Source: a phage. Taken from it: a stretch of DNA of 64,000 bases. Position 1 is the first letter of the stretch, and the number at the start of each line of letters is the position of its first letter. The stretch lies in the NCBI GenBank assembly GCA_012365435.1, contig GCA_012365435.1_4518.1; one strand, 5' to 3'. A program made the translations under genes and the position numbers. Under the pieces are notes generated by a model. It was not told the origin of the DNA, ran no database searches, and saw only the letters and a list, made by a program, of their open reading frames with translations. This document shows, piece by piece, positions 1-64,000 of the stretch.

Positions 1-2
1 AT

Positions 3-269
3 ATAGAAATTCCTGCTGGTGCTGACGGGTTCACGATTTATTGTTATCGTACAGCTCCAGTCGGGCAAGGTGGATTAAGAAACGTTATATTCACTGAAGT
101 ATCATGTAATGGAAGCGTTTCAAAACCTGCCGAGTTTGGTATAAACGGTATTCGTGTAAATTATGTTTCAGAATCTTTAAGTACCCCAGACATAATGACA
201 CTACCTACTCAATCTTCAACTGATACTGGTAAGGTATTTGGACAAGAATTTAAAGAAGAATCAGAATAA
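3..269 (+). CDS. 35: Long tail fibre protein gp35-like, C-terminal fragment (5' end outside window)
   Basis: Frame open from window edge to TAA at 267-269; lies directly upstream of gp36 homologue; synteny 35-36-37-38. Confidence 0.5.
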   Translation: MEIPAGADGFTIYCYRTAPVGQGGLRNVIFTEVSCNGSVSKPAEFGINGIRVNYVSESLSTPDIMTLPTQSSTDTGKVFGQEFKEESE

Positions 270-274
270 ATTTA

Positions 275-298
275 GGGAGACTTCGGTCTCCCATTTTT
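275..298 (+). terminator. Rho-independent terminator after gene 35, C(UUCG)G hairpin plus T-run
   Basis: gggagaC-TTCG-Gtctccc perfect 7-bp stem followed by ATTTTTGT. Confidence 0.6.
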
Positions 299-299
299 G

Positions 300-307
300 T
301 ATAAATA
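300..307 (+). promoter_or_regulatory. T4-type late promoter (TATAAATA) for gene 36
   Basis: Exact TATAAATA about 25 nt upstream of gene 36 ATG, followed by AGGAG RBS. Confidence 0.55.
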
Positions 308-331
308 TGGTATACATATAAGGAGACAACT

Positions 332-997
332 ATGGCCGATTTAAAAGCTGGTAGTACAACTGGCGGTGCCGTTATATGGCATCAAGGTAATTTCCCTTTA
401 ATGCCAGCAGGTGATGACGTCCTGTATAAAACGTTTAAACTCTATTCAGAATATAATAAACCACAAGCGGCTGATAACGATTTCGTTTCTAAAGCTAATG
501 GTGGTACGTATGCCGCTCGAGTAACATTTAATAATGGTGTGCAAGTACCTTATGCCGTAAATAACACAAATCAAAGTGGTATTTATCCTGGCAATGGCGA
601 TGCTGCTACTTTTGATACAGCAAATATTGATATTGTTTCATGGTATGGCATTGGTTTTAAATCATCACAAGGATCTGCAGGTAGAACTGTTGTTGTTAAC
701 ACTCGTACTGGTGATATCAGCACTAAAGGTGGTATTTATGCAACTGGTCCTGTCCGTTCTAACGCTACTGCTCCGGTTGCAGCAAATGATCTCACAAGAA
801 AAGATTATGTTGATGGACGAATAAATATTGTTACGGATAACGCAAATTCCCGTGTATTGCGTAAAGGCGATACCATGACTGGTACTTTAACAGCACCAAA
901 CTTTTTCTCACAGAATCCGGCGTCTGAGGCTAATCATGTTCCTCGTTTCGACCAGATTGTAATTAAAGATTCTGTTCAAGATTTCGGCTATTATTAA
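332..997 (+). CDS. 36: Long tail fibre hinge connector gp36
   Basis: 221 aa, same length and strong resemblance to T4 gp36; strong RBS; position between 35 and 37. Confidence 0.85.
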
Positions 998-1005
998 GAG
1001 GACTT

Positions 1006-4000
1006 ATGGCTACATTAAAACAGATACAATTTAAAAGAAGCAAAGTAGCAGGAGTTAATCCTACTGCAGCACAATTAGCCGAAGGCGAATTAGCGATAAA
1101 CTTAAAAGATCGAACTCTTTTTACTAAAGATGACCTCGGTAATATTATTAGCCTAGGCTTTGCTAAGGGTGGGGATATTAACGGTAATGTAACTCAAAAC
1201 GGCGATTATACACAAACTGGAAAATTTAATTTAATTGGTCCGCAAATTGTAGCAAGCGGTGGATATATTGAGTTTAATTATCGTACGACTGGAAGCGGCT
1301 CGTGGTCTGGTCAACACGCTGCAAAAGCTCCAATTTTTGTAGATTTGAGCTCCGCTACTTCTACATCTGAATATAATCCTATAATTAAACAACGCTTTAA
1401 AGATGGAACTTTTTCATTAGGTACTTTAGTTTCTGAAGGTTCATTAAAATTCCATTACATTAATGAGGCAGGTGAATCTAAATATTGGACATTTGCGCGC
1501 TCAGGTAATTTTCAAGTTGATTCTGGTAATTTATTAGTATCTGGTGGGTATTTAGTCGCTCAGAATAATATTGAAACAAGAACAGGTTCTTTGATTGGTC
1601 CACAGGTTATTACTAAAAATATCAACTTGAGCTCTAAATCTTGGGCTACTAACACTGATATAGCTTATGACGTTGTTTCATTACCGACTTGGCAGTATAC
1701 TCCAACCGAAACGGATTTGGATACTAATGGTATAAACTACCTTCGTAAATTCCGCGGACATGTTTCTTCTGCTATTTTCCATGAAGTTGCTGATGCTCGT
1801 TCAGGTAAACCACAGAATATTTCGTATTGGACGGGACGTAATGCCGAAGTTTATCAATGGTCTTATACCACAGATGGGCGTATGTCTGTTGCTAATTCGA
1901 TAGGTATAGGTCTTGCTGATGTTGGTGACCAAGGACGTTATCCATTGGTTTCGTTTGGTAAAGGTATTGCAATTGGTGACAATGATACTGGTATTAAATG
2001 GGTTCGTGACGGTGTTATTGATTTGATTGCTAATGGTATTTCGTCCGGCACAATAATCAGTAATGGTATTAATAGTACAAAGAAATTGATGGTCGGTTAT
2101 AGTCGAGATTCTGGTTCTACTTGGGATTACCCAAATAACAACCAAGCAATGTTTACTGCGCGTACCGATGTTGATGGTAATAATAACGGCGATGGACAGA
2201 CTCATATCGGTTATAGCAGCAATGCCAAGATGTATCACTATTTCCGCGGTACAGGTCGTATGTCCGTTAGTATGGGCGATGGACTTCTTGTTGAGCCTGG
2301 CATTTTAGATATTAAAACCGGTTCTAATAGCGTTGCTATTAGAGCAGACGGAACAATTAACTCCACCCAACGTATTTCAATGCGTACGGGCTTGTTTTTA
2401 AATGGTGATGATAATACCAATGCTTTGTCATTTAAAGCGCCTACAGGTGTTGACGGGACAAAAACCATTACCTGGGATGCAGGTACTCGTAATGGTCAGA
2501 ATAAAAATACTGTAACCATTAAAGCATGGGGTAACTCATTTAACGCTGAAAAGGGCAATAGAGAAACTGTATTTGAAGTATCAGATTCACAAGGTTATTA
2601 TTTTTATGCTCAACGTACCAACCCGGCTTCTGGTGAAACAGTAGGTCCGGTTAACTTTAAATTTAACGGAACTGTCGAAACAGGCAATATCATAGGCCTT
2701 GGTAATATAAGTGCCTCCGGTACAGGTTCTTTTGGTGGCAATGTTACTATGTCTAACGGTTTGTTTGTCCAAGGTGGTTCTTCTATTACTGGACAAGTTA
2801 AAATTGGTGGAACAGCTGATGCATTAAGAATTTGGAATGCTGAATATGGCGCAATTTTCCGTCGTTCAGAAAGTAATCTTTATATTATCCCGACTCTTAA
2901 AGATGCTGGAGAATCAGGCGGTATAAGTAATCTTAGACCATTGATAATAGAACTGAACACTGGCACAGTTAAAATGTCGCATGATGTTCATTTAGGAGAT
3001 TCTGGATCTGGTACAGGATTATTACAAGTAAGTAATAGTCTTAAAACTATTAAAATGATATGTCCAGTAACTATTAATGAACGTAATGCAGCGCTTACTC
3101 TAGATTCTCCTTCATCTTCTTCTGCTAATTATTTACAGGGTTCTAAAGCTGGAACTAGATCGTGGTATGTTGGTCTCGGTGGCTCTGGAAATGATTTATC
3201 AGTTTATAGTCAATCTTATGGACATGGTCTTGTTATAAGCGATAATTTCGTGTCAATTAGTAAACCTCTTAAAGTTGGAAATGCACAACTAGGAACTGAC
3301 GGTAATATTACTGGTGGTTCTGGTAATTTTGCCAACTTAAATAGTACAATTGAATCACTTAAAACTGATATTGTCTCAAGTTATCCAATTGGTGCTCCGA
3401 TTCCTTGGCCTACTGATACACCTCCTGAAGGTTATGCCATAATGGAAGGTCAAACATTTGATGTCGACTTGTATCCTAAGTTAGCTGCAGTGTATCCTTC
3501 CGGCGCTCTGCCTGATATGCGTGGTCAAACTATCAAGGGTAAACCATCTGGGCGTGCTGTATTAAGTACAGAAGCAGACGGTGTTAAGTCACATAGCCAT
3601 AGTGCAAGTGCATCAAGCACAGATTTGGGTACTAAGACCACTTCTAGTTTTGATTACGGTAGCAAAACGACTTCAAGCTTTGATTATGGTACTAAAACCA
3701 GTAATACTACTGGTAACCATAGCCATACAGTGAGTGGTACTACGAGTACGGCAGGTAATCATAATCACAGAGACGGCCGTCGATTTAACCCCAGTATTTT
3801 TAAAGATACTTATCAATATGGTTATACAAGCTCAGGTCAAAATACCTGGGGTGTACAAGGCTCAGTAGGTATGTCTATGGGGTGGTTAGCTAATACCAGT
3901 ACAGATGGTAATCATAGCCATACTTGGTCAGGAACCACGAGTACTACAGGTAACCATGCTCATACAGTAGGTATTGGCGCCCATGCTCATACAGTGGGTA

Positions 4001-4125
4001 TTGGTGCTCATTCCCATACTGTTGCAATTGGTTCCCATGGACACACAATAACTGTAAATGCCACAGGAAATACAGAAAACACAGTTAAAAACGTTGCTTT
4101 TAACTATATCGTTCGTTTAGCATAA
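1006..4125 (+). CDS. 37: Long tail fibre distal subunit gp37 with C-terminal His-box receptor-binding tip
   Basis: 1039 aa, Gly/Ser/Thr/Asn-rich fibre composition, repeated GNHSHT/GNHAHT HxH boxes near C-terminus as in T4 gp37; synteny. Confidence 0.9.
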
Positions 4126-4130
4126 GGAGA

Positions 4131-4150
4131 AGGGACTTCTGTCCCTTTTT
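4131..4150 (+). terminator. Short hairpin plus T5 after gene 37 (weak terminator or RNA structure)
   Basis: gggac-ttct-gtccc followed by TTTTT just after gene 37 stop; stem only 5 bp. Confidence 0.35.
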
Positions 4151-4155
4151 ATAAT

Positions 4156-4707
4156 ATGAAACTCTATCACTATTATTTTGACACTAAAGAATTTTACAAA
4201 GAAGAAAATTATAAACCATTAAAAGGCGTAGGATTTCCGGCTCATTCAACACCAAAAAAACCTTTAGTCCCTAAAGAAGGCTATGCTGTTATATTTGACG
4301 AACGCGAGCAAGAATGGGTATATGTTGAAGACCATCGTGGAAAAACAGTATGGACTTATGATAAGCAAAAAATTGTTATTGACACTCCAGGTGCTCTTCA
4401 AAATGTTACTACAGAAGAACCTGGCGAATTTGACATTTGGACCGGCGACGGGTGGAAGGAAGATGAAGCATATAAACGCGTAGTTCAACGTGATAAGAAA
4501 ATTCATGAACTCTATAAATTATTCAGTGTTTTAAGTTCTCTTATTGACGCAGAGGTTGCTAATAGAGAAGAAAAACGAAAATTTAAAGAGCTCAAAAAAT
4601 TCTTTGCCCTTTTAGAAAAACATGAACATCTTGGCGGTGAATTCCCTAAATTCCCTGACCTTGAAAACAAATCTATTGTCAAAGCGATTATAAATATCTT
4701 TAAGTAA
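4156..4707 (+). CDS. 38: Tail fibre assembly chaperone gp38 (T4 type)
   Basis: 183 aa, N-terminus MKLYHYYFDTKEFYKEENYKP matches T4 gp38; follows gene 37. Confidence 0.8.
   Translation: MKLYHYYFDTKEFYKEENYKPLKGVGFPAHSTPKKPLVPKEGYAVIFDEREQEWVYVEDHRGKTVWTYDKQKIVIDTPGALQNVTTEEPGEFDIWTGDGWKEDEAYKRVVQRDKKIHELYKLFSVLSSLIDAEVANREEKRKFKELKKFFALLEKHEHLGGEFPKFPDLENKSIVKAIINIFK
4689..4696 (+). promoter_or_regulatory. T4-type late promoter (TATAAATA) for holin gene t
   Basis: Exact TATAAATA inside 3' end of gene 38, about 20 nt upstream of t ATG and AGGAGG RBS. Confidence 0.5.
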
Positions 4708-4716
4708 GGAGGTATT

Positions 4717-5376
4717 ATGGCAACACCAAAAGTATCATTTTCGCCTAGTGATATTCTATTTGGGTTGCTAGATCGTATTTTCAAAGATAACGCTACTGGA
4801 AAGGTTTTAATGTCTCGAGTAGCGGTAATTATTCTTTTGTTCCTAATGGCACTAATATGGTACAAAGGAAGTATTTTGCTGGATTATTATGTAAGAGCTA
4901 AGTATGATACTTATACTGAAATAATCCAAAAAGAACGAGCTTTACGTTTTGAATCTGCGGCTCTAGAACAACTGCAAATAGTTCATATCTCATCTGGTGC
5001 AGATTTTAGTGCTGTGTATTCTTTCAGACCTAAAAACTTAAATTATTTTGTCGACCTTATAGCTTATGAAGGCAAACTACCTAGCACAATTTCTGAAAAG
5101 TCCCTTGGCGGATTCCCAGTGGATAAAACGGCCGATGAATATATAATTCATTTAAGTGGCCGTCATTTCTCGTCTAAATCAGAATTTGCATTTTTGCCTA
5201 CAAAATCTAAAACTGCCGAACTTTCTTATATGTATAGTTGTCCATACTTTAATTTGGATAACATCTATGCTGGAACTGTGACGATGTATTGGTATAAGGG
5301 GAATAATATACTTGAGGAAGATCGCTTAGCGGCTATATGCAACCAAGCGGTCCGAATACTAGGAAGGGCTAAATAA
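4717..5376 (+). CDS. t: Holin t
   Basis: 219 aa; N-terminal TM segment; extensive identity to T4 holin T as recalled; position after gene 38. Confidence 0.85.
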   Translation: MATPKVSFSPSDILFGLLDRIFKDNATGKVLMSRVAVIILLFLMALIWYKGSILLDYYVRAKYDTYTEIIQKERALRFESAALEQLQIVHISSGADFSAVYSFRPKNLNYFVDLIAYEGKLPSTISEKSLGGFPVDKTADEYIIHLSGRHFSSKSEFAFLPTKSKTAELSYMYSCPYFNLDNIYAGTVTMYWYKGNNILEEDRLAAICNQAVRILGRAK

Positions 5377-5649
5377 TTAGTTGTTAGAATACATCGCTAA
5401 ATGACGATAAATATTTTCAAAACCTTCATTGAATTCACTAATCAGTGTTTTCTTTTCTTCGGCAGTTAAATTTGTAATTAGTTTTCTAAAAGAATTCTGA
5501 TTTAGCTGCCGACCATCTTTTTTAATTCCAATCTCATTCAAGAATCCGATGAAACTTGCTCGGTCTTCAACAATATCTTCCCTAGAGAATTTAATCAAAA
5601 TAGAAGCAATAGTAATAATTTCACGTACGATTTCAATGTCTTTATTCAT
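5377..5649 (-). CDS. asiA: Anti-sigma70 factor AsiA
   Basis: 90 aa, near-identical to T4 AsiA (MNKxIxxVREIITxASILIKFSREDIVE...) as recalled. Confidence 0.85.
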   Translation of the reverse strand: MNKDIEIVREIITIASILIKFSREDIVEDRASFIGFLNEIGIKKDGRQLNQNSFRKLITNLTAEEKKTLISEFNEGFENIYRHLAMYSNN

Positions 5650-5683
5650 AACGTTTTATTCATTCCACTTAATTGATAGGAGT

Positions 5684-5712
5684 ATAGTACCATTATCAGT
5701 GTTGATTGTAAA
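5684..5712 (-). promoter_or_regulatory. Putative early promoter upstream of asiA
   Basis: On - strand GTTTACA, 17 nt, TACTAT; located about 35 nt upstream of asiA start. Confidence 0.45.
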
Positions 5713-5846
5713 CGGCTTTTTCTACGCTTTTAACGTAATCAATGTAGTCTTCCTGTTCATACGAGTGTAAGACCAAGAATTGAACTAATAGTTCATTATA
5801 GACTAAAGCCTCACGCTCACGTTCGGCCTCTACTACGTTCTGAAGA

Positions 5847-6146
5847 TTATGACTCATATCGTTCCTTATAACTATCAATATAGTCCTGTATGTCGAAAAA
5901 CGACATTTCATATTCTAGGGCGTTAAGAGCCCGTTCTTCAGTATAGTCAGAACCAAAGACGATAGTGATTTCACCAGGCTTCATATGATTGAAATCGACA
6001 CTAAAAGGAATACGAGAACATACTTCGTCTGCCATATCTACGATAACACTACGACACACTTCTCGGTTAACCTGATAAAGCTCTGCAAGTTCTTCACATC
6101 GAATAACAAGTTCAGTGGCAGGATTTTCTTTGATTTTAGTAAGCAT
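5847..6146 (-). CDS. Acidic 99-aa protein at the arn position (possible DNA-mimic anti-restriction protein)
   Basis: ORF track; strongly acidic composition; position immediately after asiA as T4 arn. Confidence 0.45.
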   Translation of the reverse strand: MLTKIKENPATELVIRCEELAELYQVNREVCRSVIVDMADEVCSRIPFSVDFNHMKPGEITIVFGSDYTEERALNALEYEMSFFDIQDYIDSYKERYES

Positions 6147-6220
6147 AGTCTTTACCCTTATGTTTTTGTTTACGTTTAGATTGAAGTTCTGATTTCTTTT
6201 TGTCCTTATGGACGGAAGCC

Positions 6221-6448
6221 TTATTGAAATCGTGTTTTGCTACAAGATTGTTCATAATGATTTATAACCTCATTTAAACATTTGTCTGTGAAAGAAAACT
6301 TTTTAGCCACAGAACATTCGATAATGTGCTCTTTCAAATCTTTAGAGTCAGTATAACCCATCTCAGTAATAAAGTGGCGAATTAAAGCTTTATTCTTATC
6401 ATTAACAGAATTAAAATAATCTGCTTTAGAATCAATTATTCTCATCAT
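6221..6448 (-). CDS. Hypothetical protein (75 aa)
   Basis: ORF track, - strand operon context between arn-like gene and motA. Confidence 0.4.
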   Translation of the reverse strand: MMRIIDSKADYFNSVNDKNKALIRHFITEMGYTDSKDLKEHIIECSVAKKFSFTDKCLNEVINHYEQSCSKTRFQ

Positions 6449-6713
6449 CTAATTTCCTTAATTGATACTGCAACGAGCTAATAATTTCTTCGTTCATTTT
6501 AATATACATGTCGCGCAAGAAAGGTTTTAACCCATCACGAATAATTGCTAACGTATCACCTTTACATAAATTAACCAAATAAGGATGGTCTAAAGCATCC
6601 CAACCAGGCTGATTAGCATACATACCATAATTTTCTTCCATCATAGCATTCAGGCGTTTGATATGATTAATGTTGGCTTCAATAGCATCAATCTGGAGTT
6701 GTTTAAGATTCAT
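6432..6713 (-). CDS. Hypothetical protein (93 aa)
   Basis: ORF track, tightly packed with neighbours on same strand. Confidence 0.45.
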   Translation of the reverse strand: MNLKQLQIDAIEANINHIKRLNAMMEENYGMYANQPGWDALDHPYLVNLCKGDTLAIIRDGLKPFLRDMYIKMNEEIISSLQYQLRKLDDENN

Positions 6714-7174
6714 TAGTAAAGGTCCTCAGAGTAAAGTTCTTTTTCATTACCACCACGTTCAATACGTACTTGTCCAGCGTAAGTTGCAATAATCATTGCT
6801 TCTTCACGTGTCCAATAATTACTATATTGGTCAATAAACCCTTGGTCATCATCACAAACTTGTTGAGTAACTAATTGAGGTTTAACTACATCTAAAACTT
6901 CTGCCATATCTTTAGAATAATGACGAGCACCTGGAATAATAAGAGTTCGTCCATCTTTTAATTTAAACCGGTTGGCTGCGCAGACAATTCGTCGTTGATA
7001 CTTTTGGTTTTCATCCCAATACAGAGTCTGCCAACAGATTTCAGGAACTTCATCTAAAACATTTTGTTCTGTATATTCACCACCGTAAGAAGCTAATTTA
7101 GCAGCCAGACTTTCCGGAGTCTCACGCGACAAAGCTTTATCTAACAGAGCTAAACGTTCTTTAAAAGTTTTCAT
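6713..7174 (-). CDS. Hypothetical protein (153 aa)
   Basis: ORF track; stop/start overlap with flanking genes. Confidence 0.5.
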
Positions 7175-7500
7175 TTAAACCATTCCTTAATACGTTGCCA
7201 AATAGATTTTTGTGCTTGTTTATTTACACCAATCGAACGAATAACCGGTTGTGACTGCTGATATTCTTTATAATCTTCTTTATAGATTTCGTAAGCTGCA
7301 TCAACAAATGAACTGATCGCTGCCATAAAGTTTTTACGAAGACCAAATGGCGCGTCATTATTTTCACGAATAACCGTATATTGGCCTGCTTTAATCTTTA
7401 CAATTGTCCCTAAATAAGCCCCGTGATACCAAATATCCCATCCTTCCTGAGTAGGTTCTGCACATTTACGAAGTTCGTTAATAATATTCAGCTTATTCAT
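7171..7500 (-). CDS. Hypothetical protein (109 aa)
   Basis: ORF track; overlaps upstream gene by 4 nt. Confidence 0.5.
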
Positions 7501-7510
7501 TATGTATTCC

Positions 7511-8143
7511 TCACAGTACGTTAGTTACAAGGGTAATGATTTCTTTAGACACATTAGGGAAGTCGATGTAAGTATATTTACCACCGATCTTAATCTTAAC
7601 ATCATTTTCAAGAGAAGTAAACAGCTTTGATTCAGTTTCTGACATGTTGTATGCAAAGATTCTAAGAGAACCATCTCGACGAATTTCAATTTGGCGAATG
7701 CCTAGAACTCGTTTAGCGAATCGAACTTCTAAGTTACTACGGTTTTCACCAATTTCTTTAACTTCAACTTTATCTTTAATATTTTCAAAAACAAAGTTTG
7801 CTAATTCATGCATTTCAGGAGTAACTCCACGTGCTTTTCTGGTGTTACGTTTCTGAAGAAGTTCTGGAGCATTTTCTTGAGCAAATAGGTCTGCAGCTTT
7901 TTGGATAATATCCATTGCTTCGCCTGTTGCTACAAGTCCATCACCGGATTTTTCGACTAAACCTTTCTTAATCAATACACCAATGTTAGAGTTAACAACC
8001 GATGCATTGTATTCTGCTTCCAGAGCTTCACGGACATTGGCAGCAGTGGTGAAGTTGTTCTTAATGATATAAACCATTATTGCAGCAGTTTTTTCATTCA
8101 GAGCGTTTTCAGAAGCTTTGATGATGTAAGTAACTTTAGACAT
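7511..8143 (-). CDS. motA: Middle-transcription activator MotA
   Basis: From MSKVTYIIKAS (ATG at 8141-8143) 210 aa, matches T4 MotA N-terminus and length; track ORF extends upstream from a probable non-ATG codon. Confidence 0.8.
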   Translation of the reverse strand: MSKVTYIIKASENALNEKTAAIMVYIIKNNFTTAANVREALEAEYNASVVNSNIGVLIKKGLVEKSGDGLVATGEAMDIIQKAADLFAQENAPELLQKRNTRKARGVTPEMHELANFVFENIKDKVEVKEIGENRSNLEVRFAKRVLGIRQIEIRRDGSLRIFAYNMSETESKLFTSLENDVKIKIGGKYTYIDFPNVSKEIITLVTNVL

Positions 8144-8182
8144 TTTATTTCTCCAATTTGGTTGTTTTGTTTTGATAGGTCT

Positions 8183-8210
8183 ATAATATCGTGTTTGAAG
8201 CAAAAGTAAA
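8183..8210 (-). promoter_or_regulatory. Early promoter upstream of motA
   Basis: - strand GTTTACT, 16-17 nt, TATTAT, about 40 nt upstream of motA ATG. Confidence 0.5.
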
Positions 8211-8220
8211 CTGTTTTTGT

Positions 8221-8256
8221 GAGAAAAAAATGCACAAAAGGGAGCTTCGGCTCCCT
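8221..8256 (-). terminator. Terminator downstream of gene 52
   Basis: Perfect 7-bp stem agggagc/gctccct with 4-nt loop followed on - strand by U-rich tract. Confidence 0.55.
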
Positions 8257-8331
8257 AATCATGTTTGTCCAACCAATACAGCCAAATCACTAGTGCAGCT
8301 ATTGCACCGAGAAATCCTAAGGCTAGGGCAC

Positions 8332-9657
8332 TCAAAGTGCCTCCAAGTCTTTAGTGTACTCTGTCACAACATCAGTAGACTTCCAATACTCATTTTCTTC
8401 TTTCTTAGCTTTAGCTTCTTCTGCTAGTTTACGTGCTTCGTCGGAAGTGATATGGAAGATGTTAAGACCCACCAGTTTATCGACATGTTCTTTGTACATT
8501 TCGATTTGTGCTAGCTCTTCAGTCAAAGCTTTACGAGTCTTGCCCTGAATCACGATTTCACCGTTGATAACTTTTTTGATGAAGTGTGCCTTAGCAAAAG
8601 CCAGTTTAAATGCTTTTTCAGATTCAAGGATTTTGTTGTCAATACGTTTCTGAACGTAAGTCTTACGGACTTCAACAAAATCTTTGATTAAGTCTACTAC
8701 ATTATCGTAGACCGCTAATTTACCCTTTTCATTAATCACTGTGATGTTTTGTGAACGACGTTCGATGAGACTAAAATCTTTCATGATTTTTTCATGACGT
8801 AGCTCTTCGTCATCTGGAAGCGAGTACTCTTTACGGAACTTCACCTTAAACCCAAAGCCGTGTTCACCACAATCATCTTCCCATGAGATTAGACCTTTGT
8901 CTTCCAACGGGTCAAGAACTTTACTCACATACGTTTCACGGTCGAATTTATATGGGATTTCAGTTATCTGCATTTGAGTACGAGATGTGAACTTGTATGT
9001 TCCGTGAATCTCATAACGCCCATCAACTTCATGCACTTCACCACGGAATTCCGGGAATTCAACTTTTGGCTTAATGACATTTTTACCTTGAAGAGCTTGT
9101 AATACAGCCTTTTTGACCGATTTAAAACTATGAGGCAGAATATTTGTTGCGTAACCGGTTGCAATACCAGAGACGCCATTCAAAAGAACTGTCGGAATAA
9201 TAGGAAGATAGAATTTTGGTGGAACGTGTTCTTTATCTTCATGAGCTGGAGCATATTCAGTATCTTTATATACGTTATAGAAATTTTTACTTACACGAGC
9301 AAAAATATAACGAGATGCTGCAGCTTTTTGGACTGTTCTAGAACCAAAGTTGCCTTGGCCATCTAACAGTGGATAGTTGTTGTTCCATGTGTTAGCCATC
9401 AATGCACCTGCATCTTGTGCAGAAGATTCACCATGGTGATAACCTAAATCTGCAACACCGCCTGCAATTGACGCAAGTTTATGAAATTTTTCTTTATTAC
9501 CACGAGCCAAATCTAACGCACGATGGACCACAAAACGTTGAACCGGCTTAAATCCATCAATCATGTTTGGGATTGCACGGTTTTCAACGGTGTACATCGC
9601 ATATGCTAAGGCTTCGTTATCAATAATACTTTTTAGATTACGAGAATTCAATTGCAT
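8332..9657 (-). CDS. 52: Topoisomerase II medium subunit gp52
   Basis: 441 aa, strong identity to T4 gp52 (GyrA-like breakage-reunion domain) as recalled. Confidence 0.9.
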   Translation of the reverse strand: MQLNSRNLKSIIDNEALAYAMYTVENRAIPNMIDGFKPVQRFVVHRALDLARGNKEKFHKLASIAGGVADLGYHHGESSAQDAGALMANTWNNNYPLLDGQGNFGSRTVQKAAASRYIFARVSKNFYNVYKDTEYAPAHEDKEHVPPKFYLPIIPTVLLNGVSGIATGYATNILPHSFKSVKKAVLQALQGKNVIKPKVEFPEFRGEVHEVDGRYEIHGTYKFTSRTQMQITEIPYKFDRETYVSKVLDPLEDKGLISWEDDCGEHGFGFKVKFRKEYSLPDDEELRHEKIMKDFSLIERRSQNITVINEKGKLAVYDNVVDLIKDFVEVRKTYVQKRIDNKILESEKAFKLAFAKAHFIKKVINGEIVIQGKTRKALTEELAQIEMYKEHVDKLVGLNIFHITSDEARKLAEEAKAKKEENEYWKSTDVVTEYTKDLEAL

Positions 9658-9661
9658 ATTT

Positions 9662-9802
9662 TCACCATATTAATGAACGAATATCCATTATAACATCTGA
9701 AATGAAAAGCACTACTTGGATTAGTCCAAACATCACACCGTAGTACAGAACCGTAAGCAACAGCAGGAGCCCGAAGGCTCCTGCTAAGATTTTCTTAATC
9801 AT
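9662..9802 (-). CDS. Small hydrophobic ORF (46 aa), doubtful
   Basis: ATG overlaps upstream stop (TAATG); hydrophobic; but contains a stable UUCG hairpin so may be intercistronic. Confidence 0.3.
   Translation of the reverse strand: MIKKILAGAFGLLLLLTVLYYGVMFGLIQVVLFISDVIMDIRSLIW
9762..9785 (-). other. Stable C(UUCG)G RNA hairpin, 10-bp perfect stem
   Basis: agcaggagcc-cgaa-ggctcctgct on + strand; reads UUCG loop in - strand transcript; no U-run after. Confidence 0.45.
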
Positions 9803-9948
9803 TACTCGCCTTTTAACACGTTAAGAAGAGCTAAGACCGCTAAGGTACCTTGTGATACCGCCTGTTGAAATACTGTTGTTTCGCCTGTAACTAAAGTGTT
9901 AACGAATAAAAACGACCAACACAGCAATGCAATAATCCATGCTACCAT
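9802..9948 (-). CDS. Small hydrophobic membrane protein (48 aa) in ac/stp region
   Basis: ATG with GAGGT RBS; hydrophobic MVAWIIALLCWSFLF; between 52 and ndd. Confidence 0.4.
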   Translation of the reverse strand: MVAWIIALLCWSFLFVNTLVTGETTVFQQAVSQGTLAVLALLNVLKGE

Positions 9949-9959
9949 TTTAATTACCT

Positions 9960-9993
9960 CAAAAATAAATTAAAGGCCTAACTTAATAGGCCT
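9960..9993 (-). terminator. Terminator downstream of ndd
   Basis: 7-bp stem aggccta/taggcct, 6-nt loop, followed on - strand by UUAAUUUAUUUUU. Confidence 0.5.
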
Positions 9994-10000
9994 GTATAAA

Positions 10001-10447
10001 TTAGTAACTCTGCAGAATAAATTTGAAATTATCGGCCAGAAGACGGTTCATTTCAGTGAGTGTTTGATATTCTGATGTATGGTTGCGAGTGAACGCTAGA
10101 GCCAATTGTCCTTTACCATAACCAGTGGTCAGAGGTTTCATGTTCTTAGCTGAAACAAAGATTACATCATATTCAATATTATTAGTGCCCATGGTACGGG
10201 CGAGTTGTGAACGGCCTTGACGAATGTGAGAAAGAATTGCATCCAACCCTTGTTTAGAACGTTGACGTCCTACAAAGAATCGTGCTGCTACTTGTCGCCA
10301 GTCAGATGAACCTTTAACGAAGAAGTAAAAACCTTCACGAGAACGAAACTCTTTAGAAACTTCAGAACCGTATTCGCCATTACGAACTACTGCAACAACT
10401 TCACCGCCAACTGCCAGAAGGTCTTTACGAGTTAAATATTTGGACAT
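10001..10447 (-). CDS. ndd: Nucleoid disruption protein Ndd
   Basis: 148 aa; long blocks identical to T4 Ndd as recalled ([56 protein letters not shown]). Confidence 0.75.
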
Positions 10448-10523
10448 GCTAATTTCCTCAATTGATTAATGTTTTTGTAATCCATGAGAGCATTATACTC
10501 TGCTCTCAAGAGTTTGTACAATT

Positions 10524-10724
10524 TTATTCGGCTATATCAGAACGTTCAAAAAGCTCTTCAACAGTTAAACATTCAGTGTCATCTTCAATAAAGAATCGAG
10601 TCCAACACGTTGGGGCGATACAGTTATGAGTTTGTCCGGCGATAGAAGCTACACGAATAAGCTGCTGGCCGTTATTCAGAACAAATTTTTCACCAATTTC
10701 AACATCTTTAAAAAGCTTAGCCAT
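10524..10724 (-). CDS. Hypothetical protein (66 aa)
   Basis: ORF track; own early promoter upstream. Confidence 0.45.
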   Translation of the reverse strand: MAKLFKDVEIGEKFVLNNGQQLIRVASIAGQTHNCIAPTCWTRFFIEDDTECLTVEELFERSDIAE

Positions 10725-10752
10725 TTTGTGTTCCTCATGTTTCAGTAGGACT

Positions 10753-10781
10753 ACTATACCATAATCCTACCGTGTTGTAAA
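10753..10781 (-). promoter_or_regulatory. Early promoter
   Basis: - strand GTTTACA, 17 nt, TGG-TATAGT; sits in palindrome taggacta...taatccta. Confidence 0.55.
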
Positions 10782-10974
10782 CAATTAAATTACATTAAAA
10801 TATGTTAAAGCCAACCATGTTCCAGTGAACGAACATGCAATGTAAAAACCAGTATCACAAATTGTTTTTAGTACAATAAGAAGTGCATTTTTCATAAGTA
10901 CCTCAACACAATTGAAAATATTATACAAATCATTGGGATACTAAGCAACCATATTCCTATCCACATTTTAGAGC

Positions 10975-11238
10975 TCATATCTCAACTTCCGCGAGTTCCA
11001 TATATCCTTTGTTGATAACCTCTTTAAGGTCTTTAGAAAGAATAACATTAAAATGGTCGTTCATATGCCCGTTAACCAGACGAGTTATTTCGGCTTCAGA
11101 TGACATATAAGGCACGTCCGAGTCCCAATGAGATAGACCTAAATGAGTATAAATCATCCCTTCGTCATCTGCAGTGTTGTACATTGAAACAAACTCACCA
11201 GTCACTTTATGTTTTGCGTAGAAAAATTTAAATTTCAT
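10975..11238 (-). CDS. Hypothetical protein (87 aa)
   Basis: ORF track; own early promoter upstream. Confidence 0.5.
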   Translation of the reverse strand: MKFKFFYAKHKVTGEFVSMYNTADDEGMIYTHLGLSHWDSDVPYMSSEAEITRLVNGHMNDHFNVILSKDLKEVINKGYMELAEVEI

Positions 11239-11264
11239 GATGTTATCCTCTTTTAGATAGGACT

Positions 11265-11293
11265 ACTATATCATAGTCCTACTTAGTTGTAAA
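11265..11293 (-). promoter_or_regulatory. Early promoter
   Basis: - strand GTTTACA, 17 nt, TATAGT; -10 embedded in perfect 8-bp inverted repeat taggacta/tagtccta. Confidence 0.55.
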
Positions 11294-11306
11294 CACTTTT
11301 ATGAAA

Positions 11307-11864
11307 TTAAAGATGAAGATACCACCCGTTGTAGTTGCTCTTGCGGACGATTTTCTTTAGGTCTTCATGGTCTCCAACGAACTTTATAGAATAAGAGAAG
11401 ACGTCAGGTGAGGTTTCTTTGACATTCAATATAATAATACAGTCAGCGACTCGATGATTAAGGAAGGGCCCTATATTGATTCCATTACCACCCGGATAAT
11501 CACCACTGTATCCTGTGGTAACCGAAATCCATTTCGAATCCATCTGATGGGTCTTTACTTCTACGCGTAGACCACAGTACTTAGGATGAGCTAAAACGTC
11601 CCATGCATACGTGTACGGGTCTTCTACGTCTTCATTACCTTTATTAACATATCCGTCTAGCCAATTTGCTACTACATACTCTGCAAAGACTGCAACCTTA
11701 CAACGTCGAACAACGTCTTCTTTTATTTGACCTGGATCTTGTTTCAACGAGTACCGAGCAGTATCAGCGATCTTAACCTTCATTTCGCTAGTCAAAAACT
11801 CATTCGACAGGATAAATGTCGGAAGATTCTTCAGCCTCAACAGTCCCAAGTTCGTCTTTACCAT
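11307..11864 (-). CDS. denB: Endonuclease IV DenB-like
   Basis: Start at internal ATG (MVKTNLGLL) gives 185 aa, same as T4 DenB; position between ndd and rIIB. Confidence 0.5.
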   Translation of the reverse strand: MVKTNLGLLRLKNLPTFILSNEFLTSEMKVKIADTARYSLKQDPGQIKEDVVRRCKVAVFAEYVVANWLDGYVNKGNEDVEDPYTYAWDVLAHPKYCGLRVEVKTHQMDSKWISVTTGYSGDYPGGNGINIGPFLNHRVADCIIILNVKETSPDVFSYSIKFVGDHEDLKKIVRKSNYNGWYLHL

Positions 11865-12087
11865 AGATACCTCTGATGTGTAGTTCGCCAAAATAAATGC
11901 GGTCTCCTTCTTCAAGATATTCTGCATCTACAGGCGGGATTTCAATAACAACTTCGTCGCATTCTAACCAGCCGTAATGTGCATCGCCAGGATGTTTTAC
12001 CAATTTAGCACAATAGACTGATTTACACTTATGATGACCACGAAGATTAGCAATTTTGGATTCTGATACGTCAAATGGATGAATCAT
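11800..12087 (-). CDS. Hypothetical protein (95 aa)
   Basis: ORF track; overlaps denB start region in another frame. Confidence 0.4.
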   Translation of the reverse strand: MIHPFDVSESKIANLRGHHKCKSVYCAKLVKHPGDAHYGWLECDEVVIEIPPVDAEYLEEGDRIYFGELHIRGIYGKDELGTVEAEESSDIYPVE

Positions 12088-12097
12088 AATTACCCCT

Positions 12098-12123
12098 AAA
12101 GAAAAAAGGGGACCGAAGTCCCC
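12098..12123 (-). terminator. Rho-independent terminator after rIIB, C(UUCG)G hairpin plus U-run
   Basis: ggggac-cgaa-gtcccc on + strand, UUCG loop in - transcript, followed by UUUUUUCUUU. Confidence 0.6.
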
Positions 12124-12128
12124 AATTA

Positions 12129-13076
12129 TTATTCTGCAAATAATTCAGTAACGTCTGAAATTACTTCATAACGACAAGTACGCATCTTAGCATCACCGTA
12201 GTCAACCGGGATGGATACAACATCACGTGGATGAACTTTAACTTTCACAACTTTATCTGAGCTTGAACCAAAGTGGCGAATATAAGATTTAGCACAAACG
12301 TGGAGACCGCGAGAACAGGTTTGAGTATCATCGTCGTTAACTCGAGTACGAGGCATTGAAACAACTTTACCTGGGGAGTTATCAAATGTACCACTATAGC
12401 AGTCTAAATAGTCCTTACGAACTACTTTCCACGCATAGAAATGACCATCTTCAGTGATTTCAATATCGTTTGCAACCAAGAAGTCGAATAAACGTTGTAC
12501 AGCTTTTTCGCTCGGGTTTTCTAACAGGTTTTCAAGGAACGGCAGGTAGAATTTAAAGTCTTCGCCTTTTTCCATGGAATCAATAATACGGTTAACCAGC
12601 CCTGAACGAATCTCTATACCTTGATAAAATAAACTACCACCTTCAATAGTAACATTACCGTCAACAAACTTACTAATAGCTTTCTTGATGTTAATAAGTT
12701 CGACAGCTTTACTAAGGTTTCCTGCGACCAGATTAGCTTTAATTTCTTCAAAATTTGCATGACTTGATGGGGTCGCATTGTATGCTACGCGTCCTTCAAT
12801 GATTGAAATAAATTTAGATGACGCGTTCCATACGATTTCTGGACGATGACCTGTAATAATAGGTTCATCATTTTCTGGAACTTCTTCGATTACATAAGAG
12901 GCATCGTTTGCTTCAGGGACAACGCCTTCAGCTTTAAAATTCTTAACAATCTTACGAAGAGTATCTGTTGAAATGTCGAAGTAATCGGCAATTTCTTTAC
13001 GAGTCCATTTGCCTGATTCAACCAGGCCGTAAGCTTCTAACTGTTCTTCTTGGGACAAGCATTTGATATTGTACAT
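12129..13076 (-). CDS. rIIB: rIIB protein
   Basis: 315 aa; extensive identity to T4 rIIB as recalled. Confidence 0.85.
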   Translation of the reverse strand: MYNIKCLSQEEQLEAYGLVESGKWTRKEIADYFDISTDTLRKIVKNFKAEGVVPEANDASYVIEEVPENDEPIITGHRPEIVWNASSKFISIIEGRVAYNATPSSHANFEEIKANLVAGNLSKAVELINIKKAISKFVDGNVTIEGGSLFYQGIEIRSGLVNRIIDSMEKGEDFKFYLPFLENLLENPSEKAVQRLFDFLVANDIEITEDGHFYAWKVVRKDYLDCYSGTFDNSPGKVVSMPRTRVNDDDTQTCSRGLHVCAKSYIRHFGSSSDKVVKVKVHPRDVVSIPVDYGDAKMRTCRYEVISDVTELFAE

Positions 13077-13085
13077 AATGTTTCC

Positions 13086-15299
13086 TTATTTGGCCGCTTC
13101 CACGGCCTTCATGAATTTAACGATTTGAGCGACCTGTTCTTTGGAAAGAGTACCACGTCGTCCCATGTATTCTGACACAATATGATAATTGGTTTCAAAT
13201 TCAATAACCATTTTATCATCATTATCGTAAGCATTATCTTTAAGCTTATCGAAAATTTTAGCACACAATTCTAACTTCCTGTTCAGGTCTGTATTAGTAG
13301 CACCTGCGAATCGATTCCATCCCCAGCGATTATTTACTGTTGAGAGTTTTGCAAAGTCTTTACTGATTTCTTTGTTCTTAGAGCTAAAATATTTACTAAG
13401 GAAATTAAGCTCTTCATTACGAGTAATATGATTCAAATAAGGCTGTGCTCTACGACTTGGTGATACATACTCATCATAATCTACTTTATCGATTAGCATA
13501 ATATAGTCATTAATTGATTTTTCAAACAAACATTCTACTTCACCGAGTTTACGAACTTTCTTAGCAATCTGTGGACGAACTACAGTGAACTCTTTAATAC
13601 CTGACAAATCAGCAATACGAGTCAAGAAATTAGAGTCATAGTTCAACCAACCTTTATCTGCGTCAAGACATTCAGCGTTAGAACGATTACGAATTACAGC
13701 ATAACCTTGAATCTCATCAGCTTTACTGGCCGGAATAAAAAGGTCTTCTGATACCCAAACATCTTTTTCGTTCTTGAAGAAACGATGGGCACTCGGTGAT
13801 TTAGGACGAGGCTGCGATGAACGTTCTTTAACTTCAATCCACGGTTTAACCAATGCAAGAATTTCAGAGGTCTTATAAAATTTAAGGCTATCACCAGCGA
13901 AAATAACCTTTAATCGTTCCAGAAGTTTCATTGCAACTTCATCTTCCGGGTTAATGAATAATACGCTACTACCATATCCGGAAGGAACCTTATCAACGAG
14001 TGTTGATGCATCTGTGGAAGTCAAAGCATCGTTCAGAGCACGCATCATTGGTACGCGTCCTTTCACATCATCAATAACAATATCAATATGCTTACGACCA
14101 ATACCTAGCAGGCTATTAATTGAAATAGTTGAAGACGAGCTTCCGCTTTCACGAATACGACGAAGTCGTGGGTCTGAAACGATATCATATACAACACCAA
14201 GGTTGCACCATTCTGGTCCCATTTTAAAACGTTTGTACAACTCAGAATAAGTTAGTTGTTCTTTAGAATATTTCAGTGATTCAATATTAGAACCGGCTTT
14301 TTCCATGTATTTACGAGCAGAGTAACCAAGAGAATCGATTTCACGGAATACATGACGTGGATATTCACAATCAATCCATTTCTTAGAATCTTCAGCAAAT
14401 AATTTTGCATCAATTTCTGCAACGCGTTTATGGATATTTGCTACTGTACGTTTATCAAATGACAATGCTTCACGAGACGGGGCTACATCTAGTTCACCCA
14501 TAGGGAATTTAATATAAGCTGTAGTGCATCGCGTCATCATCCATGTTTGTTCTTTAATAACACTTCCGATTGGATATACAATACCACCATAAACAGCCAT
14601 GATATTACCACGTTCACCCCATGGAGCTTCCTTGGCCAAATATACATCGTCAAATTCAGGAAAGTATTTAATATCTTTAACACCGCGAACTTCTGCAATA
14701 TCACCTAGAGGACGCATAACATATGCAATTTCAGATGCGAACTTTTCAAAATCTTCTGGGTTAACAGGCACAACTACTTCAACGCCGGTACGGTCATCAG
14801 GGCCCATCTTATCTACAAAGGTTGGCTTAATCTGTGGACCGCTGTCATCTTGGTAGATTACGTAACCACGAACTTCACCATTGTGATAAGACGTAAGGTT
14901 AAACGTATCGGTATATGCTAGTGGAGCTTTAGAGCCGAGTCCGAATCCACCAATGAAATCGTTACTCGATGTTTTAGTTGAAGCAAAATATGAGTTATAG
15001 ATTCCTGGCTCTTCGTCATTACCTCGAATGGTGAAATCACTCATACCAGGACCAAAGTCTCGAACTACAAAACGTGGGTCTAAACGACCTGGAGCCTGAA
15101 CAATAAACTTATCAGTGCAACCATTAAGAATTTGCCCATCGATACAGTTTGTGATTAATTCACGTACACAAGCCAGTTCTTTGTTTGTATAAAGGTCATT
15201 AGACAAAATCTTATAAACTTTGCTATTGCCTTGAATAGTGAATGCTGTGCTCTTACCGCCTGAACCAATAATCGTTTCTTTAGCCGTTTCAATAATCAT
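13086..15299 (-). CDS. rIIA: rIIA protein
   Basis: 737 aa; extensive identity to T4 rIIA (LYTNK...ELITN.ID, PGRLDPRFV.RDFGPGMSDF) as recalled. Confidence 0.9.
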   Translation of the reverse strand: MIIETAKETIIGSGGKSTAFTIQGNSKVYKILSNDLYTNKELACVRELITNCIDGQILNGCTDKFIVQAPGRLDPRFVVRDFGPGMSDFTIRGNDEEPGIYNSYFASTKTSSNDFIGGFGLGSKAPLAYTDTFNLTSYHNGEVRGYVIYQDDSGPQIKPTFVDKMGPDDRTGVEVVVPVNPEDFEKFASEIAYVMRPLGDIAEVRGVKDIKYFPEFDDVYLAKEAPWGERGNIMAVYGGIVYPIGSVIKEQTWMMTRCTTAYIKFPMGELDVAPSREALSFDKRTVANIHKRVAEIDAKLFAEDSKKWIDCEYPRHVFREIDSLGYSARKYMEKAGSNIESLKYSKEQLTYSELYKRFKMGPEWCNLGVVYDIVSDPRLRRIRESGSSSSTISINSLLGIGRKHIDIVIDDVKGRVPMMRALNDALTSTDASTLVDKVPSGYGSSVLFINPEDEVAMKLLERLKVIFAGDSLKFYKTSEILALVKPWIEVKERSSQPRPKSPSAHRFFKNEKDVWVSEDLFIPASKADEIQGYAVIRNRSNAECLDADKGWLNYDSNFLTRIADLSGIKEFTVVRPQIAKKVRKLGEVECLFEKSINDYIMLIDKVDYDEYVSPSRRAQPYLNHITRNEELNFLSKYFSSKNKEISKDFAKLSTVNNRWGWNRFAGATNTDLNRKLELCAKIFDKLKDNAYDNDDKMVIEFETNYHIVSEYMGRRGTLSKEQVAQIVKFMKAVEAAK

Positions 15300-15311
15300 A
15301 TTTTTCTCTCA

Positions 15312-15512
15312 TCACAAGTTACGTTTAAAAATTTCTGCTACTTCAAGAAGTTCTTCTTTAGTAGCTGTATCGGTTTGTATTTTATATCGAATTTCTTTAA
15401 AGCGTTCTTTAAAGGACTCTGCTGACTCGATATCAAAAAATCTTTGGATAAGCCGGAATTCCCGGAGCACTGCTTTATCAAAAAGTTCCAAGTCCACGTT
15501 ATACATTCTCAT
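15312..15512 (-). CDS. Small protein rIIA.1-position (66 aa)
   Basis: ORF track; immediately upstream of rIIA on same strand. Confidence 0.5.
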   Translation of the reverse strand: MRMYNVDLELFDKAVLREFRLIQRFFDIESAESFKERFKEIRYKIQTDTATKEELLEVAEIFKRNL

Positions 15513-15604
15513 AATATTCTCTTCAGTAGATTCCTAGAGCACTATTACTAAAGACCATATAATTTATCATCTTATGTGTAATAGTGCCTCAGGCTATTCA
15601 GGAT

Positions 15605-16705
15605 TTACGCTGTGAAGATTTTATCCCACATCGCAACAACTGCATCTCGATTATACTTCTTCCATACTGCTTCAGCACGTTTAACTCGAGCTTCGTATGT
15701 GTCAGTGAATTCTAATACAGCTTTTGTGTAAAGCGCAACTACTTCTTTCTTAGGAGTAGAGGAATCAATTTCTACACGCACAGTATCTGGGTCGTATTCG
15801 AATGTAGCATGAGGATAATCCTTAAAAACTAACTGGATTACAGGGACACCTTTAGAGATGGCTTCAATAGAACTATTCTCTACCGTGCCTGTGTCAGGAC
15901 ACGTATTAATAAGTGCTTTAGCTGTTTTAAGACGTTCCATGATTTCACTGTGTGGAGCATCAATAATAACAGGATATTTAGCTGGTGGTGCCCATTTGCT
16001 TGGACAATAACCAATACCATTTTCGCCTAGTGCTTTAATTGCTTCAAGAGCAACATCAGTGCGACGCATCTTAGTGTCATAACGTTGAGCACTAATAATC
16101 AAATCAGTTGCCGGGAGAACTTCTGGCTTTTCAGACAAACAAATAACCGGGTAGTCATCAGGTTCAAATAATGGATTTTCACGCCAGTAGTCATAATCAA
16201 TTTTGTCAGTAAGAGCTGAAGTCATATGACAATATTTACGTTCAAATTCACGGAATGCTTTAGTAGGAGCATAGCTCTTCCCACCGTTCTTGTGAATCTG
16301 GATAGTCTGATCCCAAATTTGAACAATACCACGAGACACCGGTTCAAACGGCGTAGCCATAAAATTCTTATGAACTTTAGAGAGTCCAGCATCTTTAATT
16401 GCTTGGACAGTTAGTTTAGTCGGTTCCATAGTAACAACAAAATCGTATTCATGGATGCCGGCTAGTTCAACAATCTTACGAGCCATAGTATAACTCATAC
16501 CTAGACTGAATTTAGTCAGATGACCAACAGGATGATGATTAACCTTCCAATCACCAAATGTGTCATTATCAAAACCGATATAATCAATATCGGCACCGAT
16601 AGAAACTAAATATTTCAACACATTTAAATGTACTGCTTCAAGACCACCTTGTACACGTTCTGGGTTAAATGGGACCGCACGAGATGGGATAAACATAACT
16701 TTCAT
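15605..16705 (-). CDS. Putative glycosyltransferase (GT-B-like), candidate DNA hmC sugar transferase
   Basis: 366 aa; GT-like C-terminal block (GVPVIQLV...); occupies the slot where T4 has gene 60/mobA; no alpha-gt/beta-gt elsewhere in window. Confidence 0.55.
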   Translation of the reverse strand: MKVMFIPSRAVPFNPERVQGGLEAVHLNVLKYLVSIGADIDYIGFDNDTFGDWKVNHHPVGHLTKFSLGMSYTMARKIVELAGIHEYDFVVTMEPTKLTVQAIKDAGLSKVHKNFMATPFEPVSRGIVQIWDQTIQIHKNGGKSYAPTKAFREFERKYCHMTSALTDKIDYDYWRENPLFEPDDYPVICLSEKPEVLPATDLIISAQRYDTKMRRTDVALEAIKALGENGIGYCPSKWAPPAKYPVIIDAPHSEIMERLKTAKALINTCPDTGTVENSSIEAISKGVPVIQLVFKDYPHATFEYDPDTVRVEIDSSTPKKEVVALYTKAVLEFTDTYEARVKRAEAVWKKYNRDAVVAMWDKIFTA

Positions 16706-16711
16706 AATTAA

Positions 16712-16749
16712 GCCTTATTAAAATTAAAATGAAGCTCCTGAAGGAGCTT
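16712..16749 (-). terminator. Terminator downstream of gene 39
   Basis: 7-bp stem aagctcc/ggagctt with 4-nt loop followed on - strand by AUUUUAAUUUUAAU. Confidence 0.5.
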
Positions 16750-16763
16750 AGGACATCTATCAA

Positions 16764-18584
16764 TTAACCAAGCATCCAGTCTTTACGGAGTTCAGGGTCG
16801 TTACCCATGAGCATTTCAAATAGTTCTTTCCAATTTTCAGGAAGTTTAACTACGTCGTACACAGGGTTTTGAATCATTTCTTTATATTCATCCCGCTGAA
16901 GTGAGCCCAATCCCTTGATGTATCGAATACTATGCTTAGGCAGTGTATCTTTAACTTCTTCATACTCAGCTACAGTATAAAACCATTTTTGAGTTTTGCC
17001 AATTTGTGCAATAATTACGGGTGTTTTAACAAAGCGAATACGTCCTTGTTCAAACAATTCAGGCCAATTACTAAAGAAAGCAAGCAAAGCCGGATAGATA
17101 CTTCCAAGACCGTCGTGATCTGCATCAGTCATAATTGCAATATTACGATAGTTTGTATTCTCTGCCTTTTCACCAAGAATAAGACCTGTGATAGCACAGA
17201 TATCGAATAACTCTTTGTTCTTCATCATATCAGCATATGACATACCCCAGCTATTCATCACCTTACCACGTAATGGGAATCCACCGTGTAGTTCACGGTC
17301 ACGAACATCAATGAGATAACCAATTGCCGAATCACCTTCTGTTAAGAACAATGTCGTATCTGCATCTTTACCACATTGGTTAGCTTTAATATGCTTATGA
17401 ACCTTAGCTTTAGTTGCCTTTTTAGCTGCTTTAGTTTCTGCAGCCTTTTCTGCCGCCAATTTACGAGCTAATGCTGCTTCAACAATAGGCATAATCAAGG
17501 CTTCATTTTTAAGAAGTGCCTGAGCAATTTTCTTAGCATCTAATTGGATATGATTACGAATATCACCATACGTTGACGTTAAACGTTCTTTAGTCTGAGA
17601 ATCAAAACGCATGTTGCTCATGTCTCTAATAAACATCAACATTGTGAGACATTCTTTAACACGAGCTTTAGTGACTTCAATACCCTTATATTTCTTTTTA
17701 ATACCCGGCAAAAGATGTTCGCAGATATCGTCCATTACACATTCAACATGATGTCCACCATTTTTAGTATGGATGTTATTCACATAAGTTAAATGACGGA
17801 AGCCATCTGGTGATGTTGTGAATGCTATAGAGACTTTATCATTTTCTTGAATGATGTTATCTTCGCCAAATTGTTTAGCAAATCGTTTAAAATTACCATC
17901 GACCTTTTTACCATTAAATGTGAACTTGATATCAGGATAAACGACTGCCAATGTTTGAAGTCGGTCTAAAGTAATATCTAAATAAATTTGAGATAAATTA
18001 TGCTCTTCAAATGAAGAGAAATCAGGAGTGAAGATTACTTTAGTGCCTTTACCTTTAGATTTCTTAGAAGACCATGATTTGTTTTCCATTCCGTTTGAAC
18101 AGTTAACAGTGATTTCATTTTCGCCATCTGACGTGATGCCTGTAAACAACGTAGAGAAGATATTAGTTAAACTACTCCCGACGCCGTTCATACCACCAGT
18201 CTTGCGTTCAGAATCATCACCAAAGTTACCACCGGCCTTTGGAATAGTCCAGGCTGCTACAGGACCAGGAATTTGTTCACCCGTTTGGTCGGTAACTAAA
18301 CCTTGAGGAATACCACGTCCGTTATCTTCCACCGAAACTTGATTATTTTTAATTTGCACATCAATTTTATTTGCAAACTTAAATGATGTACGAATAGCTT
18401 CATCAACCGAGTTGTCAATAATCTCATCGATTAATTTAACCAGACCAGGAACATATTCAACTTGTTGATATTTACCAAACAAAAAACGCTCGTGGGCTTC
18501 TTTAGCAGAAGAACCAATATACATGCCACTACGTTTCTTAATATGTTCTACATCTGACAGTACCTTAATTTCATTTTTAATCAT
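16764..18584 (-). CDS. 39: Topoisomerase II large subunit gp39 (intact, unsplit)
   Basis: 606 aa GyrB-like ATPase; single continuous ORF as in T2/RB69 type rather than T4 split 39+60. Confidence 0.9.
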   Translation of the reverse strand: MIKNEIKVLSDVEHIKKRSGMYIGSSAKEAHERFLFGKYQQVEYVPGLVKLIDEIIDNSVDEAIRTSFKFANKIDVQIKNNQVSVEDNGRGIPQGLVTDQTGEQIPGPVAAWTIPKAGGNFGDDSERKTGGMNGVGSSLTNIFSTLFTGITSDGENEITVNCSNGMENKSWSSKKSKGKGTKVIFTPDFSSFEEHNLSQIYLDITLDRLQTLAVVYPDIKFTFNGKKVDGNFKRFAKQFGEDNIIQENDKVSIAFTTSPDGFRHLTYVNNIHTKNGGHHVECVMDDICEHLLPGIKKKYKGIEVTKARVKECLTMLMFIRDMSNMRFDSQTKERLTSTYGDIRNHIQLDAKKIAQALLKNEALIMPIVEAALARKLAAEKAAETKAAKKATKAKVHKHIKANQCGKDADTTLFLTEGDSAIGYLIDVRDRELHGGFPLRGKVMNSWGMSYADMMKNKELFDICAITGLILGEKAENTNYRNIAIMTDADHDGLGSIYPALLAFFSNWPELFEQGRIRFVKTPVIIAQIGKTQKWFYTVAEYEEVKDTLPKHSIRYIKGLGSLQRDEYKEMIQNPVYDVVKLPENWKELFEMLMGNDPELRKDWMLG

Positions 18585-18606
18585 GTTGTCTCCTCGTTAT
18601 GAAGGT

Positions 18607-18633
18607 ATTCTATCATCCGAAATCTAAAGCAAA
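18607..18633 (-). promoter_or_regulatory. MotA-dependent middle promoter for gene 39
   Basis: - strand TTTGCTTTA (MotA box), 12 nt, TAGAAT, about 20 nt upstream of gene 39 RBS. Confidence 0.5.
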
Positions 18634-18634
18634 A

Positions 18635-18648
18635 AGGGCCGAAGCCCT
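18635..18648 (-). terminator. C(UUCG)G hairpin/terminator at end of upstream operon
   Basis: agggc-cgaa-gccct, UUCG loop in - transcript, followed by UUUUUGCUUUAG. Confidence 0.45.
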
Positions 18649-19073
18649 TATTTAAATTTAATTTTCTGAAGTGCATCAATTGCAGCCAAACGCCCTTGTT
18701 CACTTTTAACTGTAATGACCACATCACCTGATACGATCACCGAGCCGTCAACAAATTCTATAGAGCCTTTTTTGAAATCGACAGCTGTATCTTGTTCCTG
18801 AACTTCTTCAAAGAATTTAAATTCTGCACCATAAAGCAGAATATCACCTTGCATACTATGAATAGTTCGGCCATAATCGCCTACGGCTTCTACAGCAATA
18901 ACCGAAACACCGTAACCAATCATCTCTTCCACAATAAAATCTTTGGACAATAAAGTAGTATGCAGATTAGTATTAAGACGTTTACCAGTCGTATTAAGAA
19001 TTCTCAAGAAATTATCTTCTTGACCTTTGATAATACGATATTTCTTACCAACTTCAAAACCTTTAAAAGCCAT
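18648..19073 (-). CDS. Hypothetical protein (141 aa)
   Basis: ORF track; first gene upstream of 39. Confidence 0.5.
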   Translation of the reverse strand: MAFKGFEVGKKYRIIKGQEDNFLRILNTTGKRLNTNLHTTLLSKDFIVEEMIGYGVSVIAVEAVGDYGRTIHSMQGDILLYGAEFKFFEEVQEQDTAVDFKKGSIEFVDGSVIVSGDVVITVKSEQGRLAAIDALQKIKFK

Positions 19074-19075
19074 AA

Positions 19076-19255
19076 TTAACCCTTTTTAAGTAAGTCGTAA
19101 AAACCACCGTTCACATGTTTAGGAGCAGAAACCCGACGAGTAGACAGACGATGACATTCAGGGCAAACATCGTTTTCTCGTTCAGAAATCCTTTTAATTT
19201 TTTCATATTCATGACCACAATCTTCAGATTGGCATTTATAGTCGTATAACGGCAT
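19076..19255 (-). CDS. Small zinc-ribbon protein (FmdB-like CxxC...CPxC)
   Basis: 59 aa MPLYDYKCQSEDCGHEYE...CPEC; not in ORF track (below length cut-off); fills gap between flanking genes. Confidence 0.5.
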   Translation of the reverse strand: MPLYDYKCQSEDCGHEYEKIKRISERENDVCPECHRLSTRRVSAPKHVNGGFYDLLKKG

Positions 19256-19257
19256 TA

Positions 19258-19668
19258 TTATTCCTTAAAATGTGCTTTCAACATTTGATACAAAGACCAT
19301 GCCTGGTCGTTATTTTTGATAGTAATCTTCATCACCGGAAATTCAGACAATTCATCAAGTTCTCCAGAGTCTTGCTCTTCAGACGCTTGATATGGATTTC
19401 CAACTTCGTCAAAGAACTCTGCTTCATTCGTGGAGAGCCAGATAAAGTTTTCATCAAGGATATCACCGCCTGTTGCGTATCCAACCATGCCAGTAGATGT
19501 CACAATTTTAGTAGGACGACCAAGATGGTCAACATCTAATACTTTAAATGGTTCCATGCCAAGACGTCGTGCATAAATCCCATTATCAGTGTGGTCTTTA
19601 ATAAACTCTTCTTGGGCACGTTTATCTTTAAATTGGTACCATGAGTTAACGCGGAATTTATTAGCCAT
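19258..19668 (-). CDS. Hypothetical protein (about 136 aa)
   Basis: ORF track; start moved to ATG overlapping upstream stop (TAATG). Confidence 0.5.
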
Positions 19669-19895
19669 TAGTAAGTTTCCTTCCAATAAGTTGTACCGTT
19701 TTCAGTGATTTCACGGAAGATACCATAGATAGGCATTTCATCGCCAAGTTTTTCGTAAACGTAAACCACTTCGGTGTAGCATAAAAATTCGGTCCAGTTT
19801 TTCTGTACAACAACTAAATCAGGATTAAACAGAACATCTTCAAACTCATCGATGTTTGAATCAGTAGTTACGTTTTTAATGATTTGACGTTTCAT
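19668..19895 (-). CDS. Hypothetical protein (75 aa)
   Basis: Start at internal ATG preceded by AGGAG; the track start would overlap the promoter. Confidence 0.45.
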
Positions 19896-19923
19896 AATAT
19901 TCTCCTCTTGTTTTGATAGGTCT

Positions 19924-19952
19924 ATAGTATCATAGACCATAGTTGTTGTACA
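19924..19952 (-). promoter_or_regulatory. Early promoter
   Basis: - strand TGTACA, 17 nt, TACTAT; -10 inside palindrome aggtctat...atagacc. Confidence 0.5.
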
Positions 19953-20477
19953 TCATTTTAGCAAAATAAAATCAACTTGTTCTGCCAATGAACGTCTAAA
20001 CATTAATTGACAACTTCCGAGGATGAAATCAGGTGCTTCATAGACCGCGATGTAGTATCCTTTAGCTTTCAAGAGTTCAACATCTACCTGGTCATCAAAC
20101 CATGCATAAACCGCATCAACACTTTCAAATCCAAAATAGAACCCTTGAGCCCAATCTTCACTCAATTCAAATGTGTGCTCAATTCTATAGTATCTTAAGA
20201 TATTTTGTTCAAGGAGTTTGTCTTCATTTACTGTAGGACGATTAGGGACATTATAGTTGTCGCCGTGATGGTAGAAGTTACCTGAGAGTATTCCATGTTT
20301 ATCAAGGAACTCCCATGTTTCTTCAGAGTTGTCGGTGCCCGACCAACCGTACGGCGAGCGAGGTTCTTTATTCCAAGAGGTTTCCCAAATTCTGACGGCT
20401 TTACCGTCTTCGATAGCAATTCCCGGTAATGATTCACGTTGAGTACAAAAACTACGTTCTACGCGGTAAACTAACAT
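19953..20477 (-). CDS. Hypothetical protein (174 aa)
   Basis: ORF track. Confidence 0.5.
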   Translation of the reverse strand: MLVYRVERSFCTQRESLPGIAIEDGKAVRIWETSWNKEPRSPYGWSGTDNSEETWEFLDKHGILSGNFYHHGDNYNVPNRPTVNEDKLLEQNILRYYRIEHTFELSEDWAQGFYFGFESVDAVYAWFDDQVDVELLKAKGYYIAVYEAPDFILGSCQLMFRRSLAEQVDFILLK

Positions 20478-20536
20478 ATTATTCTCCTCTGGTTGATATG
20501 GTTATAATATCAAAACCGGAGGAGAAGTAAACAACT

Positions 20537-20956
20537 TTATGCGAAAGCAGCTGGGCTATATTTTTTGATTTGGAATTCAGGAACTACCATGAACTGACCA
20601 GCGAAAACAATGTTATAAAGCTTAACACCATCTTCTACCCAACGGTCGCTAATAAATCCGGCGATTTGCTTAGTTTTCCATGGCGTTCCATCAGTTGCCG
20701 CAGCAATAGTGAATTCATGGTCTTTTTCAACAGAAACTGATCTGCATAGTCCCCATTTGAACGCTTTTTCTTCTGGTTCAATGAATTGACTTTTAACGTA
20801 ACCAATGTTACCATCGGCGTCACGAACTTTAACTTCGTTACGTCCAAAAACTGGATCACTCACAGAAAGAACTTCAACCAACTTCCCGGCAACTTTAGAG
20901 CGAGAAGCAACAGATACATATACGTAATCACCTGTAGAGAGATTTACAATATTCAT
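20537..20956 (-). CDS. Hypothetical protein, paralogue family member A
   Basis: 139 aa; shares SRSKxAG.LVEV and GFISD.WVEDG.KLYNIVF motifs with the next two ORFs. Confidence 0.55.
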   Translation of the reverse strand: MNIVNLSTGDYVYVSVASRSKVAGKLVEVLSVSDPVFGRNEVKVRDADGNIGYVKSQFIEPEEKAFKWGLCRSVSVEKDHEFTIAAATDGTPWKTKQIAGFISDRWVEDGVKLYNIVFAGQFMVVPEFQIKKYSPAAFA

Positions 20957-20965
20957 AATAATTCC

Positions 20966-21421
20966 TTAAGCTTTACGAGGAGACACATAGCGAGTGATTT
21001 CAGATTCTTTAACAACTCGGAAGTCACCTAAGAATACGATATTGTATAACTTTTCACCATCTTCAACCCATTGGTCACTAATGAAGCCGCACATAGTATC
21101 AGTTTTGCTTGGATAACCGTATTCATCGATGAAGTCAAATTCTTTATCAGTCTGGAATTCAACACCTTTACACAAGGCCCATTTGAACTGTACATTAGGT
21201 TCAGTAGAAGCAAAATGAGCACTCACATGAGTTTCCAAGAATTTAGGACTTACGTAAGCGTACTGAGTTTCAGTTTTTCCGGAACTAGGAATGATTCGAA
21301 CTTTAACTTCTTTAACACGTCCAGTACCATTAGTACGAAGTCCGACAACTTCAACCAGACGACCTGCAGCTTTAGAACGAGATGCAGATGATACACGCTT
21401 AATTTCACCAATAGTAATCAT
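20966..21421 (-). CDS. Hypothetical protein, paralogue family member B
   Basis: 151 aa; same motifs as member A. Confidence 0.55.
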   Translation of the reverse strand: MITIGEIKRVSSASRSKAAGRLVEVVGLRTNGTGRVKEVKVRIIPSSGKTETQYAYVSPKFLETHVSAHFASTEPNVQFKWALCKGVEFQTDKEFDFIDEYGYPSKTDTMCGFISDQWVEDGEKLYNIVFLGDFRVVKESEITRYVSPRKA

Positions 21422-21485
21422 AATTTCTCTCTCTCTTTGTTTAAGTTGAATTCATTATACTCCATCCGTCCTTGGATGTACAACA

Positions 21486-21980
21486 TTAATTAAGGATATT
21501 AACCACAGCACTACGTGGAACTACACTAAAATCACCTGCATGAACAACGTTCAGAAGTTCAACACCGTCTTCAATCCATTGGTCAGTTACCCATCCATTT
21601 ACTGGACCAGCGAATGGGCGTCGAATTGAAACATATTTACACAACAAATCAGTAGGCTCAATAGGCTTAATCAGAGTACCGTACATACAAGTGATATCCA
21701 TATCAATACAGATATCTTTAACGGGTTCTACTTCTTCAATCAACAGTTCAAAGTCGGTGCTTGGAAGGGCGGTAGTAGAAATTGTACCATATGAATTTTT
21801 AATTTCTAAGAATAACCAAGGGCCTTCAACTTGTTTGATGAAGTTAACAATAGTGAAACTATTACCTTGAGTGGCACCTAAAATTTCACAAAACTTTTCA
21901 TAAGCTCGCACTGAAGCACCGTACCAGTTGATTTGTTTTTCATCTTTCAGGATGTAAGTAGCCGTGGTATTGATATTCAT
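21486..21980 (-). CDS. Hypothetical protein, paralogue family member C (divergent)
   Basis: C-terminal GWVTDQWIEDGVELLNVV.AGDF.VVP related to members A/B; start moved to ATG at 21978-21980 (track start is TTG). Confidence 0.5.
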   Translation of the reverse strand: MNINTTATYILKDEKQINWYGASVRAYEKFCEILGATQGNSFTIVNFIKQVEGPWLFLEIKNSYGTISTTALPSTDFELLIEEVEPVKDICIDMDITCMYGTLIKPIEPTDLLCKYVSIRRPFAGPVNGWVTDQWIEDGVELLNVVHAGDFSVVPRSAVVNILN

Positions 21981-22045
21981 AATGTTTTCCCGTTTGGTTA
22001 AGATAGAAAGATTATACTCCAACCATCCTTGGTTGTAAACTGTTT

Positions 22046-22723
22046 TTATCGCTGTTTTACACTTAACGGGTCAGGATTCTCAGGGACATCTTCAAGGCCA
22101 AGCGCGTACCGCTGAGCATATTTTAACATCAAAATATCTTTAGCACAATCATGAATACTATCATGGGCAACGAATCCTTTTAGCGTACCCATCGGTAATG
22201 GACACATACTTAATCCTCGTGTCAACGAGTAAGCTTCGATTGCCGTACGAATATCGCGTTGAGCCCAGAATTTAACCGGTTCTAATTTATCGGTATCAAT
22301 ATCTGGTTCAAGAACACCTTCATCACGATAGAGATCACGAATCAAATCGACCAAGATCGGGAAGTCAAAGCTCATACCACGGCACCACATCTGTGATTTC
22401 CATTGGTCAACTTTATTAGCTCGGCAATAATCTAAAAAGATTTTAATGCCTTCAAGCGTAGTGACATCGTCTTCAGACGGGGCCAAGTTTTTACGTGCTT
22501 CTGCTGACTGTTCTTTCCACCATTTCATAGTGGATTTAGCAAAAACTCGCTTCCCTTTCTGAGAAGCTAAATTAAATTTAATTCGCTTACCTCGTTGAAC
22601 AAGTTCTTCAAATGATTCAACAACTTCAGGGTCGGAATTATATGCAATAACCGCAAGGTCAATAACAGCCGCTTTTGATGTATTGCCGAATGTTTCAAAA
22701 TCTATAATAACATCAGTGCTCAT
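22046..22723 (-). CDS. dexA: Exonuclease A DexA (DEDDh 3'-5' exonuclease)
   Basis: 225 aa; N-terminal DFETFG exo motif; length and position match T4 dexA. Confidence 0.75.
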   Translation of the reverse strand: MSTDVIIDFETFGNTSKAAVIDLAVIAYNSDPEVVESFEELVQRGKRIKFNLASQKGKRVFAKSTMKWWKEQSAEARKNLAPSEDDVTTLEGIKIFLDYCRANKVDQWKSQMWCRGMSFDFPILVDLIRDLYRDEGVLEPDIDTDKLEPVKFWAQRDIRTAIEAYSLTRGLSMCPLPMGTLKGFVAHDSIHDCAKDILMLKYAQRYALGLEDVPENPDPLSVKQR

Positions 22724-22732
22724 AATTTTCTC

Positions 22733-24046
22733 TCAAATAAAATGGACGTCAAAACGACCACGAGTTGTGCCGACATACAATAACTGTTTAGCTAATTCTG
22801 AATCAGCATAATGGATACACGGTGTATAAACAAAAGCCGTGTCAACAGACATACCCTGGGCCTTATGGAAGGTTGATACTGGTAGTGCCTTCACCTTAGT
22901 GAACATACGTTTAGCATCCCAGAATTCGCTCCATGGAGCTTTACCACCTTTATTCCAGAATTTGTATGTTTCTGCAGTCTTAGCCAAAAACAAATTGAAT
23001 TTATAAAGCTCTTCTTCAGAAGAAATAACCTTTATATCCTCGCGGACGTATTCTTCATCATCGCCATATGTTTCTACTGTAAGATTCCAGTATCGTATCA
23101 TATATTCGCCTGAAACACCACGTGCTTTAACGAATGTAGACGTTTCTACAGCGTCTCGAATACGAACGAACTGCCCGTTATTGAAAAGCATTTCGGTCAT
23201 ATTTTTGCCATCTAGCTTATATGTCTTGGTAAACGGCTCTTGTAGAACAATGACTTCGTCTTTAATAAATGGTTTTTCTGTTTCAAGAAGTTTTCGGCGA
23301 ATAATTGAATTCAACTTATCTACTGACTTATTTGTGAATGCCATCATTCGATTTTCGAAAAGGTCTTCAGGAGTTTTAACGACATTAAAATAGTTCATCA
23401 TATACGATTTAAGGTCTGTATATCCATGAACACCATGCCCATCAACTACTTTATCATAAATCCATTTGCCATTACGAATATCAGTCGCAACATCAATAAT
23501 TGGTGCATTGCTACGTTTAACTTCTGTAAGGTTGCATTGCACGAAGTCTTTGTGAGTGAAGAAAGGACTTAGATACGCAGTTGATTCGCCTGGGTCTACC
23601 GGTCGAATCTGACATCGGTCACCAATTCCAATTACTGTGCACCATTTAGGGATACTATCTAACATTATTTTAAACAGAGAACGGTCACACATTGACGCTT
23701 CATCAAATAATAGTACACGACACAAGGCTAAGTCGGGGACCTTTTTCTGTTCAAACAATACATTTTCTTCGTATGTAGTTGGGTTGATTTTAAGAATGCT
23801 ATGAATAGTCGATGCTTCTTGACCTGCAAGTTTGCTTAGAACCTTTTTAGCAGCATGTGTAGGGGCTGCTAAAATAATACCTGATTCTCCAGAAGAAATA
23901 AGAGCTTCAACAATAAATCTAGTAAGGGTTGTTTTACCTGTACCAGCAGGCCCATTAATAGTTACGTGATGTTTCTTTTCTTTAATAGCTTTCATAACAA
24001 CGTTGAAGGCGTTTTTCTGGCCTTCAGTCAAATCATCAAATGTCAT
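22733..24046 (-). CDS. dda: DNA helicase Dda (SF1)
   Basis: 437 aa; Walker A GPAGTGKTT; matches T4 Dda length and position. Confidence 0.85.
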   Translation of the reverse strand: MTFDDLTEGQKNAFNVVMKAIKEKKHHVTINGPAGTGKTTLTRFIVEALISSGESGIILAAPTHAAKKVLSKLAGQEASTIHSILKINPTTYEENVLFEQKKVPDLALCRVLLFDEASMCDRSLFKIMLDSIPKWCTVIGIGDRCQIRPVDPGESTAYLSPFFTHKDFVQCNLTEVKRSNAPIIDVATDIRNGKWIYDKVVDGHGVHGYTDLKSYMMNYFNVVKTPEDLFENRMMAFTNKSVDKLNSIIRRKLLETEKPFIKDEVIVLQEPFTKTYKLDGKNMTEMLFNNGQFVRIRDAVETSTFVKARGVSGEYMIRYWNLTVETYGDDEEYVREDIKVISSEEELYKFNLFLAKTAETYKFWNKGGKAPWSEFWDAKRMFTKVKALPVSTFHKAQGMSVDTAFVYTPCIHYADSELAKQLLYVGTTRGRFDVHFI

Positions 24047-24354
24047 CGTAAAGTCCCTGCAATTGGAATACTAACAATACGGCCTGTGTCCAGGATTCGT
24101 TGATATAATCTTTGCGTCTCCGCATCTAGTTTAACGTGTTTCATTTCAAGCTTATTAAACCAGAACTTACGCGGAGTTTCGACCATTCTTAGAACTCCCA
24201 TTTTTAAATCTGTTTTATACTGTGTTTTCAAAGTATCAAAAACTTTATCTGCAATATCCTTTCTAAAAAATACTGCAGGACGATGCTCATCAAGTGGAAC
24301 CGGGACAGTAAATCCTTCCATATCTCGATAAACTATTGCATATACATAAACCAT
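24043..24354 (-). CDS. Hypothetical protein dda.1-position (103 aa)
   Basis: ORF track; 4-nt overlap with dda. Confidence 0.5.
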   Translation of the reverse strand: MVYVYAIVYRDMEGFTVPVPLDEHRPAVFFRKDIADKVFDTLKTQYKTDLKMGVLRMVETPRKFWFNKLEMKHVKLDAETQRLYQRILDTGRIVSIPIAGTLR

Positions 24355-24356
24355 AA

Positions 24357-25103
24357 TTAACCTTTAATCAGTTGGAATAATGATGCGCTAAGTGGTAGGC
24401 CACGTTTCAATTTTAATTTACCAATGAAACCAATCTTTTCAAAACGTTGCAGACCTTGGATAACTTTATCATATGTATCGAAAAGCGATTCAGCGTCAGT
24501 TAATTTAGTTTTAGTTTTCCAGTCAGAGCCTTTAAGAAGAACGTTGAGTTTAGTAAGTTCATGGCCTTCTGCTTGATGTGAGCCATTAATGCGTGCTTTC
24601 AAAGCAACAATTCTAAGTTTAGATTCGTTAGATAAAGGTTGATTTTTCATCATGTTCGCCATATGCTTAACACGATTTTCACGTTTTGCTCGGATTTTTA
24701 AAATAGTATCATAAACCTTTTTAATTTGGGCCCATTTCTTCTCGTCGAGATTAAGTTTCTCTACTTTACGGGCAGAAGGATTAGCAATACGTCTTGCAAC
24801 AGTGTCACGTTTCTCAATAAGTTCTTCTAGTGTTAAATCAGAACGAGCCGTGTTATATTTTTTCTTAACTGGGATAACATTACCTTTAATGTAGCCTATA
24901 TCGTTATTAAAACGTTCTAAGGATAATTTCTCACCTTCAACAGAGTTATTAAAAGATTCACCTGAGTAAGCGCAGACCTTTTGATCAAGAATGTTTTTAA
25001 GGTAATTAAAGTCTAAGTTAAAATCCTTAGAGCGTCTCTTCGCAGAAGCTCTGGTGTGGTCAAGACGACGATTGATTTTGTTAATTTTATTATTTGATAA
25101 CAT
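24357..25103 (-). CDS. srd: Srd-like protein (sigma decoy region homologue)
   Basis: 248 aa basic protein at T4 srd position. Confidence 0.5.
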   Translation of the reverse strand: MLSNNKINKINRRLDHTRASAKRRSKDFNLDFNYLKNILDQKVCAYSGESFNNSVEGEKLSLERFNNDIGYIKGNVIPVKKKYNTARSDLTLEELIEKRDTVARRIANPSARKVEKLNLDEKKWAQIKKVYDTILKIRAKRENRVKHMANMMKNQPLSNESKLRIVALKARINGSHQAEGHELTKLNVLLKGSDWKTKTKLTDAESLFDTYDKVIQGLQRFEKIGFIGKLKLKRGLPLSASLFQLIKG

Positions 25104-25256
25104 AATATTTTCCTCTGTCTTACGGACGTTAAGGTCATTTAGCTGATAAGCTTATAATATCATGCCCTCAGGTAGTGTACACTCTTTTTTCATAAAATGC
25201 TTTAATTTTTTATGTGTTATAATGGTTCTGAGTTCCATCCGGTTATTCTAATTCAG

Positions 25257-25865
25257 TCAGTAACTGACAATAGACAGATTCCAGATTGTATAACGTCCAT
25301 CTTGAATAATAGAATCTACACGCAGTGTAGTCCCTATAGGGAGCATAAATTCACATTCGTCAGATATAAGTCTAGCATTAGACCGTCTTGTCGCTTCAGG
25401 GAAAGCTCCATTGAACTCGCAAGATGGCGCAGCCAGAATCATATTAAGCATATGTTCACGGAAGTTGAAAGCAAATGGTGCATCTTTGATGCAGAACATA
25501 TTAAATGTTCCGTAAAAATTATACGAAGCAAAGTTACGTGCTACACCGAACACTGGGCTGAAGCTCATTACTCTGTCAAATTTAATAATACTACCAATGC
25601 CTTTATCATCAAGTGTGGCCATAGTTTTCTTAGAGATTCCACGATACATTGTCTCAGGAACAGAAGACGTCCAATTTCTACGAACGATTGAACTTAACTC
25701 CTGTTGGATGCTATCTGGCTTGTTTTCCATACACTGCCACAGTACACTTTGTTCAATGTCGCTGAATTGACTATCAATTTCGTACTGCAATACATCTTGA
25801 TATTCGGGGTTTTGAGCACGACGAACCATTTCTTCAATTTCACACTCGTTATACGGCATAAACAT
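25257..25865 (-). CDS. modA: ADP-ribosyltransferase ModA
   Basis: 202 aa; blocks SVLWQCMEN, MYRGISKKT as in T4 ModA (R-S-E type ART). Confidence 0.7.
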   Translation of the reverse strand: MFMPYNECEIEEMVRRAQNPEYQDVLQYEIDSQFSDIEQSVLWQCMENKPDSIQQELSSIVRRNWTSSVPETMYRGISKKTMATLDDKGIGSIIKFDRVMSFSPVFGVARNFASYNFYGTFNMFCIKDAPFAFNFREHMLNMILAAPSCEFNGAFPEATRRSNARLISDECEFMLPIGTTLRVDSIIQDGRYTIWNLSIVSY

Positions 25866-25922
25866 TTAGGTTTCTCCTGTGGTTGATAAAAGTATAATAT
25901 CATCATCGGAAGAGTTTGTACA

Positions 25923-26504
25923 CTAAAAATTCAACATTTTCAAATGAATGATTTTGTATAACCGAGATAAAGGGTCATATTCTAAGTCTTCAATTTCCAC
26001 AATCTCAAATCTAGAGATACCTGAGACCATGTATTCTTGTTCAGATTCAATCATATCTAGGACGTCAACACGCGTTTCTTCCATAACATGCTTAGGATTC
26101 TTTCCAGCGAGTATAATGTTAACCATGTTTTGGTAGTAATCAAAAATGAATGGAGCATTTCGAAGACTAAGAATAGTGTACGTTTGATATTCCCATCTCC
26201 CAGAGAATTGACGAGCTGTACTGAAATCAGTTGTGAATGATGTCACGCGTCCAGGAGACCAATGGCATCCAACAGAAAGAAGGGAAAGACGTTCTACTTC
26301 TTCTGGAGTTACACCACGGTAGAGTTCTACTGGTACTGTAGAAGTCATATGCTTACGGACAAGATGGTCTAATTCATAGTGGAAATCTGGGTCTTCCTTA
26401 GAATCAGTGCAAGCCCAGAGAATGTTTTGTTCTTGGCGGGTGAATTTGCTATCAATCAGATTTGTTAGGTATTCGCGTTCTTGAAGTTCAGATTGACATG
26501 TCAT
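25923..26504 (-). CDS. modB: ADP-ribosyltransferase ModB
   Basis: 193 aa paralogue of ModA (NILWACTDSK, LYRGVT); position after modA. Confidence 0.65.
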   Translation of the reverse strand: MTCQSELQEREYLTNLIDSKFTRQEQNILWACTDSKEDPDFHYELDHLVRKHMTSTVPVELYRGVTPEEVERLSLLSVGCHWSPGRVTSFTTDFSTARQFSGRWEYQTYTILSLRNAPFIFDYYQNMVNIILAGKNPKHVMEETRVDVLDMIESEQEYMVSGISRFEIVEIEDLEYDPLSRLYKIIHLKMLNF

Positions 26505-26531
26505 GATAGACCTCCATTTAAAGATAAGCCT

Positions 26532-26559
26532 ATCATAACACGAGAGGAGGGAATGTAAA
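26532..26559 (-). promoter_or_regulatory. Putative early promoter upstream of modB
   Basis: - strand TTTACA, 16 nt, TATGAT. Confidence 0.4.
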
Positions 26560-26724
26560 CTACTTTTTAAGCTTTCCTACTAAAGGACCATCAGGACCGG
26601 GTTGTTCTAACATGAATAAGGATGCTTTAAAAAGCAATGTCAACCCTTTCACCATTCGGTACCATGTCTCAAAGTCTTTTTCCTTGATTTCTAGTAAGAA
26701 TTTCTCTTTAAATTTCTCTTTCAT
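26560..26724 (-). CDS. Small hypothetical protein (54 aa)
   Basis: Not in ORF track; ATGA start/stop overlap with upstream ORF suggests translational coupling. Confidence 0.35.
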   Translation of the reverse strand: MKEKFKEKFLLEIKEKDFETWYRMVKGLTLLFKASLFMLEQPGPDGPLVGKLKK

Positions 26725-26909
26725 TTCCAAGGACTCCATGGTGGAGGGTCGTCATAATAAGATGCAAGGTCTTTCAGGGCTTCAACAGGTAAACTAAAGC
26801 CGTGTCGTTGTATAATACTATCTAGTTCATCAACAAGTTCACTACGATGCACTTTAGGAGCCTCAACTTCAGGCTCGTCAAACATACTCATAAGGTCCAT
26901 ATTATTCAC
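26721..26909 (-). CDS. Hypothetical protein (62 aa)
   Basis: ORF track. Confidence 0.45.
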   Translation of the reverse strand: MNNMDLMSMFDEPEVEAPKVHRSELVDELDSIIQRHGFSLPVEALKDLASYYDDPPPWSPWK

Positions 26910-27366
26910 CGAGATAAAAACTAACAGGTTCAGAGAATGTTTCTAGCGCTACACCTTTTGTCTTAAAAAATTTCCAAATAGCTCGTTGCAAATGGGTTAA
27001 ATCTGCTAATGATGTAATAAAGTATTTTTTGGCAAAATACGTATGGTCTCGCTTTTCAAACAGGTCTAAACGCTTTTCAGGATTCACATAAACAGCATTT
27101 TCCGTGGATTCATAACCTAAGTCCTTTATGCCTTCTTCAAGACTAAACGGAGAATTTTTAGAACGAGTAATAGCTCCAACTCGCTCTACACGAATTTTGT
27201 AACCTTTAGGAATCTGCAATTTGCAGAATTCTTCTACGATATATTGCGGATTATTTAGACTTTTGTTAATGAGAATAGCTATTTCTAGTGGAGTCTTATC
27301 TTCCACTGGTATATGTTTAAATGACTTGGCTTCAAGCAAATACATTTTAAATAGCATAGCATCCAT
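26902..27366 (-). CDS. Hypothetical protein (154 aa), mrh region
   Basis: ORF track; position corresponds to T4 mrh. Confidence 0.5.
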   Translation of the reverse strand: MDAMLFKMYLLEAKSFKHIPVEDKTPLEIAILINKSLNNPQYIVEEFCKLQIPKGYKIRVERVGAITRSKNSPFSLEEGIKDLGYESTENAVYVNPEKRLDLFEKRDHTYFAKKYFITSLADLTHLQRAIWKFFKTKGVALETFSEPVSFYLGE

Positions 27367-27572
27367 TATAATTTCCTCGATGGTTCACCCATATAAAGTT
27401 TTACAATACGTTCGCCTTCATCTTCGACGAGCTTTTCTTCATGTTTCTGGAATTCTTTAGCCATATTCTCTTCGAGAACATCCAGCCAATCTTCTGGACC
27501 GACACCATCGTCCCAGCTTTTAAACCATTTAACTATCTTGTTCATTCGCAGCTCCCTGAGCTTGAACCACAA
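27366..27572 (-). CDS. Hypothetical protein (68 aa)
   Basis: ORF track; start/stop overlap with neighbour. Confidence 0.45.
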   Translation of the reverse strand: MWFKLRELRMNKIVKWFKSWDDGVGPEDWLDVLEENMAKEFQKHEEKLVEDEGERIVKLYMGEPSRKL

Positions 27573-27742
27573 TCAGAATAACTTGACCCAGAATCACCAG
27601 GCCAAGACGATACGTATGAATGATTATAACTTGAAGAGCTTGAAGCATTAACCTGTTTTGTTTTTGGACGAATAACTTCTTCCATCATTCCGTCACCAAT
27701 ATATTCCCAACTTTTTTCATGTGTATCAGGAATAGGCATCAT
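27542..27742 (-). CDS. Hypothetical protein with Ser-rich C-terminus (start uncertain)
   Basis: Track ORF 27542-27865 overlaps upstream gene; internal ATG at 27740-27742 has GAAGG RBS. Confidence 0.3.
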   Translation of the reverse strand: MMPIPDTHEKSWEYIGDGMMEEVIRPKTKQVNASSSSSYNHSYVSSWPGDSGSSYSDCGSSSGSCE

Positions 27743-27755
27743 ACCTTCGCCTGGT

Positions 27756-27983
27756 TTAACAGCAAAAAACTTCTTCAGCATCGTAAGCATTAATTGTTCC
27801 TCGAACAAAACGAACACCACCATCATCCCAACGGATTTCGGCATTAAATTTGACGTCTTCACCATCCATCATGAATGAGTGTACGACTACATCATCGTAA
27901 TATCCAAGACCGTATTTCAACGAAACTTCTTGAGCAATCAAAGCACCTAATGTGTTATTAGGTTTAATCCAACGATTTAACAT
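27756..27983 (-). CDS. Hypothetical protein (75 aa)
   Basis: Start at internal ATG with AGGAGA RBS. Confidence 0.5.
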   Translation of the reverse strand: MLNRWIKPNNTLGALIAQEVSLKYGLGYYDDVVVHSFMMDGEDVKFNAEIRWDDGGVRFVRGTINAYDAEEVFCC

Positions 27984-28011
27984 ATTGTTCTCCTCTTGAG
28001 TAAGTAAGAAT

Positions 28012-28040
28012 ATCTTAACACAGTTTTTAGTGGTTGTAAA
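28012..28040 (-). promoter_or_regulatory. Putative early promoter
   Basis: - strand GTTTACA, 17 nt, TAAGAT (weak -10). Confidence 0.4.
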
Positions 28041-28044
28041 CTGT

Positions 28045-28076
28045 AGAAACAAAAAAGGAATCCCGAAGGATTCCTT
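28045..28076 (-). terminator. Rho-independent terminator after soc, C(UUCG)G hairpin plus U-run
   Basis: aaggaatcc-cgaa-ggattcctt, UUCG loop in - transcript, followed by UUUUUUGUUUC. Confidence 0.6.
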
Positions 28077-28083
28077 AAATTAT

Positions 28084-28320
28084 TTAACCACTTACTGGTG
28101 TAGGGGTAAACATTGCAGCGTTCTTAGTTTTCCAGTCAGCTGCATCAGAAACTACAGTAGAATAAGCTGCCTTTTCTGATGGAAAGATTTGGTAATGAGA
28201 ATCTGCAATCCGATGTTCGTTTGAATAAATCTCAAACGGCACAGAAACTTCCATACCTTTAACTTCTTTACCTTCACCAGCAGGATGCGTAAAGGTTTTG
28301 ATGTTTACATAACCACCCAT
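28084..28320 (-). CDS. soc: Small outer capsid protein Soc
   Basis: 78 aa; blocks GYVNIKTF, HYQ.FPSEKAAYSTV as in T4 Soc. Confidence 0.75.
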   Translation of the reverse strand: MGGYVNIKTFTHPAGEGKEVKGMEVSVPFEIYSNEHRIADSHYQIFPSEKAAYSTVVSDAADWKTKNAAMFTPTPVSG

Positions 28321-28322
28321 AA

Positions 28323-28547
28323 TTAACTCCTTTGTTGTTTAATTACAGGTGTATTTATAATGAATTTCTTCGGGACAATAAAATATCCGAATTTAGCTAA
28401 TATAACAACACCACCGTTAATTATTACCGGAGAATAATCATCTGGAGTATTAAATTTCCAGTGGAGTCTAGTATTATATCCATCAGAGCCGAATGCTTTA
28501 TTAGCCGGTCTCCCGGCTTTTTGCCATGCATAAAAATCAAGTTTCAT
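28323..28547 (-). CDS. Hypothetical protein (74 aa from internal ATG; track ORF extends to 28661)
   Basis: ORF track; overlaps next ORF in +1 frame. Confidence 0.35.
   Translation of the reverse strand: MKLDFYAWQKAGRPANKAFGSDGYNTRLHWKFNTPDDYSPVIINGGVVILAKFGYFIVPKKFIINTPVIKQQRS
28354..28361 (-). promoter_or_regulatory. T4-type late promoter (TATAAATA) for soc
   Basis: tatttata on + strand = TATAAATA on - strand, about 35 nt upstream of soc ATG. Confidence 0.55.
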
Positions 28548-28710
28548 TTGCAACCCAATCAACCATATGTAGATGGTCTGATAATTGACTAACATGCTGA
28601 AGCTGATTAGACAGGAGTTTACAAATAAGCTCACTGTTATCATTTTTAAATAGTTGGTCAATACGTTTCTTATGAGCTTTCTTAAGCTGACGTTTATTTA
28701 AACGAGCCAT
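28537..28710 (-). CDS. Small basic hypothetical protein (57 aa)
   Basis: Not in ORF track; ATG overlaps gene 56 stop (TAATG). Confidence 0.35.
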   Translation of the reverse strand: MARLNKRQLKKAHKKRIDQLFKNDNSELICKLLSNQLQHVSQLSDHLHMVDWVANET

Positions 28711-29231
28711 TAATAACCTCGGTCTTGACGAGCAAAGTTTTCAGCATTCTTCAGATAATACAGTTTAAAGATTTCTTCAGCCGAAAGACCTATACCTTGG
28801 AACATATTCAGAACGAAATGGAGAATATCAATCATTTCAAACTTAATTTCCAGTTGGTCTTCAGGAGTCAGTTCATCGATACGACGATTTCGATATTCAG
28901 CATGTTGTGCTTTCCAAGGTTTCCATACAGCAGATGCATCTTTTTCACCATTGCTCATACCACCAAGTGAAGTCAGCAGTTCACGGAATTCATCATCAAT
29001 ATAATCTTTCTGATTACGCAGCCAATCAACAACATCACCGGCAGTAGCCAATTCATCAGGATGTTTGTTATGTTCAGGCTTGTCATTAGCCAGACGAACC
29101 TGTAAAGATTTCTGCATATCAAGCATTACCTGCAGTGGGTCTTTATCTTCGTGAATCAGAGCATTAAAATAAGCTTCTTCTGCTTTATCAACACCAGAAA
29201 TAAGTTGTGAACATTCATTAAAGTGCGCCAT
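28710..29231 (-). CDS. 56: dCTP pyrophosphatase gp56 (MazG-like)
   Basis: Matches T4 gp56 as recalled; start set to ATG (MAHFNEC) with AAGGA RBS; track start upstream is TTG. Confidence 0.75.
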   Translation of the reverse strand: MAHFNECSQLISGVDKAEEAYFNALIHEDKDPLQVMLDMQKSLQVRLANDKPEHNKHPDELATAGDVVDWLRNQKDYIDDEFRELLTSLGGMSNGEKDASAVWKPWKAQHAEYRNRRIDELTPEDQLEIKFEMIDILHFVLNMFQGIGLSAEEIFKLYYLKNAENFARQDRGY

Positions 29232-29320
29232 TATTTTTCCTTTCAATTCAGTAATAAGTGAGTTAATTCTAACATTAATTTTATAAAGCGTAATAAATAA
29301 TAGGTAACTAAGGAGATATT

Positions 29321-29518
29321 ATGTTTAAACTTCCATCGTTAATCAACGCTATTAAAGGCAATAAAAAGAAAACTGCTATCGCTGCAATAGTTGTAGGTGG
29401 CATTATTTCATGGAACTTCGGGATTGCACCATTGTTAGTTGCCCATGGTATTATAGTTCCTTCTGTTCCATTGGATACTGTAGTTGATTTGGCCTTTGCT
29501 ATTATAGGGCTTGTTTAA
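29321..29518 (+). CDS. Small membrane protein (65 aa) on opposite strand
   Basis: Strong AGGAG RBS and ATG; two hydrophobic segments; stop overlaps primase gene stop on other strand. Confidence 0.4.
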   Translation: MFKLPSLINAIKGNKKKTAIAAIVVGGIISWNFGIAPLLVAHGIIVPSVPLDTVVDLAFAIIGLV

Positions 29519-30537
29519 ATCTTCGAATAACGAGATAATCTCATTTTAGCATGCAACCCACTTGAAATATTCTGTTTCATATATTCTAAAATTTCTTGTG
29601 GTGTTGCATTTTCTTTCATTACCATATCATTCACATCCTTTGAACTCCATGGAGCTCGGTCCCAGAACATGACACGTTCGCCTGCATCAACTAATCGCTT
29701 CATGCGAGCTATAGTATCCGGATGCCTAGGTTCATTATCCATTACCCATACCCGACGTTCTTTAAATGGTACCACATCCAAATCTATCGAGCCGCCTGTA
29801 ATAGCGATTGCATTGGGTATGAATAAACTATCAATAGGGCCTTCCATTACCCAGACGTCCCCTTCCTTAACACGTTCAACACCATAAATTTTTGTTGCAG
29901 ACTCAAACGCTTTAATAGTGATATATTTCTGAGGAGCATCTTTACGAAGTGCACGTCCTTGGAATGACTCGGCCTTCCCGTCTTTATTAAAAATAGGAAT
30001 CACTAAACGTGGTTCGGGAATCTCTTTCTTATACGTACCAGGTTGAATCTTGTTGACCAATTTGGGCCATTCTAATGTGAACCATAATCTGTTCCATGAT
30101 TCTTTAGGAATACACCGAGACTTAACATATTTCACAATAGGATGCTCTTCAGGCAGCTTGTCTAGACGAGAACAAGACGGCAAAGAATTTATAGTCTTTT
30201 TCTCTGGCTCTGGCTTAGCTTCAGGAACCTTTTCAATCTTTGGTTCCATTCTAGCTTTTTCTTTACGAACTTCCATTAGATATTCGCGATAAAGCTCTTC
30301 ATCATACTCTTTTAAGTATCCAGAAATTGTATTGTGGTATTGACAGTTATAGCAATGCACATTACCTGGAGTACCACCGTAATACCATCCGCGGGCTTTC
30401 ATTGCATCTGTCTGAGAGTCGCCACAAACTGGACATCGAAATGTTAATTTAAATGTGCTTGAATTATTGATTTGTCTAAAACGAGGTAGGTGAGAAAACG
30501 CACGATAAGCAAATTCATTATCTATCCATTCAGCCAT
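29515..30537 (-). CDS. 61: DNA primase gp61
   Basis: 340 aa; N-terminal zinc ribbon CPVCGDS...CYNC; matches T4 gp61 length and position. Confidence 0.85.
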   Translation of the reverse strand: MAEWIDNEFAYRAFSHLPRFRQINNSSTFKLTFRCPVCGDSQTDAMKARGWYYGGTPGNVHCYNCQYHNTISGYLKEYDEELYREYLMEVRKEKARMEPKIEKVPEAKPEPEKKTINSLPSCSRLDKLPEEHPIVKYVKSRCIPKESWNRLWFTLEWPKLVNKIQPGTYKKEIPEPRLVIPIFNKDGKAESFQGRALRKDAPQKYITIKAFESATKIYGVERVKEGDVWVMEGPIDSLFIPNAIAITGGSIDLDVVPFKERRVWVMDNEPRHPDTIARMKRLVDAGERVMFWDRAPWSSKDVNDMVMKENATPQEILEYMKQNISSGLHAKMRLSRYSKI

Positions 30538-30576
30538 AGTATTCTCCAGAGGCCTTATTAATTTAAGGCCATCATA

Positions 30577-31071
30577 TCACAACTTATTAATATTTACTTT
30601 AATTCGCTTTCTTTTCTTGGAAGGAATTTGTTCTGGACCTTTATTTACGACTGCACCTGTAGTTGTTCCTGATGCAATAGCTTGAGGGCTGCCACCTGAA
30701 TCACCAGCAACCATATCCTCGAATAAAGGGAGTTCTTTAAATATTTCTTTCTGCTGTTCTTCTGTAATGTTATAGCGGGATGCTACAGCACTCCAGGCAG
30801 ACATCATTGAGGCCATTCCATTAAGACCCGGAACAGTGCTCATCATTCGCTTCATTGAACGAACTGAAGCATGAAAAGGTGTATAAGCCGCTTTCTCTTC
30901 AGGAGTGGAAGGACGTTTAAGAACACTTCCACGTTCGTCGATGATTTTGGCTTCGTACGCTTTCCATTCGGTAAAAGGTTTTTGCATTAGTCGAATAAAC
31001 TTATATGCGTAAACAGAATCTATTGCAGTGTTAATAATACCCATAGGTACCTCCTGAGTATATTTAATCAA
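30577..31071 (-). CDS. Hypothetical protein 61.1-position (164 aa)
   Basis: ORF track. Confidence 0.5.
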   Translation of the reverse strand: MIKYTQEVPMGIINTAIDSVYAYKFIRLMQKPFTEWKAYEAKIIDERGSVLKRPSTPEEKAAYTPFHASVRSMKRMMSTVPGLNGMASMMSAWSAVASRYNITEEQQKEIFKELPLFEDMVAGDSGGSPQAIASGTTTGAVVNKGPEQIPSKKRKRIKVNINKL

Positions 31072-31261
31072 TCACAAAGATCGCTTTATCACCGTTCGCA
31101 TCTGTGACTTCATATGTAGTGTCTTCATAGTGTGGAATATTCCAAATTACACCATCATTAGCTTTTACGCTAATATTGTATTGGTGTTTTGAAACAACTT
31201 CATAATCTTCAAAACTTGTAAAAACACTAATTTTAGAACCAGTGCAAATTGCAGTAGTCAT
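31064..31261 (-). CDS. Hypothetical protein 61.2-position (65 aa)
   Basis: ORF track. Confidence 0.45.
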   Translation of the reverse strand: MTTAICTGSKISVFTSFEDYEVVSKHQYNISVKANDGVIWNIPHYEDTTYEVTDANGDKAIFVID

Positions 31262-31262
31262 T

Positions 31263-31922
31263 TTAACCTCGATTCATAAATGCATTAAATATTTGGTCAT
31301 CAACAGAAATTTCTAATTCGACTTCAATTGCTTCAACCTTTTCTTCAGGTGGTAATTCGTATCCACACACTACAATTTTTTCATCGATATCAAAATATAC
31401 AGAAGCAATACGATTAATGTTACTTTCAGTTAAGTCTAAATCAACATCAACATCTTTTTGACCTACACTTAAAGGATAACTAATACGAGTTATTTTATTA
31501 TCTTTAACAAAGAGTCCACCAACATACTCTGTACTACGTTTGAAGTTTACACGTTTCCGAATTGAAAGATATGATACATCTTTACCGTGAGCTCGGCTCA
31601 TAGGACATAATGAATAGCTAGAATAAGAGATGTCAAATCCTACACCTTCAATATGAGCCAACGTGTCATGAGTAAACCAATTATAATCATATGCCAAATC
31701 CATTAAATTATAATATGTGAAAGGCACTGGATTAACATCATATGTTGTACCTTTAAAATCTGCCCAGGCGACGATTTCGTTATCTTTAACAATTACAAAA
31801 ATTACACCAATATGATATCCGTTATTATTTTCATTCGGTGTTATATTATAACATTGTGCATTAGGAAATTTACCATATTTAAATGGCGCGTTTTTGTGCA
31901 TGTAATAAATCATATTATTCAC
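31263..31922 (-). CDS. Hypothetical protein (219 aa)
   Basis: ORF track. Confidence 0.5.
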   Translation of the reverse strand: MNNMIYYMHKNAPFKYGKFPNAQCYNITPNENNNGYHIGVIFVIVKDNEIVAWADFKGTTYDVNPVPFTYYNLMDLAYDYNWFTHDTLAHIEGVGFDISYSSYSLCPMSRAHGKDVSYLSIRKRVNFKRSTEYVGGLFVKDNKITRISYPLSVGQKDVDVDLDLTESNINRIASVYFDIDEKIVVCGYELPPEEKVEAIEVELEISVDDQIFNAFMNRG

Positions 31923-32208
31923 CTGTGATTTCGGTTACGATATCTTTGTTATCGAAATTAGGGTCACAATACAAAACATAGTTGTACTGCATGATACCAC
32001 CAGACTTAAGTTGTTCAACAACTTTATTAACCATATTAGGACGATCTCGTTTAGTGATGTTCATGATATCAGAGAAGATTTGTTGTTCAACATCTTCTTG
32101 ATTTGCAGTCATTGACCACTCACAGAGGTCTTTATCATAACCTGCCGTAACTGGAGCCGGTGCACATGATACTGCAAGTAGGATTGCTGCCAATGATAAC
32201 TTTTTCAT
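31915..32208 (-). CDS. sp: Spackle periplasmic protein Sp (superinfection exclusion / lysozyme inhibitor)
   Basis: 97 aa as T4 Sp; N-terminal signal peptide MKKLSLAAILLAVSCAPA; position after gene 61. Confidence 0.6.
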   Translation of the reverse strand: MKKLSLAAILLAVSCAPAPVTAGYDKDLCEWSMTANQEDVEQQIFSDIMNITKRDRPNMVNKVVEQLKSGGIMQYNYVLYCDPNFDNKDIVTEITGE

Positions 32209-32237
32209 TTTAACTCCTTAGTTGATTTGATAGGACT

Positions 32238-32266
32238 ACTATACTATAGTCCATCTATAATGTAAA
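32238..32266 (-). promoter_or_regulatory. Early promoter upstream of sp
   Basis: - strand GTTTACA, 17 nt, TATAGT; -10 inside palindrome ggacta...tagtcc. Confidence 0.55.
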
Positions 32267-32271
32267 CAAGT

Positions 32272-32520
32272 TTATTCTTTTTCGCGAATAATAATTACTT
32301 GTTGAGGCTGCTGAGCCGGTTTCTTTTCGGCAACGATAGACCAAATTAAAGTTCCAATCCAACCAACCATCGTCCAGTTAAAGAGTAAAGATACAAAGAA
32401 GATTGCTGTTGTGCTTTTTGTGCCACGAATAAGTGCGATTACCCAAGGCAACATGTAAATGATGATTGAACCAATACCTGCGATTAAAACTGCTACTGAA
32501 CTAGCCACGAATAATTCCAT
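32272..32520 (-). CDS. Imm-family (superinfection immunity-like) small membrane protein
   Basis: 82 aa, two TM segments, block LLFNWTMVGWIGTLIWSIV resembling the Imm_superinfect family consensus as recalled. Confidence 0.5.
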   Translation of the reverse strand: MELFVASSVAVLIAGIGSIIIYMLPWVIALIRGTKSTTAIFFVSLLFNWTMVGWIGTLIWSIVAEKKPAQQPQQVIIIREKE

Positions 32521-32581
32521 GTTAATTTCCTCTTGATTTGTTATGTTTATAGTATCTTGGTTTAACTTTGGTGTAAACCAA

Positions 32582-32950
32582 TTAATTAAATTTGTTTAAA
32601 CGTTCAATACACTGGACGTAGTTATTCGCGATTTGTTTCTGGGTAGGCTCTTTACCAGTTGTTTCAACATAGCGAATAAATGCGATTTCAGTAGCCTGTA
32701 GACAATGTTCTTTAACGCGTTGTTCTTTTGACATAGCTACAGTATCAGAGTCACGATAACGTTGAGCATGAGCATCAGCTTGAATCATTCGATTACCTAC
32801 AGTAACCGGGTCTTCCACTTCAACTTTAGGTTGGTTGTACTGTTTAACATTCGGATTGTAAATCAGTTGGCCAACGTTATTAGGGATAAAGCCATGAGCA
32901 CCACATCCGGTTAATCCAAATACCATTGCTAAAGCGATTAATTTTTTCAT
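32582..32950 (-). CDS. Putative lipoprotein (122 aa)
   Basis: Start at ATG with GAGGAA RBS gives MKKLIALAMVFGLTGC, a lipobox signal peptide. Confidence 0.55.
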   Translation of the reverse strand: MKKLIALAMVFGLTGCGAHGFIPNNVGQLIYNPNVKQYNQPKVEVEDPVTVGNRMIQADAHAQRYRDSDTVAMSKEQRVKEHCLQATEIAFIRYVETTGKEPTQKQIANNYVQCIERLNKFN

Positions 32951-32978
32951 TTCAATTTCCTCTATAGTTGATAGGTCT

Positions 32979-33007
32979 ATAGTATCACTACCATAGACCC
33001 CTGTAAA
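32979..33007 (-). promoter_or_regulatory. Early promoter upstream of lipoprotein gene
   Basis: - strand GTTTACA, 17 nt, TACTAT; flanked by inverted repeat aggtctat/atagacc. Confidence 0.55.
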
Positions 33008-33020
33008 CAATTATTTTATT

Positions 33021-33161
33021 TTATTCCTCGTCTTCATGCTCGTAAGCATGTTCTTCAGATTCACGGTCGCAGTCTAAACAAGTCGCATTATCATATGCAT
33101 CGAAAACAGCTTCGTCTTCATAGACGCTACAACCACACACTACACATTCTACTTCTTCCAT
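33021..33161 (-). CDS. Small acidic zinc-ribbon protein (46 aa)
   Basis: MEEVECVVCGC...CLDC two CxxC pairs, acidic tail; start just after dmd stop. Confidence 0.4.
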   Translation of the reverse strand: MEEVECVVCGCSVYEDEAVFDAYDNATCLDCDRESEEHAYEHEDEE

Positions 33162-33162
33162 T

Positions 33163-33366
33163 TTAGATTTCCTCTTTACGCCAATCGGATTCAAAAACTT
33201 TCTTATCATCAACAAATGCTTCAACTAAAGCTTTATTTACTTCAGCAAATTGAGAAGTGGCCCGTAGGATTTGGTCTTTATCAGACACGTCCATGGTAAC
33301 TTCTTTGGTAAACATATTCCCATTTTCAAACCAACCAATAAACAACACTTTAGCCATATTTTCCAT
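33163..33366 (-). CDS. dmd: Dmd (discriminator of mRNA degradation; antitoxin against RnlA/LsoA)
   Basis: From MENMAKVLFIGWF about 67 aa; matches T4 Dmd (VFMGWF...FTKE.TM...AEVNKALV.AF.DDKKV) as recalled. Confidence 0.7.
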   Translation of the reverse strand: MENMAKVLFIGWFENGNMFTKEVTMDVSDKDQILRATSQFAEVNKALVEAFVDDKKVFESDWRKEEI

Positions 33367-33367
33367 T

Positions 33368-33685
33368 TTAGATTTCCTCACAGAAGGCCCATTCAGCGTG
33401 ATAAACTGTAGCACCTTTAGTATCATTCATTTGAACTACGTCTACCGGAGAAATTACTCGATAGAGACGTGGTTCACCTCCATAAGAGCGTGCTGCTCGT
33501 CCTGCATAAATCTTTGCTAAACCGATATCTTCAGTAAAGAATACACGATCCAAGTTTTTCTTACGTCCAGTTTCAGACAGAACTCCTGTTTCTTCAGGAG
33601 GACAAAGCATGTTTTCGATGTTAGCTGAACTACTTGAACCGTGATAAAAAATCTTAAATTCTGCTTTACAATCGATGGTTTTCAT
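33368..33685 (-). CDS. Arr-like putative mono-ADP-ribosyltransferase (105 aa)
   Basis: FYHGSSS, RVFFTED, RLYRVISP blocks resemble FYHGT/YFSAL/YIYIVEP of the rifampin ADP-ribosyltransferase fold; inserted between dmd and 41. Confidence 0.45.
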   Translation of the reverse strand: MKTIDCKAEFKIFYHGSSSSANIENMLCPPEETGVLSETGRKKNLDRVFFTEDIGLAKIYAGRAARSYGGEPRLYRVISPVDVVQMNDTKGATVYHAEWAFCEEI

Positions 33686-33711
33686 TTTGTTCTCCAGTAG
33701 TTGATAGGTCT

Positions 33712-33739
33712 ATAATAACACAACTACTGGAGAAGTAAA
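33712..33739 (-). promoter_or_regulatory. Early promoter upstream of Arr-like gene, bracketed by 10-bp perfect inverted repeat
   Basis: - strand GTTTACT, 16 nt, TATTAT; ccagtagttg (33694-33703) and caactactgg (33721-33730) flank the -10. Confidence 0.45.
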
Positions 33740-33740
33740 C

Positions 33741-34115
33741 TTAAAAACGTAATTTAGATATATCTGCGTTGATTTCGTTTTGGTTTGCGTCGTATGCAAT
33801 TAAACGAACCGCTTTAGATGGGTCATTCAATGCATAGAAATGATGGAACATTGCTCGAACGATATCACCATTTACGAGTTCTACCTGGATAGGAGAACCT
33901 TTTTCGAGTTGGAAATGTTCATAAGCTTTGATGGTTCGTAGATAATCAAGTTTTTGATTTCCCGCTCCAACTATTTGTACGATACGTTTGCCCATGTTTT
34001 CCATACGAGATACAATAGTTTTAGGAGCAAGAATAACGTAGGTTTCCAGCGGAGAAACTACTTCAACAGTTGTGTTTTCGGTGATTGCAGTAAAAATTGC
34101 TTGAGACATATTCAT
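33741..34115 (-). CDS. Hypothetical protein (124 aa)
   Basis: ORF track; own early promoter; between dmd region and gene 41. Confidence 0.5.
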   Translation of the reverse strand: MNMSQAIFTAITENTTVEVVSPLETYVILAPKTIVSRMENMGKRIVQIVGAGNQKLDYLRTIKAYEHFQLEKGSPIQVELVNGDIVRAMFHHFYALNDPSKAVRLIAYDANQNEINADISKLRF

Positions 34116-34144
34116 AATGTTTTCCTCTTGGTTGGTGTAAGTAC

Positions 34145-34173
34145 ATCATATCATGCCTAGAGGAAGATGTAAA
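34145..34173 (-). promoter_or_regulatory. Early promoter
   Basis: - strand GGTTTACA, 17 nt, TATGAT. Confidence 0.5.
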
Positions 34174-34180
34174 CCCCGAA

Positions 34181-34198
34181 AGGAGACCGAAGTCTCCT
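34181..34198 (-). terminator. C(UUCG)G hairpin immediately after gene 41 stop (possible bidirectional terminator)
   Basis: aggagac-cgaa-gtctcct; T-run follows on + strand, UUUCGGGGUUU on - strand. Confidence 0.45.
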
Positions 34199-34203
34199 TT
34201 TTA

Positions 34204-35646
34204 TTAAAATTTTAACTCGTTGGCTAAGCTATCTAGGTCAGCACGTGTTGCTTTGGCTTTACCTACGCGTTCCGTACGATTCACCTCTGCCTGACGCATC
34301 TGAGCACCTGCGTTTTCATTTACTGTGTTAGGTGTGTTCATGCCTTCTTGCTCAATCTCAACCCATTTCTGATTGCCTTTACGTACACCCATCAAGAACT
34401 TGTTCCACTTATTCTTATCACCGTATCGTGATTTGATTTGTTTGATAAGTTGTTGTTCAGCTTGTGCAAGTTCTTCGGTTTCAATTACGGCCAACATGAA
34501 ATCTGCCGTTGCTGGTAAACCTGCTGATTCTGCGATATCACTCATGTTCATGTCTGAAGCATCCCATGCTGCACGTCCTACTTGAGCTGCAGTCCATAGA
34601 ACTGTTTCAGATTCTACTGCTAATGCACGAAGTTCTTCTGCGATAGCTTTAACTAATGTGTAGCTATTTTCAGTGTAAACTCTGATACGACAAGACCCAC
34701 AAATACCTAAGTAATCAACCATGATTACAGATGGCACAAAGTTCTTCTTAAGTTTTAACTCATTAAGCAATGCACGAAATGTATTAGCATTAGCTCCGCC
34801 AGTAGGATACTGTTTAACTACTAAACGTCCTAATGTGGATTTTGAACGCCATTTTTCCATCTTGGCTTTATATTCAGCATAAGATACGTTACCATCATCG
34901 ATATCATCGAGTGATACGTCAAGCATGTTTGCATCTATACGCTTAGCACAAACTTCTTCAGCCATTTCCATGGAAATATAAAGAACATTATGACCTGTTT
35001 GAAGATAATCTGCAGCAAGTGAACAAAGGCCTAAAGATTTACCGACGTTAACACCGGCCATTAAAACGTTTAGTGTACCGGTTTCAGCACCACCTTTAGT
35101 GATTTTATTCAAAATGTTTAATTTGAACGGGACCTTACGTGCTTTATTTAGATAAGAAAGCCAGCGTGCTTCGTAGTCTTCCATCCAGTCATGTCCAACA
35201 TAACTATCGAACGAAATTGAAAGTGCTTGACGCATAATATCAGGAATAGCTCCTACGTCAGGCATTTTCTTGTTACGTTGTTCTGGAGGTAGTTCAGCAT
35301 TAGACTGAATCTCAATGATTTTGGATGTAGCATTATACATCGCTTTTTGCTGGACATATTTCTCAGTTTCTTTAACCAACCATTCGTGGTCTTCAGGAGT
35401 GTCAGCCAATTTTTCAATTAGGTCTGAAGTTCCTTTATATTCGGCTTCAGTTAAAGAACTGTTATCTAAAGCCACCTTTAATGCATTGATAGATGGCATT
35501 GCATTATATTCGTTAACGTGGCTCTTTATAATTTTAAAGACGTTTTTTGCCGGTCCACGCTCAAAATACTCAGAATCCATATAAGGCCAGACCTTAGAAA
35601 AATAAGCCTGGTCATATACTAGATGAGACAAAATAATTTCTACCAC
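34204..35646 (-). CDS. 41: Replicative DNA helicase gp41 (DnaB-like)
   Basis: 480 aa; Walker A GVNVGKS; matches T4 gp41 length and position. Confidence 0.9.
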   Translation of the reverse strand: MVEIILSHLVYDQAYFSKVWPYMDSEYFERGPAKNVFKIIKSHVNEYNAMPSINALKVALDNSSLTEAEYKGTSDLIEKLADTPEDHEWLVKETEKYVQQKAMYNATSKIIEIQSNAELPPEQRNKKMPDVGAIPDIMRQALSISFDSYVGHDWMEDYEARWLSYLNKARKVPFKLNILNKITKGGAETGTLNVLMAGVNVGKSLGLCSLAADYLQTGHNVLYISMEMAEEVCAKRIDANMLDVSLDDIDDGNVSYAEYKAKMEKWRSKSTLGRLVVKQYPTGGANANTFRALLNELKLKKNFVPSVIMVDYLGICGSCRIRVYTENSYTLVKAIAEELRALAVESETVLWTAAQVGRAAWDASDMNMSDIAESAGLPATADFMLAVIETEELAQAEQQLIKQIKSRYGDKNKWNKFLMGVRKGNQKWVEIEQEGMNTPNTVNENAGAQMRQAEVNRTERVGKAKATRADLDSLANELKF

Positions 35647-35655
35647 GATAACTCC

Positions 35656-35997
35656 TTAAAAGAATTTAAATTTTTTCTTGGTTCGTTCATTAAAAGCTTG
35701 TTGTACTTGCATTGTAACACATTTTTCAACATGTGGCGCAAGTTCTGCTTTTCTGTCCTGGTCAAGAACTGCAAAGTCCATTACGATTTTACCATCAACC
35801 CAGTCTAGTTTTGTAATATAGACTATATGATGGGAACCGTCTTCAAGTGTAATCAGAATCTCTTGAATGACATTTTCCATTGCTGAACGGATAATTTTAA
35901 GAGATTCATTAAACACTCGTTCTTTGCGAATGTCCTCCCCTTCCGAAGAAGGGGATTCATCAACGATTTCTAGATTTAAATCATCGAGATTATTCAT
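35656..35997 (-). CDS. 40: Head vertex assembly chaperone gp40
   Basis: Start at ATG (MNNLDDLNLEIVDE) about 113 aa; overlaps uvsX stop as in T4. Confidence 0.6.
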   Translation of the reverse strand: MNNLDDLNLEIVDESPSSEGEDIRKERVFNESLKIIRSAMENVIQEILITLEDGSHHIVYITKLDWVDGKIVMDFAVLDQDRKAELAPHVEKCVTMQVQQAFNERTKKKFKFF

Positions 35998-37162
35998 CGA
36001 AATCTTCCATTTCGTCAAGGTCGTTTTCAATATCTGCTGCAGACGGAGCATCAGAAGCTTTAACAGGAACTTTAGTTGTTGCTTTGCAATTAATAAGGTC
36101 GTTAACAGCGTCATCAACTTCTTTAATAGAAGAGATAGCACCTAGTTTATATTTAGTTTCAATTGCATCTCGGAAAGGTTTGTGTTTAAACAACGGTCCC
36201 CAGAATTCTACACAATCAGTAGCTTTAGCACGCCACGATTTCTCTTCACGAATCATTTCGCCTGTTTCTTCGTCAAGGAATTCACGAGCATACCAACCGG
36301 CTTTAGGCTTAACAACAAATCCAATTTCAGTTGCCATTTCTAACAAGCCACTGAATGGGTCGATACCACCATCAAAATTAACTGTGATTGGGAAAGTAGA
36401 TTTTTCTTTAACTGTACGAGATTTTTCTGCTTTCAACGTGAAGTCATAACCGGTCAATTCTGTACCTTCTTTAACCTGACGTTTAGAGATAAAAAATACC
36501 GTGTTGGCAGAATAAAGAATACCTGTACCACCGCCCATAATCTCTTTAGGATATAGTCCGCCGATTTCCATTGCTGTATGGTTTATTGCAACACATGGAA
36601 TATCTTTAATAGTCAGATAAGGAGTCACAATGCGGAACAGAGATTTAAGTGCCTTAGCACGAGACATATCACCTACGACTTTCTCGTTCAATGCATCTTC
36701 GGTTTCTTTCTTAGATGCAGTATTACCGATTGAATCGATAAAGATAATAACTTTATCACCGCGTTCAATCGCGTCAAGCTGATTAGTCATATCAACTTTA
36801 AGTTGTTCGACGGACTGAATTGGTGTATGAACTACGCGATCCAAATCAACACCCATTGAACGAAAATAAGATTCTGAAGCACCAAATTCAGAATCATAGA
36901 ACAAACAAATTGCATCTTTATATTTCTTCATATACGCTGCAACCATAGTTAGTCCAAACAGCGTTTTAAAGTGTTTAGAAGGAGCAGCAAAAATAGTTAA
37001 GCCTGATTGCAATCCTGCATTCAGAGCACCACCTAGTGCGATATTCAACATCGGAATACGAGTAGGGACTTCATCACGATTATTAAACAGCTTAGACTTA
37101 GTCAAGTCTGCAGTCATTTTAGAAGTAGAAGCTTTAATCAGACGAGATTTTAAATCAGACAT
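35990..37162 (-). CDS. uvsX: Recombinase UvsX (RecA-like)
   Basis: 390 aa; RecA-fold motifs; acidic C-terminal tail; matches T4 UvsX length and position. Confidence 0.9.
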   Translation of the reverse strand: MSDLKSRLIKASTSKMTADLTKSKLFNNRDEVPTRIPMLNIALGGALNAGLQSGLTIFAAPSKHFKTLFGLTMVAAYMKKYKDAICLFYDSEFGASESYFRSMGVDLDRVVHTPIQSVEQLKVDMTNQLDAIERGDKVIIFIDSIGNTASKKETEDALNEKVVGDMSRAKALKSLFRIVTPYLTIKDIPCVAINHTAMEIGGLYPKEIMGGGTGILYSANTVFFISKRQVKEGTELTGYDFTLKAEKSRTVKEKSTFPITVNFDGGIDPFSGLLEMATEIGFVVKPKAGWYAREFLDEETGEMIREEKSWRAKATDCVEFWGPLFKHKPFRDAIETKYKLGAISSIKEVDDAVNDLINCKATTKVPVKASDAPSAADIENDLDEMEDFDE

Positions 37163-37260
37163 TGTATTTTTCCATAGGCATCATTATATTTTACTCATGT
37201 TTAAAAGATAAGATGATTATATACTAAGGGTTATACAGCATTTAAAACTTTAAATGGCTC

Positions 37261-37809
37261 TTAACGAGCCCATTTAATGATTTCTGTAATCAAATAATTA
37301 CGTTCGCTTGCATTAAATCCTATAACTTTGTTAGCACCATCATGATTAAGTAATTGATACGTTTGGATTTTGTTATGAATTGCAAACTCTTCAAAATATG
37401 AAATGACTGTATTAAAACCGAATGAAGACAAAGTAATAAGGTCGTCTTCAAAACTTTCAGTCATTTCGTTACGTGTTAAAATAATTGTGAACACATCATG
37501 GTTTTGGCAAAGACGAACATAATCCTGTTCATAAACATCAAGAACCGAGTCCGCATCTTGTCGAATACGTCCATAAACCCAGTTACTAATATATCCACGG
37601 TCTAACAGATAAATCTTAGTAGGGTCTAAATAATTCAACATCGTTTCGAAACAACCAACTTCATTTCGAGACTTAACATCGAAACGTCCATCAACTGTTC
37701 GTTTAGGGAAATCAATCTTTACATATCTTTCACTAATTTCCATTATGTCATTAATGAAAGTTGTTTTACCGGCATTATCCGGGCCATCTACTAAAATAAT
37801 TTTAGCCAT
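37261..37809 (-). CDS. P-loop kinase, thymidylate/cytidylate kinase-like
   Basis: 182 aa; Walker A VDGPDNAGKTT; LLDRGY resembles DRY lid motif of NMP kinases; sits in the T4 beta-gt slot. Confidence 0.55.
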   Translation of the reverse strand: MAKIILVDGPDNAGKTTFINDIMEISERYVKIDFPKRTVDGRFDVKSRNEVGCFETMLNYLDPTKIYLLDRGYISNWVYGRIRQDADSVLDVYEQDYVRLCQNHDVFTIILTRNEMTESFEDDLITLSSFGFNTVISYFEEFAIHNKIQTYQLLNHDGANKVIGFNASERNYLITEIIKWAR

Positions 37810-37810
37810 T

Positions 37811-38710
37811 TTATTCCTCGATTACGACATCTTCGTATTTAGGTATATTATACGGCGAAGAAATTAAAGCGTTAAAGTAGATGAACTCACCAAGACCTGG
37901 ATGGAATACTTCTTCAGGATTTTCGAAATATTGAATCTTCGGACGTCCTTTAAGAATTTGATAGTACTCAGTTTTAGTTGGTTTAAAAATTCGAATCAGC
38001 GCTTCTTCAGGATACTTATTTCTGTCAAAGCTATTATTTGGATCGGTTATATAAAGCGGTTGACCTAATTGAATTGCGCATTCAACCACTTGTTCAAAAC
38101 GATAACACGGGTCACTAATTCGAAATGGATGAAAAATACCATCTAGATGAATAGGAGCCAAATCACCTACAAGACGCTGCATGACGGAAGGACGTATAAC
38201 TTTCTGCGTTACGATAATCTTATTACCATCGGCACCTGCGTTAACCAGCACTTCCTTTTGACGTTCATTCAACACAGTAGTTTGAAGTGAACGATTAACA
38301 GACAACATGTCGGTTTTTAAGAATTCATCAATATAAAAACGTGGTTTATTAGGGTCTGCAGTGATATTGAAATTGAATTCTACGTCAAAAGCGCCATCAT
38401 ATCCAGTGATATCTGTGATTAGAAAATCACAATCATAATAAGCAATTAATGAATCAACCACAAATTCATTTTCAGACCAGAAATATTTACGAGTGTTATA
38501 CGCGTTATCTTTATACCATAATGGAACAAACTTAAATTCCGGGAAAAGACGTTCACATTCTTTAATATCAGATGCATTACGTGGATATGTAATCACATCA
38601 CCTGGATTAGCACGGTGCAAATGAAGTTGGAAGTTGCCATCCTTAAGGATAGCATACTGTCCAGTTTCATAAGACCGCATACTCAAGATTGGTACGCGGA
38701 AAATAGCCAT
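37811..38710 (-). CDS. Hypothetical protein (299 aa) in the T4 beta-gt slot
   Basis: ORF track; no recognisable similarity to T4 beta-glucosyltransferase. Confidence 0.5.
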   Translation of the reverse strand: MAIFRVPILSMRSYETGQYAILKDGNFQLHLHRANPGDVITYPRNASDIKECERLFPEFKFVPLWYKDNAYNTRKYFWSENEFVVDSLIAYYDCDFLITDITGYDGAFDVEFNFNITADPNKPRFYIDEFLKTDMLSVNRSLQTTVLNERQKEVLVNAGADGNKIIVTQKVIRPSVMQRLVGDLAPIHLDGIFHPFRISDPCYRFEQVVECAIQLGQPLYITDPNNSFDRNKYPEEALIRIFKPTKTEYYQILKGRPKIQYFENPEEVFHPGLGEFIYFNALISSPYNIPKYEDVVIEE

Positions 38711-39426
38711 TAGTCAAGGAATCCTTTAACATAATCAAAATCACGTTCAAACACATGGGCACTTACCATGGTATGAGTATAATCACCAACTTCTACGCCG
38801 CATTCGTTAGCGATATAATGAAGTAATTTTCCTTGGAGATAAAAATCCAACTGCATAACAACAGCACAGTTCTGAGAACGCATATGACAGTGGGTATAAA
38901 GCTTACCATCGCGAATATAATAAGTCACTGAGTCAGTACATGGATATTCAAGTGTTTCGTCCGAATCAAGCAAAGCCTGATCAGAACTTTCTAGAATTTG
39001 GAACACAACTCTTCGAGAGTTAGGTTTCTCTTTAAGTTCTTTTAGAAGAGCTGGTAATTGGGCCGCAATGCGAGGACCATAGAAAGTGTTGAAGTTCGCC
39101 GGCAAAGCGTCTGATTTAGGTTTAGAAATAAATTTAGCGACATTAGGATATGCCTTAAACGCTTCTTCTGCATCAGTACCACCAGAAATCATAAACTTCC
39201 AGAAGTCTTCGGCATATTCATAAGAGATGCGGTTAATACGTGGGTCGGTCATTTTGAATGATGATGGATTGTCAACAACTACTGTCATGGACCTGATTTC
39301 ATTACAACGTCCAATACGAGAATCAGTTACGAATTCAGGATTTTCTAAAATTTCACGATTGACTGCTTTAAATGCGGCTTGAAAATCTGCGGCTTTGATA
39401 TATTTCATTGTGTTATGTTTTCCCAT
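38710..39426 (-). CDS. 42: dCMP hydroxymethylase gp42 (thymidylate-synthase fold)
   Basis: 238 aa; block YPCTDSVTYYIRDGKLY...MRSQNCAVVMQLDF parallels FMCTNTVQYLIRDKK...MRSNDVVFGF of T4 gp42 as recalled; GAGGT RBS. Confidence 0.65.
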   Translation of the reverse strand: MGKHNTMKYIKAADFQAAFKAVNREILENPEFVTDSRIGRCNEIRSMTVVVDNPSSFKMTDPRINRISYEYAEDFWKFMISGGTDAEEAFKAYPNVAKFISKPKSDALPANFNTFYGPRIAAQLPALLKELKEKPNSRRVVFQILESSDQALLDSDETLEYPCTDSVTYYIRDGKLYTHCHMRSQNCAVVMQLDFYLQGKLLHYIANECGVEVGDYTHTMVSAHVFERDFDYVKGFLD

Positions 39427-39468
39427 GTTTACCTCAATACAATTTATTATATACTCAATTCGTAAAGC

Positions 39469-39708
39469 TTATTTGAATTTCTTGGCAATGTTGATATAAC
39501 GTAAAGCTTCAGAATCTATACTTCCAAGAACACTATGAAGGAATGCATCAGTGTAGTATTCCAATTGAACAGGTTCTTTAATCACTTTAGCCGCTTTGGT
39601 TTCAAACAGGCCCATAAGGGCCTTTTTAAGAATTTGTTCGTTAGTGTTCAGTTTTATAGTCAAAATCTCTTCATTAAGTTGGTGGTTAAAAGTTTTTCTA
39701 GAAATCAT
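39469..39708 (-). CDS. Hypothetical protein (79 aa), not Imm-like
   Basis: ORF track; hydrophilic, unlike membrane protein Imm that occupies this slot in T4. Confidence 0.45.
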   Translation of the reverse strand: MISRKTFNHQLNEEILTIKLNTNEQILKKALMGLFETKAAKVIKEPVQLEYYTDAFLHSVLGSIDSEALRYINIAKKFK

Positions 39709-40865
39709 TCCGGGTACCTCAAAGCGTCATCAGAGTTAGTTATATCAATAATAGATATAGAGTTTTCTGATAACCCATTTTTAGATAACTGACGTTTATA
39801 ATATCTTTCACAATATGTACACGTCGTCCCGCAGATTTCATTAGCACAATCGAAATCTGGATGTCTGAACCACCTTTTTTCTAAAAAACCGTCTAACAAT
39901 GAGGTTTCAATATTTACTGTATGTGAAAACTCAGTCTCATTTTCAAGAGTGAAAATAGTCTCTAAAGGCTTCCACAGTTCTAACAAATTACCTTCAAACT
40001 TTTCAGAAGCGTATGCTTCAAGAACTTTCAAAATGTAGTCTGTGCTACCTGTACGTCCTGAAACTTTGAATTGAGTGATACCAATATCATTATAAAGTTT
40101 CAAATCTTGAGGACGAACAAAACGAGTTCTCAGCCAGTTAAATGGGTCTGTATCACGAGCTTTAATACAGTGCTGCATAGGATATCCATTTAAGGATTTA
40201 GCATCATCAGCGGTAACATCAGTACTATGGAAAATATAGCAAGAGTCACGATAGCTACAATGTGTTGTATACCCTTTACCAGCATTAGAACAGAACTCAT
40301 TTACAAGAACTTCAAATATTATATTGTTCTTATTGCAAAACTCTGCTGCACGCTTCAGGAAAGAAACTGAACGGTTCTTATGAATTCCGCAACAGACTTT
40401 TTTGATGTTATATTGGTCGTGCAAGTATTTGATTTGAGTTACAGCATCAACATGTAGAATTGTTGAAACTTCAATCTCAATGTCTTTATTGACTTCACGA
40501 ACAATTTCCATAACAACAGGGTTAGCGATAGTAATACGCCATACGCCTATTGACCAAAGATACTGAACATAATCCTGAATAGCTTTCTTCTTCCACTCAA
40601 CTAGTTCTCTTTTTGAACCAGGATTTATCGTGTTGAGTGTATAGTTAAAGCAAATACCTAATTCGTTACAACGTTTAACGTAGTCTTCTAACATCTTTTT
40701 GTCAACGTCAGGAAGCCTAAAATCAGGTCTGGCTGCTACAAAAGCCATTTCTCTTGTAGAGCCGTATACTTCGTTTATCAAGCTATTAGGATAAGTTTTA
40801 TTGAGCTCTACGATTTTATCAAGAAGAGCTAAATCAAAATTCGTTCCGATTTTAAAAGTATTCAT
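39705..40865 (-). CDS. U32-family-like Cys-rich enzyme (putative Fe-S dependent; function unknown)
   Basis: 386 aa; blocks NPVVMEIVRE and EIEVSTILHVDAV resemble DPGLIMLVRE / PIHLSVQANAV of U32 proteins; Cys clusters VCCG..FCS..HCS..SC and C-x4-C-x3-C-x2-C. Confidence 0.5.
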   Translation of the reverse strand: MNTFKIGTNFDLALLDKIVELNKTYPNSLINEVYGSTREMAFVAARPDFRLPDVDKKMLEDYVKRCNELGICFNYTLNTINPGSKRELVEWKKKAIQDYVQYLWSIGVWRITIANPVVMEIVREVNKDIEIEVSTILHVDAVTQIKYLHDQYNIKKVCCGIHKNRSVSFLKRAAEFCNKNNIIFEVLVNEFCSNAGKGYTTHCSYRDSCYIFHSTDVTADDAKSLNGYPMQHCIKARDTDPFNWLRTRFVRPQDLKLYNDIGITQFKVSGRTGSTDYILKVLEAYASEKFEGNLLELWKPLETIFTLENETEFSHTVNIETSLLDGFLEKRWFRHPDFDCANEICGTTCTYCERYYKRQLSKNGLSENSISIIDITNSDDALRYPE

Positions 40866-40921
40866 TTTTTTGCATCTCGCGTTAATTGATGCGATGGTTT
40901 TTGCAGGTCTTACTTAAATTA

Positions 40922-41323
40922 TTATAGATTCGGTTTATATGATTTAAATGTTTCGAATTCGCCTTTATTCATAAGAGCTTTGAATTCGTCAGGACGCATA
41001 GCTTTGTCGTCGATAATCCAATCATATACTGGTTTATGTGTTAGCAAATTATGGTACTTCAAGCCAATGTTTGCCAAGTTCTGAATCAGACTTGGGAGAA
41101 TGTCAATTGCTATACGACCAGGACCTACTGACTTCATACCACGAGCAGTGTAAAGCGTTATGGTATGCCCTGCATCATACAGGGCATTAATGGCAGACAC
41201 CATTTCGACGTCCGGTTTGAAGTTCACGTAATCACGATTGTTATTCCACTCTGTTATACAATCATCGACATCAAAACAAAGATTAAGCATGTTTTCTACA
41301 CGGTGCATTAGATTCGTTCCCAT
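40922..41323 (-). CDS. HAD-superfamily small phosphatase (KdsC-like)
   Basis: 133 aa; HAD motif I FDVDDCIT near N-terminus; coordinates from ORF track. Confidence 0.55.
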   Translation of the reverse strand: MGTNLMHRVENMLNLCFDVDDCITEWNNNRDYVNFKPDVEMVSAINALYDAGHTITLYTARGMKSVGPGRIAIDILPSLIQNLANIGLKYHNLLTHKPVYDWIIDDKAMRPDEFKALMNKGEFETFKSYKPNL

Positions 41324-42993
41324 TGATGAGTGATATCGCCACCGATTGGACGATAGGAAACACCAGTTTCTTTATCAGTTAGTACCCATTTACCAGGATT
41401 TTTTGTAATCAGAGTAGCCGTTACAGGTTCTGCTACGTCATAACTAATAGAGCCGTCTTGAAGTACACGGCCCATGTTACGTAATTGCTTAGTCAGAAGT
41501 TCCATACCTTTATAATATGCGGCTACCGCTTTAAGTGGATTATTCTTGAAATAACCACCTAATGCAATCCAGATAATTGCTACTGCCAAATGATGATACT
41601 CGTTAAACGAACTCATCTTTCCATATTTGTAAACTAATGGATTGATGTTAATAGTCACATTACAAGTTGTTTCATCAATAGTAAACTGTCCCCAGGTCGG
41701 ATTAGCATTGAATTCATCATAACCTGAAACAGCATAAAGCACTTTAGCTTCATCATATAATTTTGGCCCGTAAATCTTGGTTTCACCAAAATATCCACGA
41801 GGGTCGATAAACTTGACTTCGCCGTTATCAGTAATCATAGTATTACTGAAGTTCGGGTCACCGTGAATAACAGAGTACTGTCCCTGAGAACGATTATGAT
41901 AACGAATAAGGTGTTCTAAAGCTTGTTTCAGCATTGGCTTCAGACGTCCAATCTTAGTGTAGTTCACGTGTGTGATTTTACCAAATGAATCAATCAATGG
42001 CTGAATGCTTTCACAACGATCAATAACTTTCGTATAGAATTCTTTAGTGAAATCACGACGAACAGTTTCAGGACTTACAAAATAAGTGTCTGTGCTGAAT
42101 TTCAGTGCATCTAAAATTGCATCAACAATTTGTGGACGAGCAAGACTTGATTTGGATTTAATATATTCAAATGCTGGCTTACCTTTAATACGTTCCATTT
42201 CAAAATTATTTTCATTTACCGAAACTAACTGAGGAACTGAATCTGATTTCACTTTCAAATACCATGAAATCTCATCTTTTTGAAGAGCTCGACCTTGTTC
42301 GGTTAACGCGAATTTAGTTACAGTTTCTTCGCCAATTTCAACTGCATTAAAACTACGATTAAGTTCACGAACTTCATGGGCCTTTTCAAGTTTAGGCATA
42401 TCACCTAAATCAATTAGATTCATAAGCTCTGATTTATTGAATGCACTGCCGTAAAGGAATTCTACGAAATCACGTCCTTTGCAGTATTCATGAATTTCCT
42501 CATCAGTAGAACCCATGTAGAATTCCCAGTCTTTGAACTGATAAATTCCTACAACATTACCGCCTGTTGAACCTACGTTAGTGATATTTTCACCATCGAA
42601 ATTATATCGACATTCATCACCCTTAACATAGATTGCGTTAACATTCCAAGACCATGAACCAAAATCAGGAATAATATCACACCAGTTAACAATTACGTTA
42701 TGGCCATCTAAATCTTTGTATAATTTAGCAAGAGCATAAGCAGAACCATACGCTTCATCAACTGTACGAATAGTCACATTGAACCCTTCTTGCTCGCAAT
42801 AAGCTCGAACAGTTTCAGCAAATTTTGAATGAACTACTACAATAATTTCATCTGCGCCAAGGTCAGAATAAATTGTATACAAATTGCTCAGAATAGTGTC
42901 TTGTTTATAGTTAACAAGAACTTTTGGAATATGATGCGTTATTGGATACAAACGAGTTGCCAGTCCAGCACCAAGAATAACAGCTTTTTTCAT
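41308..42993 (-). CDS. Bifunctional sugar-1-phosphate nucleotidyltransferase / APH-like sugar kinase
   Basis: 561 aa; N-terminal MKKAVILGAGLATRLYPIT (RmlA/MurU-type NTase); C-terminal VIHGDPNFSNTMI and FIDPRG (APH/choline-kinase-type catalytic motifs). Confidence 0.7.
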   Translation of the reverse strand: MKKAVILGAGLATRLYPITHHIPKVLVNYKQDTILSNLYTIYSDLGADEIIVVVHSKFAETVRAYCEQEGFNVTIRTVDEAYGSAYALAKLYKDLDGHNVIVNWCDIIPDFGSWSWNVNAIYVKGDECRYNFDGENITNVGSTGGNVVGIYQFKDWEFYMGSTDEEIHEYCKGRDFVEFLYGSAFNKSELMNLIDLGDMPKLEKAHEVRELNRSFNAVEIGEETVTKFALTEQGRALQKDEISWYLKVKSDSVPQLVSVNENNFEMERIKGKPAFEYIKSKSSLARPQIVDAILDALKFSTDTYFVSPETVRRDFTKEFYTKVIDRCESIQPLIDSFGKITHVNYTKIGRLKPMLKQALEHLIRYHNRSQGQYSVIHGDPNFSNTMITDNGEVKFIDPRGYFGETKIYGPKLYDEAKVLYAVSGYDEFNANPTWGQFTIDETTCNVTININPLVYKYGKMSSFNEYHHLAVAIIWIALGGYFKNNPLKAVAAYYKGMELLTKQLRNMGRVLQDGSISYDVAEPVTATLITKNPGKWVLTDKETGVSYRPIGGDITHQWERI

Positions 42994-43174
42994 GTTGTGG
43001 TCCTCATTGGTAAGTAGGTGTATTGTACACTATTCTAGTTAAAGCATTCATACTTTGCTTGTAGTCCAATCATAATCCATCCAATTACAAGTGTTGGAAT
43101 CATTACTGGAGCCGTTAAGCTCCAGTAGATAGTCATGACAAGCATCAATAGTAAAAGTCCTATTGTTATTGCTT

Positions 43175-43810
43175 TCATTGTTCGCCTCGTAACATGGCAC
43201 CTAGTGCACCGCCTGGGTGGAACTTAAGGAAGTCATTAGAGGTAAATCCACGTTCAGACGAAAGGTTGATAGCGAACGTATCGATAAGCGCTAACAACAA
43301 TGTAGTGGACATGGTCGGAGCCAGAGAATTCTCATCAACCTCTACCGCGATGCCTGTACAGAAAGAGTAATCAAAAAGGGCTTCATTTTCTTGCGGAATG
43401 TCCGGGTTACAATGCAACAGAATCTGTTTGACATTTGGACGAATCATTTTAAGATGCTTAGCCACGCCTATCATTTCTTCAGTTTTACCAGAACGACTAA
43501 TATGAATCAACACATCATTAGGCGCAATGAATCCTGCATCACCGTGAGAATAATGCCCGGTGTTCAAGTACATACTTGGGATACCGAGTGAAGCAAATGT
43601 CTCAGAAGCTTTAGTTGCAATATTAGCATTCTTACCAACACCTGTAATAATTACTCGGCTTTCATAATTACTAAGTCCAGGGCGTCGAAGAGTTTCTAGA
43701 ATAGCATTATAACGAGCAGGGTTTTGACTAATTACTTTGGCCATAGCGGCCAAAGAAGAAGCTTGTTTTATAATTGCGTCAATAGCGATAGTAATAGGAG
43801 TAGTTTTCAT
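43175..43810 (-). CDS. SIS-domain sugar-phosphate isomerase, KdsD/GutQ-like (putative D-arabinose-5-phosphate isomerase)
   Basis: 211 aa; ITGVGKNANIA...ISRSGKTEE...LAPTMSTT...FHPGGALG mirrors the KdsD SIS domain motifs as recalled; no CBS domains. Confidence 0.7.
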   Translation of the reverse strand: MKTTPITIAIDAIIKQASSLAAMAKVISQNPARYNAILETLRRPGLSNYESRVIITGVGKNANIATKASETFASLGIPSMYLNTGHYSHGDAGFIAPNDVLIHISRSGKTEEMIGVAKHLKMIRPNVKQILLHCNPDIPQENEALFDYSFCTGIAVEVDENSLAPTMSTTLLLALIDTFAINLSSERGFTSNDFLKFHPGGALGAMLRGEQ

Positions 43811-43850
43811 ATTTCTCTCATTTAATTAGTTTACCGTCCATGGCATTATA

Positions 43851-46562
43851 TCAAAAATCGAACATATCGAACAGAGATGCTTTCTTCTCGTAATCGAGTT
43901 TCGCTGCTGATGTGAATCCTTCAAGTGGTTTAATAAATGTCTTCTCAAGGAGAACAGTGTAGTCCATCCAATGAAGTACGTCGTCTTTAATTAAATCTGT
44001 GATTTCAGTGCCAGAAGGCCATGCGATACATTTATCACCGAATGGGTTTCCTTCACGTAAAGGCAGAACATATACTTTTTCACCTTCTACAACTTGTGGT
44101 GCATCAATATTACCTTTGATAGCTCGGTTATATGTCAAAATTCCACGAATATGGAACGGGCATTTAGGTCCTGGATATCCACCCACATCGTATTTAGCAA
44201 TGTTATTCGCAGAAGATACTGACGCGATGCTAATATAATTCAATTGACGGAATTCTTTTTCAAACTCTTTAAAATATTCTTGTAATGATTCTTCACCTTC
44301 TTGAAGCATACGACGAATACATTCTTTAAGAGCTTTCTGTACTGCTTTAGGGGTCGAAGATTTCTGAGTCTCTAGACCCATGATTTTGAGTTTAGGCTCA
44401 GCGTATCTGGTTCCTTCCATATCCCACACGTTTAATGCATAACGTTTCTTACCAGTCCAGAATCCACCAATACCTTTAGAACCGAGTGGAGGACCAGCGA
44501 TAGCTTCTCGGTCCATGAACATCAAATGTTGCTTATTATTCATGTATTCGCACATTTCACGGAAACCTCTATCAATAGCAGGTTCCATACGTTCACGTGC
44601 AAACTTATCTAAGAAGTCTACCCAGTGGTTGGTATCACGGAATTTAGATTCACCAACCTTATCGATAATTTTATCAGCAGATACGTAAATAGAGTCTGTA
44701 TCACCATAAAGAACGAAAGCTTCACCTTCTGTACCACAAACTTCATTCAGATATTCATTAACTTTACGTTCAATCCACTGTAAAGCCATTTGACCGAATG
44801 TTGTGATTGCAGTTGCATTACGCAAATCATAATAACGGAACCAAACGTTTCCAAGTGCACCATAAAGCGAGTTGATGAGCAATTTACGGTTAATCTGTGC
44901 AGTCATACCTGCAACTTCAGTACGTTGAGCTCTAAACAACATTTCATTAAGAGATTTAGAAGACAACTTTTTAATCTTTTCTTTAATCTCATCGCTGAAG
45001 TCGAAACGATAATCAACATCTAATGGTTCGTCAACAGAAAGATTAGGATTATGCAATGCCTCTTTAATTATTTCGCCATTACGTTGAGCCGCAAGCATGT
45101 AACCTTTATGTTCTTTACGTTGATTAAAGACCTTAGTGATTTCAGTTGGAACTACACCATCACGGTCTTTATAATACATCATGCCGTTAGGAGAACAACT
45201 GTACACATCTGAAGGACGTTCAGCGATTGCGTTAATATAATCATGCAATGGAGCTACTTTAAACGTTCCTGCTATTGTTTCCGGGCTAATATTCACTTGG
45301 CGAATAATACTTGGATACAGAGATGTAAGGTCGAAACTCATTACATATTTGTATCGATTTGGAATAGGTTCCTTAACAAAAGCGCCAGGATAAGGTTGAA
45401 CCGGGTGAGAACGACCTTGTGGAATCACCTTGTTCTGCTCTTTAAGGCTATTAAAAATAATAGCATCCCATGTTTTAATTGGGCTAAACACAGATTGAAT
45501 CTGTATCTTAGCATAATAACCCATGTCCAAACTCAAGTTGATGAACTGACGCTTAGAATCAATTTGCAATACACGATACACGTCGATAATGTTATAAGAA
45601 ATATACCGTTGGTGATTGCTTTCACGAAGCTTAGAAATAGGGCCGTCATATTTCAGTTTACCAACGTTCAATTCAAATTCTGAAATGTAATCCAGAGAAT
45701 ACGATGGTTGATTGGTAAAAGAGAATTTTTTGTAAAGGTCAATGTAATCAAGAACAGAGATACCGAACAATGTAATGATTTCACGAGAACCATACATGTT
45801 TTCGATAACTTTAACACGAGTTTTACGATGTGGTGATAAACGTTTCGCAGTAGATTCGCCAAAAATATTCTTGATTCGGTTATACACATATGGAATATCA
45901 AATGACTCAACGTTCCATCCAGTCAAAATGACAGGAGTTTTCTGTTGCCAGAAGTTGAGATATTCCATCAACAATTCTTTTTCGTTATCGAACGGCATAT
46001 AAATGATTTTATCGATAATTTCAGATGGAACTTCATCACCGCCTTGTTCTTGAAGCTTTGCAGCGATTTCAATAGACCATTCTTCTACATTACCATATGG
46101 AGAATTCAATAGATCAAATACGTAGAACCTGTCGTCAATTGAGTCATAATGGGTGATAGCATCAATCGGATGTTTTGCTTGTGACGGCTCAGGGAACCCA
46201 TCCGGAGATGTTACTTCGATGTCGAAGTTAGCCACACGAATTTTTGTATGGTCGTATTTGATTTCATAGTTATAAGTGTCAGACAAATACGCCAATTTGA
46301 AATCGTCCATGCCAAGTGCTTCAAGTCCGATATCTTCCATGCGTTTAATCCATTGGGAGGCATCACGCATATTAGCGAACAACTTACGAGTACACGGCTT
46401 ACCGTAGATATCGAAATATTTCGTAGCCTGACTTTCTGGACAATGAGCAAACAGTGATGGTTTATATTCTACTTCACGAGTACGTTCACGGCCATTAGAA
46501 TCGATGTAACGTTCAAAAATTGAATCACCAATCTGTTCAACCGTTAAGTAAAATTCTTTCAT
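43851..46562 (-). CDS. 43: DNA polymerase gp43 (family B)
   Basis: 903 aa; sequence matches RB69 gp43 as recalled (MKEFYLTVEQIGDSIFERY..., exo DIE and pol DTDS motifs). Confidence 0.95.
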   Translation of the reverse strand: MKEFYLTVEQIGDSIFERYIDSNGRERTREVEYKPSLFAHCPESQATKYFDIYGKPCTRKLFANMRDASQWIKRMEDIGLEALGMDDFKLAYLSDTYNYEIKYDHTKIRVANFDIEVTSPDGFPEPSQAKHPIDAITHYDSIDDRFYVFDLLNSPYGNVEEWSIEIAAKLQEQGGDEVPSEIIDKIIYMPFDNEKELLMEYLNFWQQKTPVILTGWNVESFDIPYVYNRIKNIFGESTAKRLSPHRKTRVKVIENMYGSREIITLFGISVLDYIDLYKKFSFTNQPSYSLDYISEFELNVGKLKYDGPISKLRESNHQRYISYNIIDVYRVLQIDSKRQFINLSLDMGYYAKIQIQSVFSPIKTWDAIIFNSLKEQNKVIPQGRSHPVQPYPGAFVKEPIPNRYKYVMSFDLTSLYPSIIRQVNISPETIAGTFKVAPLHDYINAIAERPSDVYSCSPNGMMYYKDRDGVVPTEITKVFNQRKEHKGYMLAAQRNGEIIKEALHNPNLSVDEPLDVDYRFDFSDEIKEKIKKLSSKSLNEMLFRAQRTEVAGMTAQINRKLLINSLYGALGNVWFRYYDLRNATAITTFGQMALQWIERKVNEYLNEVCGTEGEAFVLYGDTDSIYVSADKIIDKVGESKFRDTNHWVDFLDKFARERMEPAIDRGFREMCEYMNNKQHLMFMDREAIAGPPLGSKGIGGFWTGKKRYALNVWDMEGTRYAEPKLKIMGLETQKSSTPKAVQKALKECIRRMLQEGEESLQEYFKEFEKEFRQLNYISIASVSSANNIAKYDVGGYPGPKCPFHIRGILTYNRAIKGNIDAPQVVEGEKVYVLPLREGNPFGDKCIAWPSGTEITDLIKDDVLHWMDYTVLLEKTFIKPLEGFTSAAKLDYEKKASLFDMFDF

Positions 46563-46590
46563 TTAATTTCCTTTAGACGAGTTATTGTCT
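46563..46590 (-). promoter_or_regulatory. gp43 autogenous translational operator (hairpin with AAUAACUC loop plus SD)
   Basis: - strand AGAC-AAUAACUC-GUCU hairpin followed by AAAGGAAAUUAA-AUG; loop identical to T4 gene 43 operator loop as recalled. Confidence 0.6.
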
Positions 46591-46621
46591 TTTGTTTGTT
46601 GATGAACTTATTATACTCCAA

Positions 46622-46639
46622 ATGGGACCGAAGTCCCAT
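46622..46639 (-). other. C(UUCG)G hairpin between regA and gene 43
   Basis: atgggac-cgaa-gtcccat, UUCG loop in - transcript; directly after regA stop, before a TATAAT -10. Confidence 0.4.
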
Positions 46640-46643
46640 TGCT

Positions 46644-47021
46644 TTAATTACCAATTGTATATTTTGCTTTCAAAGTCCAGTCATCTTTCTGTTTAAAAGA
46701 GATAACACGGAAGTTATTAGTCAGGCCAAACAGATCTTCACGAGCAGAGTCTTCAATAACAATCAATCCCCAGTCTTCAAGCAACTGGGCAATCGAATCA
46801 CGTCGCTGGTAGTCTTCACCATCGATATCAACTTGACGTCCGTCCATACGCAACATTTCTTTAAAGTGGACGATGTAATATTTACCTTGCTTTTGGAGGA
46901 TATGACAGGACTGATAAAGAACTTTATCCTTGTTATTAGCGATGCCCATACGGGTCAAAGTCTCTTTGACTTTCAGAAAATCTTCAGGGTTCTTCAATTT
47001 AATTTCGATCATTTTTACCAT
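46644..47021 (-). CDS. regA: Translational repressor RegA
   Basis: 125 aa; matches T4 RegA length and position. Confidence 0.85.
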
Positions 47022-47578
47022 TCCAATGCTAATTTTTTAAATTGTTTTTGTTCTTTCACATTTTTTGTAACTTCTTTGAGAAACTCATCAGTGACCATGG
47101 CCTTCAGTTCTTTAAGGACTATTGGCAACTTGTTATTTTTTTCAAGGAGCCGCTTATACTCGGTAGCATCATTCATGTTGATTGTGTAATGTTTCATCAA
47201 CAGTTTGATAACTAGTAACTCTGAAGTGTCTTCGACTAGTTTAGCCCATTTAGAGAATCGACGACCACGCGGAATTGCCGCCATCATATAGTTGAAGTGC
47301 GCTTCATCACTTAATTCAGAACCGACTAAGTTCATCATGTAAACGGCTGGCATACATTCTGGGAACTGGGATAATGAGTTCTCAACCATAAATTTTGAGT
47401 AGTCGACCTGAGCAATTGACATAGATTTCTTTTCATTAATAGCATTAATGATTTTAAAGAATTCATTCTCAGGTTTTTCTTTAAACATATCAGCACATTT
47501 TTGAATCGCATCAGCGTCATTAGACTTCCATGCAATTTGGTGCTCGTTAAGCTGGACGTCATCATCGAATAAGTTCAT
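47015..47578 (-). CDS. 62: Clamp loader small subunit gp62
   Basis: 187 aa as T4 gp62; between 44 and regA. Confidence 0.75.
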
Positions 47579-47579
47579 A

Positions 47580-48542
47580 TTATTTCCAAGTCAGTTCACA
47601 GGTCAGTTGAAGAAGCATATACATAACATGTAATTCAATATTACTTGCTAGTCCATGAAACTTATTATTTTCGCCTGCAATTTCGTAAAGCGAAATAATA
47701 CTTTTACCAGGTGCAACTTGGTCATAACATTCTGAAACTAATTTATCGATGAACCATGAATAATCTGCAGCATATTTTGGAGCTAATGCACGAAGTTGTT
47801 TGATATCTTTGTTCTTCATTGCTTCGATAACATCAGAGACTGTGCCACGGTCATTAGTTACGATAGACAAAATACCTGCATCAAGAACACCTTTAGACGA
47901 GTATTGGTCTAATTGTCCAATTGTACGACGAAAGTCCGGGAAGTTCTTTTTAACCAGAGCTGCAACAACTTTCATATCAGCGATTTCGATATTTTCGTTC
48001 TTACAGATTTCAACCATACGATGAATCATTTTCTTCATCATCGAGATTTTATCTTCTTCGGTTGGACTTCCGAATTCGATAACTCGACAACGACTACGTA
48101 ATGGTTCGATAATTCCATCGATGTTGTTAGCAGTAATAATAATAGAACAGTTACTAGAGAATTCTTCCATAAACGTACGAAGGTGACGTTGTGATTCGGC
48201 GAGGCCACTACGGTCAAATTCATCAATAACAATAACTTTAGGCTTGCCTTCCATTGAGACTGAACGAGCGAATGCAGTTAACGGACCACGCACAAAATCA
48301 ATCTTACAATCAGAACCGTTGACGAACATCATTTCGGCATTGATATCATTACATAATGCTTTTGCTACGGTTGTTTTACCTGTACCAGGAGAAGGAGAGT
48401 GCAAAATAATATGAGGAAGTTTTCCTTTAGATACTAAAGACTTGAATGTTTCATGGTCATACGCAGGCAGAATACATTCGTCAATGGAAGAAGGACGATA
48501 TTTCTGTTCTAGAATGTGCTCTTTGGAATTGATAGTAATCAT
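47580..48542 (-). CDS. 44: Clamp loader large subunit gp44 (AAA+)
   Basis: 320 aa; Walker [11 protein letters not shown], Walker B VIVIDEFD. Confidence 0.85.
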
Positions 48543-48617
48543 GTAATTTTCCTCATTATCATTAAACTGGAGGATTTCTCCTCCATAATCGTACTACATT
48601 AAACGTAAAGCTTTGAC

Positions 48618-49304
48618 TTAGAAGTCGTGAGTAGAATCGGCTTCCATTGCAATAACATAACTTACTTGAGAGCTTTCAAACTTGGCTGCAACTTTATCAC
48701 CAGCTCCCCACAACAGTACTTTATAGTTACCTGGCTGGATTTTCATATTAGCCATATTGATTACGAAGTTAAAGTTGTTAGAACCATCATAATCGGTAAG
48801 AGTCAAAGAATACTTAGGACGAGTCAAGCCAGAATCTTCAACTTTATTGTAACCATTGATAACAATTTTACCATCTTTATTTGTAATAGCAATTGTATCA
48901 ATCTGGAGACCACGTGAAACTCGAAGCAATTGTTGAAGGTCTTCAGCTTTAATTTCAGTAATCACAGAAGCCACCGGGAATTGAATTGGCTTATTAGGAA
49001 AAACAATAGTGCTCTTGTCGGCAGCAGGCCAATAAACTGTGGAACGTGTATCTGCAATTTTAATATTGCCATCAGTGTGCATTGAAATTTCAGCATCGTC
49101 AGACACTAGACTCAAAATGCTTAAGAAGCTATTCAAATCATAAAGTGCTACGTCAAAATCAATTTCATCAGAGATATTTGCTTCCGCATAAGTGGTGCCA
49201 TTAACTGCACGGGTCATAATAAATTTACCTTGACTCAGCAGAATACCGGAGTTAATAGAGGCAAAGTTTTTCAGAATAGCGATAGTATCTTTAGACAGTT
49301 TCAT
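48618..49304 (-). CDS. 45: Sliding clamp gp45
   Basis: From MKLSKDT 228 aa, matches T4 gp45 N-terminus and length; track start lies 5 codons upstream. Confidence 0.8.
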   Translation of the reverse strand: MKLSKDTIAILKNFASINSGILLSQGKFIMTRAVNGTTYAEANISDEIDFDVALYDLNSFLSILSLVSDDAEISMHTDGNIKIADTRSTVYWPAADKSTIVFPNKPIQFPVASVITEIKAEDLQQLLRVSRGLQIDTIAITNKDGKIVINGYNKVEDSGLTRPKYSLTLTDYDGSNNFNFVINMANMKIQPGNYKVLLWGAGDKVAAKFESSQVSYVIAMEADSTHDF

Positions 49305-49345
49305 TTTATTTCCTTTCAAGACAATTCAAAGTTATAACAAATTTA

Positions 49346-49762
49346 TTATGCAGCAACCATCTGCTTTTTAATAGCTTCAGGCAGTGATTCAATATATTCT
49401 GGAATTTTAGAAGCAACAATTTCGCCAGCTGCAATTAATTGTTCGTCGGCATCAACACAGTAGAAATCTTCCAGACGCTCAGAACCGTCTTTATCAAGAA
49501 CGATTTTTCCACCTGCTTCAATAGAATCTTTATAGTGCTTACGCATCAGATGAATCCACATATCAGATACATCGTTATCAATAAAACCATAAATCATAAA
49601 ACGAGTTTCTTGTGGCAAAGATTGAAGCTTTTTAGCACTTGCGTCATCACAATGCAGGACCCATGCTTTACGAACACGATTATGGTTATGTGGGTTAGCG
49701 TCAGTACGGATAGAAGTAACTTTCAGATCAGCAGCGGTAAAACCTTTAGCAGTAGTAAACAT
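49346..49762 (-). CDS. rpbA: RNA polymerase-binding protein RpbA-position protein
   Basis: 138 aa; position upstream of gene 45 as T4 rpbA. Confidence 0.5.
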   Translation of the reverse strand: MFTTAKGFTAADLKVTSIRTDANPHNHNRVRKAWVLHCDDASAKKLQSLPQETRFMIYGFIDNDVSDMWIHLMRKHYKDSIEAGGKIVLDKDGSERLEDFYCVDADEQLIAAGEIVASKIPEYIESLPEAIKKQMVAA

Positions 49763-49774
49763 ATTATTTCTCTC

Positions 49775-49975
49775 TTATTCGTAGAAGTCGGTAACTGTCC
49801 ATGCGGAATTGCGATTAGACATTATTTTATTATACTCATCTTTAAAAGCAGATTTGAGCATTTGTTCAGTAACAATATGTTCTTCACCTGAAAACGTATT
49901 GGTCAAAACATATTTTTTAATTTCAGGGACAACAAGAAGATGTTGTCCGGTTGAATACTCCATGTTGTTCTCCAT
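49775..49975 (-). CDS. Hypothetical protein (66 aa)
   Basis: ORF track. Confidence 0.45.
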   Translation of the reverse strand: MENNMEYSTGQHLLVVPEIKKYVLTNTFSGEEHIVTEQMLKSAFKDEYNKIMSNRNSAWTVTDFYE

Positions 49976-50017
49976 TTAATTTGATGTGGTCATTATAACC
50001 ACATCGTGTTAAAGCGT

Positions 50018-51706
50018 TTATGAAACAGTCATCACAGTAAATCGTCCAACTTTGCTCATTTGAAGATGTTGTCCATAAGCTTGTGGGTCATGGTCTCTGT
50101 GACTAATTATAAACACATTTGCATCGGTTAGAGAGTTAAGAATTGTTGAAATAGCTTTAATACCTTCAGAATCAGTCGCGGAATCCATGACTTCATCCAT
50201 AATTAATGTATTGATTCTAACACCAGAGACCTTTTCAGCAATATCTCGCCATGTAAACAACAATGCGATATCGATACGTGCCTTTTCACCTTGACTAAAT
50301 GAAGCATAACTGAACTCTTCGCGTCCACGTGATTTTATAGATTCATTGAATTCTTCATCAATAGAAAACACGTAATCAGCTTCCATGATTTTAAGATAAT
50401 GGTTAATCTGCTTGTTGAACAGAGGCACATATTTTTTAATGATAGCACCTTTAATACCAGAATCTTTTAACATATCTGTGATAATACCACGATGGTATTT
50501 TTCAAGAACGATATCTGATTTTGTTTTAATGATTTTATCAAGTTCTTTTTGAAGCAAAGCTATCTCATCGGCATGGTCGATAAATTCCGCCGAGGCTTGT
50601 TCTATTGCAGCTTTAACTTTCTTAGCTTTATCAATAGTGGCAATCATTGCTTGTTTCTTGGTACGGATATCGGATGCAAGGTCCTGTTTAGTCTTAACAT
50701 TAGCTCGATATTCGTCCACTAGGACACTCAGATTATCTCTGTGACAGGTAAGTTGCTCGAATGAGTGATTACATTCATGAAGCTTATCGGTAATCTTAGA
50801 GACAATAGGATCACCCTGGTGCAACTGTGATGCACAAGTAGGACATGTGCCACCGTCATGATACATCTTAATAACTTTGTTATATGAGTCGATTTTAGAT
50901 TTAATCAAGAATGCTTCTTGTCCGATCTTGTTGAATGCCTCAGTAGGGTCTTCGTCAAGAACGATATTAAGTAGACGCTCATTAGCTTCTTCAATTTCTG
51001 CTTTTAATGAACGAGCTTCTTTGGCTAGGTCGTCATACATATTCTGTAGACGTGCTACATTATCGCCAGATAATTTCTTTTGACGTTCGATATTCTCGTT
51101 ATAAATCTTAATTTGTTGGATAATACCATCTTTCTTGGCATCGAGAACTTGTCCCTGGGAATTAAGTTCTCGAACTTGAGACTTATTGATTTTATCCATT
51201 TCGGCAAGTGTTCCAACTTCTAATAAGTCTTCAACAAGCTTTCTGCGAGCAGGGGTGCTAAGAGCCATGAAAGGGGTATACCCTGCCGTCCCAAGCACAA
51301 CGATCTGTTTAAAAGACGCGTATGACATTCCGATGCTACGTTCAAATTCTTCTTGGAAGTCACGACTGCTGGCAGATTCATCGAGACGAACACCGTCAAC
51401 GGAGATTTCGAAAATATTGGGCTTTTGGCCGCGTCTAATGAAGTATTTTTTATCATCGAATTCCATCCAAAGCTCAACTAAGAGCTCTTTCTTGTTCGTG
51501 CTATTAATGATTTGTCCTTTCTTAACATCACGAAATGGTTTACCGAAAAGTCCGAAAGTAATGGCTTCTAACATCGTAGATTTACCACCGCCATTTTTAC
51601 CAGTGATTAATGTCTTTTGGACTTTATCTAATTGGATATCAATAGGATTCCCACCTACCGACATGATGTTTTGATAACGAACACGATTTAATTTAAATGA
51701 TTTCAT
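50018..51706 (-). CDS. 46: Recombination nuclease subunit gp46 (SbcC/Rad50-like ATPase)
   Basis: 562 aa; Walker A GKNGGGKST, central coiled coil with CPTC zinc hook, C-terminal signature/D-loop. Confidence 0.85.
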   Translation of the reverse strand: MKSFKLNRVRYQNIMSVGGNPIDIQLDKVQKTLITGKNGGGKSTMLEAITFGLFGKPFRDVKKGQIINSTNKKELLVELWMEFDDKKYFIRRGQKPNIFEISVDGVRLDESASSRDFQEEFERSIGMSYASFKQIVVLGTAGYTPFMALSTPARRKLVEDLLEVGTLAEMDKINKSQVRELNSQGQVLDAKKDGIIQQIKIYNENIERQKKLSGDNVARLQNMYDDLAKEARSLKAEIEEANERLLNIVLDEDPTEAFNKIGQEAFLIKSKIDSYNKVIKMYHDGGTCPTCASQLHQGDPIVSKITDKLHECNHSFEQLTCHRDNLSVLVDEYRANVKTKQDLASDIRTKKQAMIATIDKAKKVKAAIEQASAEFIDHADEIALLQKELDKIIKTKSDIVLEKYHRGIITDMLKDSGIKGAIIKKYVPLFNKQINHYLKIMEADYVFSIDEEFNESIKSRGREEFSYASFSQGEKARIDIALLFTWRDIAEKVSGVRINTLIMDEVMDSATDSEGIKAISTILNSLTDANVFIISHRDHDPQAYGQHLQMSKVGRFTVMTVS

Positions 51707-51951
51707 ATGTATTCTCTTCGAATGAAGTCCTCTACATATTTTAACATGTCATCTCTATCAGCAAAATATTCATCTAGTTCTGCATACATAACAACACCTG
51801 GTGCATACTCACAGGTAACATACATTGTTCCAAAGAAACGAGGAGTTGATTCCTCGTAATTCTCAGTCCATTCAACGATACCAATATAACCGTCACCAAT
51901 ACTAAATTCATGACGATGGATTTCATAGTCAGTCTTCGTCATTATACGCAT
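51703..51951 (-). CDS. Hypothetical protein 46.1-position (82 aa)
   Basis: ORF track; 4-nt overlap with gene 46. Confidence 0.5.
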   Translation of the reverse strand: MRIMTKTDYEIHRHEFSIGDGYIGIVEWTENYEESTPRFFGTMYVTCEYAPGVVMYAELDEYFADRDDMLKYVEDFIRREYI

Positions 51952-52186
51952 CCTCGATACATGCTTCAGCCATTTTAAGAATAGAGCCAGGAGTATCGTT
52001 GTCCATTATATTAAAGCTAAATTCAATAGCCCAGTCGGTACAGACATGAACGGCTTTAACTTCATTGCCTTCAACGCGTAATGGCTCAATCCAATACTTG
52101 ATGGTGTCCTCGAATCCATCATCATCTTTAACGTCTATTTCAACTTCAAGCCCGAGCCCAGCATTGTTAAATTCATCTAAAGTCAT
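51929..52186 (-). CDS. Hypothetical acidic protein 46.2-position (85 aa)
   Basis: ORF track. Confidence 0.5.
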   Translation of the reverse strand: MTLDEFNNAGLGLEVEIDVKDDDGFEDTIKYWIEPLRVEGNEVKAVHVCTDWAIEFSFNIMDNDTPGSILKMAEACIEDAYNDED

Positions 52187-53202
52187 TGTGTTGCCTCAAT
52201 ATAAAGTTCGTTGGAATATTTGACCAGCGCTTCTCTGTCTTCGTCTGAGATATCTGGAATCGCGTCAATATATTCTTTAATGATATCTTGAAGTGATTTA
52301 ATCTCGATTTCCTGGTCATCATCAGATTCAACACTGTTATCAACTTTAGAAACCATACGAAGAGAGTGAACTACTTTTTCAAGTTCAGATTCAAATTTAG
52401 TCAACTCTGAATCAATTTCTGATACTATAACACGTATGGCTAGATTAGTATAATCAGAATAATTGATTTTGCCTTTAAACGGATAAGTGATTCGTCGATG
52501 CCATGTTGTTTCATTAGGAATAAATTCCATACGTTCAACATCAGTGTCAAATACCCAGAATCCGCGAGGGTCGTTCTCATCACCTGCAGTAAGGGTCCAC
52601 GGTGTCCCAATATATTTGACGTTAGCAGCTTCAGAGATTGTGTGGAAGTGGCCGGACCAGACTTGTTTATAGGTCTTTAAGAAATCAGGTTCAAGCCCAT
52701 GGGACTTCATTCCTTTATAGAAATAAAAGCCGTTCAGTTCCCAGTGACCAACACAATACGCGGCAGAAGAAGTCTTGATGTGCTCTAAGATTTCACCTGT
52801 ATTTTCTTCACACATCCATGGAACGATATCAATCAGACATCCGTCAAAATCTACAGTAGTTGGATGTTCGTAAATAGTAAAGTTTTCAAATTGAGTTAAC
52901 AATTCAGAAACAGTGTTAGGTGTTATTGTATTCTTAAACGCCATGTCATGGTTTCCTATCGTGACATGAACGTGAATGCCTGCTTTAGAAATCATATCAA
53001 CGATTTCACGATTGAATTCCATTGTACGATGTGTAATTGCTTTACGGACGTCAAACCAATCACCGTACTGAATCCAAGTTTTAATCCCGTGTTTCTTAGA
53101 GTATTCAATTGCTTGACGAATACCATCACGTTGAATATCTTGGACCCATGGGTCGTCTTGTTTGACTCCGATATGGAAGTCGCCTAAGTGCAAAATTTTC
53201 AT
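52183..53202 (-). CDS. 47: Recombination nuclease subunit gp47 (SbcD/Mre11-like phosphoesterase)
   Basis: 339 aa; calcineurin-like motifs GDFH, GDWFD, GNHD, GHFH. Confidence 0.85.
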   Translation of the reverse strand: MKILHLGDFHIGVKQDDPWVQDIQRDGIRQAIEYSKKHGIKTWIQYGDWFDVRKAITHRTMEFNREIVDMISKAGIHVHVTIGNHDMAFKNTITPNTVSELLTQFENFTIYEHPTTVDFDGCLIDIVPWMCEENTGEILEHIKTSSAAYCVGHWELNGFYFYKGMKSHGLEPDFLKTYKQVWSGHFHTISEAANVKYIGTPWTLTAGDENDPRGFWVFDTDVERMEFIPNETTWHRRITYPFKGKINYSDYTNLAIRVIVSEIDSELTKFESELEKVVHSLRMVSKVDNSVESDDDQEIEIKSLQDIIKEYIDAIPDISDEDREALVKYSNELYIEATQ

Positions 53203-53224
53203 ATTATTTCCTCATTAGTTAATT

Positions 53225-53251
53225 CATTCTATCATCCGTTTATAAAGCAAA
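53225..53251 (-). promoter_or_regulatory. MotA-dependent middle promoter for gene 47
   Basis: - strand TTGCTTTAT (MotA box), 12 nt, TAGAAT; near-identical to gene 39 middle promoter core GGATGATAGAAT. Confidence 0.5.
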
Positions 53252-53273
53252 AAAGGAACTCCGAAGAGTTCCT
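53244..53273 (-). terminator. Rho-independent terminator, C(UUCG)G hairpin plus U-run
   Basis: aggaactc-cgaa-gagttcct, UUCG in - transcript, followed by UUUUUUGCUUUAU. Confidence 0.55.
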
Positions 53274-53445
53274 ATCCACATAGTACGCCGTACAGAGGCT
53301 CATTTGAACTTTTAAATCGAATGGGCTTGTACGTAATAGTTCCTTCGGCTTTAGCTTTATCATAAGACTCTTTAAAACGTCTCATTCTTTCTGCTTTGCC
53401 TTTACGGATTTTATCGAAATTTTCAGAAGTCGGGATGTTCGTCAT
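53272..53445 (-). CDS. Small hypothetical protein (57 aa)
   Basis: Not in ORF track; ATG with GAGGTG RBS; terminator hairpin at its 3' end. Confidence 0.4.
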   Translation of the reverse strand: MTNIPTSENFDKIRKGKAERMRRFKESYDKAKAEGTITYKPIRFKSSNEPLYGVLCG

Positions 53446-53484
53446 GCATAAGCACCTCTCAGAAAATGCCTAAATCGATTTCTC

Positions 53485-53706
53485 TCATCGTTTCCACCAT
53501 TTCTTAACTTGAAATGAATCAACCCACACGAGTTGTTTTGGGTCTGCCTTTACAATAGGCGGACAAATTTCTGTAATAGAACCGTCGTGATATTCCTTTT
53601 CAGAAATTTTAACACAAAGAGGACCTCCCAATTTAAGGGAGAACCCTGCGTTCAGCTTCAGACGTTTAAACTTTGTTTGAACTAGCGCCATTAATGATGT
53701 CCTCAA
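53485..53706 (-). CDS. Hypothetical protein (73 aa, start uncertain)
   Basis: ORF track. Confidence 0.35.
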   Translation of the reverse strand: MRTSLMALVQTKFKRLKLNAGFSLKLGGPLCVKISEKEYHDGSITEICPPIVKADPKQLVWVDSFQVKKWWKR

Positions 53707-53989
53707 TAGCCTGACGAGTAGTAATCCACTGGATTTTAATTAACTTGTCATTATATGGTTGTCGTAGAATATCCCGAGATTTCTTAATAGCATATTCGTA
53801 AGCTTCGAAGTTGTTTTGAATTGCTGCTTCTTGAGCATGTGCATAAAGACGGTTTAGTTCAAAACGATTCTTTTTAAGAATCTTTTCGGATTTTTTACGT
53901 GCTTCAGCTTCATTTTTCTTTTGGATTTCTTGTAGCATTTTAGCTACTGCATCTTCTGCTTCTTTATTTTCAATAATCTCGGTAGTCAT
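53666..53989 (-). CDS. Hypothetical protein (107 aa)
   Basis: ORF track. Confidence 0.45.
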   Translation of the reverse strand: MTTEIIENKEAEDAVAKMLQEIQKKNEAEARKKSEKILKKNRFELNRLYAHAQEAAIQNNFEAYEYAIKKSRDILRQPYNDKLIKIQWITTRQAIEDIINGASSNKV

Positions 53990-53990
53990 A

Positions 53991-54203
53991 TTATCTCATT
54001 AAATTAAAATAAAAACGTCCATCCTCTTCAATACAGAACTCGTACTCAACTGGAGTCCCATTTATTGAAAATGACACGTCATGTGGGTTCAAAGGGTCGA
54101 TGTCAAAATTAATTTTAAATTCACGACCCAACAGTTTTACCAAATAAGGGATTGCTTCGTCAAAAGGTTCTTCTAAGTAGTTAGAGATGTCAATTGTCAT
54201 CCT
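53991..54203 (-). CDS. Hypothetical protein (about 70 aa)
   Basis: ORF track with start moved to internal ATG to avoid overlap with gene 55. Confidence 0.4.
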
Positions 54204-54747
54204 CATATAAAAAATCCAAACTAGGCGAATCGCTAACAACTTCCTTCTTTTCAGCCCCAGGAGCTTTATAAGCGGATTCTTCATAATGCGTCATTTTATC
54301 GTAGATGTCTTGAATAAACGTTTCATCTACCAACGCTACCATATCATCGTCATGACTGTCGTAGACATTATGAACGAAGTAACTATATTTCTTTGCAACT
54401 TCCTTACGTTCTTTTTTGATACGTTGGACAAAAGCATTAAAACAAGCTCGAGTTATGTATGCATGTGGGTTATTGTACTTAGTTTCGTCGAAATTATGAA
54501 GTCCCTTAATAGAGGCTTCAATCCCATCTGCAATCATCTCCTGCTTCCAAGACTGGGTATATCCTGAAAAGTTGAAACGTTTGGACAGGCCTTCGGCGAT
54601 AAGCATAATTGCTAAACCGATGGTATCATTCTGACGAATAATTTTGTTTGGGTCTTTATTATTTAGGAGCTCCTTTTTCCACTCGATTATAGCGGCGAGA
54701 AGCTCTTTATTATTCACATAGTTATTTTTAGGTTTTTGTTCAGTCAT
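54190..54747 (-). CDS. 55: Late sigma factor gp55
   Basis: From [17 protein letters not shown] 185 aa; long identity with T4 gp55 ([43 protein letters not shown]). Confidence 0.85.
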
Positions 54748-54819
54748 AAGTACCTCTTGGCTCAATTCATAGGTCTATTATATCATAATATTTAGAGACC
54801 TATCTTAAAGCACGAGATA

Positions 54820-55089
54820 CTATCGGAGCAAACAATACGCCTGGAATACTTTTTCCATTAAACGTTTGAACTCATGTATATCAATATAAAGCTCGGTTAA
54901 TCCAGCTCCATAAAGAAAATCTAAAAAGTTCTCATGTGTTTCGTTATAGTCGCCTTCGTTTAATTGAGATACATGAGTTTCCCAAAAACCGACACCTTTA
55001 ACAAATGGAAAATACGTAACTTTCATAAAGTTGTCGACGTAAAATTCGCCCAGCTTTTCTTCAGTTATACTGATTCGAGTTAATTTCAT
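54820..55089 (-). CDS. Hypothetical protein (89 aa)
   Basis: ORF track. Confidence 0.45.
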   Translation of the reverse strand: MKLTRISITEEKLGEFYVDNFMKVTYFPFVKGVGFWETHVSQLNEGDYNETHENFLDFLYGAGLTELYIDIHEFKRLMEKVFQAYCLLR

Positions 55090-55313
55090 TCTAGTTCCTT
55101 TGCTGCAAATAAGGCAGCATCCAATGAATCAAATTGGTCAACGAAATCAATATTCAACGCATCGTCAACCGTAGCATATAACCACCATTGTTTGAATTCG
55201 TATTCTAGAATAAATCCAGGACCTTCAATCTGAGGAAGACCTAGGCTATTTGTACCAACTTCGTAACCAGCTAGACGCAGGTCATTAATCAAAGTTTCTG
55301 TTAATACGCTCAT
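55086..55313 (-). CDS. Hypothetical acidic protein (75 aa)
   Basis: ORF track. Confidence 0.45.
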   Translation of the reverse strand: MSVLTETLINDLRLAGYEVGTNSLGLPQIEGPGFILEYEFKQWWLYATVDDALNIDFVDQFDSLDAALFAAKELE

Positions 55314-55642
55314 TTTGCCGCCTTAACAATTTTCAGGTCAACGAATTTTTTCTTACGTTGATTTTTCATACGACGGATAGTCTTTTCAGAGATTTCATGT
55401 TTCTGATAAGCTTTAGATTCAACACCAAATGCAGCAACGTCAAATTCAGAAAGAATATATTGCACTAGAATTTCGCGAATAGAATTACGTCCAATTTTCT
55501 GGTCGTGTTTTTGCATGATTTCATAAAGACGGAATTCCCACGCGTCAAGAACTTGAGGAGTAACAATATTGCCGGATTCCAGAAGAGCAACAACTTTATC
55601 GAAAGCGAAAGAATTAACTACGTTTTTGATTTTAGTAGACAT
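55310..55642 (-). CDS. Hypothetical protein (about 110 aa)
   Basis: Start at ATG with GAGGAA RBS (MSTKIKNVV). Confidence 0.45.
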   Translation of the reverse strand: MSTKIKNVVNSFAFDKVVALLESGNIVTPQVLDAWEFRLYEIMQKHDQKIGRNSIREILVQYILSEFDVAAFGVESKAYQKHEISEKTIRRMKNQRKKKFVDLKIVKAAK

Positions 55643-55707
55643 ATTATTTTCCTCGGTTATTTTATTATCCAACGAGAGAATTATACTCATCTCTCAAGAG
55701 TTGTATA

Positions 55708-55947
55708 TTATTTTTTAAGCATGAAAAGTAAGTAATTTGTATCACGTGGAGTGATATCAACACCCATATCAAAGATGCCTTTATAGATCGGGTATTTGTT
55801 TTCGGTTGTATCGAAGCTGAAACTATTTCCATCACAACTAACAGTAATAGCATCTGTTAAAATGTCATACTCAATCCTAACAATTGAATCCCCAATTTTA
55901 ACGTCGAGGTGTTTTTTGAATTTGATAAAATCTAATTCTTGGGCCAT
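55708..55947 (-). CDS. Hypothetical protein (79 aa)
   Basis: ORF track; early promoter upstream. Confidence 0.45.
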   Translation of the reverse strand: MAQELDFIKFKKHLDVKIGDSIVRIEYDILTDAITVSCDGNSFSFDTTENKYPIYKGIFDMGVDITPRDTNYLLFMLKK

Positions 55948-55978
55948 GATATTTTCCTCATTTTAAGACGATAGGAAG

Positions 55979-56007
55979 ATAATAACATGTCTTCCTATCG
56001 TTGTACA
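55979..56007 (-). promoter_or_regulatory. Early promoter flanked by 11-bp perfect inverted repeat
   Basis: - strand TGTACA, 17 nt, TATTAT; cgataggaaga / tcttcctatcg flank the -10. Confidence 0.5.
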
Positions 56008-56010
56008 TTA

Positions 56011-56223
56011 TTAACCGAACTTTTTAGCGCCTTTCCAGCCTTCGTACATAACTGCACAAGTCAGTAGTACAGCGTGCTGGCATTCTTTGTATTTGTAAAT
56101 CCAGAACCAGCGTAAGAAGTCTTCGTCCTCAACACCATTAAGTTTCATATTGGCAAAGAATTCCGCACGTTCTTCACGAAGCTTTTGCGATAACATAGAT
56201 TCAGGATTCATTTTATATTCCAT
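56011..56223 (-). CDS. Hypothetical protein (70 aa)
   Basis: ORF track. Confidence 0.45.
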   Translation of the reverse strand: MEYKMNPESMLSQKLREERAEFFANMKLNGVEDEDFLRWFWIYKYKECQHAVLLTCAVMYEGWKGAKKFG

Positions 56224-56342
56224 GCCCCATTTTCATCGATGAACTTAATCCAGTCATTTACAGACCATTTAGTTGTATCACCCTTTGGATTAACATTTAA
56301 AGTATATAATCCCTGCTTAAAAAGCATTCGTTTGATATTCAT
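56208..56342 (-). CDS. Small hypothetical protein (about 44 aa)
   Basis: Internal ATG with GAGGAAAAT RBS; track ORF overlaps neighbour. Confidence 0.3.
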   Translation of the reverse strand: MNIKRMLFKQGLYTLNVNPKGDTTKWSVNDWIKFIDENGAWNIK

Positions 56343-56349
56343 ATTTTCC

Positions 56350-56670
56350 TCAACTGTAACGATAACATTCGTTAGCTTTACGTTTGGCTTCAGTATGAGA
56401 AGTATTATAATCATACTCTTCTTTACTGTAAACATCTTTTTTCAACTTACGAACTTCTTTGCGGAGTTGTCGATTCATTTCATTCTTGACTTCAGAATCA
56501 ACGCCTTTCATACGTTTCCATTTATCTGAGCGGAAGATGTTTTCAACCATGTCTTTGTGGCTAACACCATCAGGAGCTTTACGCTTACCAAAATAGTCGT
56601 AATCGCGAACTTTCAAATCTTTACGACGATATGTTTTACCCATAAGTACCTCAGAGGTTGATTGATACAA
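56350..56670 (-). CDS. Hypothetical basic protein (106 aa)
   Basis: ORF track; Lys/Arg-rich. Confidence 0.45.
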   Translation of the reverse strand: MYQSTSEVLMGKTYRRKDLKVRDYDYFGKRKAPDGVSHKDMVENIFRSDKWKRMKGVDSEVKNEMNRQLRKEVRKLKKDVYSKEEYDYNTSHTEAKRKANECYRYS

Positions 56671-56899
56671 TGCGTTTGATAAAATTCACTTCACTTACTG
56701 AAAGGTCTTTAAGTCCGATTGATTCTAAACGCTGAGTAAGCGTCAACATTGGGATATAGTCCCATTGAGTTTTAGACGTTTGATAAGTACGAACGCCATT
56801 AGCAATTTCAACATGCAAATCGGAAATGGTAATGAATACCGGATGCTCGTCATTAACTTTAAGGGTTAGAACAACCTTCTTTGAATCTAAACTAATCAT
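56651..56899 (-). CDS. Hypothetical protein (82 aa)
   Basis: ORF track. Confidence 0.45.
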   Translation of the reverse strand: MISLDSKKVVLTLKVNDEHPVFITISDLHVEIANGVRTYQTSKTQWDYIPMLTLTQRLESIGLKDLSVSEVNFIKRIVSINL

Positions 56900-57078
56900 G
56901 GCTTAATTTCCTTCGCAATTGAACAGAAGATACTACGGTCACAAAGCATTTCACCAATTTCTGGATATTTGATTGAACGGTACCAAACATCCAGGCTTGA
57001 AACTCTGGTTATCTGTACTGCATTACCGTTGACAGAATAGTACTGGTCAACCTTAATTTCTTTATCTTCAATTGTCAT
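56896..57078 (-). CDS. Hypothetical protein (about 60 aa)
   Basis: Internal ATG with GAGGAAAACAA RBS. Confidence 0.4.
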   Translation of the reverse strand: MTIEDKEIKVDQYYSVNGNAVQITRVSSLDVWYRSIKYPEIGEMLCDRSIFCSIAKEIKP

Positions 57079-57243
57079 TTTGTTTTCCTCTATAGCAGAT
57101 GGTTTAATCTTAACATATCTATCGAGGATGTAAACTGTTTTATGAAAATATTTTTGATTTGAGAGGGGCACAAGGAGATAGTGAAGTGAAGATTCCAATG
57201 GATTATATTAGAAATGAGATAAAGAAGACCAGGCGGCACCTGG

Positions 57244-57570
57244 TCAATCTTCTATGATATCAGAGTCGTATCCTAATGAAATCAAGGACTTTTTAAACTC
57301 TGCAATATTCTTTTGTTTCTTATCATTTAAAAATATGACAGGATAACGAATATTAAGTGAAGTGAATCCTGCACGTTTAGCAAGAGATACGATTAAAGGA
57401 CGGTCATATTCAATCTTACCATTATTAGTGAGGACTTTATAAAATGTATAAGGAGCATTGAGCTCCTTTAAAAGTTTTGTAACAGTATAACATCCTGGAC
57501 AACGTCCAACTTCTTCAGGGATGCCATAAATTTCAATCTTGTTCTTTAAGTTCGAGTTTTGTTCCACGAG
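57244..57570 (-). CDS. nrdH: Glutaredoxin-like redoxin (CPGC active site) at nrdH position; start uncertain
   Basis: KIEIYGIPEEVGRCPGCY redoxin N-terminus; no in-frame ATG nearby, possible GTG/ATT start; upstream of nrdG. Confidence 0.5.
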   Translation of the reverse strand, partial: LVEQNSNLKNKIEIYGIPEEVGRCPGCYTVTKLLKELNAPYTFYKVLTNNGKIEYDRPLIVSLAKRAGFTSLNIRYPVIFLNDKKQKNIAEFKKSLISLGYDSDIIED

Positions 57571-57850
57571 AAATAATTCCTTGGTAAGCCCAATAAGGAG
57601 GATTAACCGAATCCTCACCCGAGTTTTCTTCAGGAAAATAAACCTGGATAACGAAGCCGGATTCATCAAATGTAAAATAAACTGTAGGCAGTTCACCTAA
57701 CAATTCGGCACGAGCATTAATTTCTTCGAGATCTCGTTCACGTCCAGCCCAAAAACTAGGATTTAGATTACATTCGTAAAAATAATAGTCATTACCGAAC
57801 GTATCAAACCCCTTCCAACTCTCTACCACGTACCGCTCAAAACTAATCAT
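57533..57850 (-). CDS. Hypothetical protein (105 aa)
   Basis: ORF track. Confidence 0.4.
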   Translation of the reverse strand: MISFERYVVESWKGFDTFGNDYYFYECNLNPSFWAGRERDLEEINARAELLGELPTVYFTFDESGFVIQVYFPEENSGEDSVNPPYWAYQGIISRGTKLELKEQD

Positions 57851-57852
57851 AA

Positions 57853-58068
57853 TTAAGCCTTTTTATCAAGAACAGAATTCAGTTTGTTAGTAATTTTATC
57901 CAGACGCTCATTGAACTCATTAGAAGATAAGCCCTTTTCTGGAGAAATTAAACTAATCACGAAAAATACACCAGTAAAAGGAATAAGAAAAATAGCTCCA
58001 ACTGCCATAAACAGAAAGAATGTTACAGTTGTAAGAAAATCAGCTAAACCTTTACGAAATTTATACAT
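57853..58068 (-). CDS. Small membrane protein (71 aa)
   Basis: ORF track; one long hydrophobic segment. Confidence 0.45.
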   Translation of the reverse strand: MYKFRKGLADFLTTVTFFLFMAVGAIFLIPFTGVFFVISLISPEKGLSSNEFNERLDKITNKLNSVLDKKA

Positions 58069-58175
58069 ATTTACCCTTAATTAACCAAGCGTTGATAAGC
58101 AAACCATATTGCGAATAAAATTCTGGACCAAAATGAAAAATCATATCATTTATAGTATCCATAATGTAATTCAAT

Positions 58176-58646
58176 TTAATCATGTTTCCACACCCCATCG
58201 GTATTTGACCAAAGTCGCTGATTATCTGATCCTCGCCACAACTTTTTGGTCGGAAGATTTTTCTCATACTTCCCATCAATAATAACATCAACATATTTAA
58301 GCATTTCTAGCTGTTTAATATCTTCAAACTTATATCCTGTCCACAACCAAATGCTTTTATTGGGATAAAGATTTTTAATAGTTTGAACTACAGAGTGAAT
58401 AACATCTCGGTTATCAGGATAGAGAGGGTCTCCTCCGGTTATAGTTAATCCTTCTATATAATCATTATTCAAACATTCAATTAATTGTTCTAGTGTCTCT
58501 CCAGTGAATGGAGCACCATTTCTAGCGTTCCATGTTGATTTATTATAACACCCTTCACATTTATGCAAACAACCTGTAACGAAAAGAACGACCCTGCAAC
58601 CAGGGCCATTAACAAAATCGCAAGGATAAAATCTATCATAATTCAT
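58176..58646 (-). CDS. nrdG: Anaerobic ribonucleotide reductase activating protein NrdG (radical SAM)
   Basis: 156 aa as T4 NrdG; CxxxCxxC cluster CLHKCEGC. Confidence 0.85.
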   Translation of the reverse strand: MNYDRFYPCDFVNGPGCRVVLFVTGCLHKCEGCYNKSTWNARNGAPFTGETLEQLIECLNNDYIEGLTITGGDPLYPDNRDVIHSVVQTIKNLYPNKSIWLWTGYKFEDIKQLEMLKYVDVIIDGKYEKNLPTKKLWRGSDNQRLWSNTDGVWKHD

Positions 58647-60460
58647 TGGTGTTTAACCCTATGCATGATTTCTTTATTTTTACCGAGATTAAATCCGCGT
58701 TCGTTCGGATTTCCCAAATAACCGCATGTCCTTCTTATAGTGTTCATCTTTTTAGGATCAGTTTCTCCACAAACTGAACAAACAAATCCGTTTTCAGTAG
58801 GAGTCATTTCATGAGTACTTCCGCATGTAAAACATTTATCTACTGGCATATTAACACCAAAATAATCTAAATGTTGTGCAGCATAATCCCACACGGCCTC
58901 AAGACCTTTTAGGTTATTTTTCATATCAGGAAGTTCAACATAAGAAATGTGACCACCTGTCGCAATGAAATGATATGGCGCTTCACGAGAAATCTTTTCA
59001 AACGGAGTAATATTTTCTTCTACTGAAACGTGGAAACTATTAGTGTACCAGCCTTTATCGGTAACATCTTTTACGCTTCCATATTTTTCTGTATCAAGTT
59101 TACAGAAACGATAACACAAGTTTTCAGCAGGAGTAGAATATAAACTAAAAGCAAATCCAGTTCTTTCGGTCCACTGTTTAAGATGAGCATTCATTTTAGT
59201 TAAAATTTCTTGCCCAATATCACGACCGACAAGAATATTCAATTCGTGAATACCAATGTATCCCAAAGACACTGAACTTCTACCGTTTTTAAATAACTCA
59301 ATTATATCGTCGTCAGGTTTAAGACGAACCCCAAATGCACCTTCTTGGTAAAGAATAGGAGCAACAGTCGCTTTAACTCCTTTTAAGGAACTAATTCTAC
59401 ACATCAAGGCTTCAAAACACAGATCCATTCGTTCATTAAATAGCTCAACAAATTTCTGTTCATTGAACTGTGTTCCAATATAAGAATCTAATGCGATACG
59501 AGGAAGATTCAGTGTTACAACACCAAGATTATTACGTCCATCAAGAATTTCATTACCAGTCGAATCTTTCCATACGCTCAAGAAACTACGGCAGCCCATT
59601 GGAGAAACCGGAACTGAAGAACCAGTAATAGCTTTATTATTCTTAACCGAAATAATGTCAGGATACATTCTTTTGCTTGCACATTCTAACGCAAGTTGTT
59701 TAATATCATAGTTTGGATCATCTTTATAAAGATTAACACCTTCTTCAACAAACATAACAAGTTTAGGAAAAATAGGAGTTATCCCATCACGACCGAGACC
59801 TTTAATCCGATTTTTCAGAATTGCCTTCTGAATCATTCGTTCAGTCCAATCGGTTCCCGTACCAAATGTAATTGTTACAAAAGGCGTTTGTCCGTTTGAA
59901 CTAAAGAGAGTATTTACTTCATATTCATAAGCTTGGAATGCATCGTATACGTCTTTTTCTGTTTTAGATTGAGCATAATTCAACGCATCAGCGATTTGCC
60001 ATTTTTCTGCATCTTCAACATGTTTAGCGTATGTACGTTTAACATAAGGAGAAAGAACTTTATCGACATTTGCAAATGTAGTTCCGCCATACTGATGTGA
60101 AGCAACTTGTGCAGTAATTTGTGCCATAATTGCAGTAGCAACACCAATCGATTTAGGCGTTTCAATTTGAGCATTGCCTAATTTAAATCCGTTCTCAAGC
60201 ATCCCCTTTAAATCGACTAAACAACAATTAGTAAACGGAAGAGCAGGAGAATAATCAATATCATGCATGTGGATAATTCCACTTTCATGCGCATTCATAA
60301 TAAAAGACGGGACCATATTTCTGGCAATGTGCTTAGACACAATACCAGCCATAAGGTCCCGTTGAGTTGGAAAAACACGAGAATCTTTATTAGCATTCTC
60401 GTTCAAAAGATCTTTATTAGTTTTATAAATTAATCCTTCAATTTCTTTTTCAATTTTCAT
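58643..60460 (-). CDS. nrdD: Anaerobic ribonucleoside-triphosphate reductase NrdD (uninterrupted)
   Basis: 605 aa; C-terminal glycyl-radical motif RTCGYLG and zinc ribbon CFTCGS...CSVCG; no intron. Confidence 0.9.
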   Translation of the reverse strand: MKIEKEIEGLIYKTNKDLLNENANKDSRVFPTQRDLMAGIVSKHIARNMVPSFIMNAHESGIIHMHDIDYSPALPFTNCCLVDLKGMLENGFKLGNAQIETPKSIGVATAIMAQITAQVASHQYGGTTFANVDKVLSPYVKRTYAKHVEDAEKWQIADALNYAQSKTEKDVYDAFQAYEYEVNTLFSSNGQTPFVTITFGTGTDWTERMIQKAILKNRIKGLGRDGITPIFPKLVMFVEEGVNLYKDDPNYDIKQLALECASKRMYPDIISVKNNKAITGSSVPVSPMGCRSFLSVWKDSTGNEILDGRNNLGVVTLNLPRIALDSYIGTQFNEQKFVELFNERMDLCFEALMCRISSLKGVKATVAPILYQEGAFGVRLKPDDDIIELFKNGRSSVSLGYIGIHELNILVGRDIGQEILTKMNAHLKQWTERTGFAFSLYSTPAENLCYRFCKLDTEKYGSVKDVTDKGWYTNSFHVSVEENITPFEKISREAPYHFIATGGHISYVELPDMKNNLKGLEAVWDYAAQHLDYFGVNMPVDKCFTCGSTHEMTPTENGFVCSVCGETDPKKMNTIRRTCGYLGNPNERGFNLGKNKEIMHRVKHQ

Positions 60461-60930
60461 TTTAAACTCTTTCTAAGCTGCTTTTTGAATGAAGCTATTA
60501 ATTGTGTTTTAGTATCAGATTCATTATATTCAAATCCTCTTTGAAGCATCTCAGCCATCATTTCCTCTTTACCTAGTCTTGAGAACTCTTTAGTTTTGTC
60601 TGGAACAAAATTAGGATGGATATTATTATCAGAATAATCTTGTTTCAAATAAGCAAGAAGAGCTTCAAGCCATTCGAGGTAGTCGACATCACGACCTTTA
60701 AGACCAGAACGGTTGAACTTATGCTTCATTTGGCCTTCTGCTGCGTTGCACAGAGAACAGAGTAACCCACGAACTCTACCAGCTTTTGGCCCGTTTAATT
60801 CATGGTCGTGGTCAAGATGGTTACCTTGAACATCAGGGTCTAATTCACGGTGGCAAATAGGACACTTACCGTTCTGTGCATCATAAAATTTTTGTTTTTC
60901 TTCTTTGTATTTTGCGCCTGATAATAGCAT
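60457..60930 (-). CDS. 49: Endonuclease VII gp49 (Holliday junction resolvase)
   Basis: 157 aa; near-identical to T4 endo VII (CPICHREL...HLDHDHELNG...LC.LCN) as recalled. Confidence 0.85.
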   Translation of the reverse strand: MLLSGAKYKEEKQKFYDAQNGKCPICHRELDPDVQGNHLDHDHELNGPKAGRVRGLLCSLCNAAEGQMKHKFNRSGLKGRDVDYLEWLEALLAYLKQDYSDNNIHPNFVPDKTKEFSRLGKEEMMAEMLQRGFEYNESDTKTQLIASFKKQLRKSLK

Positions 60931-61158
60931 GATAAACCCTTACCTTAAATAGATAAGGGTATTTATAATTTAGTAAACGTTATAAAAGTCTCGATGGAAA
61001 CGCTTATACTGGCGAATCATTCTTTTAGTAGGACGAGTTTCTGAAATAATTGAAGTCCTCATATTTGGATTGTTTGGGGCCCCAATCATAATAAATTTCC
61101 AAGATTTTTGGCCGTTTGTTCTTTCGCCAAAAAATAATGCAGTTTTCATAATAAGCCC

Positions 61159-61572
61159 TTAACTTAAACGTCTTTCTAAATATTCAATGTATTCCGCGGC
61201 GGCTTGCATCAGATTACCTTCATAACCGTCATTATTTTCTTGGGCGGCTAATTTAGCTAAAGCATAAGAAATACGTTCACCTTCGAATTCACCAAGTCCA
61301 CCATCACAAACTACTTGGTCAATTTCTTCGAGTTCATCTATTGAATGGGATTCCCAGAAGCACCAAAGAGAAGTATCACGGTCATAGATGCAAAGTTTCT
61401 CACCTGTGTTCAACATCACTTCGATAATGCCATGGTCGCCATAACCATCTTCGGTAGTAGTACCAATTACCTTGATGATTGTTCCTTTCTTTAATTCAGG
61501 AAACTTGACTTGTAGTTCTTCATCTTCTTTAACAATCTTGAACCATTTACCGCGAGTTTCAGAAATATTCAT
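61159..61572 (-). CDS. Hypothetical acidic protein (about 137 aa)
   Basis: Start at ATG (MNISETRG); track ORF extends upstream from a probable non-ATG codon. Confidence 0.5.
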   Translation of the reverse strand: MNISETRGKWFKIVKEDEELQVKFPELKKGTIIKVIGTTTEDGYGDHGIIEVMLNTGEKLCIYDRDTSLWCFWESHSIDELEEIDQVVCDGGLGEFEGERISYALAKLAAQENNDGYEGNLMQAAAEYIEYLERRLS

Positions 61573-61573
61573 A

Positions 61574-61771
61574 TCAATATTCTCTATAAAAGTTATGATG
61601 AGAACGTTTAGCTTTGCGAAGCTGACGTTTAGTAGGACGAACTGTAAATGGTTGTCCAGAGAAAAAATTCGGATCGGTTTTAATAAGCAAATACCAATCA
61701 TGCTTGCCGTTTTTTAATAAACGGTACAATAATTTAACTTGCATAATAATCTCTTCCCATTTCCAAATCAA
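61574..61771 (-). CDS. Small basic hypothetical protein
   Basis: ORF track. Confidence 0.35.
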   Translation of the reverse strand: MIWKWEEIIMQVKLLYRLLKNGKHDWYLLIKTDPNFFSGQPFTVRPTKRQLRKAKRSHHNFYREY

Positions 61772-61872
61772 TCATATCGTTTACTGTAGGTTCATCATAA
61801 CACGTTTCTTCGTCGTTGTAAACTGTTTCGACGTCTGGCTCGACAGTCTCCCATCGAGCAGAATACCACGGT

Positions 61873-62229
61873 TTAACCCCGGAGTTTATTGAGCTCTTCA
61901 TAATCAATCCAGGATTCTAGCCCTGACGGCAGGTCGCATTCAATGTTCCACAGAAGCTCTTTAATGGCTTGCAGGCGATTATATTCTTCAATGGTAATGG
62001 TAACCATTGGTGCAACCGGTTCTGCCTTTTTAACCATCATGTCGTTCATCAGGACGTAAAGGTCATCACGAACGACAGTGTCGTTCCATCCCCATGATTT
62101 GGCTTCGTAAGCTAATGATGAAGGGAGCACATTTAAAACTTCAATAATAGTTGGAGCATCAGGACCAAGTTCGTTGGCACAAACTTCGTATACATCCTGG
62201 AAATCTTTAAGATTTAATGAATATGTCAT
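61873..62229 (-). CDS. Hypothetical protein (118 aa)
   Basis: ORF track. Confidence 0.5.
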   Translation of the reverse strand: MTYSLNLKDFQDVYEVCANELGPDAPTIIEVLNVLPSSLAYEAKSWGWNDTVVRDDLYVLMNDMMVKKAEPVAPMVTITIEEYNRLQAIKELLWNIECDLPSGLESWIDYEELNKLRG

Positions 62230-62247
62230 TTAAAATTTTCTCGCAGG

Positions 62248-62544
62248 TTATTGTTCTACCCATGAACAAGAGACTTCAAAATCAGGACCACCGTATTCCC
62301 AGTGATATTCACCAACAGGAATCCAGTCACCGTGCTCGTTTTCTTCATAGTCCTCAGGCTCAAGGCCAACGAATCGCCATTGGACACCGATGATTCGATT
62401 ACCCATCATTACTCGAAATTCGCCCCATGGGTTATCGATAGCATACTGAATATCGTTCTTGGCACGAGAGCACATTTCTTGATATAATAAAGCTTCTAAT
62501 TCACCCTGGTCATAAGGGCCAGGGAAAGTTAAATCAATACTCAT
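62248..62544 (-). CDS. Hypothetical acidic protein (98 aa)
   Basis: ORF track. Confidence 0.5.
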   Translation of the reverse strand: MSIDLTFPGPYDQGELEALLYQEMCSRAKNDIQYAIDNPWGEFRVMMGNRIIGVQWRFVGLEPEDYEENEHGDWIPVGEYHWEYGGPDFEVSCSWVEQ

Positions 62545-62804
62545 TTAAAATATTCTCGTAGTTGGTCAAATCCACCAATGTGACTTCCGTCAGGAGCAAA
62601 CACTTGAGGCATAGTCAATCCAACTTGTGATTCACGTCCAAGCTTAACCAGAAGCTCAGCAATTTTCTCATCGTCGAACACACCTTTTTCCGGCATAACA
62701 TTAATGAATTCGAATGGCTGTTTCTTAACAGTCAGCAATCGTTTCGCATTATCACAATAAATGCATTTATGAATAGTAGAGTCATACCCGTACACTTTAA
62801 ACAT
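62541..62804 (-). CDS. nrdC: Thioredoxin/glutaredoxin NrdC
   Basis: From MFKVYGY 87 aa; CIYC active site; near-identical to T4 NrdC as recalled. Confidence 0.8.
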   Translation of the reverse strand: MFKVYGYDSTIHKCIYCDNAKRLLTVKKQPFEFINVMPEKGVFDDEKIAELLVKLGRESQVGLTMPQVFAPDGSHIGGFDQLREYFK

Positions 62805-63210
62805 TATTTTTCCTTTCATCGATTAAATATGCAATGCCAAATACAATACATGTAATAAAACCTGTGATACAGATAGAAACCAACAACACTGTACCAAAGA
62901 ACCAAATCAAGTTATCTTTAGTAGTTTGTTTGATATCCATCTCACGAATTTCTATAGCTATCGTATCACCTTTATTCAGAAGCGTATAAAACGATGGCGA
63001 TACACGCCTGTCAAAAACTCGTCCTTGCTCATCTTTATAGACTGCAATAAATTCCAATTTAGAATATTTTCCTGTAGATTGTCCTGAGATTAATTCCACT
63101 ACCTCCACAGGAATTACTTTAGTTTCCATGTAAGTATTCTGGCTGTTCCAAATGAATGGAATAATAGCAAAAACTAAAGCTGCGATAAAACAACGAAGGC
63201 TATATCTCAT
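62797..63210 (-). CDS. Membrane protein (137 aa), nrdC.1-position
   Basis: ORF track; N-terminal and C-terminal TM segments. Confidence 0.5.
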   Translation of the reverse strand: MRYSLRCFIAALVFAIIPFIWNSQNTYMETKVIPVEVVELISGQSTGKYSKLEFIAVYKDEQGRVFDRRVSPSFYTLLNKGDTIAIEIREMDIKQTTKDNLIWFFGTVLLVSICITGFITCIVFGIAYLIDERKNNV

Positions 63211-63515
63211 TATAATGTTCTCTCAAAATTGTGGAAGCATTTACGGCATTTCAATTTCAAGTTATCAGTGGTCCAGTTAACCAGTTGGACTTGGATAGTT
63301 CCACATTCCGGACATGGGTGTTTTGCTGCCGATTTGGCAGCATTTTCACGTCGTTCAACCATTTTCATTATTTCGTTCCATGCTGGAGGAACGAACTCTT
63401 CTTCATCATGAATTTTATCTCGCTGAACAAATTCAATCTTTGAACTATCATCAATAAACTTAACTAAGCCATGATTAGTGCTCATATCAATATCCTCTAG
63501 AAGACGTAGTTTCAT
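63210..63515 (-). CDS. Hypothetical zinc-binding protein (101 aa)
   Basis: ORF track; CPECG...CRKC motif pair. Confidence 0.5.
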   Translation of the reverse strand: MKLRLLEDIDMSTNHGLVKFIDDSSKIEFVQRDKIHDEEEFVPPAWNEIMKMVERRENAAKSAAKHPCPECGTIQVQLVNWTTDNLKLKCRKCFHNFERTL

Positions 63516-64000
63516 TATAAAACCTCAATGGCATTTCGTAAACCGTCAGCTTTCGCATTCAGAGCTTTTAATGATTTAGTTTGTTCTGCAATCTGGGCTT
63601 CGACTTCTTTCAGACGAGATTTGAGATACTCACGTTCTTCGGCCATGATATCGACCTTTTCTGCTTTAGGTTCTTTAATAGGCTTAGACTTAAACACATT
63701 AGGATTCTTCAGTTTAATTCGAATTCGAGAACTGAATAACATTGAACCGTTATCTTCGGTTTCGTCGAACATTTCAACAACATCCATAGTCTGTAACATC
63801 ACGCAGAGTTTATAAGACAACGAACGAATAGTTTTGTTGTGCTTATTAATTTCTTCGGCTTTCATGGTACCGAGATTACGTGAGTAATAATAAGGAACCT
63901 GGATATCAATTGATAATGATGCGTTACCATTACCAGTTGGTTTGAATACTGCAGTAACCCAATCTTTAACATGAACTTTATTTGTACGGCCATCACCGCC
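63515..64000 (-). CDS. Hypothetical protein, probably 5'-truncated by window edge
   Basis: Track ORF 63515-63865; the same frame stays open to the window end and the ATG at 63863-63865 lacks an RBS. Confidence 0.4.
   Translation of the reverse strand, partial: GGDGRTNKVHVKDWVTAVFKPTGNGNASLSIDIQVPYYYSRNLGTMKAEEINKHNKTIRSLSYKLCVMLQTMDVVEMFDETEDNGSMLFSSRIRIKLKNPNVFKSKPIKEPKAEKVDIMAEEREYLKSRLKEVEAQIAEQTKSLKALNAKADGLRNAIEVL

Follow-up and report, generated by a model that had tools for sequence, protein, structure and literature searches.

A 366-residue GT-B glycosyltransferase of an RB69-like phage as the probable second arabinosyltransferase of 5-hydroxycytosine DNA

The phage DNA analyzed here, a stretch of 64 kb (64,000 nucleotides; hereafter the window) that stems from a Mosigvirus, i.e., an RB69-like phage, carries between rIIA.1 and gene 39 the gene for a glycosyltransferase of 366 amino acids (Table 1). 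We consider it likely that this GT-B enzyme is a chain extender, a beta-(1->3)-arabinofuranosyltransferase that adds the second sugar to DNA in which 5-hydroxycytosine (5hoC) is already arabinosylated. The gene is a known one, and this reading of its function has already been proposed in the current literature: its RB69 counterpart, ORF003c, was put forward as an arabinosyltransferase in 2018 (PMC6024577), papers from 2025-2026 refined this proposal, and RB69 gp3 is labelled 'beta-arabinosyltransferase 2' in published work. Hence, the idea of an earlier sequence-only reading of the window, in which the protein was regarded as the transferase that puts a sugar on hydroxymethylcytosine (hmC), was not new. 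The value of the present analysis is corrective; the base is to be read as 5hoC and not as hmC, a second glycosyltransferase is present, and the gene is a known candidate whose structure has been solved.

An AAGG Shine-Dalgarno-like motif is positioned about 10 nt upstream of the open reading frame. The deduced protein matches the phrog_8302 profile over its full length (1-366 of 366, E 1.7e-221), its family is represented in 212 phage records (tblastn), and comparison with four relatives yielded dN/dS values of 0.04-0.06; the reading frame is therefore a real gene under strong purifying selection and no chance ORF. Pfam and PHROG profiles bear out both neighbors that the sequence-only reading had named, rIIA.1 and an intact gene 39 of 606 amino acids. 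The latter contains the DNA_gyraseB, HATPase_c, and TOPRIM_C domains of Pfam, in agreement with the RB69 annotation; residues 1-604 correspond to the topoisomerase large-subunit PHROG (phrog_543), and we regard residues 452-604, which match phrog_7229 ('DNA topoisomerase II'), as the gp60-equivalent end. In T4, the gene order is rIIA - rIIA.1 - 60 - 60.1 - mobA - 39. The previously suggested 'gene 60/mobA slot' is hence correct as to the T4 60/60.1/mobA region, but the precise site, on the 3' side of the fused topoisomerase gene, is the T4 rIIA.1/60 junction and not the place of the mobA split. RB69, Bas47, HY126, and AV111 all share the order rIIA.1, glycosyltransferase gene, gene 39. The stop codon of gene 39 and the start codon of the glycosyltransferase gene are separated by a 58-bp spacer with a terminator-like hairpin; no sigma-70-like promoter was found in this spacer, and an Rfam scan of positions 15200-17000 gave no match. 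Many relatives possess a homing endonuclease gene at the site of this spacer.

Table 1. Positions of the genes and other features of the window that are considered in the text.
Feature	Position	Strand	Basis or remark
rIIB	12129-13076		neighbor region
rIIA	13086-15299		neighbor region
rIIA.1	15312..15512	-	Pfam T4_RIIA1, E 5.5e-30; downstream neighbor of the 366-aa glycosyltransferase gene
366-aa GT-B glycosyltransferase gene	15605..16705	-	ATG start; ORF list; orthologue of RB69 ORF003c/gp3 and HY126 glycosyltransferase
Terminator-like hairpin	16732..16749	-	AAGCTCC-TTCA-GGAGCTT with T-rich tail; spacer between gene 39 and glycosyltransferase gene
Unsplit gene 39, 606 aa	16764..18584	-	upstream neighbor of the 366-aa glycosyltransferase gene; equivalent to T4 gp39 plus gp60
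dCTPase, gene 56 homologue (dCMP supply)	28710..29246	-	phrog_173 'nucleoside triphosphate pyrophosphohydrolase', E 5.9e-45
Thymidylate-kinase-like nucleotide kinase (RB69 gp45 equivalent)	37261..37809	-	phrog_761, E 5.8e-45; RB69 synteny
Second GT-B glycosyltransferase 'GT1', 299 aa (RB69 gp46:47, DLP3 gp79 equivalent)	37811..38710	-	
Thymidylate-synthase homologue, 5-hydroxy-dCMP synthase (RB69 gp48 equivalent)	38710..39426	-	Pfam Thymidylat_synt
U32-peptidase-like protein (RB69 gp50 equivalent), inside the cluster	39705..40865	-	Pfam Peptidase_U32; phrog_5757
133-aa ORF at RB69 gp51 position (HAD-type phosphatase, AfhF-like)	40922..41323	-	synteny with RB69 only
561-aa bifunctional sugar-1-P nucleotidyltransferase/kinase (RB69 gp52:53, AfhE-like)	41308..42993	-	Pfam NTP_transferase and kinase-like matches; phrog_4098
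Arabinose-5-phosphate isomerase (RB69 gp55 equivalent)	43175..43810	-	Pfam SIS; phrog_5670, E 4e-116

RB69 ORF003c/gp3 (NP_861693.1), whose gene is also found in about 150 Mosigvirus genomes, is the same gene as that of the window: it likewise encodes 366 amino acids, occupies the same site with rIIA.1 on one side and the fused gene 39 on the other, and its product is 97.5% identical. The nine substitutions that separate the two proteins (E16D, H160Y, A164G, E176A, P182A, D183E, S191N, I231A, and T327I) all spare the positions that are invariant in the family. In phage HY126, the orthologue is 97.3% identical and synteny is conserved, while GenBank lists the Bas47 gene bas47_0105 with the product 'putative hmC-arabinosyltransferase'. 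Two crystal structures of the HY126 glycosyltransferase, 9IQZ (apo) and 9IR0 (with UDP), both released on 2025-07-16, represent essentially the window protein (98% identity, full length). These structures probably stem from the work of He et al. (2026, Nat Chem Biol).

The GT-B-like features pointed out in the sequence-only reading are borne out by fold recognition. Foldseek retrieved 9ir0 ('phage HY126 glycosyltransferase with UDP') and 9iqz as the best matches (98% identity, E 4e-48), followed by BshA, PimA, MshA, GtfA, and other GT-B enzymes at a probability of 1.0; 240+ GT-B chains were found at E <= 1e-3. Our own AF2 model, built on a six-sequence alignment, reached a pLDDT of 60, so that the evidence for the fold rests on the solved structures; the model was used to retrieve these by Foldseek, not to reason about the active site or about a retaining or inverting mechanism. 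The GT-B fold, i.e., two Rossmann-like domains that enclose a cleft, is thus confirmed through the public HY126 structures (98% identity) without and with UDP, and the title of entry 9IR0 ('with UDP') documents UDP binding by this near-identical protein. Residues E94, R125, Q207, R208, D210, R214, T274, E276, E281, G286, and H299 are invariant in the family, and G20 and G21 are nearly so. The C-terminal GVPVIQLV block noticed earlier comprises residues 286-293 and is conserved, with G286 and Q291 being invariant and P288, V289, and L292 nearly invariant. The putative donor-site elements of the C-terminal domain, namely E281 (ribose), the basic residues R208 and R214 (diphosphate), and the G286-x-P-V block, are all invariant or almost so.

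At the level of sequence the family stands apart. Pfam and NCBIfam scans of the 366-aa protein matched no family (Pfam: none at E <= 1), and a Pfam scan of 15 family members gave two weak GT4-conflict matches only (E 0.003, below the cut-off). When the family profile was compared with the PDB sequences, 9IQZ was the sole real match and the rest was noise. The nearest relative outside of the family, P0016, is a Pfam Glycos_transf_1 protein, and its alignment spans the E281/GVPV block. As noted before from the sequence, there is no resemblance to the T4 DNA glucosyltransferases: BLASTP against alpha-gt and beta-gt found nothing at E <= 10, and hhalign of the family profile with T4 alpha-gt gave a probability of 0.4%. 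Likewise, HHpred similarity to the T4 enzymes was reported at the fold level only (Thomas 2018). Tblastn of alpha-gt and beta-gt against the window gave matches at E > 1 only, and between gp47 (52183-53202) and gp55 (54190-54765), in the slot of alpha-gt, there are only ORFs of 57-107 aa; the T4 transferases are indeed missing from their own slots, but that of beta-gt is not vacant, for it holds the 299-aa GT-B gene. Comparison of the 366-aa and 299-aa families by hhalign found nothing either. What relates the two glycosyltransferases of the window to each other and to those of T4 is the fold alone. T4 alpha-gt (GT72) and beta-gt (GT63) resemble the 366-aa protein as phage GT-B enzymes that use a UDP-sugar, act on a modified cytosine of DNA, and protect against host nucleases; they differ in that they transfer glucose from UDP-glucose to the hydroxymethyl group of hmC as the base-proximal sugar.

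Judged from the encoded synthase, the acceptor base in the window phage is 5-hydroxycytosine, not hmC. The ThyA homologue is identical to RB69 gp48 at 235 of 238 positions (98.7%) and carries the D169N signature, i.e., Asn at the position of ThyA-D169, where T4 gp42 keeps Asp; it is hence of the 5-hydroxy-dCMP synthase type. This activity was demonstrated experimentally for RB69 gp48 (PMC13326640), and MS and NMR showed that the DNA of RB69 and NP lacks a methylene bridge (PMC13326640, PMC13390438). RB69 DNA contains beta-D-Araf-3-alpha-D-Araf-5hodC along with the mono form (PMC13326640), and in the DNA of the Mosigvirus NP the mono and di forms occur at 1:4 (PMC13390438). Transfer of a sugar onto hmC, as envisaged in the sequence-only reading, is in keeping with the ara-hmC of the earlier literature (PMC6024577) and with the GenBank product name in Bas47, but in view of the synthase and of the DNA chemistry the chance that it is correct is negligible.

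The pathway that we envisage would start with the hydroxylation of dCMP by the ThyA homologue; the product would then be phosphorylated and incorporated, so that 5hoC would replace cytosine. The donor would be a UDP-sugar, most likely UDP-D-arabinofuranose provided by the isomerase, the kinase/pyrophosphorylase, and the phosphatase of the window's own cluster (Table 1); the AfhE-like RB69 gp52:53 enzyme makes UDP-arabinofuranose, and the function given for the gp51-type homologue comes from the same study (PMC13326640). A first alpha-arabinofuranose would be attached to the 5-OH, most likely by the 299-aa GT-B enzyme. The 366-aa protein, which would be a soluble enzyme made early in infection and would act on polymerized DNA, would then most likely attach a further, beta-linked arabinofuranose at O3 of the sugar already present to yield beta-D-Araf-(1->3)-alpha-D-Araf-O5-dC. 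The pentose donor expected in the sequence-only reading thus fits in the form of an arabinofuranose nucleotide, but the sugar concerned is most likely the second and not the first.

Two opposite linkages are present in the RB69 disaccharide so that two enzymes are needed, and the window contains exactly two GT-B genes. The 299-aa gene, which adjoins the synthase gene, had been overlooked; it is a better candidate for the base-proximal step than the 366-aa gene, which the sequence-only reading had ranked best. With 349 phage records across numerous genera and at least 138 protein clusters, its family is present in every arabinosylating lineage found, and it is encoded beside the synthase in those records with annotation listed. 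The 366-aa family comprises 5 protein clusters (15 matches among 1.84 billion representatives) and is confined to phages with the arabinosylation cluster; Mosigvirus has one copy, about 21 kb away from that cluster, Acinetobacter phages have two, inside of it, and tblastn of phage records detected none in Shewanella or Serratia phages. Most phages with the synthase cluster keep the 299-aa enzyme without any member of the 366-aa family, and parsimony therefore assigns the universal step to the universal enzyme. The 366-aa family is restricted to phages with more than one arabinose and its copy number matches the number of extra sugars, a match based on the handful of phages whose DNA chemistry is known: no copy in Thanatos, where cytosines carry a single pentose (PMC12838424), one in RB69, NP, Bas46, and Bas47 with up to two sugars, and two in DLP3 with three.

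Direct assays in the accessible literature are those of the DLP3 paralogs gp76 and gp77, which are 40.5% and 42.6% identical to the 366-aa protein over the full length and have all of the invariant residues in common with it. Together, they use UDP-Araf to attach a third arabinose to the DNA of RB69 in vitro; neither is active alone, both being needed for the one addition, and no single DLP3 glycosyltransferase acts on bare 5hoC DNA (PMC13326640). This requirement for both paralogs in one step hints at a hetero-complex as opposed to one enzyme per sugar. In contrast to the window gene, those for gp76 and gp77 lie inside the arabinosylation cluster, and their products, which have to act jointly, provide the third sugar. 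The two are 57.5% identical to each other, and 457 of 500 bootstraps place them as sister groups; as lineage-specific sister paralogs, they make the window protein co-orthologous to both. One-to-one orthology with gp77, as implied by the published labelling, is rejected in view of the pairing of gp76 with gp77 in the tree.

Features shared with family GT4 bear on the order of the two steps. The fold neighbors PimA, MshA, and BshA are GT4 enzymes (Pfam Glycos_transf_1), to which P0016 provides a bridge in sequence; the 366-aa protein resembles them in its N-terminal GG loop, an R-x5-R pair (R208/R214) where GT4 enzymes have R/K, and an E-A-x-x-x-G-x-P-V ribose-binding block. It is unlike them in that it remains without a Pfam or NCBIfam match, failing to reach the Pfam gathering score for Glycos_transf_1, and in that its acceptor would be DNA-borne. 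The EX7E motif is not preserved: E281 supplies its second Glu, T272 occupies the position of the first in the alignment with P0016, and E276 gives an E-x4-E spacing instead. GT4 enzymes are retaining. A GT4-like retaining enzyme that uses UDP-alpha-D-Araf would be predicted to form an alpha product, that is, the first linkage of the disaccharide and not the second. This argument is limited by the missing first Glu of EX7E and by its dependence on the anomer of the donor.

We regard it as unlikely that the 366-aa enzyme places the base-proximal alpha-arabinofuranose on the 5-OH of 5hoC and that the 299-aa enzyme adds the second sugar. Besides the retaining-type features, the original proposal for RB69 ORF003c (PMC6024577) and the crystallization of the protein as 'phage HY126 glycosyltransferase' speak for this order. 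No 299-aa family member is known to have glycosylated 5hoC DNA in vitro; DLP3 gp79 was inactive on it (PMC13326640), a Thanatos member reportedly behaves as a UDP-xylose pyrophosphorylase, and a base-proximal transferase has so far been demonstrated for no phage, according to the accessible literature. Against it stand the many phages, among them Thanatos with its one pentose, that have the 5hodCMP-synthase cluster and the 299-aa enzyme but lack the 366-aa family, and also the DLP3 paralogs, which act on DNA that bears arabinose already but, taken one by one, not on 5hoC DNA. The inactivity of gp76 and gp77 on their own and the failure of every single transferase on 5hoC DNA would also suit a complex that installs both sugars, either of the 366-aa protein with the 299-aa enzyme as an obligatory partner or of a homo-oligomer with two activities. 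We hold this to be quite improbable; phages with the 299-aa enzyme alone are numerous so that it generally needs no partner, and the two genes are far apart in Mosigvirus. Very improbable is a target other than DNA, such as a nucleotide precursor, a component of the host envelope, or a protein. The structural neighbors have lipids, thiols, and natural products as their substrates, but the family occurs only in phages with the arabinosylation cluster, its DLP3 members modify DNA in vitro, and a second transferase is required for the disaccharide of the DNA; the published RB69 searches offer no third glycosyltransferase candidate.

For the chain-extending beta-arabinosyltransferase that we favor, the closest functional analogue is found in phages T2 and T6. 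Their beta-glucosyl-alpha-glucosyl-hmC transferase is a second enzyme that produces gentiobiosyl-hmC. Its acceptor, too, is a sugar already present on a DNA base, and it modifies most but not all sites. It differs in the use of glucose in place of arabinofuranose and in the hmC base, and the likeness is one of function, with no demonstrated homology (see also PMC13390438).

In RB69-like phages, arabinosylated 5-hydroxycytosine gives protection against restriction enzymes, CRISPR-Cas, and DNA glycosylases and at the same time makes the phages a target of type IV systems, BrxU being one of them; how many sugars are present reportedly alters these outcomes. A deletion of aat in Bas46 is reportedly contained in the work of Mahler et al. 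(2025, Cell Host Microbe). The assignment of each sugar to its transferase is relevant to phage engineering, to the sequencing of these genomes, and to the design of phage therapy. In this context, we see a small chance that the 366-aa enzyme is a selective or partner-dependent transferase, or a true base-proximal one whose activity would overturn the two-step assignment. In the former case, its GT4-like scaffold of the retaining type without the first Glu of EX7E may form a beta-furanosyl bond with inversion on a sugar carried by the DNA, and the ratio of about 1:4 between mono and di forms may reflect a selectivity for sequence context or strand that tunes which host defenses see the DNA.

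The glycosyltransferase gene that the sequence-only reading had described between rIIA.1 and an unsplit gene 39 was confirmed at that location (see the table), in DNA that is 95–98% identical to that of Mosigvirus (RB69-like) coliphages. Its 366-amino acid product is 97.5% identical to RB69 ORF003c/gp3, proposed from HHpred and Phyre2 analyses as the GT-B arabinosyltransferase of RB69 (Thomas et al., 2018; PMC6024577). The orthologue of the BASEL phage Bas47 is labeled "putative hmC-arabinosyltransferase" in its record. The idea that this gene encodes a DNA-arabinosyltransferase is thus not new; it was put forward in 2018. A PDB sequence search retrieved a 98%-identical chain, 9IQZ/9IR0, whose entries (released 2025-07-16) are entitled "phage HY126 glycosyltransferase", one of them with the addition "with UDP". 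HY126, a Mosigvirus whose gene order matches that of the window, is reportedly the subject of a 2026 Nat Chem Biol study by He et al. At residues 288-289, within the GVPV block, the translation of the HY126 GenBank record (L004 2501-3601) reads L-G, where the 9IQZ chain and all relatives have P-V, and this is probably an error of the genome record.

Features of the glycosyltransferase (GT) locus and of the arabinosylation cluster
Feature	Coordinates	Strand	Remarks
366-aa GT ORF	15605..16705	minus	ATG start, 366 aa
rIIA.1	15312-15512		neighbor of the 366-aa GT gene; Pfam T4_RIIA1, E 5.5e-30
Topoisomerase II large-subunit gene (gene 39)	16764-18584		other neighbor of the 366-aa GT gene; 606 aa
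Terminator-like hairpin	16749-16732		in the 58-bp spacer following gene 39
Homing endonuclease gene, Escherichia phage AV111	L008 (AV111 record) 2249-3046		Pfam NUMOD3, weak HNH_4
Kinase	37261-37809		arabinosylation cluster
299-aa ORF (second GT-B gene)	37811-38710		arabinosylation cluster
ThyA homologue	38710-39426		arabinosylation cluster
U32-like protein (RB69 gp50)	39705-40865		arabinosylation cluster
ORF at RB69 gp51 phosphatase position	40922-41323		synteny only
Nucleotidyltransferase/kinase	41308-42993		arabinosylation cluster; 561 aa
Arabinose-5-phosphate isomerase	43175-43810		arabinosylation cluster

That the ORF is a genuine gene is shown by a full-length match of its product to phrog_8302 (E 1.7e-221), by tblastn matches in 212 phage records and by a dN/dS of 0.04–0.06 against four relatives. 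Its start codon is preceded, at a distance of about 10 nt, by an AAGG ribosome-binding motif. The gene 39 product matches the large-subunit PHROG as well as phrog_7229 ("DNA topoisomerase II"), the latter over residues 452-604, which we take to be the gp60-equivalent end; since both are matched in a single ORF, gene 39 is unsplit. The assignment to the gene 60/mobA slot holds in so far as the 366-aa gene falls within the corresponding interval of T4 (rIIA - rIIA.1 - 60 - 60.1 - mobA - 39). Strictly, however, it lies past the 3' end of the fused topoisomerase gene, a position equivalent to the T4 rIIA.1/60 junction and not to the mobA split site. The spacer (16706-16763) contains only the hairpin and no homing endonuclease gene; a promoter scan found no sigma-70-like promoter in it, and an Rfam scan gave zero family matches at the locus. 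We infer that the gene belongs to a block of early/middle genes and is probably transcribed from promoters that lie upstream. In many close relatives, a 265-aa homing endonuclease gene sits exactly between the GT gene and gene 39, an echo of T4 mobA in the same neighborhood; of the 30 best DNA matches to the locus, 15 are split into two aligned parts and carry about 780 additional bases.

Pfam and NCBIfam scans of the 366-aa protein gave zero matches, and a profile of its family found 9IQZ alone among PDB sequences. We accept the GT-B fold mainly because the structure of this essentially identical protein has been solved. Fold recognition bore out the GT-B-like features seen earlier: with a poor AF2 model (six-sequence alignment; pLDDT 60), Foldseek ranked 9ir0/9iqz on top (E 4e-48), followed by BshA, PimA, MshA, GtfA, SpnP and UDP-GlcNAc 2-epimerase, plus over 240 further GT-B chains. 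The family is tiny, with only 15 matches in an exhaustive HMMER search that covered 1.84 billion representatives; the nearest protein outside it, P0016 (Pfam Glycos_transf_1), shares 35% aligned identity over residues 248-352. E94, R125, Q207, R208, D210, R214, T274, E276, E281, G286 and H299 are among the invariant residues, G20 and G21 are nearly so, and the C-terminal GVPVIQLV block noticed by the sequence-only reading (residues 286-293) is conserved throughout the family. Resemblance to GT4 enzymes lies in the GG loop, the R-x5-R pair and the E-A-x-x-x-G-x-P-V block, but the initial Glu of the GT4 EX7E motif is replaced by T272.

The whole arabinosylation cluster is present between uvsX and the DNA polymerase gene, in synteny with RB69. 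Its ThyA homologue is identical to RB69 gp48 at 235 of 238 positions, and has, like gp48 and gp80 of the Acinetobacter phage DLP3, an Asn where E. coli ThyA has D169; T4 gp42 retains Asp there. Both gp48 and gp80 were shown experimentally to make 5-hydroxy-dCMP, with D169N as a predictive signature (Lee et al., NAR 2026; PMC13326640). Judged by this signature, the base of the window phage is not hmC, the sugar acceptor originally envisaged, and its synthase is of the 5-hydroxy-dCMP type. MS and NMR of RB69 DNA revealed beta-D-arabinofuranose (Araf)-(1->3)-alpha-D-Araf in ether bond to C5 of 5-hydroxy-dC, together with a mono-arabinosyl form (PMC13326640); in the Mosigvirus NP, mono and di forms occur at 1:4 (PMC13390438). 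The window encodes the 299-aa GT and the 561-aa nucleotidyltransferase/kinase each in one uninterrupted ORF, while the RB69 reference record splits each in two (046c/047c and 052c/053c), which Lee et al. blame on sequencing errors (PMC13326640). The DLP3 cluster lacks a gene at the position of the U32-peptidase-like protein, tentatively a "sugar or heterocycle reductase" in RB69 (gp50; PMC13326640).

Two sugars of opposite anomeric configuration lead one to expect two enzymes, in agreement with the two GT-B genes of the window, those for the 366-aa and 299-aa proteins; counterparts of T4 alpha-gt and beta-gt are indeed missing (tblastn, all E > 1), with small ORFs only in the alpha-gt slot between gp47 and gp55. 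The different spread of the two families separates their steps. By tblastn, the 366-aa family occurs in 212 phage records (five protein clusters), with one copy in Mosigvirus and two in Acinetobacter phages, and none was found in Shewanella or Serratia phages of the phage collection. The 299-aa family is present in 349 phage records (at least 138 protein clusters), among them Mosigvirus, Dhakavirus, Klebsiella, Enterobacter, Edwardsiella, Yersinia, Pectobacterium, Erwinia, Serratia, Proteus, Providencia and Acinetobacter phages, and Shewanella phage Thanatos; it adjoins the synthase in the records with annotation listed. Among phages of known chemistry, the copy number of the 366-aa family tracks the number of sugars: none in Thanatos with one pentose (PMC12838424), one in RB69, NP, Bas46 and Bas47 with up to two sugars, and two in DLP3 with three (PMC13326640). 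When combined in vitro, the two DLP3 proteins gp76 and gp77 transfer a third arabinose from UDP-Araf onto RB69 DNA, and no single DLP3 GT was active on bare 5-hydroxycytosine DNA (PMC13326640). In a neighbor-joining tree of the family, gp76 and gp77 fall in groups that cluster together (457 of 500 bootstraps), and the Mosigvirus protein branches outside this pair, so that it is co-orthologous to both tested paralogs; specific orthology to gp77 was accordingly rejected.

Collectively, phyletic pattern, copy number, DLP3 biochemistry and tree support the published reading of RB69 gp3 as "beta-arabinosyltransferase 2" and of two putative transferases in sequence, the second encoded between rIIA and the topoisomerase gene (PMC13390438). 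We consider it probable that the 366-aa protein is a chain extender adding the second arabinose. The sequence-only reading correctly saw a GT-B enzyme that serves the DNA-sugar pathway and uses a pentose donor, but was not right about the base and probably not about the step. A base-proximal role is unlikely, even though the 299-aa family protein of Thanatos reportedly behaves as a UDP-xylose pyrophosphorylase (PMC12838424) and the GT4-like, retaining-type character of the 366-aa enzyme does not obviously suit the beta linkage of a chain extender, a misfit that could be explained by the anomer of the donor or by the changed EX7E region. Complex-dependent or non-DNA roles jointly take up the small remaining probability. 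According to a citing paper, Bas46 deleted for "the arabinosyltransferase Aat" is viable and sensitive to a plasmid-borne defense (PMC13216743), which would fit a dispensable accessory transferase if Aat is the 366-aa orthologue.

One record named "Tegunavirus" matches the 366-aa family, and other Yersinia phages are in the 299-aa family list only. Relatives of the 299-aa GT (P0125 and P0127; 37–39% identical) come from metagenomic contigs 349 kb and 356 kb long, so the range of this presumed base-proximal family may reach beyond T4-like phages and include jumbo phages or large elements of other kinds. Elsewhere in the window, the adjacent ORFs 20537-20956 (139 aa) and 20966-21421 (151 aa) have similar C-terminal halves, look like tandem paralogs and match by position the RB69 MotB-like genes RB69p010 and RB69p011.

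Follow-up and report, generated by a model that had tools for sequence, protein, structure and literature searches.

Three consecutive open reading frames with motifs in common lie next to dexA in a T-even phage genome, which raises the question of what they encode and how related genes came to stand in a row. We analysed them within a 64,000-nt stretch of phage DNA (the window) and refer to them here as genes A, B and C. A sequence-only reading had taken them for tandem paralogues in the variable early region, a locally amplified family whose diversification under selection was what one would expect of host-interaction or anti-defence proteins. Our analysis identifies them as a motB.1-motB-motB paralogue cluster. 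We give a probability of about three in four to the reading in which the cluster has this identity, is expressed as its sequence signals suggest and would act by a mechanism transferred from T4 MotB.

Gene identity and layout of the locus

The window comes from a Mosigvirus, an RB69-like T-even phage, and a 1.7-kb block at this locus is 95-98.5% identical to Mosigvirus genomes. The three minus-strand ORFs (139, 151 and about 164 aa) were found at the positions first proposed for them. They had been described as upstream of dexA, which holds in plus-strand numbering only: every gene at this locus is read from the minus strand and dexA has the higher coordinates, so that A, B and C follow dexA in the sense of transcription and are downstream of it.

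Features of the motB.1-motB-motB paralogue locus in the window
Feature	Position	Strand	Remark
Gene A	20537-20956	-	139 aa ORF
Gene B	20966-21421	-	151 aa ORF
Gene C	21486-21980	-	164 aa from ATG
Gene C, alternative TTG start	21486-22022	-	178 aa
dexA	22046-22723	-	neighbour of gene C
motB.2-like ORF	19953-20477	-	next gene after A
GoF of the window	19258-19686	-	
141-aa ORF of the window	18648-19073	-	
Shared C-terminal motif in A	20582-20659	-	GFISDRWVEDGVKLYNIVFAGQFMVV
Shared C-terminal motif in B	21011-21088	-	GFISDQWVEDGEKLYNIVFLGDFRVV
Shared C-terminal motif in C	21519-21596	-	GWVTDQWIEDGVELLNVVHAGDFSVV; strands 2-4 of barrel
Promoter-like site, early type	22011-22039	-	TTTACA-17-TATAAT, 11/12; between dexA and C
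Promoter-like site, early type	21454-21482	-	TGTACA-17-TATAAT, 10/12; between C and B
RNA hairpin, downstream boundary of the cluster	20482-20526	-	pairs GAGGAG (20484-20489), Shine-Dalgarno of the motB.2-like ORF

The gene order in the window is dexA-motB.1-motB-A-motB.2-like-cef. The RB69 annotation runs dda, dexA, motB.1, motB, 'RB69ORF010c similar to motB', motB.2, cef, goF, 39.2 and gene 60plus39, and since it lists equivalent genes in identical order, C corresponds to motB.1, B to motB and A to RB69ORF010c. Phages SA79RD and PECP20 have the three genes laid out as in the window. The order in T4 differs from that of the window, reading dexA-motB.2-motB.1-motB-cef. For gene C, we rejected the TTG at 22022 as the start and take the ATG at 21980 instead. 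The 164-aa form is likely because the -10 hexamer of the promoter-like site at 22039-22011 comes after the TTG, and because the closest database cluster is also 164 aa long (181 member sequences).

Profile searches agree with the positional assignment. All three proteins exceeded the gathering cut-off of 25 bits for Pfam PF17613 (motB), with scores of 77.2 bits for A, 132.4 for B and 35.3 for C; B aligned with the profile from end to end, and C matched profile positions 78-153 only. Among the PHROGs, B and A matched phrog_1671 ('MotB-like transcriptional regulator') with E values of 7e-65 and 1.3e-51, respectively, and C matched phrog_2333 over its full length (E 2.7e-82). The core G-x-[IV]-[ST]-D-x-W-[VI]-E-D-G-x-x-L-x-N is present in A, B and C and is invariant or nearly so in family alignments. 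The marks of MotB proper were also found, namely an N-terminal KOW-like barrel with the SRSKxAGxLVEV motif and a location within the early, minus-strand dda-dexA ... cef-goF-39 region of Tevenvirinae.

B is orthologous to T4 MotB and shares 96% identity with the MotB annotated in RB69. A is a second, shorter MotB copy of the RB69ORF010c type; it is 97% identical to RB69ORF010c and equal to it in length and position, and the two are orthologues with no notable difference. C is MotB.1, which carries the common C-terminal barrel behind an N-terminal domain of unrelated type, and its alignments with the 143/144-aa Tequatrovirus MotB.1 clusters reach 46% identity at 98-99% coverage. Published work divides these proteins into MotB proper ('Category 1') and MotB.1-like proteins ('Category 2'), which have a common C-terminal domain and a different N-terminus, and reports for RB69 two motB genes, a single motB.1 and a peptide of 29 aa (Patterson-West et al. 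2021, PMC7827196). The three-gene cluster is thus already catalogued (PF17613 and PHROGs 1671 and 2333), and its RB69-like arrangement is published. The motB.2 homologue next to A gave no convincing alignment with the MotB family and no Pfam match.

Homology among A, B and C

Both motifs on which the proposed relationship was based are present letter for letter. The N-terminal motif reads SRSKVAGKLVEV in A and SRSKAAGRLVEV in B, and the C-terminal motif occurs in all three proteins (see the table). The similarity goes well beyond chance, as pairwise BLASTP alignments are significant: A and B are 43% identical over their full length (E 4e-32), A and C are 55% identical over 29 aa (E 2e-10), and B and C are 44% identical over 36 aa (E 3e-10). 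C resembles A and B over its last 29-36 residues only. These alignments bear out the view of the three ORFs as paralogues in the variable early region. In the DNA, the motif core forms a three-copy direct repeat of 68 nt with 68-71% identity, spaced by 429 and 508 nt. Recent gene conversion between A and B was considered and rejected, as even their best-conserved stretches are just 68-76% identical in DNA. A six-frame motif scan of the 64 kb, together with HMM searches of all stop-to-stop ORFs, recovered no family members besides A, B and C.

Domain architecture

AF2 models built from alignments of family members predict, for both B and C, a pair of confident all-beta domains with a disordered linker between them. 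In B (mean pLDDT 80.5) these are an N-terminal barrel at residues 1-62, a linker at 65-81 and a C-terminal barrel at 83-151. In C (mean pLDDT 78.4) the N-terminal domain spans residues ~1-84 and is predicted to be beta-rich with one helix, followed by a linker at ~86-107 and a C-terminal barrel at ~109-164. The shared motif maps in both models to strands 2-4 of the five-strand C-terminal domain, so that what had been recognised as a motif would be part of a common barrel. A has two domains as in B, but a short linker. The linker of C is modelled with low confidence and carries DMDITCMYGTLIKP, an extra insert of ~20 residues that is absent from T4 MotB.1. The C-terminal barrel itself is common to C and the 143/144-aa Tequatrovirus forms of T4 MotB.1; it is complete in C, whereas the T4 reference MotB.1 (119 aa) lacks most of it.

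The three proteins differ in charge. The N-terminal domain of B is strongly basic (+8, pI 10.7) and its C-terminal domain acidic (-5); A has a net charge of 0, and C is acidic throughout (net -9, pI 4.5). In T4 MotB the C-terminal domain is approximately neutral (+1).

Published HHpred analysis of T4 MotB assigned the N-terminal domain to the KOW class and the C-terminal domain to the OB-fold (cold-shock or eIF5A type). In our models the N-terminal barrel of B appears KOW/SH3-like, in agreement with the first of these assignments. The OB-fold label of the C-terminal domain received no support from the fold evidence, in which the searches did not show the matched residues. In a Foldseek search, full-length B matched tandem Tudor and tandem KOW proteins weakly (best E 8.8e-4, TM ~0.3). 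SH3-like barrels of many unrelated functions (Tudor, PWWP, BAH and PsaE) scored equally, in fold searches that did not report which domain was matched. Small SH3-like beta-barrels such as the KOW domains of NusG, RfaH and Spt5 and the tandem Tudor domains of 53BP1 and UHRF1 are 7-20% identical to the proteins studied here, a resemblance of fold class that gives no evidence of shared function or of family membership. Among solved structures there was no significant sequence match (best E 0.26-1.4).

The N-terminal domain of MotB.1 has been described in T4 as LSm-like, a bent five-strand antiparallel sheet related to GoF and Frd.2 (Kim et al. 2025). Comparison of the N-terminal domain of C with the GoF or the 141-aa ORF of the window by hhalign was not significant, and the only hint of a link between them is a weak PHROG cross-hit (E 3.8e-4).

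Expression signals

Two early-type promoter-like sites lie on the minus strand at the cluster, one ahead of C and one ahead of B (see the table). The two are 78% identical to each other over 45 nt, and SA79RD has a promoter annotated at the position equivalent to the first. Both are consensus matches only, and the count of such matches in the region is not above that of shuffled controls, so the assignments rest on position and on the likeness between the two sites. C would then be transcribed from its own sigma-70-type early-promoter-like site and B and A from the second, and with two such sites all three proteins would be produced in the opening minutes of infection. The start codon of A follows the stop codon of B by 9 nt, and a Shine-Dalgarno sequence (AAGGA) overlaps the B stop; from this arrangement, A and B probably lie on one transcript, with translation of A coupled to that of B.

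The downstream boundary of the cluster is marked by an RNA hairpin (-19.9 kcal/mol, z -4.15) that none of 200 shuffled sequences matched in folding energy. Because it has no U-tract, it is not a typical intrinsic terminator. SA79RD is annotated with an intrinsic terminator after A; we rejected that feature here, as a terminator scan was negative and the hairpin, besides lacking the U-tract, covers the next ribosome-binding site. A promoter ahead of the motB.2-like ORF is also proposed to lie within this hairpin.

Proposed function of the cluster

In T4, MotB is made early and in abundance, is toxic when over-expressed and binds host and modified T4 DNA tightly with no sequence preference (PMC6070864, PMC7827196). 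It co-purifies with H-NS and StpA, alters the H-NS footprint, relieves repression in a part of the H-NS regulon and doubles the burst size; of the 75 host genes that it up-regulates, about one third belong to that regulon (PMC6070864, PMC7827196). T7 gp5.5 and T4 Arn have a similar proposed outcome, in that H-NS action is relieved, but both bind H-NS directly, whereas T4 MotB has been seen with H-NS only when DNA was present (PMC7827196). For T4 motB.1, deletion and amber mutants have no laboratory phenotype, and MotB.1 was without effect on an RNA reporter (PMC12152347). Insofar as the T4 protein speaks for its orthologue B, its DNA binding and its effect on the H-NS footprint agree with the host-interaction role suggested by the sequence-only reading.

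B resembles T4 MotB in its two-domain layout, in its motifs (SRSK...GKLVEV and DQWVEDGxKLYN) and in its early position between dexA and cef; it differs in the charge of the C-terminal domain, and the two proteins are just ~50% identical, which makes a transfer of function plausible but not certain. We therefore suggest with moderate confidence that the function of T4 MotB applies to B by analogy. B would coat DNA without sequence preference through its basic, KOW-like N-terminal barrel, and this coating would shift the placement of H-NS and StpA, relieve silencing and raise phage yield modestly.

The authors of the T4 work proposed either domain as a possible DNA binder. From the distribution of charge, DNA binding would lie in the N-terminal KOW-like barrel, an indirect argument given that the C-terminal domain of T4 MotB is at +1. 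Since the charge of the C-terminal barrel ranges from neutral to acidic among the three proteins, we infer that this barrel does not bind DNA and that it may instead be a common module for partner binding or self-association; N-terminal DNA binding would otherwise leave this conserved barrel without an assigned role. A, being neutral, and C, at -9, would bring other N-terminal activities to the common partner: A might bind nucleic acid less strongly or in another way, and C might bind RNA.

A more specific version of this idea seems unlikely. In it, the C-terminal barrel would be a docking or hetero-association module, and A, B and C would be three adaptors with neutral KOW-like, basic KOW-like and acidic LSm-like heads, respectively, converging on one host target such as H-NS/StpA-DNA filaments or the Rho/NusG silencing machinery. 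If it were true, domain swapping in this family would amount to the re-targeting of one conserved 'anchor'.

Distribution and evolution of the family

In a tblastn search with B, a homologue was found in 771 phage records, all of them from enterobacterial T4-like phages. A profile search of 1.84 billion cluster representatives returned 25 clusters at the 50% identity level; with no more than these, the family is narrow. The clusters identified among the 25 were MotB or MotB.1-like, and GoF and Frd.2 were not reached by sequence in this search. Among the genomes sampled for copy number, Mosigvirus and RB9 (Tequatrovirus RB3) have three family members each; T4, VR26 (Gaprivervirus) and Bp7 (Dhakavirus) have two, with the MotB.1 N-terminal domain duplicated in VR26; and Klebsiella phage Biddle has one.

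A small, phage-restricted family in a non-essential, mosaic early region could be read as a recently amplified one under positive selection, encoding anti-defence or host-range arms-race proteins. A shares 41-48% identity with every MotB compared (43-48% with B) and 35% with the one from the Klebsiella phage; its branch lies outside the clade formed by B and the MotBs of T4, VR26 and Bp7. Because identity is low and A falls outside this four-genus clade, its duplication from MotB is old. C, for its part, has a wholly different N-terminal domain. The description as a 'locally amplified family' is therefore not supported for these genes, and the complete C-B-A block recurs, with at least 80% coverage, in 153 phage records.

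Selection was assessed from pairwise, gene-wide Nei-Gojobori dN/dS among Mosigvirus orthologues. In pairs with informative dS, the ratio was 0.06-0.14 for A, 0.06-0.15 for B (0.30 against PECP20) and 0.06-0.14 for C, compared with 0.00-0.04 for dexA and dda; two further values of 0.56 are uninformative, their dS being below 0.04. Values of 0.06-0.15 indicate purifying selection on all three genes, slightly weaker than on dexA and dda. The pairwise ratios thus give no sign of positive selection, contrary to the proposed 'diversification under selection', although a few selected sites could escape a gene-wide dN/dS.

The variation in this family is mosaic exchange of whole genes or domains rather than point diversification. 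MotB.1-type proteins whose N-terminal parts differ widely still have C-terminal barrels that are 72-88% identical, which is to say that N-terminal domains have been swapped between family members, and two hybrids (P0059 and P0083) have a MotB-type head on a MotB.1-type tail. RB9 has versions of A and B at 90% identity (dS 0.4-0.5), whereas its dexA is at 69% with saturated dS, and the B+A pair seems to have crossed from one genus to another. Both the domain swapping and this apparent transfer fit an arms race, as does the action of MotB against H-NS, which silences foreign DNA (PMC7827196). H-NS silencing can be counted as a defence, and this is the only anti-defence link; no anti-defence role is reported in the cited MotB papers, and the published T4 phenotypes are mild, with a 2-fold burst for motB and none for motB.1. 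Taken with the old duplication and the dN/dS values, this leaves recent amplification under positive selection decidedly improbable. MotB family evolution is better described as modular, with domains and whole genes exchanged between genera under purifying selection.

Alternative modes of action

A second alternative concerns mechanism. The N-terminal barrel of A and B might mimic the KOW domain of NusG or RfaH and target Rho, ribosomal protein S10 or RNA polymerase, so that de-repression of prophage genes and of genes silenced by H-NS would come from interference with Rho/NusG-dependent silencing and not from DNA coating, with the LSm-like C acting on RNA. Rho inhibition also de-represses prophage genes. 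Such genes are among those up-regulated by MotB, the neighbouring goF is known from mutants that overcome rho alleles, and HHpred gave KOW for T4 MotB. The KOW resemblance, however, is not specific, because unrelated SH3-like barrels (Tudor, PWWP, BAH and PsaE) score equally. T4 MotB binds DNA tightly and requires DNA for its association with H-NS, and the T4 transcriptome is hardly altered in a motB knockdown. We give KOW mimicry a slim chance and retain DNA coating with a changed placement of H-NS as the candidate mechanism for B.

The slimmest chance falls to the idea that A is a redundant, decaying duplicate and C a by-product of domain shuffling, neither with a function distinct from that of B: in A most of the linker is gone and no net positive charge is left, most sampled T-even genera manage with two family members and one Klebsiella phage with one, and T4 motB.1 mutants are without phenotype, but A is intact, under purifying selection (dN/dS 0.06-0.14 at dS up to 0.53) and retained in both Mosigvirus and RB9-like Tequatrovirus, and C is intact in the window and its closest relatives, with a C-terminal barrel conserved across N-terminal variants.

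motB.1 in reference genomes

Comparison of motB.1 across records turned up irregularities in two reference genomes. Compared with the re-sequenced T4 genomes MT984581.1 and KJ477684.1, both of which encode a 143-aa MotB.1 with a complete C-terminal barrel, motB.1 of the T4 reference NC_000866.4 is longer by a single G. About 12 further records of T4, T4T, RB55 and RB59 show 557 record bases against the 558-base query. Judging by these sequences, the extra base has probably truncated the MotB.1 annotated in the T4 reference to 119 aa. A 2025 study of motB.1 relied on gene synthesis, cited NC_000866.4 coordinates and reported a 13.8-kDa monomer; as 13.8 kDa fits 119 aa, the plasmid-borne MotB.1 of that study was probably the truncated form.

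In the RB69 reference, motB.1 has two 1-nt insertions relative to the window, which give a 132-aa ORF and the 29-aa ORF012c. On this alignment, the RB69 'Category 3' 29-aa peptide (ORF012c) is the tail of a broken motB.1. These points on the two references may be of use to specialists, and with MotB.1 probably truncated in the T4 reference and broken in the RB69 reference, MotB.1 should be re-examined as a full two-domain protein.

Frameshifts and start codons in reference annotations

The motB.1 gene of the T4 reference genome, NC_000866.4, carries one surplus G (ATTGGAAGATGG, vs ATT-GAAGATGG in MT984581.1 and KJ477684.1) and encodes a protein of 119 aa terminating in GWVTDQWIGRWR followed by a stop codon. 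The surplus base was absent from both re-sequenced T4 genomes that we aligned (L011, MT984581.1, 350-781; L012, KJ477684.1), in which MotB.1 is 143 aa long with a complete MotB-type C-terminal barrel, and about 12 further records of T4, T4T, RB55 and RB59 gave a match shorter by one base (557 vs 558). A recent study obtained motB.1 by gene synthesis, gave NC_000866.4 coordinates and described a 13.8-kDa protein (Kim et al. 2025, PMC12152347); the source of the gene and the size of the product therefore indicate that the truncated MotB.1 was probably the form assayed.

The RB69 reference motB.1 contains two 1-nt insertions compared with the window, which may be sequencing errors or genuine mutations of RB69. 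These split the gene across three frames, giving an annotated motB.1 of 132 aa and the 29-aa RB69ORF012c, the only member of 'Category 3' among MotB homologues (Patterson-West 2021, PMC7827196). RB69ORF012c is simply the tail of MotB.1.

In several close relatives, motB (the orthologue of B) is annotated as 172 aa, for example in comparison loci L002 (3067-3585) and L009 (2067-2585), because the reading frame happens to stay open through the promoter region that precedes the true ATG (MLYIQGWMEYNEFNLNKERK...). The corresponding upstream frame of the window (compared at 21422-21451) is shut by a stop codon, which supports the start that gives a B of 151 aa.

Coordinates of motB-region features in the window and in reference genomes
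Feature	Location	Strand	Remarks
RNA hairpin	window 20482-20526 (with the promoter-like site, 20482-20531)	-	-19.9 kcal/mol, z -4.15
Promoter-like site, TTTACT-16-TATTAT	window 20531-20504	-
Linker motif of C, (I/F)D(M/F)D(I/V)xx(M/T)Y(G/V)xx(I/V)(K/E)P	window 21657-21704		C residues ~93-108; alignment A2
T4 reference motB.1	L001 (NC_000866.4) 4222-4666		matches window 21486-21600
RB69 reference motB.1	L003 (AY303349.1) 1947-2443		matches window 21486-21980

Modular rearrangement and exchange of MotB-family proteins

The linker of C, the window's MotB.1, is a low-confidence region that holds a short motif. In A2, an alignment of family proteins, the motif was not found in the 143-145-aa MotB.1 of T4 type; hybrids with a MotB head and a MotB.1 tail carry it in their linker, and MotB.1 variants ~180 and ~250 aa long have it at their extreme N-terminus. 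The motif behaves like a short movable cassette. In the 250-aa MotB.1-like protein of VR26 (Gaprivervirus; L004 2156-2908), the MotB.1-type N-terminal domain occurs twice in tandem ahead of the C-terminal barrel, and the A2 profile gave two domain matches (positions 15-124 and 43-183). Four database proteins (P0148, P0149, P0151 and P0152) join a MotB N-terminal half of B type or T4 type to a C-terminal half of A type (A being the shorter MotB paralogue), or the reverse, in a second alignment, A3. They come from short contigs (1.1-3.8 kb) and may reflect either unequal recombination between tandem paralogues or assembly chimeras.

We compared window 20537-21421 with the equivalent segment of RB9 (Tequatrovirus RB3; L010 3001-3903). 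The B-type motB and A-type paralogue of RB9 have 90% amino-acid identity to those of the window, with dS of 0.39 and 0.53. The flanking genes are much more diverged (dexA 69%, motB.1 56%, motB.2 43%), and their dS values are 1.5-1.9 or saturated. Exchange of the B+A pair between Mosigvirus and a Tequatrovirus lineage is probable.

A predicted hairpin ahead of the motB.2-like gene

The Shine-Dalgarno sequence of the motB.2-like gene (19953-20477), GAGGAG, is base-paired within a predicted stable RNA hairpin, and the -10 hexamer of a promoter-like site falls in the hairpin loop. The ribosome-binding site would be hidden in transcripts reading through from motB; those starting at the proximal promoter would be made without the 5' arm of the hairpin. 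Promoter-dependent translational control is known for several T4 genes, and the predicted layout of this leader resembles that kind of control. In SA79RD a rho-independent terminator is annotated at this region, despite the hairpin having no U-tract.

A second pair of paralogues lies on the - strand of the window's early region. GoF (19258-19686) and a 141-aa ORF adjoining gene 39 (18648-19073; RB69ORF005c type) match phrog_622 (E 5e-39 and 3e-21, respectively), and the latter also has a weak match to the MotB.1 family phrog_2333 (E 3.8e-4).

What the first reader, a model, noticed from the sequence alone, without database searches (positions are those of the whole stretch)
31915..32520. Imm-family membrane protein encoded next to spackle (sp) rather than next to gene 42
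The 82-aa two-TM protein at 32272-32520 has the LLFNWTMVGWIGTLIWSIV block I associate with the superinfection-immunity (Imm) family. It sits beside sp, the other superinfection-exclusion gene, while the ORF in the T4 imm slot after gene 42 is hydrophilic. This suggests the two exclusion functions have been brought together into one early cassette.
Basis: inference. Interest (0 to 1): 0.45.

Follow-up and report, generated by a model that had tools for sequence, protein, structure and literature searches.

The report
RB69-type imm gene beside spackle
The 82-residue membrane protein is the RB69-group (Mosigvirus) counterpart of the phage T4 superinfection-immunity protein Imm, and it does sit next to spackle; public RB69-type genome records already annotate this, so it is an ordinary known feature with a modestly interesting evolutionary history.

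Summary
Observation confirmed. The window is a Mosigvirus (RB69-like) genome, 98.9% identical to Shigella phage SHSML-52-1. ORF 32272-32520 (-) matches Pfam Imm_superinfect at 56.9 bits (cutoff 27.9). It is 64% identical to T4 Imm over its full length. ORF 31915-32208 (-) is Spackle (145 bits, 66% to T4 Sp).

The RB69 reference record already annotates sp-imm-imm.1, and about 155 phage records share the arrangement.

New detail:
- The gene upstream of imm (32582-32950) is the T4 imm.1 lipoprotein homologue, so the imm.1-imm pair moved as a unit.
- Every other Tevenvirinae genus I examined keeps imm just after DNA polymerase gene 43, so the Mosigvirus position is derived.
- A separate imm-then-sp adjacency exists at a different locus in Gualtarvirus and Providencia phage PSTCR6.
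- imm.1, imm and sp each carry a T4-early-type promoter motif. A module breakpoint between RB69 and this phage falls inside the imm.1 promoter, which fits promoter-mediated shuffling.

The likely function, inferred by homology, is that Imm blocks DNA entry by binding the incoming phage's tape measure protein. The two residues whose mutation impairs T4 Imm are conserved here. Whether the adjacency is selected is untested.

The parts
31915..32208 (-). sp (spackle). Periplasmic inhibitor of the gp5 tail lysozyme of superinfecting phage. It keeps its ancestral position directly upstream of 61.2/adfA.
   Evidence: PF25676 T4_Spackle at 145 bits. 66% identical to T4 Sp. Matches PDB 6x6o/7cn6 at E 1.4e-39. 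The two cysteines C29 and C81 are invariant in alignment A2.
32238..32267 (-). T4-early-type promoter motif in front of sp (GTTTACA, 17 nt, TATAGT). A 6-bp inverted repeat, GGACTA/TAGTCC, overlaps the -10 hexamer.
32272..32520 (-). imm, the 82-aa inner-membrane superinfection-immunity protein and orthologue of T4 Imm.
   Evidence: PF14373 at 56.9 bits against a cutoff of 27.9. phrog_1039. 63.9% identical to T4 Imm over its full length. 98.8% identical to RB69 imm, RB69p036. R32 and W49, equivalent to T4 R33 and W50, are invariant in 10 diverse Imm proteins.
32549..32578 (-). T4-early-type promoter motif in front of imm (GTTTACA, 17 nt, TACTAT), inside a 61-nt spacer. In T4 the imm.1-imm gap is only 7 nt.
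32582..32950 (-). imm.1, a 122-aa predicted lipoprotein (lipobox LTGC) and homologue of T4 Imm.1. It travels together with imm.
   Evidence: 32% identical to T4 Imm.1, E 1.7e-17. Pfam DUF5481 at 36.7 bits against a cutoff of 27. Annotated imm.1 in RB69 as RB69p037. A lipoprotein gene precedes imm in six genera.
32979..33008 (-). T4-early-type promoter motif in front of imm.1 (GTTTACA, 17 nt, TACTAT), with the inverted repeat GGTCTAT/ATAGACC. Similarity between RB69 and this phage breaks inside its spacer.
39469..39708 (-). 79-aa hydrophilic ORF occupying the slot beside the gene-42 position. It is not Imm-like.
   Evidence: GRAVY -0.18 with no hydrophobic stretch. No Pfam match. No BLAST hit to the T4 proteins of that interval.
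43035..43178 (-). 47-aa membrane ORF, homologue of T4 42.1. In T4 this gene lies directly downstream of imm. Here it stayed in the 43-42 interval.
   Evidence: 57% identical to T4 gp42.1 over 30 aa, E 4e-12. Hydrophobic.

Best explanation
The ORF at 32272-32520 is the Mosigvirus orthologue of T4 imm. It is encoded together with its upstream lipoprotein partner imm.1.

In the RB69 lineage this two-gene module lies between the dmd/61.4 position and sp, not between genes 43 and 42. This is a lineage-specific relocation. It probably arose by recombination between the repeated early promoter/leader cassettes that precede almost every small gene in this region.

The rest is inferred by homology. Imm would be made within minutes of infection from its own sigma-70 early promoter and inserted into the inner membrane. 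There it would bind the tape measure protein of a superinfecting T-even-type phage, so that no DNA channel opens. Sp, encoded 63 nt downstream, inhibits the incoming phage's gp5 lysozyme in the periplasm.

Shown here: family membership, orthology, location, conservation of the arrangement, its derived status, and the promoter motifs. Inferred: expression timing, exclusion activity, the relocation mechanism, and any advantage of adjacency.
For: Family and orthology. There is a single copy in the window and one matching place per Mosigvirus record.

Same arrangement in public data: the RB69 reference and about 155-158 records.

imm.1 homology.

Other genera: imm lies directly after gene 43 in T4, UPEC07, fDHCT2, KM16, Muldoon and JIPh_Kp122.

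Divergence: Imm (64%) and Sp (66%) differ from T4 about as much as flanking core genes do (gp43 62%, UvsX 68%, gp61 74%). This fits descent within the T-even group rather than import from a distant phage.

Promoters: GTTTACW-N17-TAYWRT occurs 8 times in the window, all on the coding strand, against 0.09 expected. Three of the eight precede imm.1, imm and sp. No terminator-like site lies between these genes. Eight promoter/leader regions from the window and T4 align from the -35 hexamer to the ATG. They fit the T4-type PeSL consensus TTTACW-N17-TAYWAT (PMC4122927).

Breakpoint: similarity between RB69 and the window ends inside the imm.1 promoter spacer, and a different ORF lies upstream in each phage.

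Mechanism: T4 Imm co-purifies with a gp29 tape-measure fragment, and R33A and W50A reduce exclusion (bioRxiv 10.64898/2026.03.06.709160). Both residues are invariant here. For the Sp mechanism see PMC7677548.
Against: There are no expression or exclusion data for this phage or for RB69 Imm in anything I could search. The promoters are consensus matches only.

The similarity of the window's imm promoter to T4's sp promoter is short, and it is shared with a whole promoter sub-family. It does not identify the recombination joint.

The direction of the move rests on parsimony over a handful of genera, not on a reconstructed tree.

Intragenomic transposition cannot be told apart from acquisition of the module from a related T-even phage followed by loss of the original copy.

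The tape-measure mechanism comes from a single preprint on T4.
Confidence: 0.85

Rival explanations
1. The adjacency is a selected exclusion cassette. Imm.1 (lipoprotein), Imm (inner membrane) and Sp (periplasm) would be kept together because tight linkage or co-expression of the envelope-level exclusion functions is advantageous. One possible advantage is that co-adapted alleles are not separated by the very high recombination seen in mixed T-even infections.
For: imm followed directly by sp occurs at a second, unrelated locus, the tk-rI region. This is seen in Gualtarvirus (Providencia PSTRCR_121 and PSTRCR_127, Morganella MP1 and Rgz1) and in Providencia phage PSTCR6, where the reading frames abut or overlap by a few nucleotides.

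Those proteins are only 29-38% (Imm) and 30-34% (Sp) identical to the window's, whereas the window's proteins are 64-66% identical to T4's. The two adjacencies therefore did not arise by transfer of one pair.

MP1 has neither gene in the 43 or 41-61 slots.

Three strong early promoter motifs lie within 770 nt, and no terminator-like site separates them.
Against: Both genes are small, dispensable early genes that sit in hyperplastic regions, where shuffling is frequent. Two adjacencies among a limited number of slots is only weak evidence; my rough estimate is about a 5% chance for the second one.

Most Tevenvirinae keep the two genes about 6 kb apart without obvious cost. Bragavirus has imm at the tk-rI locus with no sp beside it.

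Of 80 Imm loci from IMG/VR, only the two Mosigvirus-like contigs have Sp within 4 kb.
Confidence: 0.25
2. The relocation is neutral. The imm.1-imm module landed next to sp by chance during promoter-mediated modular shuffling, perhaps when the 43-42 interval was rebuilt around the cytosine-arabinosylation cluster. The adjacency would then have no functional meaning.
For: Repeated promoter/leader cassettes flank each small ORF. A between-phage breakpoint lies inside one of them.

The 42-43 interval of this phage is filled by SIS, nucleotidyltransferase, U32-like and ThyA-like genes, which correspond to the RB69 arabinosylation cluster (PMC13326640).

PeSL-type shuffling has been described for T4-like phages (PMC2839356 and PMC4122927).
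Against: Phage fDHCT2 keeps imm directly after gene 43 even though the following genes resemble a modification cluster in size and order. Cluster acquisition therefore need not displace imm, although I did not verify the homology of those genes.

The independent second adjacency in Gualtarvirus is mildly unexpected under pure chance.
Confidence: 0.55
3. The 82-aa protein is an Imm-family paralogue with a different role, for example a holin-like or other small membrane protein, and not the functional immunity protein.
For: The Imm_superinfect family is broad. It is found in many unrelated small phage and prophage contigs, and function has been tested only for T4 Imm.
Against: The protein is 64% identical to T4 Imm over its full length, including the C-terminal QVIIIREKE tail. 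It is the only Imm-like ORF in the window, and each Mosigvirus record has a single matching place. The residues required in T4 are conserved. It is still paired with imm.1.
Confidence: 0.05

Closest known systems
RB69 imm (RB69p036, NP_861726) with sp (RB69p035) and imm.1 (RB69p037) in NC_004928
   Same: This is the same gene. The protein is 98.8% identical. The order sp-imm-imm.1 and the position between 61.2 and dmd are also the same.
   Different: Only the ORF upstream of imm.1 differs. RB69 has a 61.4-like ORF there, whereas this phage has a 46-aa CxxC...CxxC ORF. The breakpoint lies inside the imm.1 promoter.
T4 Imm (gene imm; UniProt P08986, the accession quoted in the preprint read)
   Same: 63.9% identical over 82/83 aa with the same hydrophobic pattern. 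The equivalents of R33 and W50 are conserved. It is preceded by an Imm.1 lipoprotein gene. It is presumably an early gene.
   Different: The genome position differs. T4 has 43-imm.1-imm-42.1-42, whereas this phage has dmd-ORF46-imm.1-imm-sp-61.2. In T4 imm follows imm.1 after 7 nt and overlaps 42.1. Here a 61-nt spacer with its own promoter motif precedes imm.
imm-sp pair of Gualtarvirus (Morganella phage MP1 gp081/gp080; Providencia PSTRCR_121) and Providencia phage PSTCR6
   Same: An Imm_superinfect protein is followed directly by a T4_Spackle-family protein on the same strand.
   Different: The locus differs: it lies downstream of tk and rI. The genes overlap or abut with no promoter between them. 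The proteins are shorter (64 and 80 aa). Identity to the window's proteins is only about 29-38% for Imm and 30-34% for Sp. No imm.1-type lipoprotein lies upstream.
PeSL mobile regulatory cassettes of T4-like phages (Arbiol et al. 2010, PMC2839356; Comeau et al. 2014, PMC4122927)
   Same: The early promoters match TTTACW-N17-TAYWAT and carry small inverted repeats. They are repeated in front of small variable ORFs. A between-genome breakpoint lies inside one of them.
   Different: The inverted repeats here overlap the spacer and -10 hexamer, and they were not scored as terminators. No recombination intermediates or minicircles were tested. The sp promoter's -10 hexamer (TATAGT) departs from the published consensus at one position.
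[quoted passage not shown]
   Same: The proposed mode of action is the same: a small inner-membrane protein blocks membrane insertion of an incoming pore-forming protein (the tape measure protein, or a colicin). The T4 preprint draws this analogy.
   Different: No sequence relationship was tested or claimed. This is a functional analogy only.

Membership tests
Imm_superinfect (PF14373) / T4 Imm orthologue | Profile match above the curated threshold, covering the whole model | tested here: met
   56.9 bits against a cutoff of 27.9, E 1.9e-15, model positions 1-42 of 42. phrog_1039 at E 3.2e-30.
Imm_superinfect (PF14373) / T4 Imm orthologue | Full-length similarity to T4 Imm, and single copy in the genome | tested here: met
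   63.9% identity over residues 1-82. One Imm-like ORF in the window. One matching place per Mosigvirus record.
Imm_superinfect (PF14373) / T4 Imm orthologue | Small (about 80 aa) hydrophobic membrane protein with two hydrophobic regions separated by a basic loop | tested here: met
   Kyte-Doolittle stretches at residues 1-34 and 40-59 with GRAVY 0.93. T4 Imm gives the same pattern. No dedicated topology predictor was available.
Imm_superinfect (PF14373) / T4 Imm orthologue | Conservation of the residues whose mutation impairs T4 Imm (R33, W50) | tested here: met
   R32 and W49 are invariant in a 10-sequence alignment spanning several genera. The mutant data come from bioRxiv 10.64898/2026.03.06.709160.
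Imm_superinfect (PF14373) / T4 Imm orthologue | Early expression | tested here: inconclusive
   A strong T4-early-type promoter motif lies 29 nt upstream of the ATG, and the motif is highly enriched on the coding strand. No transcript data exist.
Imm_superinfect (PF14373) / T4 Imm orthologue | Blocks DNA entry of superinfecting phage and binds the tape measure protein | not testable with these tools
   This needs plating-efficiency and pull-down experiments.
Imm_superinfect (PF14373) / T4 Imm orthologue | T4 synteny (between genes 43 and 42). This is typical of Tevenvirinae but does not define the family. | tested here: not met
   The gene lies between imm.1 and sp. The 42-43 interval holds other genes.
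T4_Spackle (PF25676) | Profile match, similarity to solved T4 Spackle, conserved cysteine pair, N-terminal signal sequence, and position upstream of 61.2 | tested here: met
   145 bits. PDB 6x6o at E 1.4e-39. C29 and C81 are invariant. 61.2/adfA follows directly, as in T4.
Imm.1 / DUF5481 (PF17578) | Profile match, similarity to T4 Imm.1, lipoprotein signal, and position directly upstream of imm | tested here: met
   36.7 bits against a cutoff of 27. 32% identical to T4 Imm.1, E 1.7e-17. Lipobox LTGC. Homology to the 146-148-aa lipoproteins that precede imm in Moonvirus, Jiaodavirus and Muldoonvirus is inconclusive: hhalign aligns only the N-terminal 45 columns, which cover the signal-peptide and lipobox region.
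PeSL regulatory cassette | Early promoter consensus plus stem-loop, repeated at the borders of variable ORFs, and associated with indel or replacement breakpoints | tested here: inconclusive
   The promoter consensus is met for imm.1 and imm and nearly met for sp. Short inverted repeats are present but are not terminator-like. One breakpoint lies inside a promoter. Recombination activity cannot be tested here.

The most novel reading that the evidence does not exclude
Imm and Sp, and in Mosigvirus also the lipoprotein Imm.1, have been brought into direct adjacency at least twice independently in Straboviridae. One case is Mosigvirus, at the sp locus. The other is Gualtarvirus and PSTCR6, at the tk-rI locus. 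Linkage of the inner-membrane, periplasmic and lipoprotein layers of superinfection exclusion would be favoured by selection. The conserved lipoprotein-then-imm gene pair would mark Imm.1 as an uncharacterised third component of exclusion.
Probability: 0.25. Interest if true: 0.45.

Novelty: already known. Interest (0 to 1): 0.2.

Why it matters
The gene identification adds nothing new. RB69-type records already label this gene imm, next to sp.

Three modest points follow from the comparative work:
- Nature has packaged the known T-even exclusion genes into one unit of about 1.1 kb (31915-33008). The unit could be deleted or transplanted as a block when designing T-even phage cocktails whose members should not exclude each other.
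- The conserved lipoprotein-imm pairing and the second imm-sp adjacency give testable leads. One is whether Imm.1 takes part in exclusion. The other is whether linkage of these genes is selected.
- The region is a clean example of promoter-bounded module shuffling.

Tried and rejected
1. Structure prediction of Imm.1 from a 3-sequence alignment gave mean pLDDT 63. Only the C-terminal helical hairpin was confident. I judged this too weak for a fold search and did not run one.

2. The homologue search for Imm.1 returned only 3 proteins, so no deep alignment could be built.

3. Profile-profile comparison of Imm.1 with the lipoproteins that precede imm in other genera aligned only the N-terminal 45-57 columns, which cover the signal-peptide and lipobox region. 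I do not take this as evidence of homology.

4. I tried to identify the recombination joint from promoter similarity. The window's imm promoter best matches T4's sp promoter, and the window's sp promoter best matches T4's dmd promoter. The same motifs recur in other promoters of the window, so I rejected this as evidence of a specific joint.

5. No solved structure matches the Imm profile.

6. Neither of the two main open-access comparative papers on RB69 and T4-related genomes contains 'imm' as a whole word. I found no published discussion of the relocation, but the searchable library is limited.

7. For ORF105 (33368-33685) I recalled a resemblance to Arr-type ADP-ribosyltransferases. There was no Pfam hit and no PDB sequence hit. 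The single-sequence model was unusable, with pLDDT 41. I dropped the lead.
Full report
WHAT THE WINDOW IS. A 2.1-kb query around the finding is 98.9% identical to Shigella phage SHSML-52-1. It matches 155 phage records over at least 80% of its length, nearly all from Escherichia and Shigella phages. SHSML-52-1 and RB69 are classified in Straboviridae, Tevenvirinae, Mosigvirus. All genes in this part of the window lie on the minus strand.

CHECK OF THE OBSERVATION. ORF 32272-32520 (-) encodes 82 aa, including the quoted LLFNWTMVGWIGTLIWSIV block.
- It matches the whole Pfam Imm_superinfect model at 56.9 bits (gathering cutoff 27.9, E 1.9e-15). It also matches PHROG 1039 'immunity to superinfection'.
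- It aligns end to end with T4 Imm at 63.9% identity.
- It has the same two hydrophobic stretches separated by a basic loop as T4 Imm.
- It is the only Imm-like ORF in the window.

ORF 31915-32208 (-), 63 nt downstream, is Spackle. It scores 145 bits against PF25676, is 66% identical to T4 Sp, and matches solved T4 Spackle structures. The ORF beside the gene-42 position (39469-39708) is hydrophilic and matches nothing.

IT IS ALREADY ANNOTATED. The RB69 reference record lists sp (RB69p035), imm (RB69p036), imm.1 (RB69p037), a 61.4-like ORF and dmd in this order. SHSML-52-1 and dozens of other records label the same two genes. I also searched the phage collection with a chimeric Imm+Sp protein query, a design that joins the two matches only when they lie close together. 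It found 158 records with both parts in one place. All but a handful are Mosigvirus-type.

The ORF directly upstream of imm probably starts at the ATG at 32950, giving MKKLIALAMVFGLTGC... with a lipobox.
- It is 32% identical to T4 Imm.1 (E 1.7e-17) and matches Pfam DUF5481.
- The T4 order is 43, imm.1, imm, 42.1, 42.
- The order here is dmd, a 46-aa CxxC ORF, imm.1, imm, sp, 61.2.

The pair therefore moved intact and in the same orientation. The T4 42.1 homologue stayed behind in the 43-42 interval, at 43035-43178.

WHICH ARRANGEMENT IS DERIVED. imm lies directly downstream of gene 43 in T4, Gaprivervirus UPEC07, fDHCT2, Moonvirus KM16, Muldoon and Jiaodavirus JIPh_Kp122. In Tequatrovirus-type and other records the Imm and Sp matches fall in two separate places. 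sp keeps its T4 position immediately upstream of 61.2, both in T4 and here. By parsimony, the imm.1-imm module moved to sp in the Mosigvirus lineage. Imm (64%) and Sp (66%) are about as diverged from T4 as gp43 (62%), UvsX (68%) and gp61 (74%). The genes are therefore T-even-type and were not imported from a distant phage. Imm.1 is much more diverged, at 32%.

A SECOND ADJACENCY ELSEWHERE. The chimeric query also picked up Providencia phage PSTRCR_121.
- There a 64-aa Imm_superinfect protein (51.4 bits) is followed, with a 4-nt overlap, by an 80-aa T4_Spackle-family protein (77.3 bits).
- The same pair occurs in Morganella phages MP1 and Rgz1 and in Providencia phage PSTRCR_127 (all Gualtarvirus-type). 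A 44%-identical version occurs in Providencia phage PSTCR6.
- The locus is different: it lies downstream of tk and rI.
- MP1 has neither gene in the 43 or 41-61 intervals.
- The related Bragavirus phages have imm at that locus but no detectable sp.
- These proteins are only about 29-38% (Imm) and 30-34% (Sp) identical to the window's. The Mosigvirus adjacency is therefore a separate event.
- Among 80 Imm loci from IMG/VR, only two Mosigvirus-like contigs had Sp within 4 kb.

Two independent juxtapositions are suggestive of selection for linkage, but they are weak evidence. Both genes are small, dispensable residents of hyperplastic regions.

REGULATORY ANATOMY AND A LIKELY RELOCATION MECHANISM.
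- The T4-early-type pattern GTTTACW-N17-TAYWRT occurs eight times in the 64-kb window, always on the coding strand, against 0.09 expected. Three of the eight lie directly in front of imm.1, imm and sp.
- No terminator-like site separates these genes. Overlapping early transcripts are therefore likely, but this is three promoters, not one operon.
- In T4 the imm.1-imm gap is 7 nt. Here it is 61 nt and carries a promoter motif.
- Eight promoter/leader regions from the window and T4 align from the -35 hexamer to the ATG. Some share leader motifs such as CTATCAACTA.
- They fit the T4-type PeSL promoter consensus TTTACW-N17-TAYWAT of Comeau et al. 2014 (PMC4122927).
- Similarity between RB69 and this phage ends inside the spacer of the imm.1 promoter, and a different ORF lies upstream in each phage. 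These cassettes therefore do act as exchange points.
- This makes promoter-mediated modular shuffling the most plausible route for the relocation. That step is inference. I could not identify the original joint (the similarities are motifs of a promoter family).

HOW IT MOST LIKELY WORKS (BY HOMOLOGY). According to a 2026 preprint, T4 Imm co-purifies with a tape-measure (gp29) fragment, and R33A and W50A reduce exclusion (10.64898/2026.03.06.709160). The corresponding R32 and W49 are invariant across ten Imm proteins from several genera. Sp inhibits the gp5 tail lysozyme (PMC7677548), and its cysteine pair is conserved. I therefore expect the window's Imm to block DNA translocation of superinfecting RB69-type or T-even phages at the inner membrane, while Sp acts in the periplasm. 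None of this has been tested for this phage.

THE ROLE OF IMM.1 IS UNKNOWN. A lipoprotein gene of 122-148 aa immediately precedes imm in six genera: Mosigvirus, Tequatrovirus, Moonvirus, Muldoonvirus, Jiaodavirus and a Gelderlandvirus-like contig. It does not do so in the Gaprivervirus-type, Bragavirus or Gualtarvirus loci. Whether the longer lipoproteins are homologous to Imm.1 is unresolved.

CONTEXT OF THE VACATED SLOT. Its RB69 counterpart, gp48, makes 5-hydroxy-dCMP. The genes between it and gene 43 match the described cytosine-arabinosylation cluster: SIS, nucleotidyltransferase and U32-like (PMC13326640). Rebuilding of this interval may have accompanied the move of imm.1-imm. However, fDHCT2 keeps imm next to gene 43 with a similar-looking downstream cluster, so displacement is not obligatory.

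VERDICT. The added value is threefold. The relocated unit is imm.1-imm. The Mosigvirus arrangement is derived and bounded by shuffling-prone promoter cassettes. An independent imm-sp adjacency exists in another lineage. Interest is low (0.2). The selected-cassette reading has a probability of about 0.25.

Noticed in passing
window 31263-31922 (-): The T4 61.2 homologue directly downstream of sp matches Pfam AdfA (anti-DarT factor A) at 393.9 bits. Together with dmd (33163-33366), imm.1, imm and sp, this makes the 41-61 interval a compact anti-defence and exclusion island.
   Followed up: partly
window 38710-39426 (-) and 39705-43810 (-): The 'gene 42' here is only 25% identical to T4 gp42. It corresponds to RB69 gp48, which has been shown to make 5-hydroxy-dCMP (PMC13326640). 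The genes between it and gene 43 (U32-like, a 133-aa ORF, a 561-aa nucleotidyltransferase, SIS isomerase) fit the cytosine-arabinosylation cluster.
   Followed up: partly
window 33156-33174 and 33361-33379: An exact 19-nt direct repeat (GAGGAAATCTAAAATGGAA on the minus strand) forms the same stop/Shine-Dalgarno/start junction at the ORF105|dmd boundary and at the dmd|46-aa-ORF boundary. It may be another short homology used for module insertion.
   Followed up: no
window 33021-33161 (-) compared with L010 (RB69) 14751-14963: Between dmd and imm.1 this phage has a 46-aa acidic CxxC...CxxC ORF (phrog_13952), where RB69 has a 61.4-like ORF. Similarity between the two genomes resumes inside the imm.1 promoter spacer.
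   Followed up: yes
window 33368-33685 (-): This is a 105-aa ORF (phrog_2110, RB69ORF040c-like) with an FYHGS... motif that reminded me of Arr-type ADP-ribosyltransferases. There was no Pfam hit and no PDB sequence hit, and the single-sequence structure model was unusable (pLDDT 41). It remains unresolved.
   Followed up: partly
window 33685-33739: A 19-nt inverted repeat, 89% complementary with a 17-nt loop, overlaps the promoter-like site in front of ORF105. It is the longest hairpin in the region and resembles the promoter-plus-stem-loop design of PeSL cassettes.
   Followed up: no
L011 4016-4449; L012 5001-5434; L013 5001-5467: Gualtarvirus phages and Providencia phage PSTCR6 encode short Imm (64-69 aa) and Spackle-family (80-85 aa) proteins as an abutting or overlapping pair downstream of tk and rI. 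In several of these records both genes are annotated only as hypothetical proteins.
   Followed up: yes
L005 3522-3962; L008 3517-3960; L006 3528-3974; L021 3526-3972: A lipoprotein gene of 146-148 aa (lipobox LTGC or LAGC, with two conserved C-terminal cysteines) immediately precedes imm in Moonvirus, Jiaodavirus, Muldoonvirus and a Gelderlandvirus-like contig. This mirrors imm.1-imm in T4 and RB69, although no clear sequence homology to Imm.1 was found.
   Followed up: partly
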